Program-made: the position numbers and the translations under genes
Assembly: GCA_049287825.1 (NCBI GenBank)
Contig: JBAQGO010000114.1
Location: 1,538 to 65,537, forward strand
DNA length: 64,000 bases
Source: Vitreimonas sp.
GTDB lineage: Bacteria > Pseudomonadota > Alphaproteobacteria > Caulobacterales > Aquidulcibacteraceae
Direction of reading: 5' to 3'
Shown: piece after piece, positions 1-64,000 of the stretch
Numbering within the stretch: the stretch's first letter is position 1
Layout: every line of letters starts with the position of its first letter
The notes under the pieces: model-generated
What the model was told of the DNA's origin: nothing
The model's database searches: none
What the model saw: only the letters and a program-made list of their open reading frames with translations

Positions 1-14
1 CGAGAACCAGCCAC

Positions 15-335
15 TCATTGTGCGCAGGTGCGAACGTCCGGCGTGCGACTGACATCGGACCTTAGATGCGCGTCCGAACGCAGCGGTGTTGCCGCATCGT
101 CGGGGTGCTCGTAATTGATCGTGTGAACGGCATAGTTCATCTGCTCCAGAGCGGCGTGGGTTGGACCACCGTGGCACTGGTGGCAAGTCTGCTGAAAGTC
201 GCTGGAATGGTTCGCGGAAACGAAGGCGATGAAGTCGCCGCGCAATATCTCGTGTGGGCAGAAAGCGAGCACCTGGGCATGGGCGTTAGCGCAAGCACCC
301 AATCGCGAGCAAAACAGACTCCGAAAAAACAGCAA
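15..335 (-). CDS. hypothetical exported protein with a single CXXCH heme-c motif (possible small c-type cytochrome)
   Basis: 106-codon ORF with a non-ATG start in the track. Hydrophobic N-terminus ending ANAHA and motif TCHQCHGG. Third codon positions are mostly G/C in this frame, whereas overlapping ORFs 66..356(+) and 137..436(-) translate to Arg/Ser/Cys-rich junk. Family not recognised. Confidence 0.3.
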   Translation of the reverse strand: MLFFRSLFCSRLGACANAHAQVLAFCPHEILRGDFIAFVSANHSSDFQQTCHQCHGGPTHAALEQMNYAVHTINYEHPDDAATPLRSDAHLRSDVSRTPDVRTCAQ

Positions 336-438
336 TTGGGGCGGAGCTTGGCCTGAGCGGACGTAGCGGTTAGCTCAACCGGAACCACGTGGCTCCTCAA
401 CGATTTGATCCGGAAGGCTTCGAAAAAGGGTCGCACTA

Positions 439-792
439 ATGGACGAGATCAAAGGTATCGCGCGGGTCAAGTTTCTCCCAGGCAAGCTGGACGAATGGAA
501 GCGTCTGTCAGAAGAGGCCATGGAGATCGTCCGGACCAAGGACCGCGGCACGCTTCAGTACGAAATCTTTTTCAACGAAGATGAGAGCGAGGCTGTCGTC
601 TACGAGCGCTACCGCGACGCTGACGCTGCGATCGAGCATTTCGCTAACATCAGCCACTTAATGGGACCGATCCTGGCAACTGCCACCGTTACGGGGGAGG
701 TGTTGGGAACGCCCAATGCAAAAATGCGCGAGCAGCTGGGGAAGGGCGGCCCGAGGCTCTTCACGCCGTGGATCGCGTTGCAGGATCGCTGA
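439..792 (+). CDS. ABM-like (antibiotic biosynthesis monooxygenase / ferredoxin-like fold) small protein
   Basis: 117 aa, ATG start. The segment QYEIFFNEDESEAVVYERYRDADAAIEHF is typical of ABM domains. By-eye call. Confidence 0.6.
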   Translation: MDEIKGIARVKFLPGKLDEWKRLSEEAMEIVRTKDRGTLQYEIFFNEDESEAVVYERYRDADAAIEHFANISHLMGPILATATVTGEVLGTPNAKMREQLGKGGPRLFTPWIALQDR

Positions 793-872
793 ATGTCTGC
801 TTGCGGCGAAATCTCGCCGCTCTTCGTGTGCAGGCGCGAGCGTCGCATTGGTGACCGAACTCGGACGCTCGA

Positions 873-1484
873 TCAGCGGTTTAAACAGTCTTCGCCGCAG
901 CGTGTGATCGATGCAGCGAAGGCGTCCGTCGGACTGATCCACGCCTCGGGGGTAAGCTGGTCGTCGGGATGTGGTGCGTTCCGCCAGCGCCGCACGAATT
1001 GGAGCATCGTCATCTGGTCATCGTAGAAAACCGCGATATTGCGAACGATCTGTCGGCTTAATTCCGGAGACCGTGAGTGATGTAAGCACAGATAGCCGAT
1101 GTCGACGATGATTGCGCCCTCGATGTTTCGCGTCTCGTTCCGTAGCACCTGGTGTTCTCCGCAGAACATGGAAGCCGGCCGCAGCGAGAACTCGGCAAAG
1201 TTCTCTGGCGACAGGCGGCCGGCGAGAGCGGGCGTAGGCGTCGACATGACTTCGATCACATCGAATTGCGGGTCAGTGGCTTCGCTGCGTCGAAATCGAA
1301 GGAAGGGCGCATCGGGTCTGGGCCCGCCATCGAAGCGCGGCATGTCGTTTGGCATTTCAAACTGCAGTCCTTCGAACTGCACCGTCTCAGCATTTGCGGC
1401 GGCGACCGTCATACTCACAGCCGCGAGGAAGGAAACTATGAGGCTGGCAGGGCCAGCCTGGTCGCATACTCGCTCCGCTTTCAT
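873..1484 (-). CDS. hypothetical secreted protein
   Basis: Internal ATG (MKAERV...) was chosen because the longer ORF would overlap the upstream gene ending at 1495. Signal-peptide-like SLIVSFLAAVSMTVAAANA followed by ETVQ. No family recognised. Confidence 0.5.
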   Translation of the reverse strand: MKAERVCDQAGPASLIVSFLAAVSMTVAAANAETVQFEGLQFEMPNDMPRFDGGPRPDAPFLRFRRSEATDPQFDVIEVMSTPTPALAGRLSPENFAEFSLRPASMFCGEHQVLRNETRNIEGAIIVDIGYLCLHHSRSPELSRQIVRNIAVFYDDQMTMLQFVRRWRNAPHPDDQLTPEAWISPTDAFAASITRCGEDCLNR

Positions 1485-1494
1485 GACGTCGTCG

Positions 1495-2262
1495 TTAGTG
1501 GCGTGTACGCGGCATTCCGCCAGGCAACCAGCCAAACGCCTTTCGCACAAACCCGATGGGGTCTCCGCTTGGAACGTCGCCATGCGCAATCACCACGCGC
1601 GCGATGGGCCAAGACAAGATCCGTGTGAGCGCGATCTCTGCAGCGCGCCGGTCGAGAAAGCTGGCGCGCCATTCGCGGGGAGCACCGGGGTTCGGGGCCA
1701 CAATTCCATCGAGCCGCGCCAGCACGCCCTTCCAGCCTTTGAACCAATCAGGCCGGAAGTTTTGCACGAGATCGGCAAACAACACCGTGCGGCTTTCCCG
1801 GTGGAAGAACACGACCTCGGTCAGCGCGAAACTGCCGTGCATGATGGCTTGATCGATGTCGCGGGCCCAAACGGTGGGTGGGTTGTCGCCGAGCTCTTCA
1901 TCGAAGGCGATGTCCTTTCGTTTCTTGCGCAAACCCGGCGACGCATAGACGCGCGCGTTTGGGTAAGCATTCTTCCAGTCGTTCAAGAAGAGGTAATGGA
2001 GCTTGTTGGGCGAGACGAGGTGGCAAACGCGTCCGTGAGCCTCGACTTCACGGCGCAAGGCTTCCGAAAGAGCAATCGGCGACCAGATGAAAAGCTCCCC
2101 GCTGGATAATCGGATGACGGCCATCCGTGTGGGATAGGCAAAGCTGAGGAATGACACTGCTGGTCCATCGGCGATCCAAATGTTGGGTCCGAACTCGTGC
2201 AGCATCGGATCAGACCTTTCGCCGTCGGTGAAAAATGCGTTGCGAAATTGATGTATTGTCAC
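1495..2262 (-). CDS. DUF4336-like protein (metallo-beta-lactamase-like fold)
   Basis: 255 aa. The pattern NIWIADGPAVSFLSFAYPTRMAVIRLSSGELFIWSP...LVSPNKLHYLF...REWRASF matches my recollection of the DUF4336 family. The long antisense ORF 1099..2109(+) is rejected. Confidence 0.7.
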   Translation of the reverse strand: MTIHQFRNAFFTDGERSDPMLHEFGPNIWIADGPAVSFLSFAYPTRMAVIRLSSGELFIWSPIALSEALRREVEAHGRVCHLVSPNKLHYLFLNDWKNAYPNARVYASPGLRKKRKDIAFDEELGDNPPTVWARDIDQAIMHGSFALTEVVFFHRESRTVLFADLVQNFRPDWFKGWKGVLARLDGIVAPNPGAPREWRASFLDRRAAEIALTRILSWPIARVVIAHGDVPSGDPIGFVRKAFGWLPGGMPRTRH

Positions 2263-2325
2263 CCGTTCCCAAACGGGATTGTTGAGGCAAGCGTCGTTCG
2301 CCTAAGTCTGCGCGCGGATAAATGT

Positions 2326-4124
2326 TCATGCTGTCAGCAACGGAATCGGCGACATGTCCTTGGTGATGACGCCGCGTACGTTGTCGGCGGTGGGCGCCCC
2401 ATTGGCGCCAATGACGACGGCCATGATCGCCTGCTTGCGCCACATGCGGTCAATTACGTCATAGGCGACGGTGTTTTCAGTCACGATGGGGAAGTTGCGA
2501 TTGGCCACATCGGCGAGGGTGACGCCGGTGGCGGTGCTTTCCAAGCCGCGCCGCAGTCCGGTGTTGATACGGATGACGCCGCAGAGCTTGTCGCCGCGCG
2601 CGACGACGACGTGCTTTAGCTTGCCTTCCGCTTCATGTTCGCGAAGGAAGGCGTCGAAGCTGCATTCGCCATCTAGCACCAGCACGTCGGCGTCCATCAC
2701 CTCGCGCGCCAAGCGCACCAAGAACATATTGGCGTGGCGCGCTTTGGGGATAGCGCGGCCGCGCCGCACCAATTTCAGTGTGTATATATTCTCGCGCGAC
2801 AGCAGACGGCGCACGCCAACGCTTGATGCAACTGCCAAAATCATTGGCATGACGATGTCGTAGTCGCGGGTCATTTCGAAGGTCATGGTGACGGCTGTCA
2901 TCACCGCGCCGGTGCCGCCGCCGACCATGGCGCCCATGCCCACCATGGCAAAAGCCGGCACGTTCAGATGAACGGGAATCCCCAGCGCATTGAGCCCCGC
3001 CGCGAAGGCCGCGCCCAAGGCAGCCCCCATGAACAGCGACGGCGAAAAGATGCCGCCCGACGAGCCCGAGCCCAGGCTCGCGCACGTCGCCACGAGCTTG
3101 CACACGAGCAGCAGTGAGATGAGACCGAAGGCCGTTGCATGCCCGAGCAGAATGCTCTCGATGGTGCCGTAGCCAACGCCGTCGACGAAGTACTGCCCGA
3201 GCGTGAGGAAGAGCGCGACCATGAGCAGGCCGACGAGCGCCATGCCCAGCATGTGGCGCAGATAGCGGTTGGCGATGCGGTCAAAAGCGTCTTCGGCGAT
3301 ATGCAAACCGCGGATAAAACCGGCGGCCACCACGCCTGCGAGCGCGCCGAGCAGGGTGTAGAGCAGCATCTGCAGCGCCGCGCCAAAATCGGCGGTGAGC
3401 GGCTGCATCGCCGGGACCGCGAATGCGGGCTGGGCCCAAAAAACCAGCGTCCGACAAAGGTCGCCGCACCGGTGGCGATGGCGACGGGTAGAAACGTGCT
3501 GACGCTGAATTCCGGCAGCATCAGTTCGATCGCAAACATCACCCCGCCAATCGGCGTGTTGAAGGTGGCGGCAATGCCTGCGCCGGCGCCGGCGGCCACA
3601 AGCGCGATGCGTTGGGCGGGGGGCATGTTGACGATTTGACCGAGTGTCGAACCCAACGCCGAACCGATTTGAATGATGGGACCTTCGCGCCCCACCGACG
3701 ATCCGCTGCCAATCGCAAAGGCGGACGCCAGCGACTTCACAAGCGCAACGCGCGGACGGATGACGCCTTCCTTGTGATAGATCGCATCCATCACCTCGGG
3801 CACGCCATGGCCCTTGGCCTCCGGCGCAAACGTGCTGACGAGAAAGGTCACGATGACGCCGCCGATCACGGGCGCGAGCATGATCCACACGCCCCAGCGA
3901 CTGGGCGCGGTGAAGACATTGGCGTCGTAGTGCAGCGACAATGCACCATTGAAGAAGAGATTGTGGAGGACGTTGATAAGGTCGCGGAAGAGAACCGCGC
4001 CGATGCCGGTCACAACGCCGAGCGCCAGCGCCCAGAGTGAAAGCACCCCAAGGCTGAGCTGCGTCTCGTGCTCCGGCTGGAAGGGCGCTTGCGGCGCAGG
4101 CGACGCAACGGATGTATCGTTCAT
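2326..4124 (-). pseudogene. ClC-type voltage-gated chloride channel with C-terminal CBS pair, split by a frameshift
   Basis: The N-terminal half (MNDTSV... GSGSSVGREGP, GIAATFNTPIGG) is in the frame of ORF 2964..4187. The C-terminal half (GSGSSGGIFSPSL, CBS-like tail) is in the frame of ORF 2326..4290. The frames switch at the A6/T6 run 3438-3443 (RWFFGP versus LVFWAQPAFAVP). The 1799-nt span is not a multiple of 3, and one extra T would restore a 599-aa ORF. Confidence 0.85.
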
Positions 4125-4344
4125 GAAGGGCGCTTGGTTTTGGCGAGTGCGCGGGCAAGGCCGCAAATTGCAAGCCGGCGTCAACACGCGCCGAGCCGTT
4201 GCGGTAGTTTAATACCGGCGACAAAGCAGCGCGCCTCGTGCGTCGCATGCAGTCCGACAGTTTTGTGAGATAGCAGCAGGGCGCCTGCAAGTTGGCTTAG
4301 GCATTATCAGCACCCGCCGCAGATTGGCGCGCGGTTCGAACATC

Positions 4345-4602
4345 ATGCCCTCGATGCGCTTGCCCGTTGCTTTGATCGTCTCGCTCGCAGCGTTGTGCGC
4401 GAGCTGCAAGTCGACGGGCGCATCAAGCGGACCCAATCCCAACATGGAAGCGCTAAACGCCCGCTACGGGATATCGAGTACAGATCCACGCGCTGACTAT
4501 GCGCCGCTGTTTCTCTACTACCCGGACGCGCCAAGACCGACCTCGGCGAGGTCCAGCACCGGCCTCGTCGCCAGCGTGCCTGCTCACAGGCGGCAGGCTT
4601 GA
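4345..4602 (+). CDS. hypothetical small lipoprotein/exported protein
   Basis: MPSMRLPVALIVSLAALCASCKS resembles a lipoprotein signal, but the lipobox is not canonical. The C-terminal half is of low plausibility. Confidence 0.25.
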   Translation: MPSMRLPVALIVSLAALCASCKSTGASSGPNPNMEALNARYGISSTDPRADYAPLFLYYPDAPRPTSARSSTGLVASVPAHRRQA

Positions 4603-4681
4603 ACGACTCTGTGAAGCTTTGGAGCGCCGGAACCCTCATGCTGTACCAACGGTATCGGTCCAACCCCGCTTAGGTCACATT

Positions 4682-5059
4682 TCAGGACGCCAACCGCGAC
4701 GCCAATCGCGACACCTGCAGTTCGAGCCGCTTGATCTCGCGCACGGTCGCATTGCGCTGCAGCTCCATCCAAAACCAGAGTTTGACCATGGCGATGCCGC
4801 ACAGCGCGATCGCCGCGCCGCCGCCCCAGATCAGCATGTCGCGCACGTCCGCGGCATCCAGGAAACGCCAGACGCAATAACCGCCTGCGCCCAGCATCGC
4901 GAGCGTGAAGACGACGCTGAGGATATTTAGTCCGCCGAACGGGCCCTGAAATGCATCGAGCACTTGGCGCGTCATGGTTGGATCGCTGGCAAGCCGCTGC
5001 ATCAAGGCTGCATCCTCAGCCGAATAGCCTTCGCGGATGGCTTTATCGAGATCGCTCAT
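4682..5059 (-). CDS. two-TM membrane protein with C-terminal coiled coil, DUF6768-like, probable sigma-factor partner
   Basis: 125 aa. It starts 3 nt after the stop of the ECF sigma gene. Two hydrophobic helices (LNILSVVFTLAMLGAGGYCVW, LIWGGGAAIALCGIAMVKLWFW) are followed by REIKRLELQVSRLASRL. Confidence 0.65.
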   Translation of the reverse strand: MSDLDKAIREGYSAEDAALMQRLASDPTMTRQVLDAFQGPFGGLNILSVVFTLAMLGAGGYCVWRFLDAADVRDMLIWGGGAAIALCGIAMVKLWFWMELQRNATVREIKRLELQVSRLASRLAS

Positions 5060-5061
5060 GG

Positions 5062-5601
5062 TCAGTCCTTTCCTAGGATTGCTTTCAATGTTGCGCGCCC
5101 GTGATGCAGGCGCGACTTCACCGTGCCAGCAGGAATTGTCAGTGCGTCGGCGATCTCCTCGACCGAGAGGTCGGCGCCATAGAACATCGCCATCACCAGG
5201 CCTTGCTCGCTCGGCAATCGCGCCAATGCGGCGCGCATATCGAGCCGATCGTCGGGCATGGGCGGCGCCTCCGCGCTGGTGGGGTCATCGCTCGTCTCTT
5301 TGCGAAACGAACGGAGCCGCGCCTTCCCGCGGATGGCGTCAGCGCATTTGCGGGTGGCGATCGAATAGAGCCATGCTGGAAAATTCGCCGCGTCATTGAG
5401 ACGCCGCATGCCACGCACCGCAGCAAGCCAGGTTTCCTGAACTACATCGTTTGCCTCCTCGGAAGACCCAAGCAGGTGTTGAGCGTGACGCAGAAGCCGC
5501 GGCGTCCATCGGCGGGCCAATTCCTCCAGCGCAATGCGAGAGCCCGCTTGCGCCGTAAGCACGAGATACTCGTCAAGAACCCGTTCTGGACTGCGTTCCA
5601 T
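5062..5601 (-). CDS. ECF-type RNA polymerase sigma-70 family factor
   Basis: Region 2 (DVVQETWLAAVRGMRRL..FPAWLYSIATRKCADAIR) and region 4 (LPSEQGLVMAMFYGADLSVEEIADALTIPAGTVKSRLHHGR). Start set at the MERSPE ATG. Confidence 0.85.
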   Translation of the reverse strand: MERSPERVLDEYLVLTAQAGSRIALEELARRWTPRLLRHAQHLLGSSEEANDVVQETWLAAVRGMRRLNDAANFPAWLYSIATRKCADAIRGKARLRSFRKETSDDPTSAEAPPMPDDRLDMRAALARLPSEQGLVMAMFYGADLSVEEIADALTIPAGTVKSRLHHGRATLKAILGKD

Positions 5602-5724
5602 CGAGACGCCCGCCTTCACCTGTTATAGTCGCGGCGGGGAGAGCTGAGGTTCACGCTCGCGCGGAAAAATCGTCAGCCGCCGAGAACTGGCGGATAGGAA
5701 ACGCAGGCTGCGCGTGGCCCGCGT

Positions 5725-6954
5725 TCATTCAGCTTCTGTCTGCGGCGGCGTCCCGCCAATGCCGAGACGCCGGAGCAGCATGGGCATGGTGAGGCCCTGC
5801 ACTACGATCGAAAAGGCCACCACCGCAAAGGTCGTGACCACAATGTCCTGGCGGTGGAGGAGATCAGCGGGCAGGGCCAGCGCCAACGCCAGGGCAAGCG
5901 CGCCGCGGAGGCCGCCCCACCACAACACATGCTGGTGGGCCATCGACACTCTTTGCCCACTCGCCGAAAACATCAAACTCAGTGGATAGATCGTGGCGGC
6001 GCGTCCGATCAGCACCAACACAATCACCCCCAACAACGCTGGAATCGCGGCGGCCGAGAAGGGGGTTGCCGCGACGCTCAAGCCGATCAACGGAAACACC
6101 GCGGAGTTGGCGATGAAGGCGGTAAAGTCCCAGAACTCCAGGGCGAAAGTCTTGCCGCGTTGACTGATGAGCGTGCGCTTCGACAACACCCCGACATTGC
6201 CCACGACGAGGCCGGCGCTCACTGTCGCCAAGATGCCCGAGGCGCCCAGCCGCTCGGCAATGATGAAAGCGCCGTACGCGGCCAGCAGCGTCAGCGCCAC
6301 TTCGATCACGTGTTCAGAAGTGCGCCCAGCCACCAAAAGCACCAATGCTCCGGCCGCCGCCCCAACGGCGATGCCGCCGAACACGACAAAGACGATGTGC
6401 ATGCCGAACGCGCCCAAGGCAGGTGGCGCCGCGCCGTTAGCGAACGAGAGCGCAACCGAAAACAGAATCGCAGCTGCCGCGTCATTGAAGAGACTTTCGC
6501 TTTCCATGAGCGTGCGCAAACGGCCGTGCACGCCGTTGTCCTTGAACATGGCGATCACCGCGACCGGATCGGTGGCTGCAATCAACGCGCCGAACACAAA
6601 AGCGATGGGCAGCGGCCATGCTAGCAGCACGTGTACGCCGAAGGCGACGATGGCGGCGGCGACAATTGTCCCAATTATGGAGAGCACGAGCAGGATACCG
6701 GCGTCTGCGCGCAGCTCGTTCCACTTGAGCGACAACGCCGCCTCAAACAGCAAGGGCGGCAAGATGACGAAGAAAATGAAATCGTGCGTGAGCGTCCCAT
6801 CAATATCGAGTGGTGCGAATGCAATCGCGGCGCCGACCAGCACCAAGCCTACGGTGTAGGGGAGTTTCAGCCGGCGCGTCGCGATCGCAACGATCATCGC
6901 CAGCGCCAGCAGTTCCATCATTCGCATTGGATCAAGCGTCACGGATTGCCCCAT
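5725..6954 (-). CDS. Na+/H+ (cation:proton) antiporter, CPA1/NhaP-like
   Basis: Polytopic membrane protein with LIAATDPVAV, ESLFNDAAAI and WGGLRGALALALAL motifs. The start is uncertain (ATG at 6954 or 6927). Antisense ORFs 5854..6624 and 6167..6859 are rejected. Confidence 0.85.
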   Translation of the reverse strand: MGQSVTLDPMRMMELLALAMIVAIATRRLKLPYTVGLVLVGAAIAFAPLDIDGTLTHDFIFFVILPPLLFEAALSLKWNELRADAGILLVLSIIGTIVAAAIVAFGVHVLLAWPLPIAFVFGALIAATDPVAVIAMFKDNGVHGRLRTLMESESLFNDAAAAILFSVALSFANGAAPPALGAFGMHIVFVVFGGIAVGAAAGALVLLVAGRTSEHVIEVALTLLAAYGAFIIAERLGASGILATVSAGLVVGNVGVLSKRTLISQRGKTFALEFWDFTAFIANSAVFPLIGLSVAATPFSAAAIPALLGVIVLVLIGRAATIYPLSLMFSASGQRVSMAHQHVLWWGGLRGALALALALALPADLLHRQDIVVTTFAVVAFSIVVQGLTMPMLLRRLGIGGTPPQTEAE

Positions 6955-7049
6955 TCTGCCGCTCTTGATACCTAGCTCATCAGGCGAGGCGACGGCCAAG
7001 AATTTGTTCCATCGCACGCCTTCGGTTATGTTCCCCGAGAGTTTCACCA

Positions 7050-7421
7050 TTGCTTGACGAAGCACTGCTCGCTTTCATCAAGAGTTCGCTCCGCTCGGTA
7101 TGGGCGCTTGAGCTGCTTTTGCTGCTGCGACTTCAGGCCCCGCGCGCATTCACGATTGAGGAGGCGGCGCGCGAACTGCGCGCCACCGCATCGCTGGTAG
7201 CCAATTGTCTGCCGCAATTGGAAAGCGCGGGTCTGATCGCAGGCGAGGATGGCGCCTTCAAATTCTCACCCGCTTCGCCAGCCTTACAGGAATTGTGCGC
7301 GTTGTTGGACGTCGCGTATCGTGAGCGGCCGGTCGCCATCATCGCGGCTATCATGTCGAGCAGCGATACGAAGCTCCAAGGCCTCGCCGACGCCTTCCGC
7401 TTCAAGGACAAAGACAAATGA
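7050..7421 (+). CDS. hypothetical winged-helix (MarR/ArsR-like) protein
   Basis: 123 aa, TTG start in the track. FTIEEAARELRATASLVANCLPQLESAGLIAGEDGAFKF looks like HTH plus wing. The stop overlaps the next start (ATGA at 7418-7421). Confidence 0.5.
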   Translation: MLDEALLAFIKSSLRSVWALELLLLLRLQAPRAFTIEEAARELRATASLVANCLPQLESAGLIAGEDGAFKFSPASPALQELCALLDVAYRERPVAIIAAIMSSSDTKLQGLADAFRFKDKDK

Positions 7422-7684
7422 CCGGGGCCACGCTTGTCTATCTCCTCTGCATGCTGACAAGCGCTCTCTGTGCGGCGCTTTTGGTGCGATCTTATCTGCG
7501 TTCGCGGTCTCGGCTCTTGTTGTGGAGCGCGGTCAGCTTCGTGTTTCTGGCGATCAACAATTTCCTGGTATTTGCCGATCTAGTCATCATCGGCCCGACC
7601 ATAGATCTATTGGCGCTTCGCTACGCGGCTGCGTTAGCGGCGGTGTGTGTGCTGATCTATGGCTTCATCTGGGAGGCCGAGTGA
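7418..7684 (+). CDS. 88-aa three-TM membrane protein (DUF5985-like), copy 1
   Basis: Three hydrophobic helices. ATG overlaps the upstream stop, and its own stop overlaps the next ATG (TGATG at 7682-7686). Confidence 0.6.
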   Translation: MTGATLVYLLCMLTSALCAALLVRSYLRSRSRLLLWSAVSFVFLAINNFLVFADLVIIGPTIDLLALRYAAALAAVCVLIYGFIWEAE

Positions 7685-7950
7685 TGTCACCCGACCTCGC
7701 CAGCTTGGTATCCGGCGCCATCGCCATGGGCTTTGCCATCTGCGCTTGCTTTTTTCTGCGGTTTTGGGCGCGCACAAAGGACATGTTGTTTGCGGCGTTC
7801 TCGCTCGCATTCTTATTATTGGCTCTCAGCCAGGGACTCGGCACGATCCTTGGCTTGCCGCTCGAAGAGCGTAGCTGGCTCTACCTGCTGCGTCTGGCGG
7901 CGTTCCTTGTCATCATTCTCGCCATCGGGCGAAAAAACCTAATGAAGTAA
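7684..7950 (+). CDS. 88-aa three-TM membrane protein (DUF5985-like), copy 2
   Basis: Internal ATG of track ORF 7249..7950 (MSPDLASLV...). Same length and topology as copy 1. Confidence 0.6.
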   Translation: MSPDLASLVSGAIAMGFAICACFFLRFWARTKDMLFAAFSLAFLLLALSQGLGTILGLPLEERSWLYLLRLAAFLVIILAIGRKNLMK

Positions 7951-8126
7951 GATACGCAGGACGCGCGCGCACTCATGCGTACGTCGGCAACTCAAAGTCG
8001 TTGCGAACCGCTGGTCTCAAGGCGAGATCAGCCACTAACATGCCGCTTCCGCATCACCGCGTCCGAGGCCGACAAAGGGAGTCGGTTTCTAGACTCCTCG
8101 CCAAGTCGCGTCGTCCCACCCCGCGC

Positions 8127-8170
8127 AAAAGCGCCGCCGCTGGGTTTGTCCGCGGCGGCGTTTTTGTTTA
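8127..8170. terminator. bidirectional intrinsic terminator
   Basis: A 9-bp GC stem (CGCCGCCGC 8132-8140 / GCGGCGGCG 8152-8160) is flanked by AAAA (8127-8130) and TTTTTGTTT (8161-8169). It lies between the convergent ends of the 7050-7950 operon and the 8193-8423 gene. Confidence 0.6.
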
Positions 8171-8192
8171 GAGCTCGCGCCTTACGGCGAGA

Positions 8193-8423
8193 TCAGTTGC
8201 CGTCTTCGAGAGTAATGGCGACGTCGGCATTGGCCGAAAGACGCACCACGCCGTTCTCGATGTCGGCGACCAGGCCGCCATCGATATAGTGGTGATGGCC
8301 GTCCACCGAATCCTTCTTCGTCAACTTTATGCGGCGGTCGGAGATGTGGTCAACGGTGCCGACATGGACGCCGTCGGCCCCGATCACTTCGGCATTCTTT
8401 GCGATCTGGCTGAGATCAGTCAT
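8193..8423 (-). CDS. DUF2171-like small stress protein
   Basis: 76 aa from the ATG (MTDLSQIAKNAEVIGADGVHVGTVDHISDRRIKLTKKDSVDGHHHYI...), preceded by AGGAGCC. Confidence 0.7.
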   Translation of the reverse strand: MTDLSQIAKNAEVIGADGVHVGTVDHISDRRIKLTKKDSVDGHHHYIDGGLVADIENGVVRLSANADVAITLEDGN

Positions 8424-8453
8424 GGGTGGCTCCTGTTTGGGTGGGGAATTGGA

Positions 8454-8479
8454 AACGCGCGTCGAGCGCTCTTGGTTGC
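8454..8479 (-). promoter_or_regulatory. possible EcfG-like promoter variant (GCAAC-N17-CGTT)
   Basis: The minus strand reads GCAAC (8479-8475), a 17-nt spacer, then CGTT (8457-8454), about 30 nt upstream of the DUF2171-like ATG. There is one mismatch in the -35 element. Confidence 0.25.
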
Positions 8480-8898
8480 CGCGGTTGCCCAGACGCTCAT
8501 TCCCGGTTGAGAGGAGCGCCAATGCGATCGGCTACAGCCTCGCACCGATAGGGCTTTCGAGATGTCGACGCCTGCGCGCAAACTTCGGCAGGAATGTCGC
8601 GCATGCTGGCAAGGCCAGACGCCAGCATTATCTGAACGCCTGGGTGTTGTGCATGCACCCAATGAGCAAGCGCGCTGCCGCGCGCGCCACAACGTGATTT
8701 GGCTCACGCCCATTTCATAGGCCACGCGTTTCTGCGACATCAGACCCTGCTTTCTGATGGCCCTCTGCAGCTGAAACCCTTCACCCACCGACACCGAACC
8801 TGCCGAGGCGCAGGCGTGTCATTTGTCGTCACTAGGGTAGGCGGCGTGGGCTGCGCTTTCCGCTCCGAGGAATCTGCCTTGGCGGCAAATTCAATGTG

Positions 8899-10857
8899 TC
8901 ATGCCGCGAGCGTCTCGCGTGAATCTAACGCGTCGCTTGCTGTTGCCGTGCGTATTTGCCGCCGCAAAACAACGCTAGCGCGGGCGCCTTTGCCCGGGCC
9001 TTCGCTTTCGATGGAAAGCGTTCCCCCTAATGCGGTCATTGTATTCGCACACCAGTGCAGGCCGAGCCCTCCGGCGCGTCCCTTCTTCGATGAATGGCCG
9101 CGTTCGAAAAGCTTGGGAGCGCTGTCAGAGGAGAAGCCGCGACCGTCGTCAGTGATGGTGAGGGTTATCATGTCGTCGTCTGCAGCGCTGATTTTGGATA
9201 AGCTGACATCAATCCGCCCTTGGTGTCGTCCTCCCGCTACAATGGCTTCCACCGCGTTGGTGAAGAGGTTGCCGACGATTTGAGACATCAGCAGCCGGTT
9301 GGAACGCACCAGCATCCCTTGCTTTGGCAGCACTACTTCGATCTCGCCCCACGGGGCAAAGCGCGCCAGCAGTGCGTTCTTCTGAAGAATTTCCAGAATA
9401 TCGAACTGCTCCAGTGTGATTCTGGCATGGGCTGTCTCGTTCTGCAGGTTGAGGATATCGAGCGCCTCCGACAACGAGGTCTTGGCTGTGAGTAGGGAGG
9501 CGCGCCGCGCCGCGTCGCGTTGCTCTATATCGTTGACCACGCCGGTCAAAAACGCGGCGAGACGCTCGCGCCGCTCGGCGTCGGTTGCACCAGCCGACAA
9601 TTCATCGATCGCCAAGAAGACGTTCTGGCTCTTCACGGGGGCTTGTTCAGCGATGACTTGGGACAAAATCACAGTCACAGGATTAAGCGAATTGCGTACA
9701 TTGTGTATCGCGCTGGCGGCTGACTCGCTTTTTCCCAATTCGTAGGACTGGATCTCTACCTGTTCACTGAGCTCCTTGAGCTGTGCGAGCATGGCGTTGA
9801 AGGTGCGGCTGAGAGAGCCGACCTCGTCCAAGCTGGAGTTGGCCGGCAGCGCCAAGAGCTCGCCGCTCCTTGCGACATCACGCATGTGGTCGTCGATGCT
9901 GCGAAGGCGATGCACCACCACCACACGCATCAGGAACGCCAGTCCCATGAGTGCGACCGCCATGATCAGCGTAATCGTGACCAGCGCGGATAAGATCGTA
10001 GAGGCGCCAAGAGCTGACGTGGTCCGGGGCGCTTGGAAGTTCAGAGACCCAATCGAATGGCGGTCGGAGCCGAGGATGGGAACGCTAACCTGCCAATGAC
10101 CAGGCAAACGCACGCTCACAACGTGTGACGGCGCTTGCAAATTGATAGTGGTGTCGACTTGCAGCGCGGCTCGCGCGGTCTGGGGCGCCAGTTGACGCGC
10201 CATAAGCACATAGCCCCTCGGCGTTCCCGAACCATCGCTCTTGACGACCTGGGCGCCCCCAACGACGAAAATGTGGCCATTGAACTGAACGAAGGTCGAA
10301 AAGCTTGTGTGGGTGCGCGCCAGATTCAAAATCGATGGCGAGGTGGTCAGTTCGCGAAAGGCGCGACTGAGCGAAGGCGCTTCTGCTTGCGTGCTTTGGT
10401 CGACGACAAGTGAATAGATCGCATGACCGTCAAGCTGGGCGTAGCTGATCGCGTCGATGCCGGCGTTGACCACACTGAGTGGCGTTAGAGCCTCGGCCTC
10501 GAACGCATGATCGTGATTGGCCACGTAGTTGAAGCTGCCGTCCCATACGGCATAGTTCTTAGTGTCGTCTGTGATCTTTGACAGCGCGCTTTCGAGTAAA
10601 GCATCAGCGCGGCCGACTTGGCTGCGCACACTGTCACGCTCAAGGCGATCGAACGACGGCCGGATGGTCATGTCCAGCATCAATCCGCCGAGCAAGAGCC
10701 CGACGAGACCGATTGAAGCAACGATCAAGCTAAGCTTCGAAGCAAGCCGCAGTTGCCGCCACCAGGCTCGCGCCTTTCCCGCCCCCGCGCTCTGCATAGT
10801 GCGCTGCAGCGCAGCGCTGCCCGCGCGAACCAAACTCGCCATCGTCGCTTTGGTCAT
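8899..10857 (-). CDS. membrane sensor histidine kinase, CHASE4-HAMP-kinase
   Basis: TM, then a periplasmic CHASE4-like region (NYAVWDGSFNYVANHD...), a second TM, a HAMP-like linker (LSRTFNAMLAQL), a His region (AIHNVRNSLNP) and an ATPase (NLFTNAVEAI, DDGRGF, GGLGLHW). Its ATG overlaps the stop of the upstream gene (ATGA at 10857). Confidence 0.85.
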   Translation of the reverse strand: MTKATMASLVRAGSAALQRTMQSAGAGKARAWWRQLRLASKLSLIVASIGLVGLLLGGLMLDMTIRPSFDRLERDSVRSQVGRADALLESALSKITDDTKNYAVWDGSFNYVANHDHAFEAEALTPLSVVNAGIDAISYAQLDGHAIYSLVVDQSTQAEAPSLSRAFRELTTSPSILNLARTHTSFSTFVQFNGHIFVVGGAQVVKSDGSGTPRGYVLMARQLAPQTARAALQVDTTINLQAPSHVVSVRLPGHWQVSVPILGSDRHSIGSLNFQAPRTTSALGASTILSALVTITLIMAVALMGLAFLMRVVVVHRLRSIDDHMRDVARSGELLALPANSSLDEVGSLSRTFNAMLAQLKELSEQVEIQSYELGKSESAASAIHNVRNSLNPVTVILSQVIAEQAPVKSQNVFLAIDELSAGATDAERRERLAAFLTGVVNDIEQRDAARRASLLTAKTSLSEALDILNLQNETAHARITLEQFDILEILQKNALLARFAPWGEIEVVLPKQGMLVRSNRLLMSQIVGNLFTNAVEAIVAGGRHQGRIDVSLSKISAADDDMITLTITDDGRGFSSDSAPKLFERGHSSKKGRAGGLGLHWCANTMTALGGTLSIESEGPGKGARASVVLRRQIRTATASDALDSRETLAA

Positions 10858-12731
10858 CAGCTTGCCGCCGCTGTTTGTTCAGTATGCGCCGGTACCTGGG
10901 CTGTGATGGCCTCAGCGCTCGCCGCATCGACGGGATATCCGAACCAATAACCTTGCATGTGCGAGCAGCCGGCGAGTTGCAGCGCGTGATGTTGAAACTG
11001 ATCTTCAACGCCTTCTGCGACCACCGAAAGGCCCATGGAACGCGCCAGCTGCGTCATGGCGCTGACGATCGCGGTCGCGTTGGTTTCCTTACCCAGGGCG
11101 CCGACGAAGGATTTGTCGATCTTAATGCAATTGATGTTGAAATTTCTGAGATTGAACAGGCTCGAATAACCGGTGCCGAAGTCATCCAAGGCGACACGGA
11201 ATCCGGCCGCCTGCAGGTCATTCAAAACCACGGCCGCATCATCGACATTCTCAAAAAGCGCGGTTTCGGTGAGTTCGATTTGAATTCGCCCTGGGGGCAG
11301 TCCCGCGCGCGCCACCGCATCCAGCAATTTTTGCTTCAGCTGCGGGCGCAAGAATTGGCGCGGCGAGAAGTTGATCGACACGTATTGGCCGGGCCAAGCC
11401 TTGCAGGCCTCGAGGGCGCGGGGAATGACCCAATCACCAAGTTGGTGAATGAGGATGCTTTCTTCGGCGATCGGGATGAAGAGGCTGGGCGAGAGCGACC
11501 CGAATTCGGGGCTGTCCCAACGAATGAGCGCTTCAAAGCCGACGACACCGAGGTTCTCTTGGCTAACGATGGGTTGAAAGGCGAGAGAGAGCTCGTCGGC
11601 CTCAAGCGCTTTGCGCAGACCGTTTTCAATCTTCAATCGAAAGCGCGCGCTTTCATCGAGAGTCGGATCGAAAAATTGAACCTGGCCCCGGCCTGCGCGC
11701 TTGGCCGCATAAAGGGCAAGATCGGCGCGACGGGCGATGTCGGTCTTGTCACGCTCGTGCTCAAGCGCGAAGGCAACGCCAAGCGAGGCGCCGACCTTCA
11801 CCGCATGGCCAAAGATTGACCGTTCCTCCTGACAGAGCGCGATGATGTCTTCACAGATGTCGCGAACACATTTTTCGTCCGCATCCGGTACGATGATGCC
11901 GAATTCATCTCCGCCGATACGTGCGGCCAGTGCGCCGGAGGGCAAATTTTCCTTCAGACTTTCCCAAATCGAGCGCACGAGTTCGTCGCCCGCGGCGTGG
12001 CCGAAATTGTCGTTGACGGCCTTGAAGCGATCGAGGTCGAGCATGGCCACCGCATAATTCTTGGAGCGGGCTTGCACTCGCTCAGTAAGTTCTCGCAGAA
12101 AGGCCGCGCGGTTCGGCGCACCGGTGAGCGAATCATGGAACGCCGCATGGCGAATTCGCGCTTCACTCGCCTGCAACTGCGTATTGGCATCCTGCAGGAG
12201 CCTTACGTGGTCCTCGAGTTTGACGCGTGCGGCCTTCAACTCCGCCTCGCTTTGCCAGCGATGGCAAAGAGAGCGCGCAAGATGCATTACTTCCTCGATC
12301 TCGAAGGGCTTGGCGACATAGAAGAGCTTGTCGAGCGGGCCCGCAACCTTTGCGACTTCGAGCGGCGAATTGTCTGAATAGCCCGTTACCATGATCAGAT
12401 AGGCGTCTTGGTCGAGGTTGCGTATTTGCTGGGCCGTGGCCTTGCCGTCCATGCCTGGCGGCATGCGCATATCGAGGAAGATGGCTTGGAATGGCGCACC
12501 GGCCGCCAAGCTTTTCTTTACCGTCGCGACGGCGGCATCGCCTTGCTCGACGTAGGTGATTTCAAAATTGAACTCGGTACTGGTCGGTGTGGCGTCGTCA
12601 CCGCCTCCTGGAAAGAGCGAAGTCTCCAATGCCGACAAGTCGCTGTGCGCTTGAGATTGGATGATCGAGGTAAAGGCTGACCGATAGGCCGCCAGCACGC
12701 CGCGATCGTCATCGCAGACCAGAATTCGCAT
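10857..12731 (-). CDS. response regulator with GGDEF and EAL domains
   Basis: REC (MRILVCDDD..., DMRMPPGMDG), GGDEF (RIGGDEFGII) and EAL (FEALIRW, DDFGTGYSS, EGVED). Start set at the MRILV ATG. Confidence 0.9.
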   Translation of the reverse strand: MRILVCDDDRGVLAAYRSAFTSIIQSQAHSDLSALETSLFPGGGDDATPTSTEFNFEITYVEQGDAAVATVKKSLAAGAPFQAIFLDMRMPPGMDGKATAQQIRNLDQDAYLIMVTGYSDNSPLEVAKVAGPLDKLFYVAKPFEIEEVMHLARSLCHRWQSEAELKAARVKLEDHVRLLQDANTQLQASEARIRHAAFHDSLTGAPNRAAFLRELTERVQARSKNYAVAMLDLDRFKAVNDNFGHAAGDELVRSIWESLKENLPSGALAARIGGDEFGIIVPDADEKCVRDICEDIIALCQEERSIFGHAVKVGASLGVAFALEHERDKTDIARRADLALYAAKRAGRGQVQFFDPTLDESARFRLKIENGLRKALEADELSLAFQPIVSQENLGVVGFEALIRWDSPEFGSLSPSLFIPIAEESILIHQLGDWVIPRALEACKAWPGQYVSINFSPRQFLRPQLKQKLLDAVARAGLPPGRIQIELTETALFENVDDAAVVLNDLQAAGFRVALDDFGTGYSSLFNLRNFNINCIKIDKSFVGALGKETNATAIVSAMTQLARSMGLSVVAEGVEDQFQHHALQLAGCSHMQGYWFGYPVDAASAEAITAQVPAHTEQTAAAS

Positions 12732-12813
12732 TGAGAAATTCTTTCTCTGAACAGGAGGCAGGCTAGCAGAGCCACATTGCCAGACCTCTAATATTGGAAG
12801 TGGACTGAGTTCT

Positions 12814-13200
12814 TCATGCGGCGCGCAACCGGCGGGCCTTTTGCAGAGGCAATGTGCTGGCGCCATACCTCTCGGTTTTCTTCAGACCGAATACTGCGCG
12901 CGCGATGACCGGTGGCAGCGGTGTGACCATCGGTTCCGGCGTTGCCTTGGGCTTTCGTGTCGCGGCGCGATAAAAGCCCAGCACGCTAATAGCCGTCCAG
13001 ATGCACTCCTGGCAGATCGTACCAAAGTCGCCTGGATCGAACTGACGCGATGCGGCGATCAGGACTAAGGTCGAGCCAATCCCATTTATAAGGTAAAAGA
13101 GCCGTGTGTCGGCGCTGATTTTGCCGATGCTGACAGCTGCATAGACGCCAACGGCGCACGTCGCGCCAATCACCCCGACAACAGCAAATACGCCATCCAT
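12814..13200 (-). CDS. small multi-TM membrane protein
   Basis: Internal ATG (MDGVFAVVGVIGATCAVGVYAAV...) was chosen because the longer ORF overlaps the decarboxylase gene. About three hydrophobic helices. Confidence 0.45.
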   Translation of the reverse strand: MDGVFAVVGVIGATCAVGVYAAVSIGKISADTRLFYLINGIGSTLVLIAASRQFDPGDFGTICQECIWTAISVLGFYRAATRKPKATPEPMVTPLPPVIARAVFGLKKTERYGASTLPLQKARRLRAA

Positions 13201-13265
13201 GACAGGCTCATGCAAGACCGAGCGCAGCTCTAACAAAAAAGTTGCACAACATTCTGTGCGGCTAG

Positions 13266-14612
13266 TTACGGCTCTATGGTTATAATTTTGTTTGCCGAGA
13301 AGCCGTTGAACGCCGTGCGCGTTGCAAGGCTGTAGGCGCCCATCATCGAGATCTCGATCCGGTCGCCTTCGGCGATGTCGGTCGGCAAAGTAAGGGGAGC
13401 GCCGAGCACGTCGTCGGAATCGCAAGTTGGGCCGTAGACTTTAAAGTCGGTGGTATCGGCAGCGCTGTCGCGGCCGATAATGCGCGCAGGCCGGCGCTCT
13501 TTCGGGTGGCGCAGTTCCTGGAGGCTGCCGAAGATGCCGTCGTTGATGTAGATAATGTCGTCTTTACGCACCAGCACCTGGGCAATGATGCTGCCGCCGG
13601 TGGCGACCAGGCTGCGGCCTGGCTCACAGAAGAGCTGGCAATCGCGGGGCAGGGGGAGCCTACGCAGACCTGTCTCAATCGCCTCGAAATAACGCTCCAG
13701 TGGCGCGACATCATCACCAGGATAGGCGGCGGGAAATCCCCCGCCCACGTTCAGCACAGCGAGTGGAACCCCGGCATCGCGTAACACGTCCTCGCACAGC
13801 GACAGCGCTGCTGAGAAACTTTGCGGCGCGAGGCATTGCGAACCGACATGGAAGGTGATGCCTGCGCGCAAGCCGGTTGCTTGAATGCGCTGGAGAAGTG
13901 CGACCGCGGCGTCAGGCTTCGCGCCGAACTTCGTCGTCAGCGCGTATCGCGCGTCACTCACACCGGTGGCCAAACGCACGGCAATCATCAAATTGTCGGT
14001 TTGGGCCTCAGCCAACACCTTATCGAGTTCACTTTCGTGATCGATGGCATAGAACTTAACGCCATGGTCTGCTGCAGCGATGCGAATGGCCGAACGCGCT
14101 TTGATCGGGTTGTTGAAGAACATTTCCGATCGGGCGCCGAAGAGATCGTGGATTTGCTCAATCTCACCGATTGACGCGACATCGAAGTTCGTGATGCCCG
14201 CGGAATACAAGGTTTGCAGAACCAGCGGATGCGGGTTGCACTTTACGGCATAGAGGACGCGACCGGGGAAGGAGGCGAAGAGGCCAGCCGCGTGCATGAG
14301 ATGTTGGGGATGAAGGCAGAATACAGGTTCTGCCGGCTGCAATGCCTCCACGGCGTGCTCAATACTGGCATAGCGAGACACATCCGGCGCAATGGAAGCG
14401 CATGCGCGAATGGTTGCGAGTTCGTCAATAGCTGCGCGCATGGACTGAAACGCGTTGAGCGCCTTGGCATCGGGTGAAAGCGCGTGCTGTTGGCTATCGG
14501 CCTCCCCAGTACGCAATACGCGCGCTGTTTCAGCGCTCGTTGATGCGACCGGCATGTAGTGCTTGTAAGCACGCTCCGCTGGCGCGGTGAGGTCTGGACG
14601 CGTCAGCGACAT
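13266..14612 (-). CDS. type III PLP-dependent decarboxylase (ornithine/lysine decarboxylase-like, Orn/DAP/Arg family)
   Basis: YAVKCNPHPLVL (PLP Lys), HVGSQ, GGGFPAAY, EPGRSLV and GPTCDSDD motifs. Confidence 0.85.
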   Translation of the reverse strand: MSLTRPDLTAPAERAYKHYMPVASTSAETARVLRTGEADSQQHALSPDAKALNAFQSMRAAIDELATIRACASIAPDVSRYASIEHAVEALQPAEPVFCLHPQHLMHAAGLFASFPGRVLYAVKCNPHPLVLQTLYSAGITNFDVASIGEIEQIHDLFGARSEMFFNNPIKARSAIRIAAADHGVKFYAIDHESELDKVLAEAQTDNLMIAVRLATGVSDARYALTTKFGAKPDAAVALLQRIQATGLRAGITFHVGSQCLAPQSFSAALSLCEDVLRDAGVPLAVLNVGGGFPAAYPGDDVAPLERYFEAIETGLRRLPLPRDCQLFCEPGRSLVATGGSIIAQVLVRKDDIIYINDGIFGSLQELRHPKERRPARIIGRDSAADTTDFKVYGPTCDSDDVLGAPLTLPTDIAEGDRIEISMMGAYSLATRTAFNGFSANKIITIEP

Positions 14613-15403
14613 TTTTTGATCCCAACCCACGCGTCATTAGCGCAAGTAGGTTGAAAAAGGCTTAGCCATAAGAACGTGGGCTCATCCAGTGAGCAACAAT
14701 TGGTTTACCAAGAAGCGTTTGGGTAACCAATCGAGACGCGCGGAATGATCGCGCCAACCCCTGAGAGGGCTCGATCACGAGCCAGTGTTGTAAAACGCGC
14801 GGGACGTATTTTCGGCGTCACCGAGCTGTTGAGGGAGACGCCAAAAGCGGCGCGCACAAAAAGCGATCGCTCGAACACCAGGCTCCTGCATTTTTTGCGT
14901 TTTCCTTCGGCGCGCCAAATGCTCGTGTTTTGCGTTAGAGGCTCACATTGCGCCTCGAGCCAGCCGATAGGTCTGCGCAATTGCGCCATTGGGAAACGCT
15001 TTCCTCTCGACCGGCTTCAACGGCAGAGGTTTTTCCAGCTCTGTAAAAATCGGCATCTCGACGAAGTGTTCGCGAACCTGGAGCGATCCGCTTTTCGCAA
15101 GCGTTTCGTCTGAATGCGCGTGACGCGGAGTACATCCACAGCAAGGGCGGCGAGATCATTCGCCAGCATGCGCGCGACTTCGTCGCCAAACGCCTCGCGC
15201 CAGCGACGCCCAAGAATGACGCAAGCAGACGCCGATGCGAAGCCATCCTGTAGTTGAGGCTCAGCACGCGACCGCCACGTGTTGCGGGTCGTGCCTGATG
15301 AAGTGGCATGGCATCGCGTCAGGAAAGACGCTCAGCGAAACCGAGCAGGCACACGCGGTCGCTGCCATTGAACGGTGGTTGGGACACGACCGCTGAGGAC
15401 CTC

Positions 15404-15428
15404 GGAACTGGTCGCCTTAGCTCTCGTT
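15404..15428 (+). promoter_or_regulatory. EcfG-type general-stress promoter GGAAC-N16-CGTT
   Basis: GGAAC at 15404-15408, a 16-nt spacer, CGTT at 15425-15428. It lies 30 nt upstream of the SDR ATG (15458). Confidence 0.5.
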
Positions 15429-15457
15429 GCTCGTCTTGAAGCAAGTGGAGCGCGCCC

Positions 15458-16429
15458 ATGCCTCATCCGGAACAGACCGCACAGAGCCATCGCGACATTC
15501 AAGCCGAGCAGGGCGCCAAAACCAATGGCGGTAAGGACGAAGAGAAGAAGGGCGCTGTGCAGGCCGGGGCGCGCAAGTATCCCGAACCGCCATTTCCCAA
15601 ACAGCATCAGCCCAAACCCGGCGACGAAGCCCAGCTTGAACCTGCGCCCATGTACGACGCCCCTTATTATGAAGGGTCCGAGAAGCTGAAAGATAAGGTC
15701 GCCATTGTCACCGGCGGCGATTCTGGAATTGGCCGGTCTGTGGCGGTGCTGTTTGCGCGCGAAGGCGCTGATGTCGCCATCGTCTACCTCTCCGAGCACA
15801 AGGACGCGGAAGAAACCAAACGCGCGGTCGAGGCCGAGGGGCGCCAATGCTTCCTGATGAGCGGCGATGTGTCAGACCGCGCCTTCGCGCAAGATGCCGT
15901 GGCAAAGACGGTCGCCAATCTCGGCAAGCTCGACGTGCTGGTGAACAACGCCGCGTTCCAGTTTCATGTCGACAGGTTTGAAAACCTGACCGAAGAGCAT
16001 TTCGACAAGACGCTGAAGACCAATCTCTACGGCTACTTTCACATGGCCCAAGCGGCAGTACCGCATCTCAAAACCGGCTCGGCCATCGTCAACAATGGCT
16101 CTGTCACCGGGATCATGGGCAACAAGGACCTCCTGGATTACTCGATGACCAAGGGCGGCATCCACGCCTTCACCCGTTCGCTCGCCACCCATCTTGCGCC
16201 GCGCGGCATCCGCGTGAACGCGGTGGCGCCGGGGCCCGTCTGGTCGCCGCTCAATCCCGCCGACAAGGAAGCAGAAGACGTCAGTCAATTCGGCGCTAAG
16301 ACGGTGATGAAGCGCCCCGCACAACCTGAAGAGATTGCCCCAGCCTTCGCGTTTTTGGCGTCGCCACATTGTTCAAGCTATATCACAGGCGAAATTCTGC
16401 CGATCATCGGCGGCTATCAGGGCGGCTAG
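15458..16429 (+). CDS. SDR-family oxidoreductase (YghA / general stress protein 39-like)
   Basis: Charged N-terminal extension, then VAIVTGGDSGIGRSVA (TGxxxGIG), NNAA and YSMTKGGIHAF (YxxxK). Confidence 0.9.
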   Translation: MPHPEQTAQSHRDIQAEQGAKTNGGKDEEKKGAVQAGARKYPEPPFPKQHQPKPGDEAQLEPAPMYDAPYYEGSEKLKDKVAIVTGGDSGIGRSVAVLFAREGADVAIVYLSEHKDAEETKRAVEAEGRQCFLMSGDVSDRAFAQDAVAKTVANLGKLDVLVNNAAFQFHVDRFENLTEEHFDKTLKTNLYGYFHMAQAAVPHLKTGSAIVNNGSVTGIMGNKDLLDYSMTKGGIHAFTRSLATHLAPRGIRVNAVAPGPVWSPLNPADKEAEDVSQFGAKTVMKRPAQPEEIAPAFAFLASPHCSSYITGEILPIIGGYQGG

Positions 16430-16439
16430 AGCGGCGATC

Positions 16440-16465
16440 GGAACTGGCCCGCGCATCATGTCGTT
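16440..16465 (+). promoter_or_regulatory. EcfG-type general-stress promoter GGAAC-N17-CGTT
   Basis: GGAAC at 16440-16444, a 17-nt spacer, CGTT at 16462-16465. It lies 31 nt upstream of the ATG at 16496, and AAGGAGG lies between them. Confidence 0.5.
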
Positions 16466-16495
16466 TTCTCGGCGGTGAGGCCCAAGGAGGCGCGT

Positions 16496-16786
16496 ATGCC
16501 GCGTGGAGAGAAGAGTTCGTATTCATCGAAACAGAAGCGCAAAGCCGAACACATCGAAGAGGGCTCCGAGAAGCGCGGCGTATCGAAGAAGACGGCAAAG
16601 GCGCGCGCCTGGGCCACCGTCAACAAGGAGAGTGGCGGCGGGAAGAAGTCCGGTTCAGGCCGGGGCAAGACCGAAAGCCATGCCTCCTCACGCAAAGGTG
16701 GACGCAAGGCCGCCGAGGGACGCTCTCATGGCGCAAGCGTTCGCGCCGGCAAGAAGGCCGCGAAAACCCCCAAGCGCAGTGCATAA
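16496..16786 (+). CDS. small Lys/Arg/Gly-rich conserved stress protein
   Basis: MPRGEKSSYSSKQKRKAEHIEEGSEKRGVSKKTAKARAWATVNKESGGGKKSG... is a recurring alphaproteobacterial small protein. From memory it is often auto-annotated as a plasmid stabilization protein. Confidence 0.65.
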   Translation: MPRGEKSSYSSKQKRKAEHIEEGSEKRGVSKKTAKARAWATVNKESGGGKKSGSGRGKTESHASSRKGGRKAAEGRSHGASVRAGKKAAKTPKRSA

Positions 16787-16944
16787 CCGCACCGATCATT
16801 TCTCGTCTTCGAAAAACGGAGGGTTGATGATCGTCCCGCTGCTCGATGCGCAAATGGCCGTTCAGAGCAGCGACCAGGGCTCTCATTCATGTGCGCGATG
16901 GGTTGGGCGTTTCTGCGACGATCGCCTCTCCTGCAACCCATGAC

Positions 16945-17301
16945 CTACTGGTTCAACCCGCGGCGCACCGCGTCAGCGACCAGTTCAGGTGAAGCGGGCT
17001 TTCCCAGCACTGGCACGGATGCAAATTCTCCCCCGACCCCGGCGTCGCCATAGCCGCTCATGAACAGAAACGGCACGTTGCGTTCCAGAAGTCTCTTGGC
17101 GACGGGATAGGAGCGGGCGGTCCCGCCCAGATTGATGTCGAGAATAGCGAAGTCGAGGGGATCGGTTTCGGCAAGCGCCAAAGCTTCTTCAAGATGCATG
17201 GCGGGTCCTACGGTCTCGATCCCCATGTCGTTCAGAATATCTTCGAGCGACAAGGCAAGAAGCATTTCATCTTCGACGACAAGAACGCGTTTGGCTTTCA
17301 T
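16945..17301 (-). CDS. single-domain response regulator, FAT GUY type
   Basis: REC fold (VLVVEDE, ILDINLGG, GKP) with PFLFMSGYG matching the PFxFATGY motif. It starts 5 nt after the stop of the HWE kinase. Confidence 0.85.
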   Translation of the reverse strand: MKAKRVLVVEDEMLLALSLEDILNDMGIETVGPAMHLEEALALAETDPLDFAILDINLGGTARSYPVAKRLLERNVPFLFMSGYGDAGVGGEFASVPVLGKPASPELVADAVRRGLNQ

Positions 17302-17305
17302 GCCG

Positions 17306-20300
17306 CTAGTGCTCCAGCTTAGCGTTGATGGTGCAGACCACGCCTTCACGCGGATAAGCAAGGGTGACTTCGGCCCGCAATTCGCCAGCAAGGCCGCGTT
17401 CGATCAGGCGCGAACCAAAACCCTTGCGCGTTGGCGCGACAACGGGTGGCCCGTCGTGTTCGCGCCAGGTCAAGATCAAGGCGCGATCGGAATTGAAGCT
17501 CCAACTCACATCACAATGACCCTCGACATTTGAGAGCGCGCCGTATTTCGCCGCGTTGGTGGCGAGTTCGTGCATGGCCATGGACAACGCCAAAGCCTGC
17601 TTGGCGTTCAGCCGCACGAACGGTCCGTGCGCCGTGATCCGGCCGCCGCCGCTCACCGGCGCGACAGCTGCCTTCACCACTTCATCGAGATCAGCGCCTG
17701 ACCACGATTCCCGCGTCAGCACGTCGTGGGACTGCGCCAAGGCTGCAAGGCGGTTCGAGAAGGACCGGTTGGCCGCCTCGACCGAACTGGCGTCGCGGAA
17801 GGTTTGCAGCGCGACCGCCTGAACGGTGGCCAGCGAATTTTTGACGCGGTGATTGAGTTCGTTGAGCAAGAGGTGCTGGCGTTCCTCGGCGCGCTTGCGT
17901 TCAATGATCAGGCCCGCCGAGCGCGTCGCCACTTCAACAAGCGCCAGATCCTCGGCAGTGGGACTACGTGGTTCATCGTAATACATGGCGAACGTGCCGA
18001 GTATGTCGCCGTCGGCGGCCATGATCGGGCTCGACCAGCAGGCGCGCAGCCCATGTGAAAGCGCAAGCTCGCGGAAATCCTTCCAGAGCGGGTCGGTGGC
18101 GATGTCTTCAACGACGACAAGCTCGCGCCTAAAGGCCGCTGTGCCGCAAGATCCGACACCTTCGCCAATAATGACCCCGTCAATCGCCTCGTTATAGGCG
18201 GTTGGCAGGCGCGGGGCCGCGCCGTGGCGCAGCGTGTCGCCGGCGGGATCGATCAGCAACACCGAGCCGCGCATGCCTGGTTCCTGAGACTCAATGGTTT
18301 CCACAAGCGTCGTCAGCGCTTCGGCGGTGGAGCCCGTCTGCAGCACCAGTTCGAGCGCTTGTTTTTGCGCCGCCTGCAAGTTCTGCATGCGTTTCGTGGC
18401 GGTCACGTCATAACCGTCAACGAAGATCCCCACGACTTCGTCCGCATTGTTCTTGATCGGCTGATAGACGAAATTGATGTAATGCTGTTCAAGCGCGCCG
18501 TCGGCGCCGGCGCTTAGCTTCACCGGTACGGCGTCGCCCACAAAGGCTTCGCCCGTTGCGTAGACCTGATCCAGGAGCTCGTAGAGGCCCTGGCCTTCAA
18601 GTTCAGGAAACGCCTCGCGCACGGTTCGTCCAACGAGATCGCGCTGACCAGCAACTCTCATGTATTCGGCGTTTGCCAACTCGAAACGATGATCGGGACC
18701 GCGAAGCACGGCTGTGAGGCTTGGCGATTGCTCAAACATCTGGCGTAACTTCTCGCTTTCGTCGGCGAGGAGCGCGTTGGCCTGTTCCAGAGCGCGATTG
18801 GCGTGGCGAAGCTGGCGCTCGCGATCGCGAAGCGCGGCGGTTGTCTCGGCCCGCAATGCCGCGAGCTTCAATGCAGCTTCCACGCGGCTTAGCAGCTCGC
18901 GGGCGGAAAAGGGCTTCACCAGATAATCGTCGGCGCCGGCCGCGCGGCCTTCGATCGTTGCTTCCTCGCCAGCGCGCGCTGAAAGCAGAATAACTGGAGT
19001 GTTCGCCGCGTCTGGGTCGGCGCGCAATGAGCGCAGCAGCTCAAATCCGTCGAGGCGTGGCATCATAACGTCGCTCAAAACAAGATCCGGCTTTGTGATG
19101 CGAGCCTTTTCAAGCGCTTCGGCGCCGTCATTGGCCACGTCAACTTGGTAGCCTGCGCCTGCAAGGAGGCGTCTCACATAGTCGCGCATGTCGGCATTAT
19201 CATCGGCCAACAAAACCCGTTCGGTCGCGATCCGATCCGAACCAGCATTGAGGTCCTGAAGGCGTTCGCCGCGTGTGTTTTCCTCGCCCGGAAGCCAGCG
19301 CAGCGCTTCTTGCACGAAGGCGGCCGCCCCTCTTGCGGTATCAGCATGAGCGGCGGGCTCTCGCAGAGCATCGGGAGGCAGGTGCGCGCTGCCGAACGGA
19401 AGCCAGACCGAAAACGTGCTGCCGCTTGCAAGCTCACTCGTCGCGGAGACACGGCCGCCGTGGAGGCGGACAAGCTCCTGCACCAGCGCCAAGCCGATGC
19501 CGGTGCCTTCGTGCGTACGCCCGCCTTGTCCCTCGATGCGGTGAAAGCGTTCGAACACGCGCGGCAATTCGCTGGCGCTGATGCCAACGCCGGTGTCGCT
19601 GACATCGAGGCGTACGCCGTCGTCCGCAGGTTGGAGTGTCACCCGGACCGAGCCTGACAGCGTGTATTTGAAAGCGTTGGAGATGAGATTGAGAACGATC
19701 TTTTCCCAAAGATCGCGGTCCACGAAGACTGGTTCCTTGAGCGGCGCGGTCCTCACTTCGAAAGCAAGGCCAGCTCGGTCCATCGCGGACTGGAAGCTGC
19801 TGGCGAGATCGCCGGTCAAGGCGGCCAGATCCAAGGGTTCAAAGGAAGCGCGGGCACGGCCTGCTTCGATCCGCGAGAAATCAAGGAGGCTGTTGACGAG
19901 ACGCAGCAAGCGCAAACCGTTGCGATGAATGAGCGACAGAGCCGCGGCGTCCGCCGTCGCCGCACCCTCGGTCTCTGCGGTACGCAGCAAGTCCTCGATC
20001 GGCCCCAGCATCAAGGTAAGCGGGGTGCGAAACTCGTGACTGGCGTTGGAGAAGAAACTTGTCTTGGCGCGGTCCAGTTCGGCCAAGGCCTCGACGCGGC
20101 GGCGTTCGACCTCATAAGCCTGCGCGTTGGCAATCGCTGAGGCGAGTTGTCCGGCCGCAAGGTCAAGAAAGCCCCGATAACCATCGTCGAGCAGACGGTG
20201 AGGGCTTAAGCCCACCACAAGCGCGCCGGCGCGGCCGCCATCGCCGCTTGCCGGAATGTGAAGCAGTGCGGACTTATCCGATGCTTGACGCCATGAGCCC

Positions 20301-21121
20301 GGCGGCAAGTCCGGCCAAAGTGCGCTCAGATCTCCAATCACCCGCGTCTGATGGTCTTGCATGACGGCGCTGAACGGCCAGGGACCGGAACGATCAAGAT
20401 CAACGCGCGCCGGAAACGCTACGTGTGCGTCGTCGAGTCCGGTCAGACAGACGCGCTCGAGCCACTGGCTGTCTTCGTCGGCGAGATAAAGCGCTGCGAA
20501 GGTGATGTCTTGGGGATCGCTCGCCAACGCAGACGCTGCCCGCGCGCAGACATCATCAAGGCTGCGTGCGTCACTTGTCCGGGCAGCGAGTTCGCGGAGC
20601 AAGGAAAGTTGGCGTTCGCCGATGACGCGCTGGGTGTCGTCAGTGTTGGCGCAAATAATGCCGCCGACCCCGCCATCGTCGTCGGGGATCGGGCTATACG
20701 AAAACGTGTAATAGGTTTCTTCTGGATAGCCGTTGCGCTCCATGATGAGGAGCTGCTCTTCCACGTAGGTCCCTTCGACCCCGCGCATCGCAGTGTCGAG
20801 CATCGGCCCAATCTCAGGCCAAATCTCGCTCCAGACATCGGCGGTGGGTTTGCCGAGCGCCCAGGGGTGCTTGCCGCCAATGATGGAGCGGTAGGGGTCG
20901 TTGTAGAGATAGATGAGCTCTTCGCCCCAGCCGATCCAAATCGGCTGGCGGGACGTGAGCATGATGCGAACCGCAGTCTTTAAGCTTTGCGGCCAGCGTT
21001 GCGGCGGGCCGAGCGAGGTTGACCCCCAGTCGTAGGCGCGCATTAACGCGCCCATCTCGCCGCCGCCGGCCAAGATCGGGTCCGCGTCTCGCTTCAGATT
21101 TTTCAGCTCCCCCAAATGCAT
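17306..21121 (-). CDS. 1271-aa multidomain sensor: PAS-GAF-HisKA-HATPase-REC-PAS-GAF-HWE kinase
   Basis: First core: SHEFRTPLT plus GTGIGLALV. REC: DVMMPRLDG, VKPF. Second core: LNELNHRVKNSLATVQA, HELATNAAKYGAL, GFGSRLIE (HWE/HisKA_2 type). Confidence 0.9.
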   Translation of the reverse strand: MHLGELKNLKRDADPILAGGGEMGALMRAYDWGSTSLGPPQRWPQSLKTAVRIMLTSRQPIWIGWGEELIYLYNDPYRSIIGGKHPWALGKPTADVWSEIWPEIGPMLDTAMRGVEGTYVEEQLLIMERNGYPEETYYTFSYSPIPDDDGGVGGIICANTDDTQRVIGERQLSLLRELAARTSDARSLDDVCARAASALASDPQDITFAALYLADEDSQWLERVCLTGLDDAHVAFPARVDLDRSGPWPFSAVMQDHQTRVIGDLSALWPDLPPGSWRQASDKSALLHIPASGDGGRAGALVVGLSPHRLLDDGYRGFLDLAAGQLASAIANAQAYEVERRRVEALAELDRAKTSFFSNASHEFRTPLTLMLGPIEDLLRTAETEGAATADAAALSLIHRNGLRLLRLVNSLLDFSRIEAGRARASFEPLDLAALTGDLASSFQSAMDRAGLAFEVRTAPLKEPVFVDRDLWEKIVLNLISNAFKYTLSGSVRVTLQPADDGVRLDVSDTGVGISASELPRVFERFHRIEGQGGRTHEGTGIGLALVQELVRLHGGRVSATSELASGSTFSVWLPFGSAHLPPDALREPAAHADTARGAAAFVQEALRWLPGEENTRGERLQDLNAGSDRIATERVLLADDNADMRDYVRRLLAGAGYQVDVANDGAEALEKARITKPDLVLSDVMMPRLDGFELLRSLRADPDAANTPVILLSARAGEEATIEGRAAGADDYLVKPFSARELLSRVEAALKLAALRAETTAALRDRERQLRHANRALEQANALLADESEKLRQMFEQSPSLTAVLRGPDHRFELANAEYMRVAGQRDLVGRTVREAFPELEGQGLYELLDQVYATGEAFVGDAVPVKLSAGADGALEQHYINFVYQPIKNNADEVVGIFVDGYDVTATKRMQNLQAAQKQALELVLQTGSTAEALTTLVETIESQEPGMRGSVLLIDPAGDTLRHGAAPRLPTAYNEAIDGVIIGEGVGSCGTAAFRRELVVVEDIATDPLWKDFRELALSHGLRACWSSPIMAADGDILGTFAMYYDEPRSPTAEDLALVEVATRSAGLIIERKRAEERQHLLLNELNHRVKNSLATVQAVALQTFRDASSVEAANRSFSNRLAALAQSHDVLTRESWSGADLDEVVKAAVAPVSGGGRITAHGPFVRLNAKQALALSMAMHELATNAAKYGALSNVEGHCDVSWSFNSDRALILTWREHDGPPVVAPTRKGFGSRLIERGLAGELRAEVTLAYPREGVVCTINAKLEH

Positions 21122-21451
21122 CGAAGACTGCCCCAGTTTCCGGAAACTCTGAAACCGCGGGGTGGGTTCCCGGAATCGAATGCAAGCGGGCGCGGCCGGG
21201 GGCTAGTCCCGAAAGCGAACGCGGAAGCGGTTCGGATGGTTGGCAAAACAAGTTAGGGGTCGGGCATAACTGAGAGACGACTGGCGACCCAGGATGTAGA
21301 CGCACGCGGGCGGGACGAACCTCGTAGTCACCGGGCGCAACGGTCGCGAGGGCACGGTTTTGCCCGCCGCCCTTCGCGGGCGCTAATGGCGGTTGCCCCA
21401 GACTTGACGACTGGACGGGGGCGCCGCAGATGCGCCCCTGCCAGCTATCGG

Positions 21452-21524
21452 GGGCCCGTAGCTCAATGGTTAGAGCCGGCCGCTCATAACGGTCTGGTTC
21501 CTGGTTCGAGTCCAGGCGGGCCCA
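21452..21524 (+). tRNA. tRNA-Met (anticodon CAT); elongator type or tRNA-Ile2 precursor cannot be excluded
   Basis: Manual cloverleaf. Acceptor GGGCCCG/CGGGCCC, D arm GCTC-AATGGTTA-GAGC, anticodon arm GGCCG-CTCATAA-CGGTC, T arm CCTGG-TTCGAGT-CCAGG, discriminator A. CCA is not encoded. G1-C72 is paired, so it is not an initiator. Confidence 0.85.
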
Positions 21525-21551
21525 CTCACATCCCTCGCCGCACGCGCCTCT

Positions 21552-21779
21552 TCATCGCTGAAGAACCCTGGGAAGAACGCCCTTGGCGACGAGCGTTGTC
21601 AAAGCGCCAACCCCGATGGCTTCGAGCGCTTGCGGGTTGTGACGATACGTGAGCCAACCCAAGAATAGACCGAGCAAGAGGCTCGGCGTCCAGCGCATGA
21701 GGCAGAGTGCAATCTGGTAGCCGGCGTGCAACAGCACGATGCTGATCAGTGCGACGATGATGACGATTATCGCTTCCAT
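21552..21779 (-). CDS. hypothetical small membrane protein
   Basis: 75 aa from the ATG (MEAIIVIIVALISIVLLHAGYQIALCL...). Two to three hydrophobic helices. Confidence 0.4.
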   Translation of the reverse strand: MEAIIVIIVALISIVLLHAGYQIALCLMRWTPSLLLGLFLGWLTYRHNPQALEAIGVGALTTLVAKGVLPRVLQR

Positions 21780-22102
21780 GTTCCGCCTCCGCTGAGTTGA
21801 TGCGGCTTCGCAAACGGGCGGCCGCGCAATTGCGCGCCGTAGCGTTTGCGCCGCTCGTATTGTGAAAGCGCCGCGCCATTGAGGCGCTTCACTTTCCAGA
21901 TCGCCTTGATGTCGCGAAGTGTTTTGAGCTTGTGACAGGTCGGGCACATGAGCTGATCAGGCTTGGCGCGACGCCACGCGTTCGGCGTTGAGTGCTCGCC
22001 GATCAGACTTTCAGTTTCGTTGCAATCGTCGACGCAGCACGCGCCGTTCTGCTTCTTCAGCAGCGCTTCGTACTCGCGCGCAGTCAAATAGAGACGGTGC
22101 AT
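21767..22102 (-). CDS. HNH endonuclease-like protein
   Basis: CCVDDC...EH...N...CPTCH arrangement (C-x3-C, His, Asn, C-x2-CH) within MHRLYLTAREYEALLKKQNG... Confidence 0.55.
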   Translation of the reverse strand: MHRLYLTAREYEALLKKQNGACCVDDCNETESLIGEHSTPNAWRRAKPDQLMCPTCHKLKTLRDIKAIWKVKRLNGAALSQYERRKRYGAQLRGRPFAKPHQLSGGGTWKR

Positions 22103-22303
22103 GAGCTGAGACGCGCCTTCCACCCGCGTGAACGAGAAGGGCGCTGATGTCTCGACGTGGATGGCCGCTTAAGCGGCGGCCAAACAGTCCCCAGATCTAA
22201 GAACAAAACAAGCACAAATTGGTTGAGCAGGCAAGAGGTCTCTGCTGAAGCATGCCGCTTGGCCGGTGGTGGGGCGCCTTTGGCATACGAAGAGAAAGTG
22301 CCG

Positions 22304-22609
22304 ATGAAGTTTGGAGAGCTCGGGCGCTTGAGCGGGCTCTATTTCGGCTGCACGGGATGTGCGCGCGGGAGGCTCTTCACCGCGGTCGAGTTAGTGCGGC
22401 TCTACGGCGTTGAGGGACGCGTCGCAGATTTAGCCAAGCGCTTGGCCTGCAAGTTCTGCAAGCAACACAGAAGGCGCCCGCCTCGAGTTTATGTTGAAGT
22501 CTCGAGGCCGTTCTACACCAAGGCGGAAGCGGCAGCACTCACGGCGACCAATTTGGATGCTCTTGTTCAAAGCTTGGAGAAGCTGACGCCGCGGAATAAA
22601 ATTTCGTGA
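22304..22609 (+). CDS. hypothetical protein with two CxxC pairs
   Basis: MKFGELGRLSGLYFGCTGCARG...ACKFCKQH. Lower-GC upstream region. No family recognised. Confidence 0.35.
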   Translation: MKFGELGRLSGLYFGCTGCARGRLFTAVELVRLYGVEGRVADLAKRLACKFCKQHRRRPPRVYVEVSRPFYTKAEAAALTATNLDALVQSLEKLTPRNKIS

Positions 22610-22976
22610 GGCGAACCGCGCTGGGGCGCGGACGCGCTCTCGTGAACCGAGCCGCGCGGAATCGCGCGTCTCGGCCCTTCGGGCTTCGATCGCTTTCGCC
22701 TCGCCGGTCATTGGTTTGTGGTCTGCTTGCGCCGAACGGCGATCCAGTGGTCCAAGTCTTTTGGATCGTATCGGACGGCCCGATCTGTCGTCTTCACGTA
22801 CCTTGGTCCTTTCCCCGCTCCGCGCATCTTGAACGAGCGTTGTCGGGGTGAAGACACTTCAGTTGGCCAAGTGCGCCACGCCGGTCGCTGGCTTCAGTTC
22901 GCGCAGGTCACAGCATCAAGCTCCTCTTGTTGGCGGCTTTCATTTCGCTGACCGACGCACGGCAGCCTTAGCCTTC

Positions 22977-23315
22977 ATGAATGGTGCGCTGCTCAAACGA
23001 TCCATGAAGCTCAGCGGACGGCGAACCTCGGTGGCCCTCGAACCTGCGTTTTGGACCGTGCTTGAAGGGCTGGTCCGGGGGCGCGGACAAACCCTCCCAA
23101 GCTTTATTGCGCTCGTCCTCTGCGCCAACGCGGGACGCCCGGCCGCGTCGGCGCTGCGCGTCCATGCCTTGCAAAATGTTCTCACGCTGGGCCACGCACG
23201 CTGGGGCCCAAATCACAAACGCGGGCCGAACCGCTTGCATCCTCGCCGCCTTCTTTCACTTCAGCGGCGGCCGCCCGGCCATCTTCCTAAGCGTCGGCGT
23301 CCAATGCCTCTGTGA
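22977..23315 (+). CDS. ribbon-helix-helix (RHH_4-like) protein
   Basis: LLKRSMKLSGRRTSVALEPAFWTVLEGLVRGRGQTLPSFIALV...SALRVHAL matches the RHH_4-type pattern. The C-terminal 40 aa look non-homologous and overlap the convergent kinase gene. Confidence 0.5.
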   Translation: MNGALLKRSMKLSGRRTSVALEPAFWTVLEGLVRGRGQTLPSFIALVLCANAGRPAASALRVHALQNVLTLGHARWGPNHKRGPNRLHPRRLLSLQRRPPGHLPKRRRPMPL

Positions 23316-25848
23316 TGACACGTTGCAGATTGCGCTGCTCGAACGGTTTATCGAGTTTGAGCACGGAGAGCGCGTTCGCGGGCAGTTCGGCATAGCCGGT
23401 GGCGATGACAACCGGAAGGGCAGGCCAGCGTGCGCGAATCTGCTCGGCCAGTTCAAGCCCGGTCATCCGGGGCATGGCTTGATCGGTCAAAACCAAATCC
23501 ACCTGGTTTACCTGCAATATCTCGAGCGCACGGGCGCCGGAAGCCGCTTCAAACACGGTGTGGCCCATGTCCTCGAGCATGGCGACGGTGTTCATGAGCA
23601 CCAGCGCGTCGTCATCAACGGCAAGGATGCTCCAGGTTTTTTCCATCCCCGCGGCAGTCTCATCGGCGTGCAGGTCGGAGCGTTCTGACGCTGGAGCGTC
23701 AGCGACCGGCAGCAAGATATCCACTTTGGTCCCGGCGCCTCTTTGGCTTTGTAGGTGCAATCGCCCCCCGAGTTGGGTGACGAGCCCTTGCACCATCGAC
23801 AGCCCCAAACCCGTACCCTTGCCGACGCCCTTTGTTGTGAAGAACGGCTCGGTTGCCCGTTGCAGCGTCTGTTCGTCCATGCCCTCGCCGTTGTCCGACA
23901 CCGAAAGACAAACATAAGCACCGGCCGCAAGGGTTGCGTCGTCATCGATCAGGGTCTCGCGCGCTTCAATGCGAATGGCGCCGCCTTGGGGCAGCGCGTC
24001 TCGCGCATTGACCGCGAGATTGAGGATTGCAAGCTCCAACTGGTTGGCGTCGGCCCGAACCGGAGGCAGCGTCGAGGGGCAATCGACTTCCAGTTCAATT
24101 CGAGGTCCGAGCGTTCTTTGCAGAAGATCGACTACGCCATCGATGAGCCCGGCCACATTCGTCGGTTCGATCTTCAACTCCTGGCGGCGCGCGAAAACGA
24201 GCATGCGTTGGGTCAGGGACGCGCCGCGCTTTGCCGCCTGCACGGCGTTGTCGAGAAAGCCCAAGGCCTTAGCATCGCCGGGCATACGTTTGCGCAGGAG
24301 CTGCAAGCTGCCCAGCACCGCCGCTAGGAGATTGTTGAAATCGTGGGCGATGCCGCCGGTGAGCTGACCGATAGCCTCCATTTTCTGGGATTGGAAGAAC
24401 GCCTCGCGCGCCGCTTCCAGAGCGCGTTGGGCCTCCAAGCGTTCGGTGATATCGCGCGTGACCTTCGCAAAGCCGATAATTTCGCCGCTGTTGTCGCGAA
24501 TGGGATCGAGCACCACTTGAGCCCAGAAGCGCGTGCCATCCTTGCGAACACGCCAGCTCTCTTTCTCGAACCGTCCCTCTTCGCGCGCAGTGCGAAGCGC
24601 CCGCTCCGGCTCGCCGTTGGCGCGGTCCTCTTCAGTATAAAACTTGGAGAAATGCTGTCCGATGATTTCTTCGCTCGCGTATTGCTTAATGCGGCGCGCA
24701 CCGGCGTTCCAGTTGGTCACGCGCCCGTGCTCATCGAGCATGTAGATCGCGTAGTCGGTCACGCCTTCGACCAGGATGCGAAACCGCTCTTCGCTGCGGC
24801 GGAGTTCTTCTTGCACGCGCAGGGCGCCTTGAGCGGCGTCGCGCTCTTGCTCGGCTTGGCGGCGCTCAAAACTGAACCCGAGCTGGCGCGAAATTGTCAC
24901 CGCCAAGGCGCTCTCGGCCTCGCTAAAGTGATGCGGGACCTCATGATAGGTCATGAACTTACCGATCACCCCGCCATTGGCCATGATCGGAATGAAAGCG
25001 AGCGCTGAAATGCCTTCCGCGCGGATCGTCGCTCTCAGCTCCTCGGCCACATCGGCGACGGTGATATCGGAAATGAAGATCGGCTGTGCATCGCGTTCGC
25101 CGGGTTTCCAGGGGCAATGGCCTTCGACCGCGGCGCGATACTGATCTGAGAGATGACGCCAGCCCACGAACCGGGCGACGCCTTCGGAATCAAACAATAA
25201 GATCGATGCCCGGCGGCAACCGAAGGCGCTAAGGATGGCGTCGAGGCCGGCATTGACCGCGTCCTTGGAGCTGCTCGAGCGATACAGCGCGTCAGTAAAC
25301 TGAAACAGCGCCGCGTTCGTCTCGCTCTGCAATTCAAGCTGACGCGTTCGCTCTTGTAGAGCCTGTTCACCGCGACCGCGCTGCAGCGCAAGCCCTGCGT
25401 GATTGGCCGCGACGCGGGCGAGCATTTGCTCGGTTTCGGTGGGAAACGTTTCGCGTGTCGAAAAGCAGGTCAGCGCAGCTCCCGGTTCAGTGCCAAGCGG
25501 CGCTGACAAAGCACGCATCGGCCCAAAGCCTGGAACATCGAGCGTTGTCGCGGGAACGGGATGGCGGTAAGCGCTGAAACACGCTGCCGAAAGGTCGCCG
25601 CCGACATTGCGATCATGCGCATGCACGACCTCAAGAGCAGGCTCCTGCAGTTCCACGCGCGCGAACTCCGCGTCCAGCATACTGACGGAGAGTTGCGCTA
25701 GCCCATCTGCAATTTGACGTCCACTGGCATGGCTCCAGATCGCCTGCAGGTTCGATAGCGCGACCAGATCGCGCACAAGCGGTCGCAGGGCCTCGTTGCT
25801 TTCGCCCCTTGTACGAGCAGCGCCGAAGGAACCCCGCGTCGCTACCAT
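23287..25848 (-). CDS. hybrid sensor histidine kinase (GAF-GAF-PAS-HisKA-HATPase-REC)
   Basis: PAS (FRILVEGVTDYAIYMLDEHGRVTNWN), HisKA ([13 protein letters not shown]), ATPase (GTGLGLSMVQG) and REC (LTDQAMPRMTG, LDKPF). Confidence 0.9.
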   Translation of the reverse strand: MVATRGSFGAARTRGESNEALRPLVRDLVALSNLQAIWSHASGRQIADGLAQLSVSMLDAEFARVELQEPALEVVHAHDRNVGGDLSAACFSAYRHPVPATTLDVPGFGPMRALSAPLGTEPGAALTCFSTRETFPTETEQMLARVAANHAGLALQRGRGEQALQERTRQLELQSETNAALFQFTDALYRSSSSKDAVNAGLDAILSAFGCRRASILLFDSEGVARFVGWRHLSDQYRAAVEGHCPWKPGERDAQPIFISDITVADVAEELRATIRAEGISALAFIPIMANGGVIGKFMTYHEVPHHFSEAESALAVTISRQLGFSFERRQAEQERDAAQGALRVQEELRRSEERFRILVEGVTDYAIYMLDEHGRVTNWNAGARRIKQYASEEIIGQHFSKFYTEEDRANGEPERALRTAREEGRFEKESWRVRKDGTRFWAQVVLDPIRDNSGEIIGFAKVTRDITERLEAQRALEAAREAFFQSQKMEAIGQLTGGIAHDFNNLLAAVLGSLQLLRKRMPGDAKALGFLDNAVQAAKRGASLTQRMLVFARRQELKIEPTNVAGLIDGVVDLLQRTLGPRIELEVDCPSTLPPVRADANQLELAILNLAVNARDALPQGGAIRIEARETLIDDDATLAAGAYVCLSVSDNGEGMDEQTLQRATEPFFTTKGVGKGTGLGLSMVQGLVTQLGGRLHLQSQRGAGTKVDILLPVADAPASERSDLHADETAAGMEKTWSILAVDDDALVLMNTVAMLEDMGHTVFEAASGARALEILQVNQVDLVLTDQAMPRMTGLELAEQIRARWPALPVVIATGYAELPANALSVLKLDKPFEQRNLQRVITEALDADA

Positions 25849-25851
25849 TGT

Positions 25852-26475
25852 TCAGTTGGCGTGCTTGCGGCCGGCGAGTTCGACAAGAAATTCGTCCGGC
25901 GGCACATAGAACGGGTTTTGCTGCACCATTCCCCCGATAATGACCTGTGGATGGGTGCGCATGATATCCATCACAACGGGGGCACTGAACTTGTTTAAGT
26001 CGTAGGTGCATACGACGACGTCATTGTACTTCGGAAGAAATTTGTTGAGGCGCGTCTCATACTCAACGATGTCATGAACCCCAGGCAGGTCCTCCACCGC
26101 CCATTCCATGTTTGCCCAAAGCCTGGTCTGAGCGAACCCCTTGGCGCGGCCTTCCTGCAGCACCTCTTCAATGAGAGCGAGCATGGCGTTTTGATCAAAG
26201 CGGGCCCCGCGCAGGTAGGCGCCTTCCCAGGGCCGGATCTCTAATTGGCCATCCTGTTCCGCCTTCTCGACATCAAGCCCGGCCTCGCGCAGCCGCTCTC
26301 GGCGTTCGTCTCGATGATCTTTGTCCACCACCTGAAAGAGCCGCTGACCCGCCGCTTCGCCGGCTTTGGAAAAGGGGAGGAGAAGTTCGTACTCCTCGTC
26401 ACGGCTATGGAAAAACGCGCAAGCGTGGCAGGGACACGTCAGTGTCGACTGGCCGATTTGAATGGTTGTTTGCAT
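25852..26475 (-). CDS. MEDS-domain protein
   Basis: 207 aa. CHACAFFHSRDEEYELLLPF...RLWANMEW...VVCTYDLNKF matches the MEDS pattern. It ends 4 nt before the kinase start. Confidence 0.75.
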   Translation of the reverse strand: MQTTIQIGQSTLTCPCHACAFFHSRDEEYELLLPFSKAGEAAGQRLFQVVDKDHRDERRERLREAGLDVEKAEQDGQLEIRPWEGAYLRGARFDQNAMLALIEEVLQEGRAKGFAQTRLWANMEWAVEDLPGVHDIVEYETRLNKFLPKYNDVVVCTYDLNKFSAPVVMDIMRTHPQVIIGGMVQQNPFYVPPDEFLVELAGRKHAN

Positions 26476-26610
26476 AAAAAATCCCTCCCGTAACGACGTA
26501 ACGCCAAACCGCCCCCGAAGTTCCAGCGAGGTCCGCCGATCCGGCTCTAATGGAGCGGGCGGGAAGCCTCACGGCGAAACGCCCAACCGGGAACGGGCGG
26601 GGCGCCACAC

Positions 26611-26645
26611 GACAAAAAGGACGGGCCGGCCCGCCACGCCGGCCC
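26611..26645 (-). terminator. intrinsic terminator-like hairpin on the minus strand inside the MEDS operon leader
   Basis: The minus strand reads GGGCCGGC-GTGGCGG-GCCGGCCC followed by GTCCTTTTTGTC. The 8-bp GC stem is 26638-26645 / 26623-26630 and the U-tract is 26614-26618. It lies 136 nt upstream of the MEDS ATG. Confidence 0.45.
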
Positions 26646-26925
26646 CTCCGGCGGATGGACTTCCTGTAGCGCCGTTGACAGCCTCCACCGCGAATGGACG
26701 CAGGGCCTGGTGTCGGTGCAGCCGCGCCCTGTTCAAGGAAAACGCGAGATCGTCGTTATCTGCATCGATGCGGCTGGATCAATGCGGCTGGGCGACATTT
26801 GGGCGCGCGGGAAAACTGTAGCTCGCCTAGCAGAGTCGGCCACAACTTGGGGTGTTGAGCGGGGGAGGCTTTTGGCGCACCCTTAGCCCGACTCGACATC
26901 GCGCGTCGCGGCGAAGTGAAAACCA

Positions 26926-27549
26926 ATGGTGCTCCGAGCGCTGATAGCCGACGACCACGAACTTTTCCGCAGCGGCCTGAAGCAGCTGCTGGTGGACAAA
27001 TTTGGGTCTGTCGAGGTCCGCGAAGCTAAAACCCTGGACGACGCAATCGACCTGCTCACGGCTGAAGGCGGCGGCGACATCATTTTGGTGGATCTGCGCA
27101 TGCCCGGCATGTCGGGAGTGGAAGCGTTGTCGGCGCTGCGCGACGGATTTCCAAACACGAGAGTGGCCGTCGTCTCGGGCTTTGACGAGCGCGCAGAAAT
27201 CATGGCGGCGTTAGGCGCGGGCGTGCACGGCTATATTCCCAAATCCTTGTCCGGCGGTGAAATCGCCGCCGCCATCAAAACCATCCTCGATGGCGGCATT
27301 TACGCCCCAGCCGCGCTCGGACGGCGTGACCCAGAGCGCTCTTTGCCAAGCGCGAACGCGCTCGACGCCGACAAGCTGACAGGCCGGCAAAAGGAAGTCT
27401 TAGCGGAATTGCTAAAGGGACAGGCCAGTAAGGAAATCGCCCGCGGCCTTGGCATTGCCGAGGGCACTGTGAAGATCCACCTGGCTGCGATCTATCGCGC
27501 GCTCGGCGTACGCACCCGCGCGGAAGCGATCGCGCGCCTCAGATCGTAA
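26926..27549 (+). CDS. NarL/FixJ (LuxR-type) response regulator
   Basis: REC (LIADDHELF, VDLRMPGMSG) plus a LuxR HTH (LTGRQKEVLAELLKGQASKEIARGLGIAEGTVKIHL). Confidence 0.9.
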   Translation: MVLRALIADDHELFRSGLKQLLVDKFGSVEVREAKTLDDAIDLLTAEGGGDIILVDLRMPGMSGVEALSALRDGFPNTRVAVVSGFDERAEIMAALGAGVHGYIPKSLSGGEIAAAIKTILDGGIYAPAALGRRDPERSLPSANALDADKLTGRQKEVLAELLKGQASKEIARGLGIAEGTVKIHLAAIYRALGVRTRAEAIARLRS

Positions 27550-27849
27550 CGCAGCGCGGCGCGATCCCGCTCGCTCAATACTCTGTCAGCCGCGTGGCGC
27601 CGATGTGTCAGAGATCGTCGCCGACCTCGCGTTCGAGAAGTGATGCTTTGATCTGGTGCTCACCGGTCAGTTTCGCGGTGTCGCCGCACAGCGAGCAGGC
27701 ATTTGAGTGATAGGCAGCAAAGTTCACGCATAATCCTAGTGTCTAGTTGGCAATCTGTGGGAATCAGCGCCGCAGCTTGAGCACCCGGTTGGTCTGATGT
27801 CTGCTTTGCAGAAGCAAGACGCGAACGTCTGTTGTTTAGCGGCTGTTCC

Positions 27850-28557
27850 TCAGCGCCGCGACAATTCCCATTGCCTATCGCGGGCGTCGCGTTCCGCACG
27901 AGCGTCGAGTGCGTTGCCACTCATCGCTGATTGCGCCGCTTGCAGAATCGCGGGGTCTATCGCTGAGGCAGCGGTGCGCATATCGCCGCTCTGCGCCGCC
28001 GGGTCGTGGGTGACGATCTCAAGCCGCCACCGCAAAGCAGACCGGCAGGCGAGGCCCTGCATCTGCGCAGCGTTCATCGCGAATGTGCGGCAGAAGGCGC
28101 CGCCGTTATTGCGATAGGTGAGGCCGATGCGCACCGGCTTGCCCGTGTCGGAAGCGAGCTGGGTGTCGAGCGCCTGATGCAGCGGGCCGGCGGCGACCAG
28201 CGTGGCGTTATCCGTGGACACGACAGCTTGTGGACGCAGCATGCCGATCCCAACGATCAAACCAGCGGCAAGGCTTGCCGCCATGGCGCCCCACTCGCGC
28301 ACGCTCCAGCGCGGCCGCCGCACGGCGAGCGACACGACATTCGCCGGCGCTTGCACAGCCGCCACAAGCTTCGCGGGCGGCGGCTCCTGGGCAATCGGAT
28401 CGAACGCGGCGTTGATGCGGGTGCGCAAGCGCTGTTGCGCTTCGAGCTGGGCGTGCAGAGCGGGATCGGCGTCGAGCGCGCGCTGCACTTCGGCGCGTTC
28501 GGCCTCCGACAGTTCGCCGTCGGCAAAAGCGATCAAGGTTTCGAGGTCGACCTTCAT
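27850..28557 (-). CDS. anti-sigma factor (N-terminal anti-sigma domain, one TM, periplasmic domain)
   Basis: MKVDLETLIAFADGELSEAERAEVQRAL..., TM WGAMAASLAAGLIVGIGML, C-terminal extracytoplasmic domain. The ATG overlaps the sigma stop (ATGA at 28557). Confidence 0.75.
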   Translation of the reverse strand: MKVDLETLIAFADGELSEAERAEVQRALDADPALHAQLEAQQRLRTRINAAFDPIAQEPPPAKLVAAVQAPANVVSLAVRRPRWSVREWGAMAASLAAGLIVGIGMLRPQAVVSTDNATLVAAGPLHQALDTQLASDTGKPVRIGLTYRNNGGAFCRTFAMNAAQMQGLACRSALRWRLEIVTHDPAAQSGDMRTAASAIDPAILQAAQSAMSGNALDARAERDARDRQWELSRR

Positions 28558-29057
28558 CACACAGCTCCCAACAGCGATTGCAGCGCTTCGCGCCCGCGCG
28601 CCAGCCGGCTCGTTACCGTGCCGATTGGCACGCCCAAAACGTCGGCGGCTTCGCGGTAAGCGAGGCCTTCTACGCACACAAGCGCGATCGCTTCGCGCTG
28701 CTCGTGCGGCAGCTGCTGCATCGCAACCCAAACATCTTGCGCTTCCAGCCGCGCGTGCATTGTACTCTCTCCATCCTCGCCCACCTGGTCGCCGAGTTCA
28801 GCGGCGACGAAGGTGCGGCCCCGTCTGGCGCGCGATCGAGCCTCGTCGATCCAGGCGTTGCGGACGATGCTGAACATCCACGCGTCAAGCCGCGTGCCCG
28901 CCTGGAACTGATCGAGACGACCCAAAGCCCGCTCAATCGCGATCTGCACGATGTCGTCGGCGTCGGCGACCTGACCCGTCAGGGAACAAGCAAACCGGCG
29001 AAGGCGCGGCAGCGACGCGATGATGTCTGAGCGGATCTGCTGCTGGTCGCTCGCCAT
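28557..29057 (-). CDS. ECF-type RNA polymerase sigma factor
   Basis: DADDIVQIAIERAL...LDAWMFSIVRNAWIDEAR and REAIALVCVEGLAYREAADVLGVPIGTVTSRLARGR. Confidence 0.9.
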   Translation of the reverse strand: MASDQQQIRSDIIASLPRLRRFACSLTGQVADADDIVQIAIERALGRLDQFQAGTRLDAWMFSIVRNAWIDEARSRARRGRTFVAAELGDQVGEDGESTMHARLEAQDVWVAMQQLPHEQREAIALVCVEGLAYREAADVLGVPIGTVTSRLARGREALQSLLGAV

Positions 29058-29154
29058 CTTTTCTCCAAAACGAGTCTGTTCCTGGTTTTAATCCATCTCG
29101 GTTGCGTTTTGGGCGAACCGGAAGAGAATCCTAACCTGGCTCGTTCTGTGAGGT

Positions 29155-30438
29155 ATGAGAGTGCGTCTAGCCGTCCTTGCCATCGCGCTGGTCCTGTTAA
29201 GCGAACCGGCCTTCGCGCAGCTTGGCGGCTTGGGGCTGCCGAGCGCGCAGCTCCCGTCTCTGCCGAACGTGGGGCAGGGCGTGCAGGACATTTCACGCCC
29301 CACCGAGGGCGTTGAAAATACTATTCGCGATCTCCCGCAAACGACCGGTGCGCAAATTCGGTCGCTGCTGCGCCAGCACCGCGACGCCATTGACCGCGAC
29401 CCGCAGGGCAATGCGATTGTCCGCGGCGAGGTGCTGGCCATCGCCCCGGGCGCTGCCGCGCTTTCAGCCGCGCAAGCGGCAGGATTTACCATTGTGCGAA
29501 CCGATGCGCTCGACGGCGTTGGCGACCTCGTTACATTGCGCGCGCCCAACGGCATGAGCGCGCCACAGGCGCTGCAACGCCTGCAGCGCGCCGATCTCCA
29601 AGGCCTTTACGATCTCGATCATATCCACTTGCCGTCAGGCGCAGCCGCTGCCCAGGCCGCAGCATTGCCCGCTGCAAGCGCGGTGCGCGCAGGCGGCGCA
29701 CGCGTTGGTTTGGTCGATGGCGGCGTCGGCGCACATCCATCGCTTGCAGACGCGGTCGCTGAACAGCGCGCGTTCTCTAGCCCTTCCGTCGTGACCACGC
29801 CCCACGCAACGGCGATTGCTTCGCTGCTGGTGGGCCGCGGCGCAGGCGTCGCAGGCGCAGCGCCCGGCGCCCAAGTTTATGTGGCTGACATCTACGGTGG
29901 TCAGCCCACGGGCGGATCCGCCGCGGCGCTTACCCGTGCGCTCTCATGGCTCGCTTCAGAAGGCGTGCCAGTGATCAATGTGAGCTTGGTCGGTCCGCGC
30001 AACCGCATTGTTGAAGCGGTTGTCGAACATCTGGTTGCGCGTGGGTTCGTCATTGTTGCAGCTGTCGGCAATGATGGTCCTGCAGCGCCGCCGCTGTTTC
30101 CGGCATCTTATGCTGGTGTCGTCGGCGTTACAGGCGTTGACGCTCATCAGCACGTCCTGATCGAAGCGGGACAAGGGCCTCAAGTTGCGTTTGCTGCGCC
30201 GGGGATGCCGATCGCCGCATCGGGAACGGGTGTGGCGCGCATGCGCGGGACCTCCTTTGCGGCGCCGGTAGTCGCGGGCTTATTGGCGACACGCCTTGCG
30301 ACGGCTGATCCAGCACATGCGCAGAATGCGGTGGCGTCGTTGCGTAGCGAAGCGCGTGATCTCGGCGCCCGCGGGCGTGACAACGTCTACGGCTATGGGC
30401 TCGTCGGCGCGAATTTCTTGCTGACCAGTACGCACTGA
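29155..30438 (+). CDS. secreted S8 (subtilisin-like) serine peptidase
   Basis: Signal peptide (LAVLAIALVLLSEPAFA) and catalytic triad contexts VGLVDGGV (Asp), HATAIASLL (His), GTSFAAPVVAG (Ser). The start may instead be the GTG at 29161. Confidence 0.85.
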   Translation: MRVRLAVLAIALVLLSEPAFAQLGGLGLPSAQLPSLPNVGQGVQDISRPTEGVENTIRDLPQTTGAQIRSLLRQHRDAIDRDPQGNAIVRGEVLAIAPGAAALSAAQAAGFTIVRTDALDGVGDLVTLRAPNGMSAPQALQRLQRADLQGLYDLDHIHLPSGAAAAQAAALPAASAVRAGGARVGLVDGGVGAHPSLADAVAEQRAFSSPSVVTTPHATAIASLLVGRGAGVAGAAPGAQVYVADIYGGQPTGGSAAALTRALSWLASEGVPVINVSLVGPRNRIVEAVVEHLVARGFVIVAAVGNDGPAAPPLFPASYAGVVGVTGVDAHQHVLIEAGQGPQVAFAAPGMPIAASGTGVARMRGTSFAAPVVAGLLATRLATADPAHAQNAVASLRSEARDLGARGRDNVYGYGLVGANFLLTSTH

Positions 30439-30531
30439 AAACGAAGGTTCCCACGGAAGAAAACCAAAACGGCGACCGTTCTCCATGCGAAGCCGGCCCA
30501 AAGCCGGTGAGATTTCGTAAGGAGGACACCC

Positions 30532-31140
30532 ATGAAACGCATGTTTTTGATCGCCACCGCGATAGCGCTCGCATTCGTGGCGCAACCCGCTTCGGCGCAA
30601 TTGCTTGGCGGTGGCGGCGGTCTTACCGGCGGCGCGACGGGCAGTCTCGGCGGCGCCATTGGCGGGGTTGGTGGCGCCGCCAACGGATCGCTCGCCGGCA
30701 GCGTCAGCGGTAGCGCTGATACAAGCCGCGTCGATCAAGTAACGACCCGCGCGCAACAACGCGCCGCGCAGGCCGAACAACGCGCGCGTGAGCGGGCGCG
30801 CCGGGCAGCCAACACCGCGGCGAACACTGTGAGTAGCGTGAATGGCGGCGCACAAGGTAGCGGCGCCGGCAGCCTTGAACTCGGACCGTTGAATGCGCAA
30901 GGCCAAGGTTCCGGCGCAGCCTCGCTCACGGGCCCGGATGCGCGCCCACTCGTCGGCAATGCGAGCTCAATCACTCGCGGCGTCGTCCATCGCGCACGCA
31001 GCGCTGTTGAGGGTGTCGGCAAACCCGACGTGTCGGTCAGTGGCTCGGCTTCCGCAAACGGCTCAGCGTCATCGAATTCTTCCGGCGCCAACGCCAACGG
31101 CTCGACCACCGGCAACGCGTCGGTGAGCGGGCATCCGTAA
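30532..31140 (+). CDS. secreted low-complexity Gly/Ser/Ala/Asn-rich protein
   Basis: Sec signal MKRMFLIATAIALAFVAQPASA, then GGGGGLTGGATGSLGG... repeats, a central charged helix QRAAQAEQRARERARRAAN, and an SGSASANGSASSNSSGANANGS tail. Confidence 0.55.
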   Translation: MKRMFLIATAIALAFVAQPASAQLLGGGGGLTGGATGSLGGAIGGVGGAANGSLAGSVSGSADTSRVDQVTTRAQQRAAQAEQRARERARRAANTAANTVSSVNGGAQGSGAGSLELGPLNAQGQGSGAASLTGPDARPLVGNASSITRGVVHRARSAVEGVGKPDVSVSGSASANGSASSNSSGANANGSTTGNASVSGHP

Positions 31141-31146
31141 AGGAGC

Positions 31147-31178
31147 GAGAGCGACGGCGCTCATGCGCCGTCGCTCTC
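31147..31178 (+). terminator. strong hairpin (putative terminator, no U-tract)
   Basis: Perfect 14-bp stem GAGAGCGACGGCGC (31147-31160) / GCGCCGTCGCTCTC (31165-31178) with loop TCAT. It begins 7 nt after the stop at 31140. Confidence 0.5.
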
Positions 31179-31397
31179 ATGGCGGGAGCAGATCGGTGAA
31201 GAGCGACAATAGTTCTCTTAGGCGATCCCGCGCCGGCGCTATGGTCGTTTTGGCGCTTTGGATCTTTGCTTGGATAGCTTGGATTTGCCTGCGGTGAGGC
31301 TTGCGTACGTCTGCTTATCGACATGAGCGCGTTAGAGTGCGCTTTTGGGATCGAAAAGAGGGCCGCCCAGGAAAGAGCGGCCTTCTTCGTTCATCGG

Positions 31398-32501
31398 CTA
31401 GCGATGCACGCGCTCCTGGGGATCGATGGCGCCGAGGCTGCGCACGATCTCGAACGCACCGGCCTTGGCGCGGCCGATATACATATTCATCCGCGCATGG
31501 TGTTGGCCGGGCGCCATCTCTGCCCCACCGCCAGGTCCATCTGCGATCTTGGCGTGATCGAGTGCGGCAGCGACGTCATAGGCATTGATGGATCGGCTCT
31601 CCTTCACGGCGGCCTCCCACAATTTGACGCCGCGATAAAGGCCAGAGCAGGCGCTGCCGCCGGTGAATTGTTGCGCGCCCGGGAAACGCTTGTTGTAGCG
31701 CGCTAGCAATTCGCGGCTGAACGGGTGGCTGATAGTCTGATAATAATCGAGACAGCTATAGAGGCCGTCGGTCACCTCGGCCGGCAACGCCGCCAGCATG
31801 TTTTCGTCGAAATAGGTGCAGATGACTTTGCCGCCGCGCGCTTGAAAGCCGGCATCGTAAAGTTGGCGAAGGAAAAATTCCGCGCCCCCCGGCACGGTGG
31901 TGTTGAACACCACCTCAGTCCCGCTCGACATGATTTTTGCAACGGTCGCCGCATAATCCGCGTGGGTGAGAGGATAGTAGTCCTCGCCGAGAATTTCACC
32001 GCCATTCTCGGCAATGACCTTGCGCGCGCTTTGATTCAAAAGGCGCGGCCAGATGTAATCGGCCGAAGGGAGGTAAAACCGCTTGGCGCCTGTCGATTGC
32101 ATAAGCCAAGGGATAAGCGGCTCGACCTGCTGGGCCGGTACGGGTCCGGTACAGAACATCAGCGGGTGATAATCCTGACCTTCATATTGCTCGGGATAGA
32201 TGTAAAGCGTTTTGCCTTGCTCCACGGCCGGGCCTTTGATGGCCTGGCGCGTGGAGCTGAAGATGCCGCCAAGCAGCACGTCCACCTTGTCTTGCTGTAC
32301 AAGTTTGGTTGCGGTGGCCGCAGCGACACTGTCGGTGGTTGCCCCGTCTTCGACGATGAGTTCGAGTTCGCGGCCCAAAACGCCGCCTGCGCTATTGATG
32401 TCGTCGATCGTCATTTTGATGGTGTTGGCGTTGGCCCCGCCCATGAAGGCGAGCGGACCAGTTAGTTCGGCGATCATTCCGACTTTGATGGATTTGGTCA
32501 T
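31398..32501 (-). CDS. AmiC-like cytoplasmic ligand-binding protein (type I periplasmic-binding-protein fold, no signal peptide)
   Basis: Starts directly with MTKSIKVGMIAELTGPLAFMGG. YPEQYEGQDYHPLMFCTGPVPAQQ parallels [24 protein letters not shown] of P. aeruginosa AmiC as I recall it. Confidence 0.75.
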   Translation of the reverse strand: MTKSIKVGMIAELTGPLAFMGGANANTIKMTIDDINSAGGVLGRELELIVEDGATTDSVAAATATKLVQQDKVDVLLGGIFSSTRQAIKGPAVEQGKTLYIYPEQYEGQDYHPLMFCTGPVPAQQVEPLIPWLMQSTGAKRFYLPSADYIWPRLLNQSARKVIAENGGEILGEDYYPLTHADYAATVAKIMSSGTEVVFNTTVPGGAEFFLRQLYDAGFQARGGKVICTYFDENMLAALPAEVTDGLYSCLDYYQTISHPFSRELLARYNKRFPGAQQFTGGSACSGLYRGVKLWEAAVKESRSINAYDVAAALDHAKIADGPGGGAEMAPGQHHARMNMYIGRAKAGAFEIVRSLGAIDPQERVHR

Positions 32502-32533
32502 GACGTTTCCCCGATCCTTATGTGCGCTTGGCG

Positions 32534-32806
32534 TCAGGCTGGATATTGGCCGGCCAGCACAGCAGCCTGCGGCTTGCCGTTGTGACCAGCCTCTTGGAAG
32601 ATGGGCGGGACGGCGGGATCGGAGACGAAATTCTTGAAGCCGGCTTCGTCCCAGTCGAATACGACCCAGACGCGATCGGTTTCGGTCGGATCGCGAAAGA
32701 CGATTGCGCCCTTGGAGCCGTGCTGCTTGCGCTTTTCGGCGCCCTTGGTCGAAAAGATCTTCAGGAAGCGGTCAAGGTCTTCGACTTTTGTGGTAGCGAG
32801 CATCAT
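32534..32806 (-). CDS. small ferredoxin-like-fold protein of unknown function
   Basis: 90 aa from ATG-ATG (MMLATTKVEDLDRFLKIFSTKGAEKRKQHGSKGAIVFRDP...VWVVFDWDEAGFKNFVSDP). Confidence 0.5.
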   Translation of the reverse strand: MMLATTKVEDLDRFLKIFSTKGAEKRKQHGSKGAIVFRDPTETDRVWVVFDWDEAGFKNFVSDPAVPPIFQEAGHNGKPQAAVLAGQYPA

Positions 32807-32882
32807 CTGGCTTTCTCCGTCGCGGCAATTGCGAGGAGGAGAAGCTAGCCGGGCGCCTGACGCCCCGCCTGAGGAGAATCCC

Positions 32883-34433
32883 CTAGGTTTTGCCCGGCTG
32901 CAAAAGCCCGCGTTCGAGGGCGAAGAGGGTGGCGCCACCGCGGGTCTTCACGCCCAGTTTCGAATAAATGGCCTGGATGTGATTATCGACGGTCTTAGGC
33001 GAGAGCCGCATATCTCGCGCGATATCCTTGTTGGCGCCGCCGCGGGCCAATGCCTGCAACACTTCAATTTCGCGCGCGGTCAGTCCAGCCACGAAGGTCA
33101 CCTTCTTGACGCGCCCGGTTTGCCCCGCCGCCTCCAGCACCGCAGACACAGCTTCACCGCAAAGCCCACCGGCCCGCGCACGCTCGCGTAACTGAAGCGC
33201 TGCTTGCTTGGGGGCATGCGCTTCGCGTCCGCCGCGCACCTCGGTCAATGTCTGATAGACGTCTGCTGCAGCCAACAGCCGGCTCGCCGCGGGAAGATCG
33301 CTGCCGCGGCAGGCGCGGTGAAAGCCGCTGCCGTCGAGCCGCTCGTGGTGTTGGGCGATAACTACGCCAATCCGCGCCAAGCCGGGCACGCGATGCAGCA
33401 GCCGCTCGGCGTAATAGGGATGCAAACGCGATTGTTCCGATCCCGCGTGCGAGAGGCGCTGGGGTCCGGGAATGGCGGTGTAGCCGAGATCATGCATGAG
33501 GCCTGCGCGGCGCACCAGCGCGCGGTCCTCGCCAGAAAATTTCGCGACGTTGGCGGCGGCGTCGACAAGAGCGCTGACGGCGCGCGAGTGACCAGCGATT
33601 GCCGGCGATTTCAAATCGATGAAGTCTGCAAGCACTTCGCAAGCTCCGTCGAGTTCATCGTCCGACAAGGAAATATCGTCGGGCGGAAAATCGCAGATTG
33701 CACGTTCCCAAGCCGCGTCATCGTTGGTTTCAGCCAGCAGCCGCGCAAGGCGCGGCAACACGGTATCGACGACGGCCGGATCGTAAGCAGCACCGCTCCG
33801 GGAGTGGACGCGGGCGGCAACCTCATCGATGGACAGGAAGCCGCCAAGACGGATGCAATGATGCACGACGGTGGCGATCCGCACGGGTAGTGCGACCGCG
33901 TCGCCGACGAGGCCATCGGGTATGCCTTTGCCATCCCAGCGCTCGTGTGTCTGGCTCAGATTGCGTTGCACCGCGCCTGAAAGACCAAGGCGCTCGGCAA
34001 GCTTACCTGCCGTTTCGCAATGGCTGTGAAACACCCTGTTGGCCGCACCCATGATGGCGTTGAATGCAGCGTCGCCTGGCGCTTGCGGGCTCAGACCCTC
34101 GCGGCCGCTTCCGACGTGAGAGAGAAGCAAAGCAAGCATTTGCGCTGGATCGGCGCGCTCGATGCGTACTACTTCCTGGCGCAAAGTAATCTCATCGCCG
34201 AAGAGCGCGTTCAACACGTCGGTCTCGGCGTTGCAGCCGGATGCTTGCAATAGTCCCTGATAATAGCTTTCCGCGGCGAGGGCCTCGTCGCAACCCATGC
34301 CTCGCGCCACGTCCATGGAGGCCACCGCCGAACGCAGGCCGTAACCGACCGGTTGCCCGATCGCGAAGTCGACCGCGAGCGACAGCACGCCGATGATTTC
34401 GTTGCGGCGCACGGCGGGCGCGGAAGCGGTCAT
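32883..34433 (-). CDS. tandem HD/HD-GYP-like domains fused to a C-terminal LuxR HTH
   Basis: First domain is degenerate (THERWDGKGIPDGL). The second has GHSRAV, MHDLGY and QHHERLDGSGFH. C-terminus: LTAREIEVLQALARGGANKDIARDMRLSPKTVDNHIQAIYSKLGV. Confidence 0.8.
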   Translation of the reverse strand: MTASAPAVRRNEIIGVLSLAVDFAIGQPVGYGLRSAVASMDVARGMGCDEALAAESYYQGLLQASGCNAETDVLNALFGDEITLRQEVVRIERADPAQMLALLLSHVGSGREGLSPQAPGDAAFNAIMGAANRVFHSHCETAGKLAERLGLSGAVQRNLSQTHERWDGKGIPDGLVGDAVALPVRIATVVHHCIRLGGFLSIDEVAARVHSRSGAAYDPAVVDTVLPRLARLLAETNDDAAWERAICDFPPDDISLSDDELDGACEVLADFIDLKSPAIAGHSRAVSALVDAAANVAKFSGEDRALVRRAGLMHDLGYTAIPGPQRLSHAGSEQSRLHPYYAERLLHRVPGLARIGVVIAQHHERLDGSGFHRACRGSDLPAASRLLAAADVYQTLTEVRGGREAHAPKQAALQLRERARAGGLCGEAVSAVLEAAGQTGRVKKVTFVAGLTAREIEVLQALARGGANKDIARDMRLSPKTVDNHIQAIYSKLGVKTRGGATLFALERGLLQPGKT

Positions 34434-34699
34434 GCGCGAGAATTGCGGGCCACACCATCGCCTGCAACCAAAATCGCTAGTGGGACCCGGCGAATCGGCC
34501 GGCGCGCAACTGAGACGTCGCTTGCCGACGGCGACACGCAGGGTTCGCTTTTGGGGTCTGAGACGATGACCCGTCGTCACAACCGCTTCCTGATGTCGCG
34601 AAACTCGCCCTGGCGGCGCACCTCTCAAGCTCCGAGCGTATGACGATGTCAGCACCGATGCGCCCGCGCATCAAGGCTCCGTCTCGCATAGACTGACTG

Positions 34700-35059
34700 A
34701 TGGCTGCGGTGCGCCGAGGTCGCCGACCAGTTCGCGCAGTCACTCGGCGGCGAGATCGACGTTTAGCTCTCGATCCCAATACCGCAATTGGCCCAAAGTG
34801 GCGACAAAGCCATCTGCCGACCCCTTGTCCTCCAAGAGGAGACGCGGAAAGCGGTTCAACGCCTTCGCTCAAGACGCAGATCCGCCAATTGCGCTTGAAC
34901 GACCTAAGTCACGCCGACGATCTGGCGCTTGTGCGGCTTTCGCTAGCGCCTGAAGCCGCGACCGGGCTCGCCGTCGAAGACTGCGAGATTACGTGCGCCG
35001 CGGACTTGGCGGGCCTCTCAGCTTGCCTCGAAGCGGTTGTCGATGCGCGTGCGCTTTAG
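34700..35059 (+). CDS. hypothetical small protein, paralog A of 50118..50474
   Basis: The C-terminal 70 aa align with the second copy (PSLKTQIRQLRLNDLSHADDLALVRL...CAADLAGLSACLEAVVDARAL). Start uncertain. Confidence 0.4.
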   Translation: MAAVRRGRRPVRAVTRRRDRRLALDPNTAIGPKWRQSHLPTPCPPRGDAESGSTPSLKTQIRQLRLNDLSHADDLALVRLSLAPEAATGLAVEDCEITCAADLAGLSACLEAVVDARAL

Positions 35060-35270
35060 CGATGGCGCCGCGGAGAGCTGGCGCTCGCAGCCGGGGGTCT
35101 CTTCTAATCTGGCGGCCGCGGGCCGGCCGAGGTTCTCTCAGATTGCGGACAGATATGCTCGTTGAGCGATGCTTGGCGTTGTGCTTGCCGGCTTGTCAGG
35201 CGGTCTTCGCGACGCCTCGGCGGCCAGGGTTGATTTGCGAAACGGTCTGCGGGCGGGCGAAGGTTCGGGT

Positions 35271-36905
35271 TCACGCCACGTCTTGGGAGAGGATTTTGCG
35301 AAGCGTGTAAGCCAGTTGCTCCAGGGTATACGGTTTCGACAGAACCTCGATCTCCTGGTCGCTGATATCGGAGCTAGGCGGGTCGGGACGGGCGTATCCC
35401 GTGGAGAGAACGATCTTAAGGTCAGGGCGCAGCATCAACGCTTCGCGCGCCAGGAGACGACCGTTCATGTCGGGCATGACAATGTCAGTGAAGAGCAAGG
35501 AGATGTCGGCGCGCACGCGAAGCACTTGCAGCGCCTCCGCGGCCGTTGAGGCAAGCAGCACCTTACATCCCAATTCGCGTAAGCTGGCGGCGCAGATTTC
35601 ACGCACACGCGGGTCATCCTCGACGAGCAGAACCAGGTGGGCTTCCCCCAATGGCGCAAGCGCGTTTTGGTGAGCGGGCGGGCGTTGCTCGCGTTCGCCG
35701 GCATGCTGGGGCAGGTAAAGGTTGAACGTCGTTCCTTTTCCGATCTCGGATTGAACCTCGACACCTCCGCCCGATTGTTTAACGAAGCCATATATTTGGC
35801 TGAGACCAAGGCCTGTGCCTTTGCCGACCTCCTTGGTGGTGAAGAAGGGCTCGAACGCGCGCGCCATAACCTCAGGCGTCATGCCGACGCCGCTATCGCG
35901 CACCGAGAGCGTGGCGTAGCTGCCGGCGCGCAGTGCGCCGCACGCTTGCGCGCTCGTCTCGTCGATCTGGGCGTTCGCCGTCAGGATTGTGATCGTCCCG
36001 CCGTCCGGCATCGCATCACGGGCGTTGATCGCCAGGTTGAGAATGGCGTTTTCAAGCTGACCTGGATCGGCCCTGGTCAGCCACAGGTCATCGGCGAGGT
36101 CAGTCACGATCACGACATGCTCGCCAAGCGTACGCAGCAAGAGTTCACGCATCGCGGAAACGATGTCATTGATGTTGACGGCCTTCGGACTAAGCGGAGA
36201 CCGGCGGGAGAAAGCAAGCAGGCGCTTAGTGAGATCGGCGGCCCGCTGAGCTCCGTCCAACGCCGCAGCCAGCAATGACGAGAAATCCTGGCCCTTGGCG
36301 CGCCGCTTCTCAACCAGGTTGAGCGCGCCGATCACGACGGCGAGCATGTTGTTAAAGTCGTGGGCTATGCCGCCTGTGAGTTGGCCGACAGCCTCCATCT
36401 TCTGCAGCTGACGCTGGTTTTCCTCAGCTTTCATTCGCTCTGCGACCGCTTCTTCCACCCGCGTTTCCAACACTGCGTTGAGGGCGCGGAGATCGGCGGT
36501 GGCCTGGTTCGCCGCGGCTTTCGCCGTCAGGAGTTCTTGTTCGTAGCGCCGGCGATCGGTGGCGCTAAACACCGTGACGCGGATAAAGCTGGTTTGACCT
36601 GCCTCGTCCTTGCGTTCCATGGCGTTGACCAGAACTGGCAGGCGGGCGCCGGAATTGGTGACAAAATCGAGCGCAACCTCATTGAAAAATCCCTGCATGC
36701 GCAGAAGCGGCGCGAAGTGGGTTTCATAAAAGATGCGGCCAGCGACATTCAGCAGATCGTGGAGACGTTTGCCCATTATCGCGCCGGCGTCGTATCCAAG
36801 CCAGTCGAGCAGCGTCTTGTTGACTTTGATGATGCGGCCGCTCGCGTCGAGCGAAAGGTAACCACAGGGCGCATTGTCGAAGAGATCTTCGTAGTCTTCG
36901 GTCAT
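35271..36905 (-). CDS. hybrid sensor histidine kinase (PAS-HisKA-HATPase-REC)
   Basis: PAS (LFDNAPCGYLSLDASGRIIKVNKTL), [27 protein letters not shown] (FTDIVMPDMNG, LSKPY). The ATG overlaps the stop of the hydrolase gene (ATGA at 36902-36905). Confidence 0.9.
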   Translation of the reverse strand: MTEDYEDLFDNAPCGYLSLDASGRIIKVNKTLLDWLGYDAGAIMGKRLHDLLNVAGRIFYETHFAPLLRMQGFFNEVALDFVTNSGARLPVLVNAMERKDEAGQTSFIRVTVFSATDRRRYEQELLTAKAAANQATADLRALNAVLETRVEEAVAERMKAEENQRQLQKMEAVGQLTGGIAHDFNNMLAVVIGALNLVEKRRAKGQDFSSLLAAALDGAQRAADLTKRLLAFSRRSPLSPKAVNINDIVSAMRELLLRTLGEHVVIVTDLADDLWLTRADPGQLENAILNLAINARDAMPDGGTITILTANAQIDETSAQACGALRAGSYATLSVRDSGVGMTPEVMARAFEPFFTTKEVGKGTGLGLSQIYGFVKQSGGGVEVQSEIGKGTTFNLYLPQHAGEREQRPPAHQNALAPLGEAHLVLLVEDDPRVREICAASLRELGCKVLLASTAAEALQVLRVRADISLLFTDIVMPDMNGRLLAREALMLRPDLKIVLSTGYARPDPPSSDISDQEIEVLSKPYTLEQLAYTLRKILSQDVA

Positions 36906-37696
36906 GCCGCCAAGAACGCCCGTATGGCGGCGATCGTCTCCTCCGGTGCGCTGAGATTGGGGCAATGGCCAGTGGCCTTCATGGTGACCAGCGTGCTGTT
37001 GGGCATGTGACGATGCACGTAGGCGCCCACCTCGGCCGAGGCGATGATGTCTTCGCTGCACTGAAGAATAAGCGTCCGCGCCGTCACCGCCGCCAGATCG
37101 GCGCGATTGTCCGAGGTGAAGGTTGTGCGGGCGAAGTGTTTGGCGATTTCGGGGTCGGTTCTACAGAAACTGTTGGTCAATTCCTCGCCCAATTCGGGGC
37201 GCTCGGTATTGCCCATGATCGAAGGCGCCATGGCCGCCGACCAGCCCAAATAATTGCTGTCGAGAAAACCCAGCAGCTCTTCGATCTGATCAGCCTCGAA
37301 GCCGCCAACATAGTCACCGCTATTGATGTAGCGCGGGGAGGGGCCGACCAAAACCAGCTCGCGGAACAAGTCGGGCGCCTTCGCGGCGGCGAGCACGCCG
37401 ATCATGGCGCTGACGGAATGGCCTACAAACACGCCGTCGGAAACCTCGACATCGCGGCAAATCTCGACGACGTCTTCAGCATAGCCTTCAAGGTTTGAAT
37501 ACTTTTCGCGGTGATAGGCGCTCAGATCTGAACCCCCGGCGCCAACATGATCGAAAAGCACGACTTTGAACTTGTCTTCGAATGCCGGCGCCACCCAGCG
37601 CCACATGTTCTGATCGCAACCGAAGCCGTGAGCAAAAACCATCGCCCGCTCGCCTCGTCCGCGAATATGCACATTGTTCCGTTGGCGGATGGTCAA
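36902..37696 (-). CDS. RsbQ / KAI2 / D14-like alpha/beta hydrolase
   Basis: MVFAHGFGCDQNMWRWV, nucleophile elbow VGHSVSAM, TGHCPNLSAPE. Proposed TTG start at 37696 is preceded by GAGGAG, giving 264 aa. The longer track ORF reaches 37837. Confidence 0.85.
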   Translation of the reverse strand: MTIRQRNNVHIRGRGERAMVFAHGFGCDQNMWRWVAPAFEDKFKVVLFDHVGAGGSDLSAYHREKYSNLEGYAEDVVEICRDVEVSDGVFVGHSVSAMIGVLAAAKAPDLFRELVLVGPSPRYINSGDYVGGFEADQIEELLGFLDSNYLGWSAAMAPSIMGNTERPELGEELTNSFCRTDPEIAKHFARTTFTSDNRADLAAVTARTLILQCSEDIIASAEVGAYVHRHMPNSTLVTMKATGHCPNLSAPEETIAAIRAFLAA

Positions 37697-37866
37697 GGGA
37701 GGCTCCTCGCGCCCGCATTCGGCGCCGCGGAAACATAGTGCCTGTGGCGTCAAAAAGACACGCAAGCCGCTGCAAAGAGGAGATCGGGCTGTGCGAGAAT
37801 GTGAAATGGCGCAGAGCCACCCCGCGAACTGCTGCAAGCCGTTGCGCGATTTCTCACATACAGCCT

Positions 37867-39405
37867 ATGCGCGAAATGAAGAAGAGCCTAGCTTGGATAG
37901 AGCGCTGGGCGCAGCTTTGGAAATCCAGGGTCAATCGCGCGGCGTCGAAGGCGCGGGAACGCGCGCGAGAGGGCGAGATGGCAGATTTGCCTGAGCTCGA
38001 GCAAGTCGTTGCGACAGGACCGCAACCAGGCCCGCAATGTGACGAACCGCGCTTTCGCCAACTTCTCGAAGCGATGCCAGAGGCGGTTTACACGACCGAC
38101 GCGCAGGGCAGGATCACTTTTTTTAACGAAGCAGCTGTGACGCTTTGGGGCCAACGTCCGCGCTTGGGTGAAAGCAAGTTCTGCGGCTCGTTGAAGTTGT
38201 TTTGCCCCAGCGGCGCGCCGTTGCCGCACGACCAATGTCCAATGGCGATCGCGCTCAAGGAGCGGCGCTCGATCCGGAACATCGAAGCGGTCTTGGAGCG
38301 GCCTGACGGGGTACGCGTGCCGTTCCTGCCGTTTCCGACGCCGCTGTTCAGCCCTGCCGGCGAATTGTCCGGCGCGGTAAATATGTTGATCGACCTGCGC
38401 GACCGTGAAGCCGCCAATGAGATCGGCCAGAGGCTGGCGGCGATCGTGGAATCTTCGGACGACGCCATACTGGCAAAGGATCTCGATGGCGTCATCACCA
38501 GCTGGAACAAGGGTGCGGAACGTTTATTCGGTTATGCCGAGCACGAGATGATCGGGCGCCCGGTCACTATGCTCATTCCGGCCGATCGGCTCGACGAAGA
38601 GCCCCGTATTCTCGAACGCATTCGCGCCGGTGATCGCATCGAACATTATGAAACCATTCGCCGTCGCAAGGATGGCAGCCTGGTTGAAATTTCTCTGGCG
38701 GTTTCGCCGATCAGAAATCGACTTGGCGTAGTGGTTGGCGCCTCGAAAGTGGCGCGCGACATAACCGAGCGCAAGCGCGCTGAGGCGCAGAAGACCTTGC
38801 TGCTTCGGGAAATGGATCACCGGGCCAAAAACCTCTTCACTTTGGCCAATAGCATCGTTGCGGTCAGCGCGCGGTCAGCCCAAGACGTATTCGAACTTGC
38901 AGCCATCGTCAGCAAACGACTCGGGGCTCTCGCGCGCGCGCATGCGCTAACACTGCAGCCAATTGACCAAAACGCTGAAAGGATCGAGCAATCGACCACC
39001 CTGCATGCGTTGGTCGGGGCGATTCTGTCGCCCTACATTGGCGACGAATGCGGTTCGGATTGGCGCGCGAGCATTACCGGCGACGACGTCGTGGTCGCGG
39101 CGGGGCGGGTGACAAGCCTTGCCCTACTGCTGAACGAGTTGGCAACCAATTCGGCAAAATATGGCGCGCTCAGCTGTGCTAACGGCTCGATCGACGTAAG
39201 CTGCGCTCGTAACGGTGGGGAAACTGTGTTGATCTGGAAGGAGCGCGGCGGTCCGCCTATCGAACAGGCAGCCGCGCAGGACGGCTTCGGCAGTTTTCTC
39301 ATTCGGGCGACGGTCGAGGGACAATTGGGCGGAGCAATCGAACGCCATTGGTGCGCGGAAGGATTGGAAATTATGCTCTCCATGCAGACATCAAGGTTGG
39401 CGTGA
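37867..39405 (+). CDS. PAS-PAS-HWE sensor histidine kinase
   Basis: PAS1 with PHDQCPMAIAL, PAS2 (IVESSDDAILAKDLDGVITSWNKGAERLFGY), HWE core (REMDHRAKNLFTLANS, NELATNSAKYGAL, GFGSFLI). Start set at the MREMKK ATG and is uncertain. Confidence 0.85.
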   Translation: MREMKKSLAWIERWAQLWKSRVNRAASKARERAREGEMADLPELEQVVATGPQPGPQCDEPRFRQLLEAMPEAVYTTDAQGRITFFNEAAVTLWGQRPRLGESKFCGSLKLFCPSGAPLPHDQCPMAIALKERRSIRNIEAVLERPDGVRVPFLPFPTPLFSPAGELSGAVNMLIDLRDREAANEIGQRLAAIVESSDDAILAKDLDGVITSWNKGAERLFGYAEHEMIGRPVTMLIPADRLDEEPRILERIRAGDRIEHYETIRRRKDGSLVEISLAVSPIRNRLGVVVGASKVARDITERKRAEAQKTLLLREMDHRAKNLFTLANSIVAVSARSAQDVFELAAIVSKRLGALARAHALTLQPIDQNAERIEQSTTLHALVGAILSPYIGDECGSDWRASITGDDVVVAAGRVTSLALLLNELATNSAKYGALSCANGSIDVSCARNGGETVLIWKERGGPPIEQAAAQDGFGSFLIRATVEGQLGGAIERHWCAEGLEIMLSMQTSRLA

Positions 39406-39626
39406 TCAAAGGACCTCTCAGCCAAAGCGCCGGGAGCATTCGAAGCGATGGCTGCGCTTGCAACACGCGCGCGCCGCGCTCGCGCAGTGGACCCCTGACG
39501 GGGTAGAACTTTGTTGGACGTGGCCCCGCCTTGGGCAGGCGGAATGGCTCACTCGCGTCAACGGCGTCGCTTAGATTGATCCGCTGCAACGGCTATTCGA
39601 GCGCAAATCGCCAGCTCAAGAAAGGC

Positions 39627-39800
39627 TCATTGGCGCTGCGCCAGCGCGTAGGCCACCAAGGCGTCGCCGACGGGTGTTTTCATAAAGTGGTGGCCGCCCG
39701 CCATGATCACGATGTACTGGCGGCCGTTGGCTTCATAGGTCATCGCCTCGCCTGTCCGCCTGCGGGCAATGTCGCCTGCCAATTGCACGCGCGCCAATAG
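39627..39800 (-). pseudogene. C-terminal remnant of a PQQ-dependent (glucose/quinate-type) dehydrogenase
   Basis: GEAMTYEANGRQYIVIMAGGHHFMKTPVGDALVAYALA matches the extreme C-terminus of membrane PQQ glucose dehydrogenases (PMTYEVNGKQYVVISAGGHGSFGTKMGDYIVAYALP as I recall it). The rest of the roughly 800-aa enzyme is absent. Confidence 0.55.
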
Positions 39801-39994
39801 AGATTTGGGCGCGGCGCATGAGCGGCCTTCGGTTGAGAAGCGCGCCTCGACAGGCGACAACCGGATAAGGCGTTGACGATTGGTCATTTCGAATGTGGTT
39901 TCAGTTTGCGACCTTGAGATTTTGAGATGCGCAAGTATTCGCGCGAATCGTGCAACCCTGACACGAGCGATCGGAACATTGCGGCGCGGAGTCG

Positions 39995-40279
39995 TTGGAA
40001 GTGGCTGGCGGCGACAACCTCAAGACGCCTCTTAAGCATGAGGCGCTGCCAGACGCGGCGCCGGCAATCTACCTTGGTCTGAAGCCCGACTTTACCATGG
40101 TGGCGGCCGAGCGCGCGCTTCAGACCAAAACGGCCGACATGGCGGTCGAAAAGTACAACATGCGCAAGCCGGAATCCGCAGGCGGCGGATTCGACGTGTG
40201 CAGCCCGATGCGCCCGCAGACCGATGCCGAGTGGGTGGAAAGCCAAGTCTGTCGCCACCTGAAGCGGTTGCTTTTATGA
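39995..40279 (+). pseudogene. internally deleted, diverged copy of the N-terminal PAS domain of the downstream kinase
   Basis: The 94-codon ORF reads AAPAIYLGLKPDFTMVAAERALQTKTADMAVEKYNMRKPESAGGGFDV. The kinase reads [23 protein letters not shown]...(about 50 aa)...[28 protein letters not shown]. Its TGA overlaps the kinase ATG. Confidence 0.45.
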
Positions 40280-43107
40280 CGAACCCGCCAGGTGTGAATG
40301 TCGACTTCGAAGCGCTGTTTGAAGCCGCACCGGGCATCTATCTGGTGCTCGACGCTGAATTCAACATGGTGGCCGCCAACACGGCGCGTCTCAACGCCAC
40401 CATGACGACGCGCGAGGAGGTTATCGGGCGCAACCTGTTTGAGGTGTTTCCCGACAATCCAGATGATGCAGCCGCCGATGGCGTGCGCAATCTGCTCACT
40501 TCGCTTGAGCGCGTTTTGCAAACAAAACTGCCGGACGCCATGGCGGTCCAAAAATATGATATTCCCCGCCCGGAAGGCCAAGGCGGCGGCTTTGAGGTTC
40601 GCTATTGGAGCCCGCTCAACACGCCAGTTCTCGCAAGCGACGGCGAGGTCAAATACATTATCCATCGCGTTGAAGACGTGACCGACTTCATGGCTCTGAA
40701 ACAGCAAGAGGCGCGTCTTCAATCGCATGCTGACCGGGTCGAGAATGAAATCTATCAGCGCGCCAAGGAAGTTCAGGAAGCCAATCGCAAATTTGAGCTC
40801 GCCAACGCTGAACTGGCCCGGCTCAACAGCGAGACGCAGGATTTAGCCGCGAGCCAGCAGCGCTTCTTCAGCCATGTCAGCCATGAGCTGAGGACCCCGC
40901 TCACCCTTATCCTCGGGCCTGTCGAGGCGCTCTTGGCCGATAGAGCCGCCTTGGGTTCAGATCAGGTTCGCAATCTTGAGGTCATCGCCCGCAACGCGCG
41001 CACGCTGCTTCGTCACGTGAACGACCTCCTGGACGTGGTCAAGTACAGGTCCGGCTCGACGCAACTCACTTATGCGCGTGCTGATCTGTCCGAGCGCCTA
41101 CGGGTCGCCGCGGCGCATTTTGACTCTGCCTCTACCGGTCTTGCAGTCACCATAGAACTCGCGGCGCCCGCGCATCTTTATGCGGAGTTCGACGTCGAGA
41201 AAGTGGACCGCATCCTCATCAACCTCTTGTCCAACGCCTTCAAGTTTTCACCCAGGGACGGGCGCATTCGGTGTAGCCTTGCAGGCGATCACAACCACGC
41301 CGCCATCGCGATTGCCGACGACGGCCCGGGGGTGGCGCCGGCCTTGCGCGAAGCCATCTTCGAACCCTTCCGCCAGGGCGATGAGGGGCTCACCGGGCGC
41401 GCCTCCGGCACGGGGCTGGGCCTTGCCATCGTTCGTGATTTTGTCGTGCTGCATGGGGGGTCAATTGCGGTTCGCGACGCTCAAGGCGGCGGGGCGCTGT
41501 TTGAATGCCGCCTGCCGCTTAGCGCGCCGCCAGGTATTGAGGTGGGTGAAGCGGCGCCCGGCATCGATGAGTGGAATTTTCACCAAGCCGTCGAAGAGCG
41601 AAGCGCTCCCGCCGAGCCGCTGGCGACGGCTTTAGTTGCGCCCGCGCCGCTTGTGCTCATCGTCGAAGACAATGCCGACATGGCCCACTTCATTGCTCAG
41701 ACGCTGATGCCGCGCTGCCGTATCGTGATCGCGGCCGATGGGCGCGAGGGATTGACCGAAGCCGGCCTCGTCCAGCCTGACCTCATTGTCAGTGACCTGA
41801 TGATGCCGAATATGAGCGGCGATCAGTTGATCGCTGCCCTCGCCGAGCGCCCGATTTTGCGCGACATCCCCGTGCTTTTGCTCACCGCCAGGGCCGATCA
41901 AGACACCCGCATCGAGGCGCTGCGTCAGGGCGCTCAGGATTTGCTCGCCAAACCGTTCTCAGCCGAGGAATTGCGCGCGCGCGTCGATAACCTCATTCGC
42001 TCCAAACAGGCAGCAGATCTCGTCCGGCGCGGCAAGCGCGTGTCGGAGCAGAAATACCGGCAATTGATGGACGGCGCTCTCGACGGGATTTTCATTCTAA
42101 CGGCCGACGGCGTCATTCTTGACGCAAACCGTCGCGCCGAGGAGTTTTGCGGTTGCCCCGGCGCCAGCCTTATTGGCAGTCATCTCGACGAAGCCCTCGA
42201 CGTAACCAATGCGAGAGGCGCAAAGCTCAATATCGACACCGGTCCGGTCTTTGAGACCGTTGCAGGCAAAGACGACGCGCGGCGCTTCTTCGAGGGGTCG
42301 AGCGCGGCTGTTGCCATCGACAATGAGAGCTATCGTCTTCTAATTTTGCGCGACGTCACCATGCAGCGGCGGCTCGAAGCGCAATTGCATCGCGTGCAGA
42401 AGCTCGATGCGCTGGGTCAGCTGACCGGGGGCGTTGCGCATGATTTCAACAACCTCCTAGGTGCAGTCGCGCTCAACATGGAGGCGTTAAAGGCCCGCCT
42501 AACCGAGGGATCGGAAGCAAGCAAGATTGCCGCCAATGTCGAAAGGGCCACCGAGAGAGGTCAGGCGATGACCCGCCGGCTGCTCGCGTTTGCGCGCCAG
42601 CAGCCTGTTGTCCCGCGGGAATGCGACCTCAACGCGCTTGTGACGGCCTCGGTGGAAATGCTGCAGCGAGCGTTGCCGCCTTCGATCAAGCTTGAGGTCG
42701 ATCTCGATCCAAGCCTTGGTTCCGCTTTCATCGATTCCGCCCAGTTTGAAGATGCGCTTCTCAACCTCGCCATAAACGCGCGCGACGCGATGCCGGCAGG
42801 GGGCCGTCTCGCATTTTCGACGTCGTCGGCGCGGATTGACACGGCAATTGCGGGGCTGGCGCCCGCCGGTGATTACGTATCCGTGGCCGTCGCCGACACC
42901 GGCGCAGGCATGAGCGAAGAAACCCAACTGCGCATTTTTGAACCGTTCTTCACCACGAAAGAGGAAGGCAGAGGCACAGGGTTGGGGCTGTCGCAAGTCT
43001 ATGGATTTGCGCGTCAAGCCGGTGGCGAGGTGCGCGTCGCCAGTGCGATCGGAGAGGGGGCAACGATCACGATCCTCTTGCCATCGTGCAAAATGAAACG
43101 CCGCTGA
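40276..43107 (+). CDS. multidomain sensor: PAS-HisKA-HATPase-REC-PAS-HisKA-HATPase (two kinase cores)
   Basis: Core 1: [23 protein letters not shown]: [19 protein letters not shown]. Core 2: [24 protein letters not shown]. Start at the MTNPPG ATG. Confidence 0.9.
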
Positions 43108-43128
43108 TGAAGCTCTCGGCGCCAGTTT

Positions 43129-43929
43129 TCACAGACGCCGACTAAGAGTGTTCATCTCAGGCGAGGCCTTTAGGTTGAAGAGCAGCGAGGCGTAGACAAT
43201 GCCATGGCCATTTTCCTTGGTGTTTTCCAGCTGCGCCCCCCAATAGCCAAGAACGTGCAGGCGCTCGCTTACATCATAAGAGAGACCCGCGCCCAGGATG
43301 GTCGATGCGGCTAGATCCTTTTCCGCCGGCGTCTCGTGGAAAAGTTCAGCCCCGATCGTCACGCGATCGAAGCTTCGCGTCACCGCAAGGCCTGCCTCAC
43401 AGTACTCTTGCGAGGCGCCGCCGCGATTGATGGCGCAGCCTCCGCCGCCGAACACGCTCCAGTCATCGCCGCTGCGCCCGAGCCAGACGGGCAAGAAGAA
43501 AGAAGCATGGTCCTCACCGAAGCGCGATGGCGAAGGGAGGGTTAGATGCGGATAAACCGCGATATTGAGGCCCGAGCGTAGTTGATGGGCGACAAGAACT
43601 TTCCCCGCCAGATCGATATTGCCTAAACCCGACGCATACTGGCCCCCGCGGGGCCGCTCGAATTCAAGTGGCAGGCTTGCCGCGATCTGCACGTCCGGCG
43701 CTACGCCATAATTTATTTCAACACCGGCGGTGCCGGCGAGGTCGCCGTCGATAGCGCCGCCTTCGCCGAAAAGCAAAAACTCATAATGCCCAAGCGGCGT
43801 CGGGTCCGGATCGTCGGTCAGAAAAGGGGGGGGCCGCGTTGGCGGGCGCGGCCGTTGCTGCGGACGCAAGGAACATAAGCGCGCAGCAGCGCCAAAGCGC
43901 GCGCGAGCGAAAGGCGTGTTTCGGCGCAT
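43129..43929 (-). CDS. outer-membrane beta-barrel protein (MetA-pathway/phenol-degradation-like transporter family), N-terminus anomalous
   Basis: FLTDDPDPTPLGHYEF..., alternating beta-strand pattern, C-terminal ASLLFNL-type end. The encoded N-terminus (MRRNTPFARARFGAAARLCSLRPQQRPRPPTRPPP) lacks a hydrophobic signal core (see the G8 tract). Confidence 0.65.
   Translation of the reverse strand: MRRNTPFARARFGAAARLCSLRPQQRPRPPTRPPPFLTDDPDPTPLGHYEFLLFGEGGAIDGDLAGTAGVEINYGVAPDVQIAASLPLEFERPRGGQYASGLGNIDLAGKVLVAHQLRSGLNIAVYPHLTLPSPSRFGEDHASFFLPVWLGRSGDDWSVFGGGGCAINRGGASQEYCEAGLAVTRSFDRVTIGAELFHETPAEKDLAASTILGAGLSYDVSERLHVLGYWGAQLENTKENGHGIVYASLLFNLKASPEMNTLSRRL
43826..43833. repeat. G8/C8 homopolymer at the signal-peptide/mature junction of the outer-membrane protein gene
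   Basis: Eight consecutive G on the plus strand. The alternative frame upstream (ATG at 43876) encodes MFLASAATAAPANA, and with C7 this would run directly into APPFLTDDPDP. Confidence 0.9.
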
Positions 43930-43934
43930 CAGTT

Positions 43935-45587
43935 TCAGGCAGCGATTTGGAGGGATCTTAGGTCGGCGCCCCTGACGCTGTCGGGTTCGAGCGTCGCGAG
44001 CACAGTAAGGTGCGCGCTGGCGCCTTTGCCAGGCGCGCTCTCAAGCCACAGATCGCCGCCAAGCATCCGCGCGAGCCGTCGCGAAATGGAAAGCCCAAGG
44101 CCAGTGCCGCCGAACTCCTTTGAAATAGAGCTGTCGGCCTGTTCGAAAGGCTCAAACACGCGCATCATTTGCTCGTCGCTCATGCCAATGCCGTCGTCGA
44201 CCACTGAGAGCTTCAGCAGGGCGCGCCCGTCTCTTTCGATCACTTCCGCGAGGACGTCGACATGGCCTTCGCGTGTGAATTTGCATGCGTTCGAAACCAA
44301 GTTGAGCAGGCATTGGGCGAGTTTGCGCCGATCGGTCTTGATCGCTTCAACCCCGCCCACGGCGCGCCAGCGCAATTGGGTTTTGGACTTATCGGCGAGC
44401 GGTTGCGCAAGTGCTACGACATCCTCAATCATTTCGGCAGGTTCGAATGCGGCGATCTCGAGCCCAACCGCGCCGGATTCGATTTTGGCGAGATCGAGGA
44501 TATCGTTGATGAGCGAAAGCAAATGGCGCCCGGCTGCGGTGACCTTTGAAAGATCGGCAAGCGAGACGTGGTCGGCGTTCTCCCCGGCAAGCTCTTCTTC
44601 GACGATTTCGGTGTAGCCGATGATAGCGTTAAGGGGCGTGCGCAGTTCATGGCTCATATTGGCGAGGAATTGGGACTTGAGCCGGTTGGCTTCTTCGGCT
44701 GCGATGCGGAGCGCGCTTTCCCCGGCGTTGCGGGCGCGCTCCTCGTCTGCGCGTTCGCGCTGGCGTTCAGCTTCGGCGAGGGCGGTGTCGCGCTCGCGCG
44801 CTGCTTGGCGAAACGCGTCAAAGGCCCGCATCAAGGCGCCGATTTCGTCCTCACGCTCTGAAGCGAAGGCGCATTCCTCGCGCTCGCCGGCGGCGAGCCG
44901 GATCATGGCCTGAGTGACAGCGCCGAGGGGACGGGCAACGCCGCGGCCGACCACGAGAAGGGCGATGGCGCTTACCAGAACAAGGCCAAAAGCCGCGCCC
45001 CCAATCAGTAGAGCGAGTGCGGAGGTGGCTTGCGCGCGCGCGCTGCGCGAGGCCATTTCGAGATGATTGCTCTGCCTTGCGACCAAGGTGTCGAAGGCCT
45101 CGTCGCCGCGCTGCCAGATTTCAGACCCGTTGCGCCGCGCCAGAACATCGAAGGCGCTGCGCTCGCCGTGCAGAAGATGCTGGCGCGCCGCGCCCCACAT
45201 GCCTTCGTATTCCGAGATGGTGTCGGCAATGGCGTCTTCCAGTTCTTCGTCCGCAGGGGACACCTTGCGCTCGACGTCGCTCAAGCGGGTCCCCATCTCC
45301 TCGCGTTCGGAATTGAACCTCTGCAACAGCGATCCCATTTCGCCGCTTTGCGCTCCGCTCAGTTCAAACGCGAGCTGGTGCATGCGCGTGAAATTTTCCT
45401 GAGCCGATGTCGTCTCGCTCAAGACAACGGCCTCGCGGCTGACCAAGCGTTCGGTGCGTTGGGCGAGGCTGTTGATGTTGAACGCGGCGAGCAGAGTGAG
45501 CGCCGCGCACAGCCCAAAGAAGAGGGTCAAGACCAGCGAGATCTTGCGCGAAATCGGCACATTCTTCAGGACATCGAACTGGATCAT
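43935..45587 (-). CDS. membrane sensor histidine kinase (helical sensor-HAMP-HisKA-HATPase)
   Basis: TM1 ([21 protein letters not shown]), a roughly 150-aa helical periplasmic region, TM2, HAMP ([17 protein letters not shown]), [20 protein letters not shown]. Confidence 0.85.
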
Positions 45588-45999
45588 GGTCCACAATTCC
45601 TCGAGCAGGCTTATTGCTCGGCGGCCCTTAAGATTGGCTAAGAGTGGCGCCAATCGTCCTCGCTCTGACGAGCTATGCCGCCGGGCCTAGTTCGTGGGTT
45701 ATGGCAGCTTGTCGTCTGAGCCGCGTGAGCCATGAACGCACCAGAGGCAGCAACCGCGGTCGCACCGCTTCTCATTTGCGCCGAACAGCACGTGCCCGTC
45801 TGTGGCCCCACCCGGCCGGCGCAATCCTTGAAGACGAAGCGGATCTGCGGAACCTTGCTCGGGACTTTGTTCCCGTCGAGCGATACCCAACTTCGCAAGT
45901 GCGCGCGCCTTGGTAAGTTCTCACTTTCAACGAATGTCACACGTCAGTGGCGATCGATATTGCGTGCTGAGCGATTCACGGCTTTGAGAAGGTCAACGA

Positions 46000-46404
46000 G
46001 TGCAAGCGAGGATCTCAGTGGCAGATGAGAGGGCAGTGAACGCCGTTGACCGGCGCCTAGGTGAGCGGGTGCGGGCAAGGAGGCTGCAAATAGGCCTGAG
46101 CCAAGAAAGGCTCGCCGATATTCTAGGCGTCACGTTTCAGCAGGTGCAGAAGTACGAGAAGGGCGTCAACCGTATCGCCGCCAGCCGGTTGTTCGACATT
46201 TGCGCCGCGCTCGATATGTCTGTCGCCCAAATCTTTGACGGCATCGGCGGTGCAAAAGGCAAGGGCGGCGAAGCTAAAAGCCTGATCAACGAGGTCTTGG
46301 CGACGCCCGAGGGCATGCAACTCGTCACACTGTTCGCCTCCGTCAAGAACCAAAAGGTGCGCCGTCGCGTCGTCGAGCTGGTGCGGTCACTCGTCGATGA
46401 ATAA
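46000..46404 (+). CDS. XRE-family HTH transcriptional regulator
   Basis: RLGERVRARRLQIGLSQERLADILGVTFQQVQKYEKGVNRIAASRL. GTG start in the track, start uncertain. Confidence 0.8.
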   Translation: MQARISVADERAVNAVDRRLGERVRARRLQIGLSQERLADILGVTFQQVQKYEKGVNRIAASRLFDICAALDMSVAQIFDGIGGAKGKGGEAKSLINEVLATPEGMQLVTLFASVKNQKVRRRVVELVRSLVDE

Positions 46405-46460
46405 TCCGGTGTCGGCTGAGGCCGCCGTCAAGGCGAGGGTCAGCCGTAGCCGGAGATTGC

Positions 46461-46640
46461 TCACTGCATTGGCAATGGAGCGTGCGGTTCAGGTCCATGA
46501 TGAAAAACCTGATCCAAGTTTTGAGTATCGAAGCGCTGGCCGCACACCGCGCACACGCGAAAGCGCGTGGCTTTTTGTTCGCTCTCGCGATTGGGCGGCG
46601 GGGGAAATGGCGGCAGCTGCGGCAACTTGGACACAGTCAT
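46461..46640 (-). CDS. hypothetical small Pro-rich CxxC protein
   Basis: 59 aa from the ATG (MTVSKLPQLPPFPPPPNRESEQKATRFRVCAVCGQRFDTQNLDQVFHHGPEPH). Confidence 0.35.
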   Translation of the reverse strand: MTVSKLPQLPPFPPPPNRESEQKATRFRVCAVCGQRFDTQNLDQVFHHGPEPHAPLPMQ

Positions 46641-46718
46641 AATTATAGCTTCGGATTGGCGTAGCGTCCGTTTCAATGTGCAGACATGGACCCCGGTCCT
46701 TGGAGGGCCCGGGTTCCA

Positions 46719-47205
46719 TCATGTGCAGCGCCGATCCACGTGCGCCCGCGACGTGAGCGCCTCGCTCCGTTGGCGCATTTCAAGCACGTCTTCGGGGTCG
46801 ACGACGGGCGCTGCGGAGGGGAGAACAACGCCACCGCGGCTGCGTTTTTTTCTGTGCTCGAAACGCATGCGGTCGATGGCGCGCGAGCGGGCTTGGTTCA
46901 TGATCCAGCCCAGCACAATGCCGTTCGCGGCATCGTGACTCGAAGCACGCCGCCAGACATCGTAAAAAAACGTCAAGTGTCGCCTCTTCGCCGACTTCTT
47001 GGTTTGCAATGATGCGCAAAATGTAGGTGAAGACCGGCCTGTGCGCGCGCTCGTAGAGCGCGTGTAAAGCACTCTGATCACCTGCGGCGACAGCCTCCAC
47101 CAGCACTGCCCATTCTTGCTCCGACGCCGGCGCATTTGCGTTCGCGTAGAGCACATCGGCGAGCGTGCCTGGCCGCTGGGAGCTGCGCCCCGCCATAGCC
47201 TTCAT
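46719..47205 (-). pseudogene. ECF sigma factor remnant: frameshifted in a T7 run and lacking region 4
   Basis: Region 2 is split between the frame of ORF 46780..47205 (ALHALYERAHRPVFTYILRIIANQEVGEEATLDVF) and that of ORF 46719..47156 (YDVWRRASSHDAANGIVLGWIMNQARSRAIDRMR). The switch is at A7/T7 46964-46970. No sigma region-4 HTH was found in any frame downstream. Confidence 0.7.
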
Positions 47206-47410
47206 ATTCCTTGACGCAGACCCACTTTGCCGGGTTTGTGCTGCCCCGATCAGGCGGGGGTTGTATCCGGTGTCAGCGCCGGGAACTGGAGCCTAGCCCG
47301 GCGCGTTGGGGCACGCGGAGTTTAGGGGTGCCTTGCGCGCTCCGGTGGGCGGTTTGAGCACATCCTGCTCCGGCCTGCTCACCCAGGCACGGGCCGGGGA
47401 GTTGCAATTG

Positions 47411-49594
47411 ATGTCAAATGTTCAAGAATTCCCTGGAGCCAGGCAGCTGACCGAGTTCGAAGCGCTCGTAGCCGCAGGGCCGAGCGTGCTCGAAGCCATG
47501 CCGGGGGGCGTCTATTTGTGCGACGCGGAAGGCTGGCTTGTCAGCTACAACGCAGAGGCCGCCGAAATCTGGGGGCGGGCGCCTGAGGTTGGCGCCGGTC
47601 GCGAGCGTTATTGCGGCTCCCTTCAGATTATCACGGCGGATGGGACCCGCATCAAACACGAAGAATGTCCGATGGCGGGCGCGGTGCTGCGCGGAATGAC
47701 CACGCGCAACGCCGAAACCATGGTCGAACGGCCTGATGGAACAGTGCGTTGGGCGCTCGTGAACGTGCGACCGCTGCTCGATTGGAATGGCGCGATCCAG
47801 GGCGCGATCAACTGCTTTCAAGACATTACCGCGCAAAAGCAGGTGCAGCAAGACCTCGCCCACAAGTCCCAGGAACTGGAAGACTTCTTCGATCATAGTG
47901 CGGTCGCGCTGCATATCGTGAGCAGTGATGGAATCATCCTCCGCGCGAACCAAGCCGAGCTGGATCTGCTGGGATACGGTGAGGCGGAATACGTAGGCCG
48001 TCACATCGCCGAATTTCACGCCGATGCGCCTGCGATCGGCGAAATTCTGCAACGCCTTTCTTGCGGCGAGCGCCTTAACCGCTACCCGGCGCGTCTGCGG
48101 GCTAAGAATGGATCGCTGCGCTACGTTCTCATCACCTCCAACAGCCGCTTCGAAAACGGCAAGTTCGTCAACACCCGCTGCTTTACAACCGATATCAGCG
48201 AACTGCGCGCAGCCGAAAGCGCGCGTTGGGAAAGCGAAAGCCGACTTGCGGCGACCTATGAGGCCGCCACCGTAGGATTGGCCGAAGCCGATGAAGCGGG
48301 ACGCTTGCTGCGCGTCAACGACGCGCTTTGTCGAATGCTCGGCCGGTCCCGCGCCCAGCTGCTCGACATGGGATTTCTTGACTACACCCATCCTGATGAT
48401 CGCGCCGATGACGCCGCCCAATATGCCCGCCAAGTCAAAGGCGATATCGAAAGCTACGTCATCCGCAAGAAGGCCGTCACCGGCGACGGCGATGTCGTCT
48501 ACCTCGATGTCTTCAGTTCATCGGTCAAAGACAGCGCAGGCCAATTTCGCTACGGCGTCCGCGTGCTGCAGGACGTGACTGAAGCGGCGCGCATGGAAGA
48601 ACGGCTGAAACTCAGCGAAAAGCACATGCGCGATTTGTTGGAAGCGCTGCCGGCGGCGGTTTACACCACCGATGCCGATGGACGCATCACCTTTTACAAC
48701 AAAGCCGCCGTCGACATGGCAGGACGCACGCCTCAGCCGGGTGACGAATGGTGCGTCACGTGGCGGCTCTACCAAACCGACGGCACGCCGCTTCCTCACG
48801 ACCAGTGTCCGATGGCCATTGCGTTACGGGAAAATCGCCCCGTGCGCGGCGCCGAGGCGATCGCGGAAAGGCCCGATGGCACGCGCGTTCCCTTTATTCC
48901 GTTTCCAACGCCGCTCCACGACGCAAACGGCAAACTTGTTGGCGCCATCAACATGCTGATCGACATCAGCGAACGCAAACGGGCCGAGAACCGCCAAAAG
49001 GTCCTGATCGATGAGTTGAATCACCGGGTGAAGAACACGCTCGCCACCGTTCAGTCCCTGGCCGCCCAGACCGCGCGCTACACGGATAGCAATGCTGAGT
49101 TCGTAATGCGCTTTGAAGCCAGGCTCATGGCCCTTGCGCGCGCCCACGATCTCTTGAGCCAACGCCATTGGGAAGACGCGCCCCTCGATATCCTCGTGCG
49201 AGACCTCACAGAGCCATTGGCGGCCGCGGCGCCTGGGCGCGTCACCATTGATGGACCATCGGTGAGCTTGAACCCGCGCGCGGCGTTGGCCGTGGCCATG
49301 GCGCTCAATGAGCTTTTGACCAATGCCGCAAAATACGGCGCTCTCTCTTCGGAAGCCGGATCTCTCGCCTTGCACTGGCGAATGGATGACGACGACGGCG
49401 TTTCCCGCCTCGTCATGTATTGGCGCGAGCGGGGAGGGCCCATCGTCAATCCTCCAACGCGCCGGGGTTTTGGCACGCGCCTCATGGAGCGGTGCATCCG
49501 AACCGATCTCGAAGGGAAATTTGACCTCGATTTCGATCCGGATGGCGTCACTTGCGTCATCTCAATTCCAATCGCGAGACAGCTGGAGGCATGA
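47411..49594 (+). CDS. four-PAS HWE sensor histidine kinase
   Basis: PAS1 (KHEECPMAGAV), PAS2, PAS3, PAS4 (PHDQCPMAIAL), then an HWE core (IDELNHRVKNTLATVQS, NELLTNAAKYGAL, GFGTRLME). Antisense ORF 47414..48433 is rejected. Confidence 0.9.
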   Translation: MSNVQEFPGARQLTEFEALVAAGPSVLEAMPGGVYLCDAEGWLVSYNAEAAEIWGRAPEVGAGRERYCGSLQIITADGTRIKHEECPMAGAVLRGMTTRNAETMVERPDGTVRWALVNVRPLLDWNGAIQGAINCFQDITAQKQVQQDLAHKSQELEDFFDHSAVALHIVSSDGIILRANQAELDLLGYGEAEYVGRHIAEFHADAPAIGEILQRLSCGERLNRYPARLRAKNGSLRYVLITSNSRFENGKFVNTRCFTTDISELRAAESARWESESRLAATYEAATVGLAEADEAGRLLRVNDALCRMLGRSRAQLLDMGFLDYTHPDDRADDAAQYARQVKGDIESYVIRKKAVTGDGDVVYLDVFSSSVKDSAGQFRYGVRVLQDVTEAARMEERLKLSEKHMRDLLEALPAAVYTTDADGRITFYNKAAVDMAGRTPQPGDEWCVTWRLYQTDGTPLPHDQCPMAIALRENRPVRGAEAIAERPDGTRVPFIPFPTPLHDANGKLVGAINMLIDISERKRAENRQKVLIDELNHRVKNTLATVQSLAAQTARYTDSNAEFVMRFEARLMALARAHDLLSQRHWEDAPLDILVRDLTEPLAAAAPGRVTIDGPSVSLNPRAALAVAMALNELLTNAAKYGALSSEAGSLALHWRMDDDDGVSRLVMYWRERGGPIVNPPTRRGFGTRLMERCIRTDLEGKFDLDFDPDGVTCVISIPIARQLEA

Positions 49595-49962
49595 ACGATC
49601 TCAGCGGGCGGCGAGTGTTGATTGTAGAAGATGAGGCAGGCGTTGCTCTGCTCATCGAGGACATGCTGCTCGAATTGGGCTGCGAAATCGCAGCCTCGGC
49701 CGCCAAGCTGGCGCGCGGCTGCGAACTGGCGCGAACCGTCGCCTGCGATCTCGCCATCCTCGACATCAATCTTGATGGTGAGCCAGCGTTTCCTGTTGCG
49801 CGAATTCTAGCCGAGCGGAAAATTCCTTTTCTGTTCAGTACAGGATACGGCTCCGCCGGTCTGCCCGATGAGTTCAAACAGCGCCATGTGCTCAGCAAAC
49901 CGTTTACGATCGAGCAGCTTGAGGCAAAGGCTGTGGAGACCCTTCGTGTGACGCCTGCCTAA
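49591..49962 (+). CDS. single-domain response regulator, FAT GUY type
   Basis: VLIVEDE, ILDINLDG, SKPF and PFLFSTGYG. The ATG overlaps the kinase stop (ATGA at 49591-49594). Confidence 0.85.
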   Translation: MNDLSGRRVLIVEDEAGVALLIEDMLLELGCEIAASAAKLARGCELARTVACDLAILDINLDGEPAFPVARILAERKIPFLFSTGYGSAGLPDEFKQRHVLSKPFTIEQLEAKAVETLRVTPA

Positions 49963-50117
49963 TTTAGTTCGCGTAGCCGGTTGTCGAGAGCAGTTATTGA
50001 GAGCTGGCTCAAAGCTCGTTTTGCATCTGTCACACGACCAGAACGCATTCGCCTTAACTAATCGCAAACCAGATGTGTTGGCGCCTGCTTAGGCATCTCA
50101 GTGTATGCTCACCCGTC

Positions 50118-50474
50118 ATGAGCGCTCTATGGATCGACGGTCTTACTTATGTCGGACCGTGCCGCCGCGGCGGACGTGCTGGTTTGCGGCTGTTTAACCG
50201 CCGGCGCAGCGCAGGCAGCGGGCCAGCGCCCTCGCTGAAGACTTTGATCCGCCAATTGCGCATGACCGAACTCAGTCATGCAGATGACGCAGCGCTTGCC
50301 CGCTTTCGCCTGCGCGTGCGCGCCGCCGCCGATCTGGCAGCAGCAAACCAAGAGACGCTTTGCGCCGCTGACTTGGCAGCGCTGAGCGTCCGGCTCGAGG
50401 CGGCGCTCGATGCGCGGGCGCTAAGCGGTGACGCCGCCGAAACGCTTGCACGCGCTGCGGCGCGTCTTCCCTAA
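50118..50474 (+). CDS. hypothetical small protein, paralog B of 34700..35059
   Basis: MSALWIDGLTYVGPCRRGGRAGLRLFNRRRSAGSGPAPSLKTLIRQLRMTELSHADDAALARFRL...CAADLAALSVRLEAALDARAL. Confidence 0.4.
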   Translation: MSALWIDGLTYVGPCRRGGRAGLRLFNRRRSAGSGPAPSLKTLIRQLRMTELSHADDAALARFRLRVRAAADLAAANQETLCAADLAALSVRLEAALDARALSGDAAETLARAAARLP

Positions 50475-50526
50475 GATCAATCCTGTGCAATCTTGTTGGC
50501 CTGGACATCGTGGGTTTTGGTCCACG

Positions 50527-52566
50527 TTAGGCAAGCTTGGCCGCGCAAGTCTCGACCTCCACCCCTTGCGGCAAGGGGCCGCTGCCGGGACGGCCCAACA
50601 GGAAGCCTTGACCGCGTTCGCAGCCAATCGCGGTGAGCTCCTGGGCCTGCTGCGAGGTCTCTATGCCTTCGGCGGTGACGCCCAATCCAAGGCTCTTGGC
50701 CAATTGCACGATGGTCTTGACGATGCTCATGGCTTCGCTGCTGTCGCCCATGTCGGTCACGAAAGATCGGTCGATCTTTAAGACGTCAAACGGCAGCTCG
50801 CGCAAGTGTTTGAGGCTCGAATAACCGGTGCCGAAATCGTCGAGAGCAATGCGCATGCCGAGGTTCTTCAGCGAGAGAAGCAGAAGACGCGCGCCATCGA
50901 AGTCGCAAACGAGCGCGTCTTCGGTGATTTCGATTTCAAGACGCGCCGGCGGAAAGCCGCATGCGGTCAAGACTTTCAAGAGTTTCTGCGGTAGCGCCGC
51001 ATCGCGCAATTGCGAAGGGGCGATGTTGAGCGAGAGCCTTGGGCGTTCGGGCCAATCAAGCGCCTCGGTGCAGGCGCGACGCAGAAGGTTGAAGGTGAGT
51101 TCGCCGATCAGCCCCGTCTCTTCGGCGACCTGGATGAATTGACCAGGTCCAACCAAGCCGCGCTTGGCGTGAGGCCACCGCGCCAGGATTTCGTAGCCCA
51201 CGACTTCGCCGCTTTCGAGCTGCACCAAAGGTTGGAAGTAGGGGATGATCTCATCGTTGCGAACGGCGGCCCGCAGTTCCTGCTCCAAGGTTGCCCGTTC
51301 AAGCGCACGTGCGTCCATGCCGGCTTCGAAAAAGGCAAAGCGTCCGCGCCCTTCTTCCTTGGCGCGATAAAGCGCCGCATCCGCTCGGCGCAGCAACAGC
51401 TGAGCCTCATCGCCGTCGGTTGGCGCAAGCGCGACGCCCAAAGTTGCGCCCACGCTGACTTCATGGCCCGAAAGCCGGATCGGCGCATCAAAGGTTGCGA
51501 CCATTGCCGACAGACGGCTCAAGAGCGCCTCATCGTCATCGCAGGCGAGCACCAGCACAAATTCATCGCCGCCGATGCGGGCGGCGATGCCGGTTTCGCC
51601 TGCCTCTTCGGTTAGCAGTTTGGCGATAACCACCAGCAATTCATCGCCGACGGCGTGACCGTAAAGATCGTTAACCGGTTTGAAGCGGTCGAGATCGACC
51701 ACGATGATCGCCAAGCGTTGATGGCGCCGCGACAGCATCTCGCCCAGCGCAATTTGTAGATGGCGGCGATTGGACAAGCCGGTCAAAGCGTCGTGTAAGG
51801 CCATGGCCGCGGCCTGTTTGGCGGCGGCCAATTCTGTTGCGGTGACGCGCCGGTCGGCGACAGCCACAAATACCGCCGCCAACAGGCCCGCAGCGGCCAC
51901 GACAGCGATGGTGATGGCGAGCGTCTGGGTGTCGAGCGCGTGGCTGGGGCCCATCACGCGCGGATCGAGTTCAAGCGTCAGAGCGCCCATGGCGGTGAAG
52001 TGCAAAGATACGATGGCGATCACCAAGAGCCCTGCGGCGGCGACGAGGCGCCAACGTGCGGGCGCGTGCGCGAAAGCCCAGAGGGCGGCAATCGAGAAGG
52101 CCGTACTGAAGAACCAGGACGCCACAACCAGGTCCAAGGCCCAGACCTGTCGGGCCGCGGCTTGGACGCTCACCATGCCGATATAATGCATGGCGATGAT
52201 CGCCAGGCCGAGAAGGGCGCCGCCGGCGATCTGCCCGCGCGCACCTGGCAAGCCATCGTTGAGTTTGAACGCGCCCCAGGCGCCAGCCACACAGGCCGCC
52301 GCTGACAGCAGTGTCAGCCCGAGATCATAGCCAATCGGCAGTCCGGGGTTGTAACCCAACATGGCGACAAAGTGCGTAGCCCAGGTGCCGCCGCCCGCGA
52401 GCAGCGCTGCGAGCATCAGCCAGTTGCGGCGGCTCGTGTCGGTGCTCTGAGCGAGGCCGCCCAGCACGAAGAAAACCCCCGCGCACGCGCTTGCACAAAT
52501 CGCCGCGGCCAACAGCACCAGCCACAGATTGTGATGTTCGAAAACGCAGGCGGCAACGCGGAACAT
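50527..52566 (-). CDS. MHYT-GGDEF-EAL membrane protein
   Basis: MHYT-type motifs in TM helices (WATHFVAMLGY, IAMHYIGMVSV, VSLHFTAMGAL), then RIGGDEFVLV, then an EAL domain (YEILARW, DDFGTGYSS, EGIET). Confidence 0.9.
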   Translation of the reverse strand: MFRVAACVFEHHNLWLVLLAAAICASACAGVFFVLGGLAQSTDTSRRNWLMLAALLAGGGTWATHFVAMLGYNPGLPIGYDLGLTLLSAAACVAGAWGAFKLNDGLPGARGQIAGGALLGLAIIAMHYIGMVSVQAAARQVWALDLVVASWFFSTAFSIAALWAFAHAPARWRLVAAAGLLVIAIVSLHFTAMGALTLELDPRVMGPSHALDTQTLAITIAVVAAAGLLAAVFVAVADRRVTATELAAAKQAAAMALHDALTGLSNRRHLQIALGEMLSRRHQRLAIIVVDLDRFKPVNDLYGHAVGDELLVVIAKLLTEEAGETGIAARIGGDEFVLVLACDDDEALLSRLSAMVATFDAPIRLSGHEVSVGATLGVALAPTDGDEAQLLLRRADAALYRAKEEGRGRFAFFEAGMDARALERATLEQELRAAVRNDEIIPYFQPLVQLESGEVVGYEILARWPHAKRGLVGPGQFIQVAEETGLIGELTFNLLRRACTEALDWPERPRLSLNIAPSQLRDAALPQKLLKVLTACGFPPARLEIEITEDALVCDFDGARLLLLSLKNLGMRIALDDFGTGYSSLKHLRELPFDVLKIDRSFVTDMGDSSEAMSIVKTIVQLAKSLGLGVTAEGIETSQQAQELTAIGCERGQGFLLGRPGSGPLPQGVEVETCAAKLA

Positions 52567-52698
52567 GGGTAACGAACCTTAACGGCGGCTGTGTGCTTTT
52601 TTGCGCGGCGCCCACGTTCAAGACTAAGCCAACAAGGCTTACATCCCCTTAGCGCCGGTCCAAAATTCGAGAGGCCGCATCGGCCTATGCCGTTTGCG

Positions 52699-53022
52699 CT
52701 AGCAAGCAGCCGCGCGCAAAGCCTTCATGTAAGCAGCTATCCCGCGTGAAAACGTCAATTGCCCCTCATCGGGGTAGCGCCTGATGAGGGCCCCTGTTTC
52801 AGGATCGACAAAGCTTTGTACAAAGCGCTGCGCGCTTTGATCGAGTTCTATGCGAAGAGATGGTGCGATGGGGGCTGGCAACGCGGCTGTCGCGGGCTCA
52901 CTGGCTTGAACGCCGGGGGCGCACGCTGCCTTCATCACGCTTGTCGCGATGCTCGGTTCCGGCTTGGATTGCGAGGGTCCAAAAGCAAAGCTCACAGACG
53001 GGGAGAGGGAAGCGATGTTCAC
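52699..53022 (-). CDS. FlaG-like small protein
   Basis: SLRIELDQSAQRFVQSFVDPETGALIRRYPDEGQLTFSRGIAAYMKAL fits the FlaG family pattern (x-F-x-xD...VVD.ETGEVIRQIP.EE). Proposed GTG start at 53022 overlaps the upstream stop (GTGA). An alternative ATG is at 52935. Confidence 0.5.
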   Translation of the reverse strand: MNIASLSPSVSFAFGPSQSKPEPSIATSVMKAACAPGVQASEPATAALPAPIAPSLRIELDQSAQRFVQSFVDPETGALIRRYPDEGQLTFSRGIAAYMKALRAAAC

Positions 53023-54194
53023 GCCACCGCCTCGAGCGCCGGTCGCCGCACGGGCGTTGCTGTCGCGCCAACGTCGCGCAGACTTGGCCAAAGCGCTTCT
53101 CCGCTCGCGAACCAAAGATCGCTGAAGCTTGCGAGATCGAAAAAGCTTTGAGTGGTAAAGCCGTGCACCATGGGCAAGAGGCCTTGCCGGCGCAGAACCT
53201 GACACGAACTGTGGATCTGGTTTAAGGCGCCCCGCAACGATCCGCTTGGCCCGTTTTGGGCGAACGGCAAATGATAGCCCGCCGCCCAAACCCCAGCCGA
53301 TGCAATAGCGCTCAAAGCACGGTCGCTGTGGTGCAGGTCAAGAGCCACGCGCCCGAACGTGTTCTTCAGCGCGTGGCTCCATTCGCTCAGTGAAATGAGC
53401 GGCGTGCCCGGCGCGACTTCAGCAATGGTGATGAACATGCGTCCCTGCGCTGGGCTCGCATTGGCCCCAACATGCTCAAGATATTGTTTGCGCGACCGGC
53501 GACTTTGCATCGTGGTCGAGTGCACGCTGACCCCGATAGGGGCGGTCTGAGGGCGCTCGCTTGCAGCACAAGCCTGTTCAAGCAAACAGAGATCGAGATC
53601 CAGGTAATCGGTGTCGCGGTGAGCGGCTTTGTCCAAAAACTCCGCCGCATAGCCCATGCGGGCCGGCGCATCGGCGAGTTCGATCAAAGGGGCGCATTGA
53701 TAGGCCGCGACCGCATGGCGATGCGGAGACCAAAGCGGCCAGAAGCGGCCGAGCATGAGATCATTGCGGTCCGGTAGCGGGCGTTTGCCGGGGATGGTTG
53801 TGGAGACCAAGCCCGCAAGCTCTGCTGCCGATGCGCGTTCCTGGCGAATTTCGGCGCGCAGTGGCGAGAGCGCGTCTTCGCCCAGATAGAAAGCGATAAG
53901 CGCGTCATGGATTTCCGCACACCGGCGCTTTGTGTGTTCTGCGGCCGCGTCGGCGAAAACGACCAGAAAGCCATCGCCGCAAGCAACGACCGCGTCCTCG
54001 GGCCCGATGCGCCCGGCAATGATTTTGATTGAACGCTCGCGCACATATTCGCGCATGCGCGGCCAGCGCGAACCCGCCGCTTCGCGCACCTCGTCGAGTC
54101 CAATGAGCTTGACCTGCGCGGTCTCGATGAGGCCGCCGTCACGCGCCGAGGCGCGCACACGCGTGGCAAGACGCTCGATTTCTGCACTTTGCAT
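53019..54194 (-). CDS. degenerate GGDEF-like plus degenerate EAL-like protein
   Basis: The N-terminus VKLIGLDEVREAAGSRW...ACGDGFLVVFAD has GDGF in place of GGDEF. The C-terminal EAL-like scaffold lacks catalytic residues (AAYQCAP for EAL, ALDLHHSD for DDFGTG, HGFTTQ for EGVET). The ATG at 54194 is preceded by GGAG. Confidence 0.55.
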   Translation of the reverse strand: MQSAEIERLATRVRASARDGGLIETAQVKLIGLDEVREAAGSRWPRMREYVRERSIKIIAGRIGPEDAVVACGDGFLVVFADAAAEHTKRRCAEIHDALIAFYLGEDALSPLRAEIRQERASAAELAGLVSTTIPGKRPLPDRNDLMLGRFWPLWSPHRHAVAAYQCAPLIELADAPARMGYAAEFLDKAAHRDTDYLDLDLCLLEQACAASERPQTAPIGVSVHSTTMQSRRSRKQYLEHVGANASPAQGRMFITIAEVAPGTPLISLSEWSHALKNTFGRVALDLHHSDRALSAIASAGVWAAGYHLPFAQNGPSGSLRGALNQIHSSCQVLRRQGLLPMVHGFTTQSFFDLASFSDLWFASGEALWPSLRDVGATATPVRRPALEAVA

Positions 54195-54534
54195 GCGCGG
54201 CTCCTTTTTTGGATGCGCAGCTGCAATCAAACCGCATCGAGGTCTGTGTCAGGTTAAAATTTGCACGGAAAGGTTGTAGTCATCACGGCCTAGCACCGAG
54301 GCCTAGGCCGTTCGTCGAGCCCTTCATGATAATCACCCGGATCATGTGTTGTTGACGCAGATCGACACGCGAAATACCGCTCTGCCGTTCGCACTATTGC
54401 GTGTGCACTAGTGCTTCTTAGTTCTGCCATTTACTGGCGGACTTAACCTCGCTGAAGAAGACGTCGTCGTTTGATGCGCGCGCACAAATAGCTGTGGGCT
54501 GCGCATTGCGCCAGGCGATGGAGAGCGATCCCGT

Positions 54535-56784
54535 ATGGGGCATCAACACATGACGCACGACTGGGCGCTGGTCGCGCTCTCGTTCGTCGCCGCCTTGCTT
54601 GCTTCCTACACAGCACTCGACATGGGCTCGAGATTGCGCCGTGCGGCCGGCCGTGCACGCTGGATCTGGCTCGGCGCGAGCGCGCTCGTGCTCGGGGGCG
54701 GCATCTGGTCGATGCACTTCATCGCTATGTTGGCGATGGATGCAGGCATGGCGATTGCCTACAATTTCGACTTAACAGCGCTCTCGCTCGTTATGGCGAT
54801 CGCCTTCGTGGCGCTTGGCTTTTACATCGTCACGCGTCCCAAGCCGTCAGTCGGCCGGCAAGTCATCGCCGGCTGTGTCGTGGGATTAGGCGTTGCGGCC
54901 ATGCATTATACCGGTATGAGCGCGGTCGTCCTCAACGGCGTCATTCGCTACAATGTGCTGGGCGTCGTAATCTCGATTATCATCGCCATGGTCGCAGCGA
55001 CATCAGCGCTTTGGCTCACGCTCAATCTCACCAAATCTTGGCAACGCGCGGGCGCTGCGGTGGTGATGGCTGTGGCCGTGTGCGGCATGCATTACACGGG
55101 CATGGCGGCGACCTCGATGGATATGTCGGCGTCGATCTCAAACGCGGTTGACGCAGCCTCCCGCCTGGACCTCGCGGCCGCCGTCGCTATGGGACTGTTC
55201 CTCATTCTTTGTCTGTCGATGGTGTGTGTCTTCGCCGATCGGCGGTTTGAGTTTTTAGCCGAGCGCGAGGCGGAAAATCTTCGCGCCGCCAACAAAACCC
55301 TCACCGACACCCAGATCGCGATCCGCAACCTTTTCGATAACGCCGAACAAGGTTTTTTGACAATCGACCGCACGCTTACCATCGGCGTCCAATATAGCGC
55401 CGCCTGCGAGGCGATTTTTGCACAGCCTCCGGCCGGCAAGCAGGTCACCGATCTGGTCTTCCCAACGGGGGGCGAGAAGGCCGAGGCGATGCGTCAGACG
55501 CTCGCCAGCATTTTGGCCGACGCCAATGCCTACGCGCGCGAACTCAAGCTCGACCTGTTGCCAAAAGAATTTGCATTCGGCGGGAAGTTCATCAAGGCGA
55601 GTTATAAGCTTTTGAGCGAGGCCGGCGCGCTGATGCTCATACTGACTGACGTGACCGAAACCACTTTGCTTGCACGCGAAGTCGAGCGCGAACGCAAGCG
55701 CCTCGCCATGATCGTGATCGCGTTCACCGAAGGCGAAGCCTTCGCGGCGCTGGTCAACGACTATCGCCGCTTCCTGAGCGTTGAAGTACGAGAGCTGATC
55801 GAGCGCATCGGCGCGGCTGGAGGACGCAGCGACTTCTACCGCCGTCTCCACACCTTCAAGGGGTTGCTGGCGCAGTTTAGCTTTCCATCAAGCCCGGACG
55901 CCATGCATCAGGTCGAGACGCGGTTCGCTGCAAATCTCGAGCTGTCGCCCTCGACAGCCGCGGCCACTCTGAAGCTCCAGAGTCTTGCCATGGCGTTCGA
56001 GGAGGACCTGGCGAGCGTCGGCGATTTGTTGGGGCCGGGCTTTGACGCCCCAGGTGGACGGATATTGGTTTCCCAAACCCAAGTGCGCGCCATGGAGCAA
56101 TTGGCGCGCGCGGCTCTGGTCGGCGACGTTGATAGCGCTGTGGCGATGCCGCTCAAATTGTTGATGCAGGCGCTCGCGGGGCTTGGAACCTTCAACATCA
56201 AGTCTGCGCTTGGCCTGCATGCCCGCAGCGCCGTGAGCTTGGCCCTGCGTCTCGAAAAGCAATTGGAGCCGGTCATCGTTGAAGGCGACGATATTGCGTT
56301 GCCCCCGGAGCGGTATGGCGAATTCTTCCGCTCACTTGTGCATGTCTTCCGCAACGCCGTCGACCACGGCATCGAAGCGCCGGACGTGCGCCTCTCCGCC
56401 GGTAAAGAGGCGGCCGGATCGCTTCGTTGCGTCGTACGCGACCGCAACGGCACGCTCGAAATCCTCATCGCCGACGATGGGGCGGGCATCAATCGGACGC
56501 TGCTTGAAGCGAAACTCATCCGTGACGGTGAAAACAGCTTGGACGTTGAACGCCTGAAGCTCGCCGATTTGGTCTTTCGGGAAGGGCTTTCATCACGTGA
56601 GAGCGCTGACGGAGTATCTGGACGCGGCGTCGGTTTGAGCGCCGTCAAAGCCGAGCTCGATCGCTTGGGGGGCGCAGCCGCGGTCGAAACTGCGCCCGGC
56701 TTAGGAACCGCCTTCACCTTCGCTTTTCCCTACGCGGACCAAAAGCGCGCCGCTGACCGCGCTCTCGAGAGGACGGCCCAATGA
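54535..56784 (+). CDS. MHYT - PAS-like - HPt - CheA-type dimerisation/ATPase kinase, no CheW-like domain
   Basis: MHYT motifs WSMHFIAM, AAMHYTGM, CGMHYTGM. Mid domain FDNAEQGFLTIDRTL. HPt-like RRLHTFKGLLAQF (His codon 55849-55851). CheA signature LVHVFRNAVDHGIEAPDVRLSAGK, ADDGAGI, SGRGVGLSAVK. The ORF stops about 25 aa after the G2 box. Confidence 0.85.
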   Translation: MGHQHMTHDWALVALSFVAALLASYTALDMGSRLRRAAGRARWIWLGASALVLGGGIWSMHFIAMLAMDAGMAIAYNFDLTALSLVMAIAFVALGFYIVTRPKPSVGRQVIAGCVVGLGVAAMHYTGMSAVVLNGVIRYNVLGVVISIIIAMVAATSALWLTLNLTKSWQRAGAAVVMAVAVCGMHYTGMAATSMDMSASISNAVDAASRLDLAAAVAMGLFLILCLSMVCVFADRRFEFLAEREAENLRAANKTLTDTQIAIRNLFDNAEQGFLTIDRTLTIGVQYSAACEAIFAQPPAGKQVTDLVFPTGGEKAEAMRQTLASILADANAYARELKLDLLPKEFAFGGKFIKASYKLLSEAGALMLILTDVTETTLLAREVERERKRLAMIVIAFTEGEAFAALVNDYRRFLSVEVRELIERIGAAGGRSDFYRRLHTFKGLLAQFSFPSSPDAMHQVETRFAANLELSPSTAAATLKLQSLAMAFEEDLASVGDLLGPGFDAPGGRILVSQTQVRAMEQLARAALVGDVDSAVAMPLKLLMQALAGLGTFNIKSALGLHARSAVSLALRLEKQLEPVIVEGDDIALPPERYGEFFRSLVHVFRNAVDHGIEAPDVRLSAGKEAAGSLRCVVRDRNGTLEILIADDGAGINRTLLEAKLIRDGENSLDVERLKLADLVFREGLSSRESADGVSGRGVGLSAVKAELDRLGGAAAVETAPGLGTAFTFAFPYADQKRAADRALERTAQ

Positions 56785-57326
56785 ACGCTCCAGCACTGAG
56801 CTCCAAACTCGATCACGAGATCGCTGTCGTGATGCACGTGGTCGAGCACCGCACGCTCGCGTTCATGCGCGACGAACTGGGACTGATCCCGAACGGCGTA
56901 GAACGGCGCACCCACCACGAGAAGAGCGTGACCTTGCGGCCGATCACCGCCATCGTCGCGGTAGGCTCGCGGGCTGGGCTCTATATCGCCTATAGCTATG
57001 ACGTTTCGCTCATCCGAGCGATGACCAAGCGATACACATCGGGGCTGGGCGTGGCCAATGACGCCGAAGAGGTGTGGATCCGAGAGACGGCTTCCGACGT
57101 CGTCAACGTCATTGTCGGCAACAGTACAGCTGATCTGGCTCGGCGCGGTGAACTGGTCACGCTGTCGCCGCCAGTGCTGATGGTTGGCGCGCGCACCATT
57201 CAGGGGCGCGACGAATCCACCATTGCGGCACTCACCATTCTCTTCCCCGAAGGCGCGCTCGATGTCGCCTTCGTTGGTCCTCGTATTCTCTTCGATGATC
57301 ATTTGAACCTGCAGGAGGCCGTCTGA
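56781..57326 (+). CDS. CheX/CheC-like protein
   Basis: ITAIVAVGSRAGLYIAYSYDVSL...ETASDVVNVIVGNSTADLARRGELVTLSPPVLMVG resembles the CheX fold, with an E-x3-D-x2-N...P variant of the CheC/CheX/FliY active-site motif. The ATG overlaps the kinase stop (ATGA). Confidence 0.65.
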   Translation: MNAPALSSKLDHEIAVVMHVVEHRTLAFMRDELGLIPNGVERRTHHEKSVTLRPITAIVAVGSRAGLYIAYSYDVSLIRAMTKRYTSGLGVANDAEEVWIRETASDVVNVIVGNSTADLARRGELVTLSPPVLMVGARTIQGRDESTIAALTILFPEGALDVAFVGPRILFDDHLNLQEAV

Positions 57327-57787
57327 TGTCCCTCAACGTAATGATCGTCGACGATTCCATGATCATGGCGCAAAAGCTCAAAGTCATGCTGAGCGAGCTT
57401 GGCCACCAGGCCGTGCGGCTGTGCAAAGATGGAGAGGAAGCGGTCCGTGACTATGCGCTGGTGAGGCCAGACGTGGTCACCATGGACATCACTATGCCAG
57501 GCATGGACGGCGTCGATACGATGAAGGCCATCTTGGCCAAGCATCCCGAGGCCCGCTTCATCATGGTCACCTCGCATGGCCAAGAGGCCATGGTGGTTCG
57601 CGCGATCGACGCAGGCGCTTTGGGCTATGTGCTAAAGCCAGTGGCCAAGGATCGGCTGGCCGCAATGATCAGCCGAGCCATGATGTATGCGGCCCAACCG
57701 GCGCTTCGGGAGGCGGGGACAGCCGCCACTGATCCCGCACAGATGGGCGAAGCCCTCGCTGGCGCGTGCGTCCTCATCAATTCTTGA
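57326..57787 (+). CDS. CheY-like single-domain response regulator with a 30-aa tail
   Basis: VMIVDDS, TMDITMPGMDG, VTSHG, LKPV. The ATG overlaps the CheX-like stop (TGATG). Confidence 0.9.
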   Translation: MSLNVMIVDDSMIMAQKLKVMLSELGHQAVRLCKDGEEAVRDYALVRPDVVTMDITMPGMDGVDTMKAILAKHPEARFIMVTSHGQEAMVVRAIDAGALGYVLKPVAKDRLAAMISRAMMYAAQPALREAGTAATDPAQMGEALAGACVLINS

Positions 57788-57815
57788 GGCCGGAAGGTAA
57801 ACGATTGCATTTGGC

Positions 57816-57848
57816 AACACTCGCTTAACACTCGCTTAACACTCGCAT
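57816..57848. repeat. three tandem 11-bp direct repeats AACACTCGCTT / AACACTCGCTT / AACACTCGCAT
   Basis: Read directly at 57816-57826, 57827-57837 and 57838-57848. The repeats lie in the 107-bp gap between the CheY-like gene and the next receiver gene. Confidence 0.95.
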
Positions 57849-57894
57849 TGCAACTTAAAGACGCGTTGTCCGAGCCCAGCAATCGAGGACGTCC

Positions 57895-58284
57895 TTGCGC
57901 GTTTGTTTGATCGATGACGATGTTTTCGTTCTTGAAGCGCTGGCTTTAGGCCTTCGAGATTGCGGATATGAGGTGCGTACAGCAACGGGGGCCGCCGCGG
58001 GTCTCGACCTCATCCTACGTGGCGGCGTCGACGCCGTGGTCACCGATTTGAACATGCCTGGAGCAGGCGGGGCGCAGCTTATCGCCGAGGTCAGAGCACG
58101 ATGGCTGCACCTGCCCATCATTGCAATTTCCGGGGCTCACGACAGCGCGTGCAGTGATCTCGCCGACGCAGCGCACGTTCTAGGGGCCGACACGATGCTC
58201 ATAAAGCCCTTCCGCGCCCGCGAGCTTGATGAGGCGCTCCAACACGCGATGCGCGTGCGAAGGACATCGCACCGCGCGCGTTGA
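57895..58284 (+). CDS. single-domain response regulator
   Basis: VCLIDDD, VTDLNMPGAGG, IKPF. TTG start in the track. Confidence 0.7.
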   Translation: MRVCLIDDDVFVLEALALGLRDCGYEVRTATGAAAGLDLILRGGVDAVVTDLNMPGAGGAQLIAEVRARWLHLPIIAISGAHDSACSDLADAAHVLGADTMLIKPFRARELDEALQHAMRVRRTSHRAR

Positions 58285-58320
58285 GTCGATTGCGACAAGC
58301 GCGCGCCGCAGCCAGCGGCA

Positions 58321-60924
58321 TCATGCTGACCGCGCTTGCGGGCGCGCTTCAAGGCTCTGCGCCAGGGCCAAGCGCAGGTCGCGCAGCTTTGGCGGCTTGC
58401 TCAATACGCAATCGACATGAGGAGGGTTTTCCTCTTCGCTCTTCAGCCGTTCGCCCCATCCCGTCAGCAACAAGACTGGCGTCGAGGGCGAGCTCACCTT
58501 GATCGCTTCGGCAACGCGACGTCCATCGATGCGCGGCATGCCAAGGTCGGTGATGACGGCATCAAAACTCCTCTCGCTCGTGTGCGCTTGTTGGAAGACC
58601 GCTATGCCTGCAGCACCATCGGCGGCGCTCGTCACGACATGGCCGTCAGTCTCCAGAACATCGCGAAGCGTGCGCAAAAGAATTGGATCGTCGTCGATGA
58701 TGAGCAAACGCAAACGAGAAGGGATCGCAGCGATTGGTGCTGCATCAGCCTTCATGGTCGCGTCTGCCGGCGCCGCATTCAAAGTCATGCGCATGAGCGT
58801 GCCCTTTTCCGGCGCGCTCTCGATGTCGATGTCGCCGCCATGGCGCTGTACTGTTGCGTAAACCATGGCGAGCCCCAGTCCGGTCCCGGCCTCGCCCTTG
58901 GTAGTGAAGAAGGGCTCAAGACAGCGCAAGCGTGTCGCTTCGTCCATGCCGACGCCATTGTCCACCACATCGATTTGAACGAGCGTAGACGCCGCGCCGT
59001 TTTGCAGCGGCGCGCGCCGGGCGCGCAGGGTTATTGTTCCGCCACCGGGCAGCGCATCGATGGCGTTGAACACAAGATTGATCAGCGCTTCGCGCAATTC
59101 TGACTCCACGCCTAAAACGGGCGGAGTATCGGGTGCGATTTCAGTTTTTACTTCGATCAACTCGCCGCGCTGCTGGGGCATGTCGCGCCAGCGAGCCTGC
59201 GTCAAATCCAGCACTTGTTGAAATAGCGGTTCGATCGGCGCCGGGCTCAAGGTAAGCTGGGTTTCGCGCCGGCGATAGAATTCCTTCATGCGCGAGACCG
59301 TATGGGCCGCGTCGTCTATCGCGCGTTGCACCGTCTCCAGTTTGCTGCGGCCTGCCGGCGTTAAGCTGGGCTCGGTCTCAAGCAGGGATTCTGTATAGAG
59401 CGCGATCGGGGAGAGCGCATTGTTGATGTCGTGGGCGATGCCGCTCGCCATCTGTCCGAGCGCGCGCAGACGCTCCTGCTGCATGACCGCGTCCTGCGTG
59501 AGCCGGAGATCGTCATATGCCTGTTGAAGCGCGTCGCTCAGCTGCATCTGGTGGGCGGCGAGCGCCACGTGTTCGCTGAGCTGGCGCAGGAATTCGCATT
59601 CACCGCTTTCGAATGCATCGGGCGCCGCACGCGCGACAATGAATGCGCCAAATACGCGACTTTCTACTTGTAGCGGCGCGGCTACAAACGAACGCAAGCC
59701 CCCCCGCGCAAGCCGTTGTGGGAAGGGAAATGTGGACGGCGAAGTGTCAGGTTCATAGACTAGATGGCCTGCAACACAGCGCGATAGGCCGTTGGCGTCG
59801 ATTTCGATGCGCGCCCGCTCCGGCATGGCGAGGCTCAAGGCGAGTGGCGCGCTTTCGGCGCCGACACAAGAAACGTTGAGGGCGTTTTCGCCGCGCTCAT
59901 AAAGGCAAAGGCACGCGAAGTCCGCCGGCAGCTGCTGCTCGACGCTGCGGACGGCGACCTGAAAGACGCTCGCGAGATCCTGGCGTTCGCCGATGGCGCG
60001 GCTGATTTGGTGCAACAGCGCCAGGCGTTCAAGTTGAGCGCGGATTTTTGTTTCGGCCCTGGTGCGCTCGCCGATTTCAGATTGGAGTTCGACGGTGCGC
60101 TCGCTCACGCGCTGTTCCAGTTCGTCGTTGGCGCGCGCGAGCTTGGCTTCGCTGCGAATACGCTCGACCATGTCGAGCGAGGCCATATGCATGAGAGAAA
60201 AAAGCAGCGCCAGATAGCCGGCGATGCGGCCAAGATGGGCGATCACCGCGGGCGCGTCAGCCGGAATGCGGGAATAGAGCATGATGACGCTGGCGATAAA
60301 AATTGCCGCCGCGCTTAGACCAAGCGTTGGAATGGCGCGGTCTTTCTCGCGCATTTTCCAACACGCCCACAAAACCACCGCCCACAGGACGGGCACGAGG
60401 ACGAGGCTCGGTCGTGTAATGGCGAAGAGCCATGGCGGGGAATAGGGCGCCACTCTCTGAAAAACCGCGAAGAGGGCTAGCGCCGCGAGCGGGAAGAGCA
60501 CCGCAAACGCCACGACGTTGCGCATGTTGCGCTGCAAGAGAAAGAGCGACGCGCCGATCCCAAGCGGAAGCGCAAACGCGGGCGGGGGCCAAGTCAATGG
60601 CCGCAGATCGCCGATGCGTCCGATGCCCGCCAGTGGCCCAGACCACTCGACCGAGACCATGGTGTGAACAAACTCGAGCAAAGCGACGACCGCGAAGGTC
60701 AGCGCCAGATGTTTTTTGAAGGGCCGATCGAGACGTTCGCCCATATCCCAGAGCAACAGCGCGAGCACGCCTGAGACCACGAACATCGCGCTGTCCAAAA
60801 TCCCGTGCAGCTCGGGCAGATCTTGACCTACGATCCAACCAAGTCCCAAGCTTATGGCGATGAAGAGCACAAGCGTGACGGAGACGCCGCGCGGGATGTT
60901 GGGTTGGTCTGCGGCTTCGATCAT
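58321..60924 (-). CDS. hybrid sensor histidine kinase (multi-TM N-terminal domain-GAF-HisKA-HATPase-REC)
   Basis: About 7 hydrophobic helices in the first 240 aa, a coiled coil, GAF, MASGIAHDINNAL, GTGLGLAMVYA, REC (ITDLGMPRIDG, LSKPP). Confidence 0.9.
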   Translation of the reverse strand: MIEAADQPNIPRGVSVTLVLFIAISLGLGWIVGQDLPELHGILDSAMFVVSGVLALLLWDMGERLDRPFKKHLALTFAVVALLEFVHTMVSVEWSGPLAGIGRIGDLRPLTWPPPAFALPLGIGASLFLLQRNMRNVVAFAVLFPLAALALFAVFQRVAPYSPPWLFAITRPSLVLVPVLWAVVLWACWKMREKDRAIPTLGLSAAAIFIASVIMLYSRIPADAPAVIAHLGRIAGYLALLFSLMHMASLDMVERIRSEAKLARANDELEQRVSERTVELQSEIGERTRAETKIRAQLERLALLHQISRAIGERQDLASVFQVAVRSVEQQLPADFACLCLYERGENALNVSCVGAESAPLALSLAMPERARIEIDANGLSRCVAGHLVYEPDTSPSTFPFPQRLARGGLRSFVAAPLQVESRVFGAFIVARAAPDAFESGECEFLRQLSEHVALAAHQMQLSDALQQAYDDLRLTQDAVMQQERLRALGQMASGIAHDINNALSPIALYTESLLETEPSLTPAGRSKLETVQRAIDDAAHTVSRMKEFYRRRETQLTLSPAPIEPLFQQVLDLTQARWRDMPQQRGELIEVKTEIAPDTPPVLGVESELREALINLVFNAIDALPGGGTITLRARRAPLQNGAASTLVQIDVVDNGVGMDEATRLRCLEPFFTTKGEAGTGLGLAMVYATVQRHGGDIDIESAPEKGTLMRMTLNAAPADATMKADAAPIAAIPSRLRLLIIDDDPILLRTLRDVLETDGHVVTSAADGAAGIAVFQQAHTSERSFDAVITDLGMPRIDGRRVAEAIKVSSPSTPVLLLTGWGERLKSEEENPPHVDCVLSKPPKLRDLRLALAQSLEARPQARSA

Positions 60925-61497
60925 AAGCGTGACCCCTTTTTGAGAGAATCAGTGCACCGGCGGCCGCCGGCAAATTACAACTAAAGCGCAAGGTGAGCTA
61001 AGGCTGTTTGTCGCCAGCCGGTTGGCTTCTACAAAACCCCATGCCGTTGTGCGCCTTGAGTATCGCCTGCGTGCCGGCGTGGGACGGCAACCCTCGCTGA
61101 GAATTTTCGGCCGGGCGAAAGCGGTCTGCATTGAGCAGACCGCTTTCAGGCGTCCAAGATGGGCTGGGGGCATCGTCATATCTCGGTCCGCCCGGGCATG
61201 ACTCATACACGACAGTTTCTGAGCCTGCTTGTTTTTTTGATGCGTCACGCGGTGCGCGCAATCGAAATCGAGTCTCCGGGACACCTGGCGCGTTCGCTCT
61301 TAGCATTGGATGGATTGCCATGAAGTGCTTGGACCGCCGAAATCCAAAACTGTAGGTGTTACGAACGCCGCGAAAGAACATGCGATGTCTCGCCGGGCCT
61401 GGAGACCGAGGCTGGCGGTCACAAGCGCGATGAAGGCTTGAGGATCGGCCGCCACATAGCCCCCAACGCACGCGTTCGCGTGGGATCTAGGCGCCGA

Positions 61498-62760
61498 TCA
61501 GAGAGCCTGGGCGATCTCCGCCGCGGCCCCAATGACTTCGGTGCCAATCGCGCGGACGTCGGCCTCCATCGTCCTGTTGTTGACGAAACAAGCGCGCAGG
61601 CAGAACTGACCGTTCAGGACCGCGTTCGAGATGTAGACGCGGCCTCGCTCGACCACGCGCTTCAACACCGCTTCGTTGTCGGCGGTGCGGCGCCGGAAAC
61701 AGACGGCGCTCAACGCAACCGGCGCCATGGCTCGAGTTGCTGGTTGCTGCTGGCAAGGTCGGCGAGCAGCTGGGCATGATGAAGGTCAAGCGCGATGGCT
61801 CCGCAAAACGCGGTGCGTCCATGATATTGCAGCGACATCCAAAGCTTCAGGGCTCGAAAACGACGCGATAGCTCAAGCGACTCGTCGAAGAACGCAAAGG
61901 CCTCGATGGGATCGGTGTTCGTGACCCTGACATAATCACCGCTGTTCTGGAAAGCCGCGCGCGCCGCGTTCGCGTCGCGATAGAGCAGGCAGCCGCAATC
62001 GAGTGGCTGGTAGAGCCATTTGTGGGCGTCAAGCGAGAGCGAATCCGCCAGCTCGATCCCAGTAAACAAATCCGGCCGCGCCAGCGCGGCGAGGGCGCCC
62101 TAGGCGCCATCAACGTGAAGCCAGAGGTCGTTGACTTTGGCGGCGGCCGCAATCTCCTGCAGCGGGTCGATCGAGCCTGTTGAAACAGTGCCCGCACTCG
62201 CGACGATTGCGAACGGCCGCTTACCCGCGGCGCGATCCTCAGCGATCGCGGCAGCTAGCTTGTCCCCCCGCATGCGAAAGCTGGAATCTGTGGGCGCAAC
62301 GCGCACATTGCGCCGACCGATGCCGAGGAGGGCCGCGGCCTAGTCGAATCGAGATGAGCACTTGATCCGAGACGTACAACGCACATGGCTGCGCGCCATC
62401 TTCATTGGCGGGCGCCTTTGCCTCGCGCGCCATCGCCAAACCCATTAAATTGGCGGCCGAACCGCCGCCGCGAAGGCTCCCGGCGAATCCTGGGCAGCCC
62501 ACTGCTTGCGTGAGCCAGCCAACAACAGCTCGCTCAACAGCGACGGCGGCCGGGCCGGAGCGCCACGCCGTGACGTTTTGGTGCAGCGCGGCCGCGAGCA
62601 ATTCCGAGAGCGCGCCAACTTGCTCGTCTGAACCGAGGACATAGCCAATGAAGCTTCCGCCGGGCGGTCGTGAATGGTCCGCGATAAGCTTGAAATCGTC
62701 GAGCACATCGAGGCCGCGCCCCACTTCCGACCACGCGCGGGCAAAGAGCTGCTGCGTCTC
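61498..62760 (-). pseudogene. group II PLP-dependent amino-acid decarboxylase, multiply disrupted
   Basis: Homologous pieces lie in three frame segments: SFIGYVLGS...GGGSAANLMGLAMARE; RNVRVAPTD...FAIVASAGTVSTGSIDPL...LWLHVDGA; LSLDAHKWLYQPLDCG (PLP Lys); and the C-terminal YISNAVLNGQFCLRACFVNNRT. In-frame TAG codons at 62340-62342 and 62100-62102. Frameshifts near 62360 and 61730. The N-terminal roughly 30-50 aa are missing. Confidence 0.8.
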
Positions 62761-63011
62761 AAGGCCGGTGGAAGATCAGGCAGTACCGGGAGAAAACAAC
62801 CCTGACCTCACTGCGATCGGAGCTGTGTCTAGAACCACCAAGACAAGGAAGACACCGAGATAGACGCGGAGTCCGCCCACACCCCAAACGGAGCGAAACG
62901 CCGGGCGGCCAAAAAAAGTTCCGACGCTTATTGCATAGCGCGAAGGTCCACAATCCATTTGAAAACTAGGAAGGAAAGACGAATGTAATTGCCGACGAGT
63001 GGGGGCCTCCC

Positions 63012-64000
63012 ATGTATCGGCGGGCGATCATAACAGGGCTTGTGGCGCTGGCCCCGACCATCGTGTTTGCGGCGATGGTCGGGGCCGCCCGATTTCAGGA
63101 AGAACGGGCGGACAGGGAGGCCGCCGCGCTCGCCACCGCGCGTGAAGTGAACGCACACGTAGACGGCGAACTCGACGCGGCCCTCGGCGCTCTTTCTGTA
63201 TTGGCGACCTCCACGGGTTTCCTGCAGCGCGATTGGACGCGCGCTCGCGTGCGGGCCGAGGGGGTCATGAACCGGAATCCGGATTGGCGCGACGTATATC
63301 TCACGGACGCTTTAGCGCGGCGAGAGATATGGTCGGCATCCGAGAGACGAAGCGCCCGATCGGCTCGCCCTGATGCCCAAGCCTATATCGATGCGCTCGC
63401 CCCCGGCCAACGCGTCGGCAATGTCGGTGGAATTGCGCCGGGATGCCCATGCGTAGTTCTGCATCAACCGATCATGGAAGGCGATCGGCTTCGTTACGTT
63501 CTGAGCGTCGAGTTCGGCGTCGATCGCATGCAGGCCTGGCTCGACCGCGCCGTGCAAACCCCGAACGTCGGGGGCATCGTCGACCGCCGCGGTCACTTCA
63601 TTGCCAGAACCGTAAGCCCCCGAGCACGGCTGGGAGAACCGGGCTCGACGTATCTTCGCGCGGCCATCGCAAACGCGCCGTCGGGCGTTTACGAAGGCAC
63701 CACGCTTGAAGGCCTGCGCAACCGAACCGCCTACGAGACATCCGCGCTCTCTGGATTTTCCACGCATGTTGCGGTGCCGCGCAGCGGTCTGAGCTTGTTG
63801 GGCGCGGGGTCCCTTGGCTTGCAGGTGCTGGCCGTTCTGCTTGCACTGGCGGCTGCGGTCGCTGGAGCGCTCTATGTGCTGCGCGAGCAAGAGCGCTGGC
63901 GATCTGAGGAGCGCCGCCGCGCTCAATCCGAAAAGCTTGCAGCGACAGGCATGATGAATCGGGTCGGCGAGGCGGTGCGCGCCGAACGCGATCTCGACGA
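63012..64000 (+). CDS. membrane sensor protein (probable sensor kinase), 3' end outside window
   Basis: Not in the ORF track because it has no stop. I translated it by hand from ATG 63012 and it stays open to 64000. TM1 (IITGLVALAPTIVFAAMVGAA), about 250 aa periplasmic, TM2 (LGLQVLAVLLALAAAVAGALYVL), then NRVGEAVRAERDLD, typical of a GAF-domain start. Antisense ORF 63312..63926 is rejected. Confidence 0.6.
   Translation, partial: MYRRAIITGLVALAPTIVFAAMVGAARFQEERADREAAALATAREVNAHVDGELDAALGALSVLATSTGFLQRDWTRARVRAEGVMNRNPDWRDVYLTDALARREIWSASERRSARSARPDAQAYIDALAPGQRVGNVGGIAPGCPCVVLHQPIMEGDRLRYVLSVEFGVDRMQAWLDRAVQTPNVGGIVDRRGHFIARTVSPRARLGEPGSTYLRAAIANAPSGVYEGTTLEGLRNRTAYETSALSGFSTHVAVPRSGLSLLGAGSLGLQVLAVLLALAAAVAGALYVLREQERWRSEERRRAQSEKLAATGMMNRVGEAVRAERDLD

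Follow-up and report, generated by a model that had tools for sequence, protein, structure and literature searches.

Two overlapping, probably co-translated genes lie in a 64,000-nucleotide stretch of DNA (the window). Their products probably form a cytoplasmic sensor of the RsbQ-PAS type already published, in which an RsbQ-like alpha/beta hydrolase is paired with a PAS-containing hybrid histidine kinase. The initial annotation of the window had proposed that the RsbQ-to-PAS logic is kept at this locus, with the output swapped to a hybrid kinase. The same conclusion had been published by Nadezhdin, Brody & Price 2011 (PLoS One 6:e25418; PMC3183031), who described RsbQ-PAS modules with histidine kinases, some of them hybrid, in Gram-negative bacteria. 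The proposal is therefore right, though it had been anticipated: the kinase-coupled module is described in that paper.

Results

Organization of the locus

The features of the locus are listed in Table 1. The sequence TCAT at 36902-36905 of the plus strand reads ATGA on the coding strand, and the overlap of the hydrolase stop with the kinase start that had been noted in the initial annotation was thus read directly, with both genes on the minus strand. The overlap suggests translational coupling of the hydrolase and kinase. An independent gene call on a Logan contig, the sole public contig bearing the hydrolase, also gave a 264-aa hydrolase and a 4-nt overlap with the kinase. The sequence of the pair originates from a soil metagenome.

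Table 1. Features of the hydrolase-kinase locus (coordinates are those of the window; residues are those of the encoded protein).
Feature	Coordinates	Strand	Details	Basis
RsbQ-type alpha/beta hydrolase gene	36902..37696	-	264 aa, TTG start	ORF and sequence
Hybrid histidine kinase gene	35271..36905	-	544 aa	ORF and Pfam
Shine-Dalgarno-like GAGGAG	37703..37708	-	6 nt 5' of hydrolase TTG	Sequence reading
ATGA overlap	36902..36905	-	Hydrolase TGA 36904..36902, kinase ATG 36905..36903	Sequence
Divergent intergenic region between hydrolase and PAS-PAS-HWE kinase genes	37697..37977	.	281 bp, presumed promoter region	
Hydrolase catalytic triad	S94 37415-37417, D216 37049-37051, H244 36965-36967	-		Alignment to RsbQ triad
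RsbP-PAS-class PAS domain of kinase	36564..36905	-	Residues 1-114	BLASTP, class positions, AF2
Conserved F-alpha helix of PAS	36693-36746	-	Residues 54-71, VAGRIFYETHFAPLLRMQ	
Signalling helix / coiled-coil linker	36390..36563	-	Residues 115-172, running on unbroken into DHp helix 1	
DHp/HisKA domain	36201..36389	-	Residues 173-235, phospho-acceptor His182 in GGIAHDFNNML	Pfam
HATPase_c	35706..36068	-	Residues 280-400; N box N290, G1 D337, G2 G363	Pfam, motifs
C-terminal receiver	35307..35633	-	Residues 425-533; D430/D431, phospho-acceptor D474, T502, K524	Pfam Response_reg

Scans around the operon, including the divergent intergenic region, revealed no sigma-70-like promoter, no inverted repeats above background and no Rfam families, and a terminator scan around the operon gave nothing above background. 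No Hpt gene was found adjacent to the pair, and no partner-switching sigma-B cascade was found near it. A link to an alphaproteobacterial general stress locus was considered and rejected: the nearby ECF sigma gene (28557-29057) has a zf-HC2 anti-sigma partner. An S8 peptidase gene adjoins this sigma gene, and neither PhyR nor NepR was found near it.

The hydrolase

A phmmer search of the PDB matched residues 3-263 of the hydrolase to B. subtilis RsbQ (1wom) with an E value of 9.9e-92 and one 1-residue gap. KAI2 and D14 matched at 1e-47 to 1e-63, and the next alpha/beta hydrolase family at 1.4e-11 or weaker. Judged by its sequence, the hydrolase is clearly RsbQ-type, a member of the RsbQ/D14/KAI2 (DKR) alpha/beta hydrolases, and resembles RsbQ more than it does its plant homologues. 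The three motifs from which this membership had first been read were all located (HGFGCDQNMW, residues 23-32; GHSVSAM, 92-98; GHCPNLSAPE, 243-252), and the profile comparison separates the protein from the unrelated hydrolase families, clustering with which had been named as the case against the assignment.

The residues aligned with the RsbQ triad, S94, D216 and H244, are invariant across 40 relatives, and S94 sits in the GxSxG nucleophile elbow (GHSVS). In sequence alignment, the cap region follows that of RsbQ with a single 1-residue gap, and the RsbQ pocket residues F27, Y125 and L144 correspond to F25, Y123 and L141; the RsbQ pocket motif AAFFSD is replaced by TTFTSD. Pfam assigned the protein to Abhydrolase_6/_1. 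NCBIfam contains no RsbQ model, and all of its matches to the hydrolase were generic and below cut-off, including a PcaD-like match far under cut-off (83-86 bits). The best hydrolase relative found in a set of 185,579 species genomes shares 77% identity with it.

RsbQ of B. subtilis is a butenolide hydrolase. It and the RsbQ of Stenotrophomonas rhizophila bind and hydrolyse synthetic butenolides, and both become modified on the catalytic His. Exogenous butenolides given to B. subtilis inhibited RsbQ signalling rather than activating it. These properties, reported after the 2011 paper, have been shown for these two RsbQ proteins alone.

The PAS domain

Pfam placed a PAS domain at residues 3-119 of 544, i.e. 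at the N-terminus of the kinase. By pairwise BLASTP, this domain matched the database RsbP-type PAS P0001 with an E value of 5e-31. It matched residues 1-129 of B. subtilis RsbP with an E value of 3e-29. The RsbP sequence used agrees with all ten residue numbers given in PMC3183031, and the database fragments P0003, P0005 and P0006 reproduce it piecewise. Whole-domain identity to RsbP-type PAS is 33-35%. As a control, every other PAS in the window was compared with RsbP-type PAS and gave E values of 0.017 or worse, leaving the kinase PAS as the only one in the window to match. The 2011 study used a PSI-BLAST cut-off of about 3e-18, above which fell the PAS domains without an RsbQ partner (PMC3183031), a different statistic from the pairwise BLASTP E values given here.

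The class positions of RsbP (C10, L13, L48, Q53, F55, C56, Y59, P62, E72 and P86) have the consensus C, h, L, b, a, a/n, n, P, E, P (PMC3183031). All ten conform in the kinase (C14, L17, L52, R57, F59, Y60, H63, P66, E76 and P90), with C14 in an APCGY motif, and each is kept in 73-81 of 81 proteins (80 relatives and the window kinase). The PAS tail reads FSATDRRRYEQELL, with no DIT motif. The pattern D[ILVM][TS] occurs in one of the 81 proteins, the motif being absent from the other 80. The PAS of the neighbouring HWE kinase does have DIT (ARDITERK).

The similarity to the RsbP PAS, a comparison that the initial annotation had suggested, together with the ten class positions, assigns the domain to the RsbP-PAS class specifically and not to generic PAS. 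The PDB contains no RsbP-PAS structure, its best sequence matches to the domain being generic (E 0.005 or worse), and NCBIfam contains no RsbP-PAS model. In the AF2 model, the domain has a pLDDT above 94. Single-stretch matches in a library of 1.84 billion proteins lay mostly near the N-terminus, and the exceptions examined were mainly frameshifted gene calls. Apparent natural hydrolase-PAS fusions (P0142, P0143, P0192, P0205 and P0214) were rejected as frameshifted metagenome gene calls.

Linker, kinase core and receiver

The AF2 monomer model of residues 1-250 contains one helix spanning residues 115-203, through H182 (model pLDDT 89). Heptad a/d positions over residues 118-172 are 75% hydrophobic, compared with 31% elsewhere, and His182 lies 64 aa from the RRxYE motif, a distance that 33 family members share without change. 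The definition of the module asks for a coiled-coil prediction covering 21 residues or more between PAS and output domain (PMC3183031), and the modelled helix and its heptad pattern agree with this. The best whole-architecture PDB match to the model is YF1 (4gcz), in which a long helix likewise connects the PAS core directly to the His of the DHp, with only 16% sequence identity. YF1 senses light via a flavin inside its PAS and has the DIT motif, whereas the RsbP-PAS class is without it.

All four domains were found by Pfam in the order first described, PAS-HisKA-HATPase-REC, with HisKA boundaries at residues 174-235. The residues of a hybrid histidine kinase are complete (H box, N/G1/G2 boxes, and the DD, D, T and K of the receiver), and H182 hardly varies across alignment A1. 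The best NCBIfam matches are CckA-like and PRK13557 kinase cores, both under cut-off (CckA_Bruc, 411.6 vs 1000; PRK13557, 402.7 vs 631). On these scores, the kinase core is related to CckA/PRK13557, yet the protein is not a member of either subfamily.

Conservation of the gene pair

Pairing was surveyed in the best 80 of 302 hydrolase relatives, which span about ten phyla; unpaired RsbQ-like genes may exist further out. A PAS homologue of the same class starts between -14 and +112 nt from the hydrolase stop in 80/80 of these relatives. With start codons picked heuristically, the downstream gene overlaps the hydrolase gene in 27 of the 80, and the gap is 0-10 nt in 19 more. Chelatococcus, Neorhizobium lilium, Microvirga and Azospirillum sp. 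A26 are among the bacteria with such loci. The gene pair is not due to chance: the hydrolase matches RsbQ at 1e-91 and the same order is found in all 80 best relatives. Co-occurrence, proposed earlier as a check, is thus borne out, and the adjacency, whose absence from relatives had been named as the opposing case, is kept throughout this set. Hydrolase and PAS divergence correlate with r = 0.61, a value reached in 0 of 2000 permutations.

Among the 81 proteins, HisKA is present in 74, REC in 48, and SpoIIE and HisKA_3 in one each. The output is a histidine kinase in about 90% of the best 80 of 302 relatives and a hybrid kinase in about 60%. Unbiased clustering of the flanking ORFs did not reveal a conserved third gene (Hpt, response regulator) in the 80 loci; only miscellaneous kinases recurred, in 25 of 80 loci and at no fixed position. 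The window's own neighbour genes are not conserved among the 80 best relatives.

Discussion

Proposed mechanism and alternatives

The hydrolase would bind a small hydrophobic ligand, likely lactone- or butenolide-like, in its capped pocket, with slow hydrolysis at S94/H244/D216 being probable. The PAS domain would read the ligand state of the hydrolase by direct contact, using its conserved F-alpha face with F59 and H63 together with the first part of the following helix. The helix at residues 115-203, which would form a dimeric coiled coil reaching the DHp, would then alter autophosphorylation of His182, and the phosphoryl group would pass from His182 to Asp474 of the fused receiver and on to an Hpt or response regulator encoded elsewhere. 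That hydrolase and PAS touch, what kind of molecule the ligand is, which way regulation runs and how the phosphoryl group travels are all inferred by homology to B. subtilis RsbQ-RsbP.

In that system, the RsbP-PAS is necessary and sufficient for RsbQ binding, and F55A, a change at the position of F59 in the kinase, eliminates RsbQ binding as well as signalling (PMC3183031). In an AF2 model of a 2RsbP/2RsbQ complex, RsbQ sits where PAS and linker meet (PMC12143880).

The final step may take another route. All canonical receiver residues are present, so both a relay and a sink role are possible, and it is conceivable, if doubtful, that the receiver is a phosphate sink or autoinhibitory, with His182 signalling directly to a stand-alone response regulator. 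The same sensing module occurs in 33/81 proteins that have no receiver (4 of these are truncated or run into a contig end), and the lack of an adjacent Hpt gene also fits this route; against it, 48/81 members retain one or two receivers. CckA-type hybrid kinases use His-Asp-His-Asp relays, which likewise favours the relay.

Direct reading of the hydrolase by the PAS domain also has to be weighed against Model 1 of Nadezhdin 2011. There, the hydrolase is an enzyme that hands its product into the PAS pocket and the PAS is the true sensor, the product being either the activating ligand or a cofactor with which the PAS senses redox state or a gas. The intact triad of the hydrolase would suit such a role, as would the requirement for the RsbQ triad in B. 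subtilis signalling (PMC3183031). In the family, the pocket-facing F-alpha residues (R/K57, Y60) are as conserved as the outer-face ones, and the modelled PAS fold resembles cofactor-binding PAS/LOV domains. In RsbP, however, alanine in place of the pocket-facing Q53 or C56 made no difference, whereas the outward-facing F55 and Y59 were essential (PMC3183031). No RsbP-PAS ligand or cofactor is known, and D14, KAI2 and RsbQ behave as receptor-enzymes that keep a ligand fragment on their own His. Product delivery is thus unlikely, and direct reading of the hydrolase by the PAS remains preferred.

A pairing of mere operonic convenience, with the hydrolase serving metabolism as an esterase or lactonase and having no signalling tie to the kinase, as its generic Pfam and NCBIfam matches (e.g. 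PcaD-like) might suggest, is highly improbable and close to refuted by the conservation data, given that this pair and no other neighbour is kept in all 80 best relatives across about ten phyla, that stop/start overlaps are common among them, and that the kinase PAS falls in a class defined by RsbQ pairing.

Relation to known systems

The 2011 study tabulated 45 modules with PPM phosphatase, histidine kinase or GGDEF outputs, and three of its histidine-kinase modules have a C-terminal receiver (PMC3183031). Its kinase-type modules have the RsbQ homologue directly upstream on the same strand, as here, and share with this locus the class residues, the absent DIT, the coiled-coil linker and the kinase output. 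The present locus, from an uncultured soil bacterium that is probably alphaproteobacterial, differs from them by its individual sequence only. In the literature open to search, we came across no experimental work on a kinase-coupled RsbQ module.

B. subtilis RsbQ-RsbP has an identical triad, the RsbQ-binding residues F55/Y59 (F59/H63 in the kinase), a bicistronic arrangement and a helical linker to the output, but its output is a PPM/PP2C phosphatase instead of HisKA-HATPase-REC. Plant D14 and KAI2 belong to the same hydrolase family, with Ser-His-Asp and a capped pocket, and follow the same idea: an enzyme acts as receptor, and a second protein reads whether and how ligand is bound. Their partners are the MAX2 F-box/SMXL degradation machinery, whereas here the partner is the PAS domain of a kinase. 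In the LuxP-LuxQ system of Vibrio harveyi, an analogy drawn in the 2011 paper itself (PMC3183031), the ligand is bound by a protein of its own, which docks on the PAS domain(s) of a hybrid kinase and changes its output. LuxP, a binding protein, and the PAS domains of LuxQ are periplasmic, whereas here both partners reside in the cytoplasm and a hydrolase does the binding. The two systems are not homologous.

Significance

The locus is an ordinary further example of a module whose three output types and hybrid variant have been known since 2011. The RsbQ-PAS module was published then and restated in 2025, and the locus carries little weight as a discovery. The survey adds that the pairing is more general than reported, extending to 80/80 best relatives in about ten phyla, and that a hybrid kinase is the commonest output among close relatives (best 80 of 302).

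Autophosphorylation of a histidine kinase is a simple biochemical read-out, which the PP2C system is without, and kinase-coupled RsbQ is therefore a possible convenient assay platform for the native RsbQ ligand. The same platform could test plant butenolide sensing by soil bacteria. It is a long shot, but kinase-coupled RsbQ proteins may be receptors through which plant or fungal butenolides (strigolactone, karrikin or KL-like compounds), or a common endogenous metabolite, feed into a phosphorelay in soil and rhizosphere bacteria. If true, this would be a bacterial two-component butenolide receptor, and its kinase activity would provide an in vitro read-out for the RsbQ/KAI2 ligand hunt.

Organization of the gene pair

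A two-gene layout at 35271-37696, in which the stop codon of an RsbQ-type hydrolase gene overlaps the start codon of a hybrid histidine kinase gene, had been proposed in the initial annotation and is confirmed by the sequence and by independent gene calls. The hydrolase TGA (36904..36902) shares bases with the kinase ATG (36905..36903), and a Shine-Dalgarno-like GAGGAG lies six bases before the hydrolase start. The quoted hydrolase motifs are present (HGFGCDQNMW, residues 23-32; GHSVSAM, 92-98; GHCPNLSAPE, 243-252), and Pfam gives the downstream protein the PAS-HisKA-HATPase-REC architecture assigned to it. An identical hydrolase was found on one public contig only, a 23.8-kb soil-metagenome assembly, with both gene calls and the 4-nt overlap identical to those of the window. 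A scan around the operon for promoters, terminators, inverted repeats and Rfam elements revealed none.

Identity of the hydrolase

Comparison of the hydrolase with all PDB sequences gave B. subtilis RsbQ (1wom) as the top match (E 9.9e-92, residues 3-263, a single one-residue gap), followed by the RsbQ-like Olei00960 (3e-73) and by dozens of KAI2, HTL, D14 and DAD2 entries (1e-47 to 1e-63), whereas the nearest unrelated hydrolase reached only 1e-11. The proposed RsbQ/KAI2/D14-type identity is thus upheld, and clustering with unrelated hydrolase families, which was looked for, does not occur. By alignment, S94, D216 and H244 are the counterparts of the RsbQ triad; all three are unchanged in 40 relatives. 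The pocket residues F27, Y125 and L144, described as conserved in both RsbQ and eu-KAI2, have F25, Y123 and L141 as their equivalents. NCBIfam contains no dedicated model for the hydrolase, and its generic matches fall far under the cut-offs.

In B. subtilis RsbQ, the pocket motif AAFFSD contains a Phe that is reported to block part of the pocket (published numbering F197). The window hydrolase has TTFTSD at this place (RTTFTS, residues 190-195, window 37112-37129), and among 40 aligned hydrolase-PAS loci the Phe position is variable with a consensus Leu, the correspondence to F197 being uncertain by one position. Judged from sequence, the pocket may be larger than that of B. subtilis RsbQ.

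The PAS domain and linker helix

The RsbP N-terminus used for comparison has the right letters at all ten residue numbers of PMC3183031, and is reproduced piecewise by database fragments P0003, P0005 and P0006. The window PAS aligns with it end-to-end (33% identity, E 3e-29), and likewise with the RsbP-type database protein P0001 (35% identity, E 5e-31); as a control, P0001 matched the remaining PAS domains of the PAS-rich window no better than E 0.017.

Nadezhdin, Brody and Price (PMC3183031) identified 45 homologues of RsbP-PAS, all of them encoded immediately after an RsbQ homologue. Members of this class have a conserved F-alpha helix and nine to ten marker residues, show no DIT motif of the usual kind and, in most cases, have a coiled-coil linker of 21 or more residues. 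The equivalent positions of the window PAS (C14, L17, L52, R57, F59, Y60, H63, P66, E76, P90; offset +4 from RsbP) fit the published consensus, and every one of them is shared by 73-81 of 81 proteins, those of the 80 inspected loci (below) plus the window kinase. The PAS tail, FSATDRRRYEQELL, lacks the DIT motif, as do the tails of 80/81 relatives; by contrast, the neighbouring HWE kinase PAS has a textbook DIT motif (ARDITERK). Together with the E values, the marker residues establish membership in the RsbP-PAS class, a comparison suggested in the initial annotation.

An AlphaFold2 model of kinase residues 1-250 (50-sequence alignment, mean pLDDT 89) contains a PAS fold (1-114) with a long F-alpha helix (54-71), and one uninterrupted helix (115-203) running through His182 into the DHp domain. 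In residues 118-172, 75% of heptad a/d positions are hydrophobic, versus 31% elsewhere. Foldseek returned generic PAS/LOV folds, with the LOV-coiled-coil-kinase YF1 as the best whole-architecture match. In 33 family members the RRxYE motif and the phospho-His lie exactly 64 residues apart, and in other subtypes 37, 44, 57 or 58; the differences between several of these spacings are multiples of seven, a pattern that a coiled-coil transmitter should show.

Alignments of the 80 loci separate two kinase subtypes with a common sensing module: a hybrid subtype (QKMEAxGQLTGGxAHDFNN, spacing fixed at 64) and a classical subtype (REQFIAVLGHDLRNPL, spacing 37, 44 or 58).

Conservation of the pair and its outputs

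Searching one genome for each of 185,579 species with the hydrolase yielded 302 relatives, the best 80 of which (63-77% identity) were inspected. These 80 span Alpha-, Beta- and Gammaproteobacteria, Myxococcota, Acidobacteriota, Bacteroidota, Actinobacteriota, Chloroflexota, Gemmatimonadota, Verrucomicrobiota and Planctomycetota, the nearest being from alphaproteobacterial MAGs, Roseiarcus and Methylobacteriaceae. A PAS homologue (40-70% identity, E 1e-19 to 1e-59) is encoded on the same strand in 80/80 inspected loci, starting -14 to +112 nt relative to the hydrolase stop; with start codons picked heuristically, the genes overlap in 27/80 and lie within 10 nt in 19 more. Conserved adjacency therefore holds throughout the best 80 of 302 relatives, and chance adjacency of the two genes is essentially excluded. 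No other flanking gene is conserved around the module in these loci, which indicates that the two-gene module is the evolutionary unit. Hydrolase and PAS divergence are correlated (r = 0.61, reached by 0/2000 Mantel permutations), which fits inheritance as a unit, although shared phylogeny alone could also give this.

Pfam outputs of the 81 downstream proteins, including that of the window, comprised HisKA (74), HATPase_c (73) and receiver (48) domains, so a hybrid kinase is the commonest output among close relatives. One PAS-GAF-SpoIIE protein and one HisKA_3 kinase were present, and the rest were cut by contig ends.

When the PAS was searched exhaustively with HMMER against 1.84 billion representative proteins, 305 clusters matched with an E value of 1e-30 or lower. 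Non-N-terminal matches among those examined were mostly frameshifted calls fusing hydrolase fragments to the PAS protein, including the metagenome calls P0142, P0143, P0192, P0205 and P0214. P0170 combines an HWE-kinase-like C-terminal fragment with an RsbP-type PAS hybrid kinase; this join may reflect a true rearrangement, or the sequence may be chimeric. JGI often labels such PAS-HisKA fragments "RsbU/P phosphoserine phosphatase" (P0014, P0037, P0038, P0041 and others), a mis-annotation of kinases that reflects the same PAS similarity.

Genomic surroundings

The window (GC 61%), of soil-metagenome origin, is unusually densely packed with signalling genes, including at least nine sensor kinases, none of them kept beside the module in relatives.

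Features of the window and domains of the kinase
Feature	Position	Strand	Details
HisKA-HATPase-REC-PAS-GAF-HWE_HK protein	17306-21121	-	1271 aa, two kinase cores
MEDS-domain protein and GAF-PAS-HisKA-HATPase-REC hybrid kinase	23287-26475	-	MEDS protein 207 aa
REC-LuxR response regulator	26926-27549		strand opposite MEDS/hybrid kinase pair
Anti-sigma factor	27850-28560	-	weak zf-HC2 match; after ECF sigma gene
ECF sigma factor	28557-29057	-
Secreted S8 subtilase	29155-30438	+	divergent from sigma/anti-sigma genes
HD_5-HD_5-LuxR HTH protein	32883-34655	-	HD-GYP-type domains; ~600 bp downstream of kinase
Kinase gene	36905..35271	-	ATG start, 544 aa
Kinase PAS	residues 3-119		Pfam
Kinase HisKA	residues 174-235		Pfam
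Kinase HATPase_c	residues 280-400		Pfam
Kinase Response_reg	residues 425-533		Pfam
Hydrolase gene	37696..36902	-	TTG start, 264 aa
PAS-PAS-HWE histidine kinase	37978-39405	+	475 aa by independent gene call
86-aa ORF	39627-39887	-	also called on public contig
PAS-HisKA-HATPase-REC-PAS-HisKA-HATPase protein	40276-43107	+	~943 aa, two kinase cores
MHYT-GGDEF-EAL protein	50527-52566	-
MHYT-HATPase kinase	54535-57326	+	CheX-like gene next

The gene for the PAS-PAS-HWE kinase, whose second PAS ends in the DIT motif, is transcribed away from the hydrolase gene, the two being 281 bp apart. A divergent HWE kinase (30-39% identical) lies upstream of the module in only two Microvirga loci (L039 and L045), so its link with the module is not general. 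The HD_5-HD_5-LuxR protein, an unusual domain combination, is not kept beside the module in relatives. A complete phosphorelay-like arrangement within one polypeptide, as in the proteins with two kinase cores, is uncommon. The MEDS gene abuts the hybrid kinase gene, directly upstream of it. The region 27850-30438 was checked as a general-stress (EcfG/NepR/PhyR) locus, and rejected. The 86-aa ORF has no Pfam match; its C-terminus (YEANGRQYIVIMAGGH...GDALVAYAL) may resemble that of PQQ-dependent dehydrogenases, in which case the ORF would be a putative gene remnant.

Proposed mechanism and relation to published modules

By homology, the hydrolase would bind a small hydrophobic lactone-like ligand and probably cleave it slowly, and its state would be read where it touches the kinase, at the F-alpha face of the PAS and the beginning of the linker. 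The change would travel along the coiled coil to the DHp domain, altering phosphorylation of His182, from which phosphate would move to Asp474 and a further partner. Catalytic (S94, D216, H244), phosphotransfer (H182, N290, G1 D337, G2 G363) and receiver (D430/D431, D474, T502, K524) residues are all intact.

Butenolides are hydrolysed by RsbQ with modification of the catalytic His, and the same holds for a proteobacterial RsbQ. In B. subtilis, synthetic butenolides inhibit rather than activate the RsbQ pathway, and so do not mimic the native ligand. Product delivery, with the PAS itself as the true sensor, is the main rival to the contact mechanism. As for the contact between hydrolase and PAS preferred here, RsbP-PAS is necessary and sufficient for RsbQ binding, and F55A and Y59A abolish signalling and disrupt the interaction (PMC3183031); the window equivalents are F59 and H63. 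An AF2 2:2 RsbP/RsbQ model places RsbQ at the PAS/linker interface (PMC12143880).

The initial annotation had read the pair as hydrolase-to-PAS logic with the output swapped to a two-component kinase. This is correct, and agrees with what the 2011 study (PMC3183031) states in its title and abstract. The RsbQ-PAS modules of that study control histidine kinases in Gram-negative bacteria, and three of these kinases carry a receiver at the C-terminus; the point was restated in a 2025 eLife paper (PMC12143880). The window pair shows every sequence-testable defining feature of the published module, and is a further example of it. A literature search found no experimental study of a kinase-coupled RsbQ module, and it is in this respect alone that such a locus remains useful.
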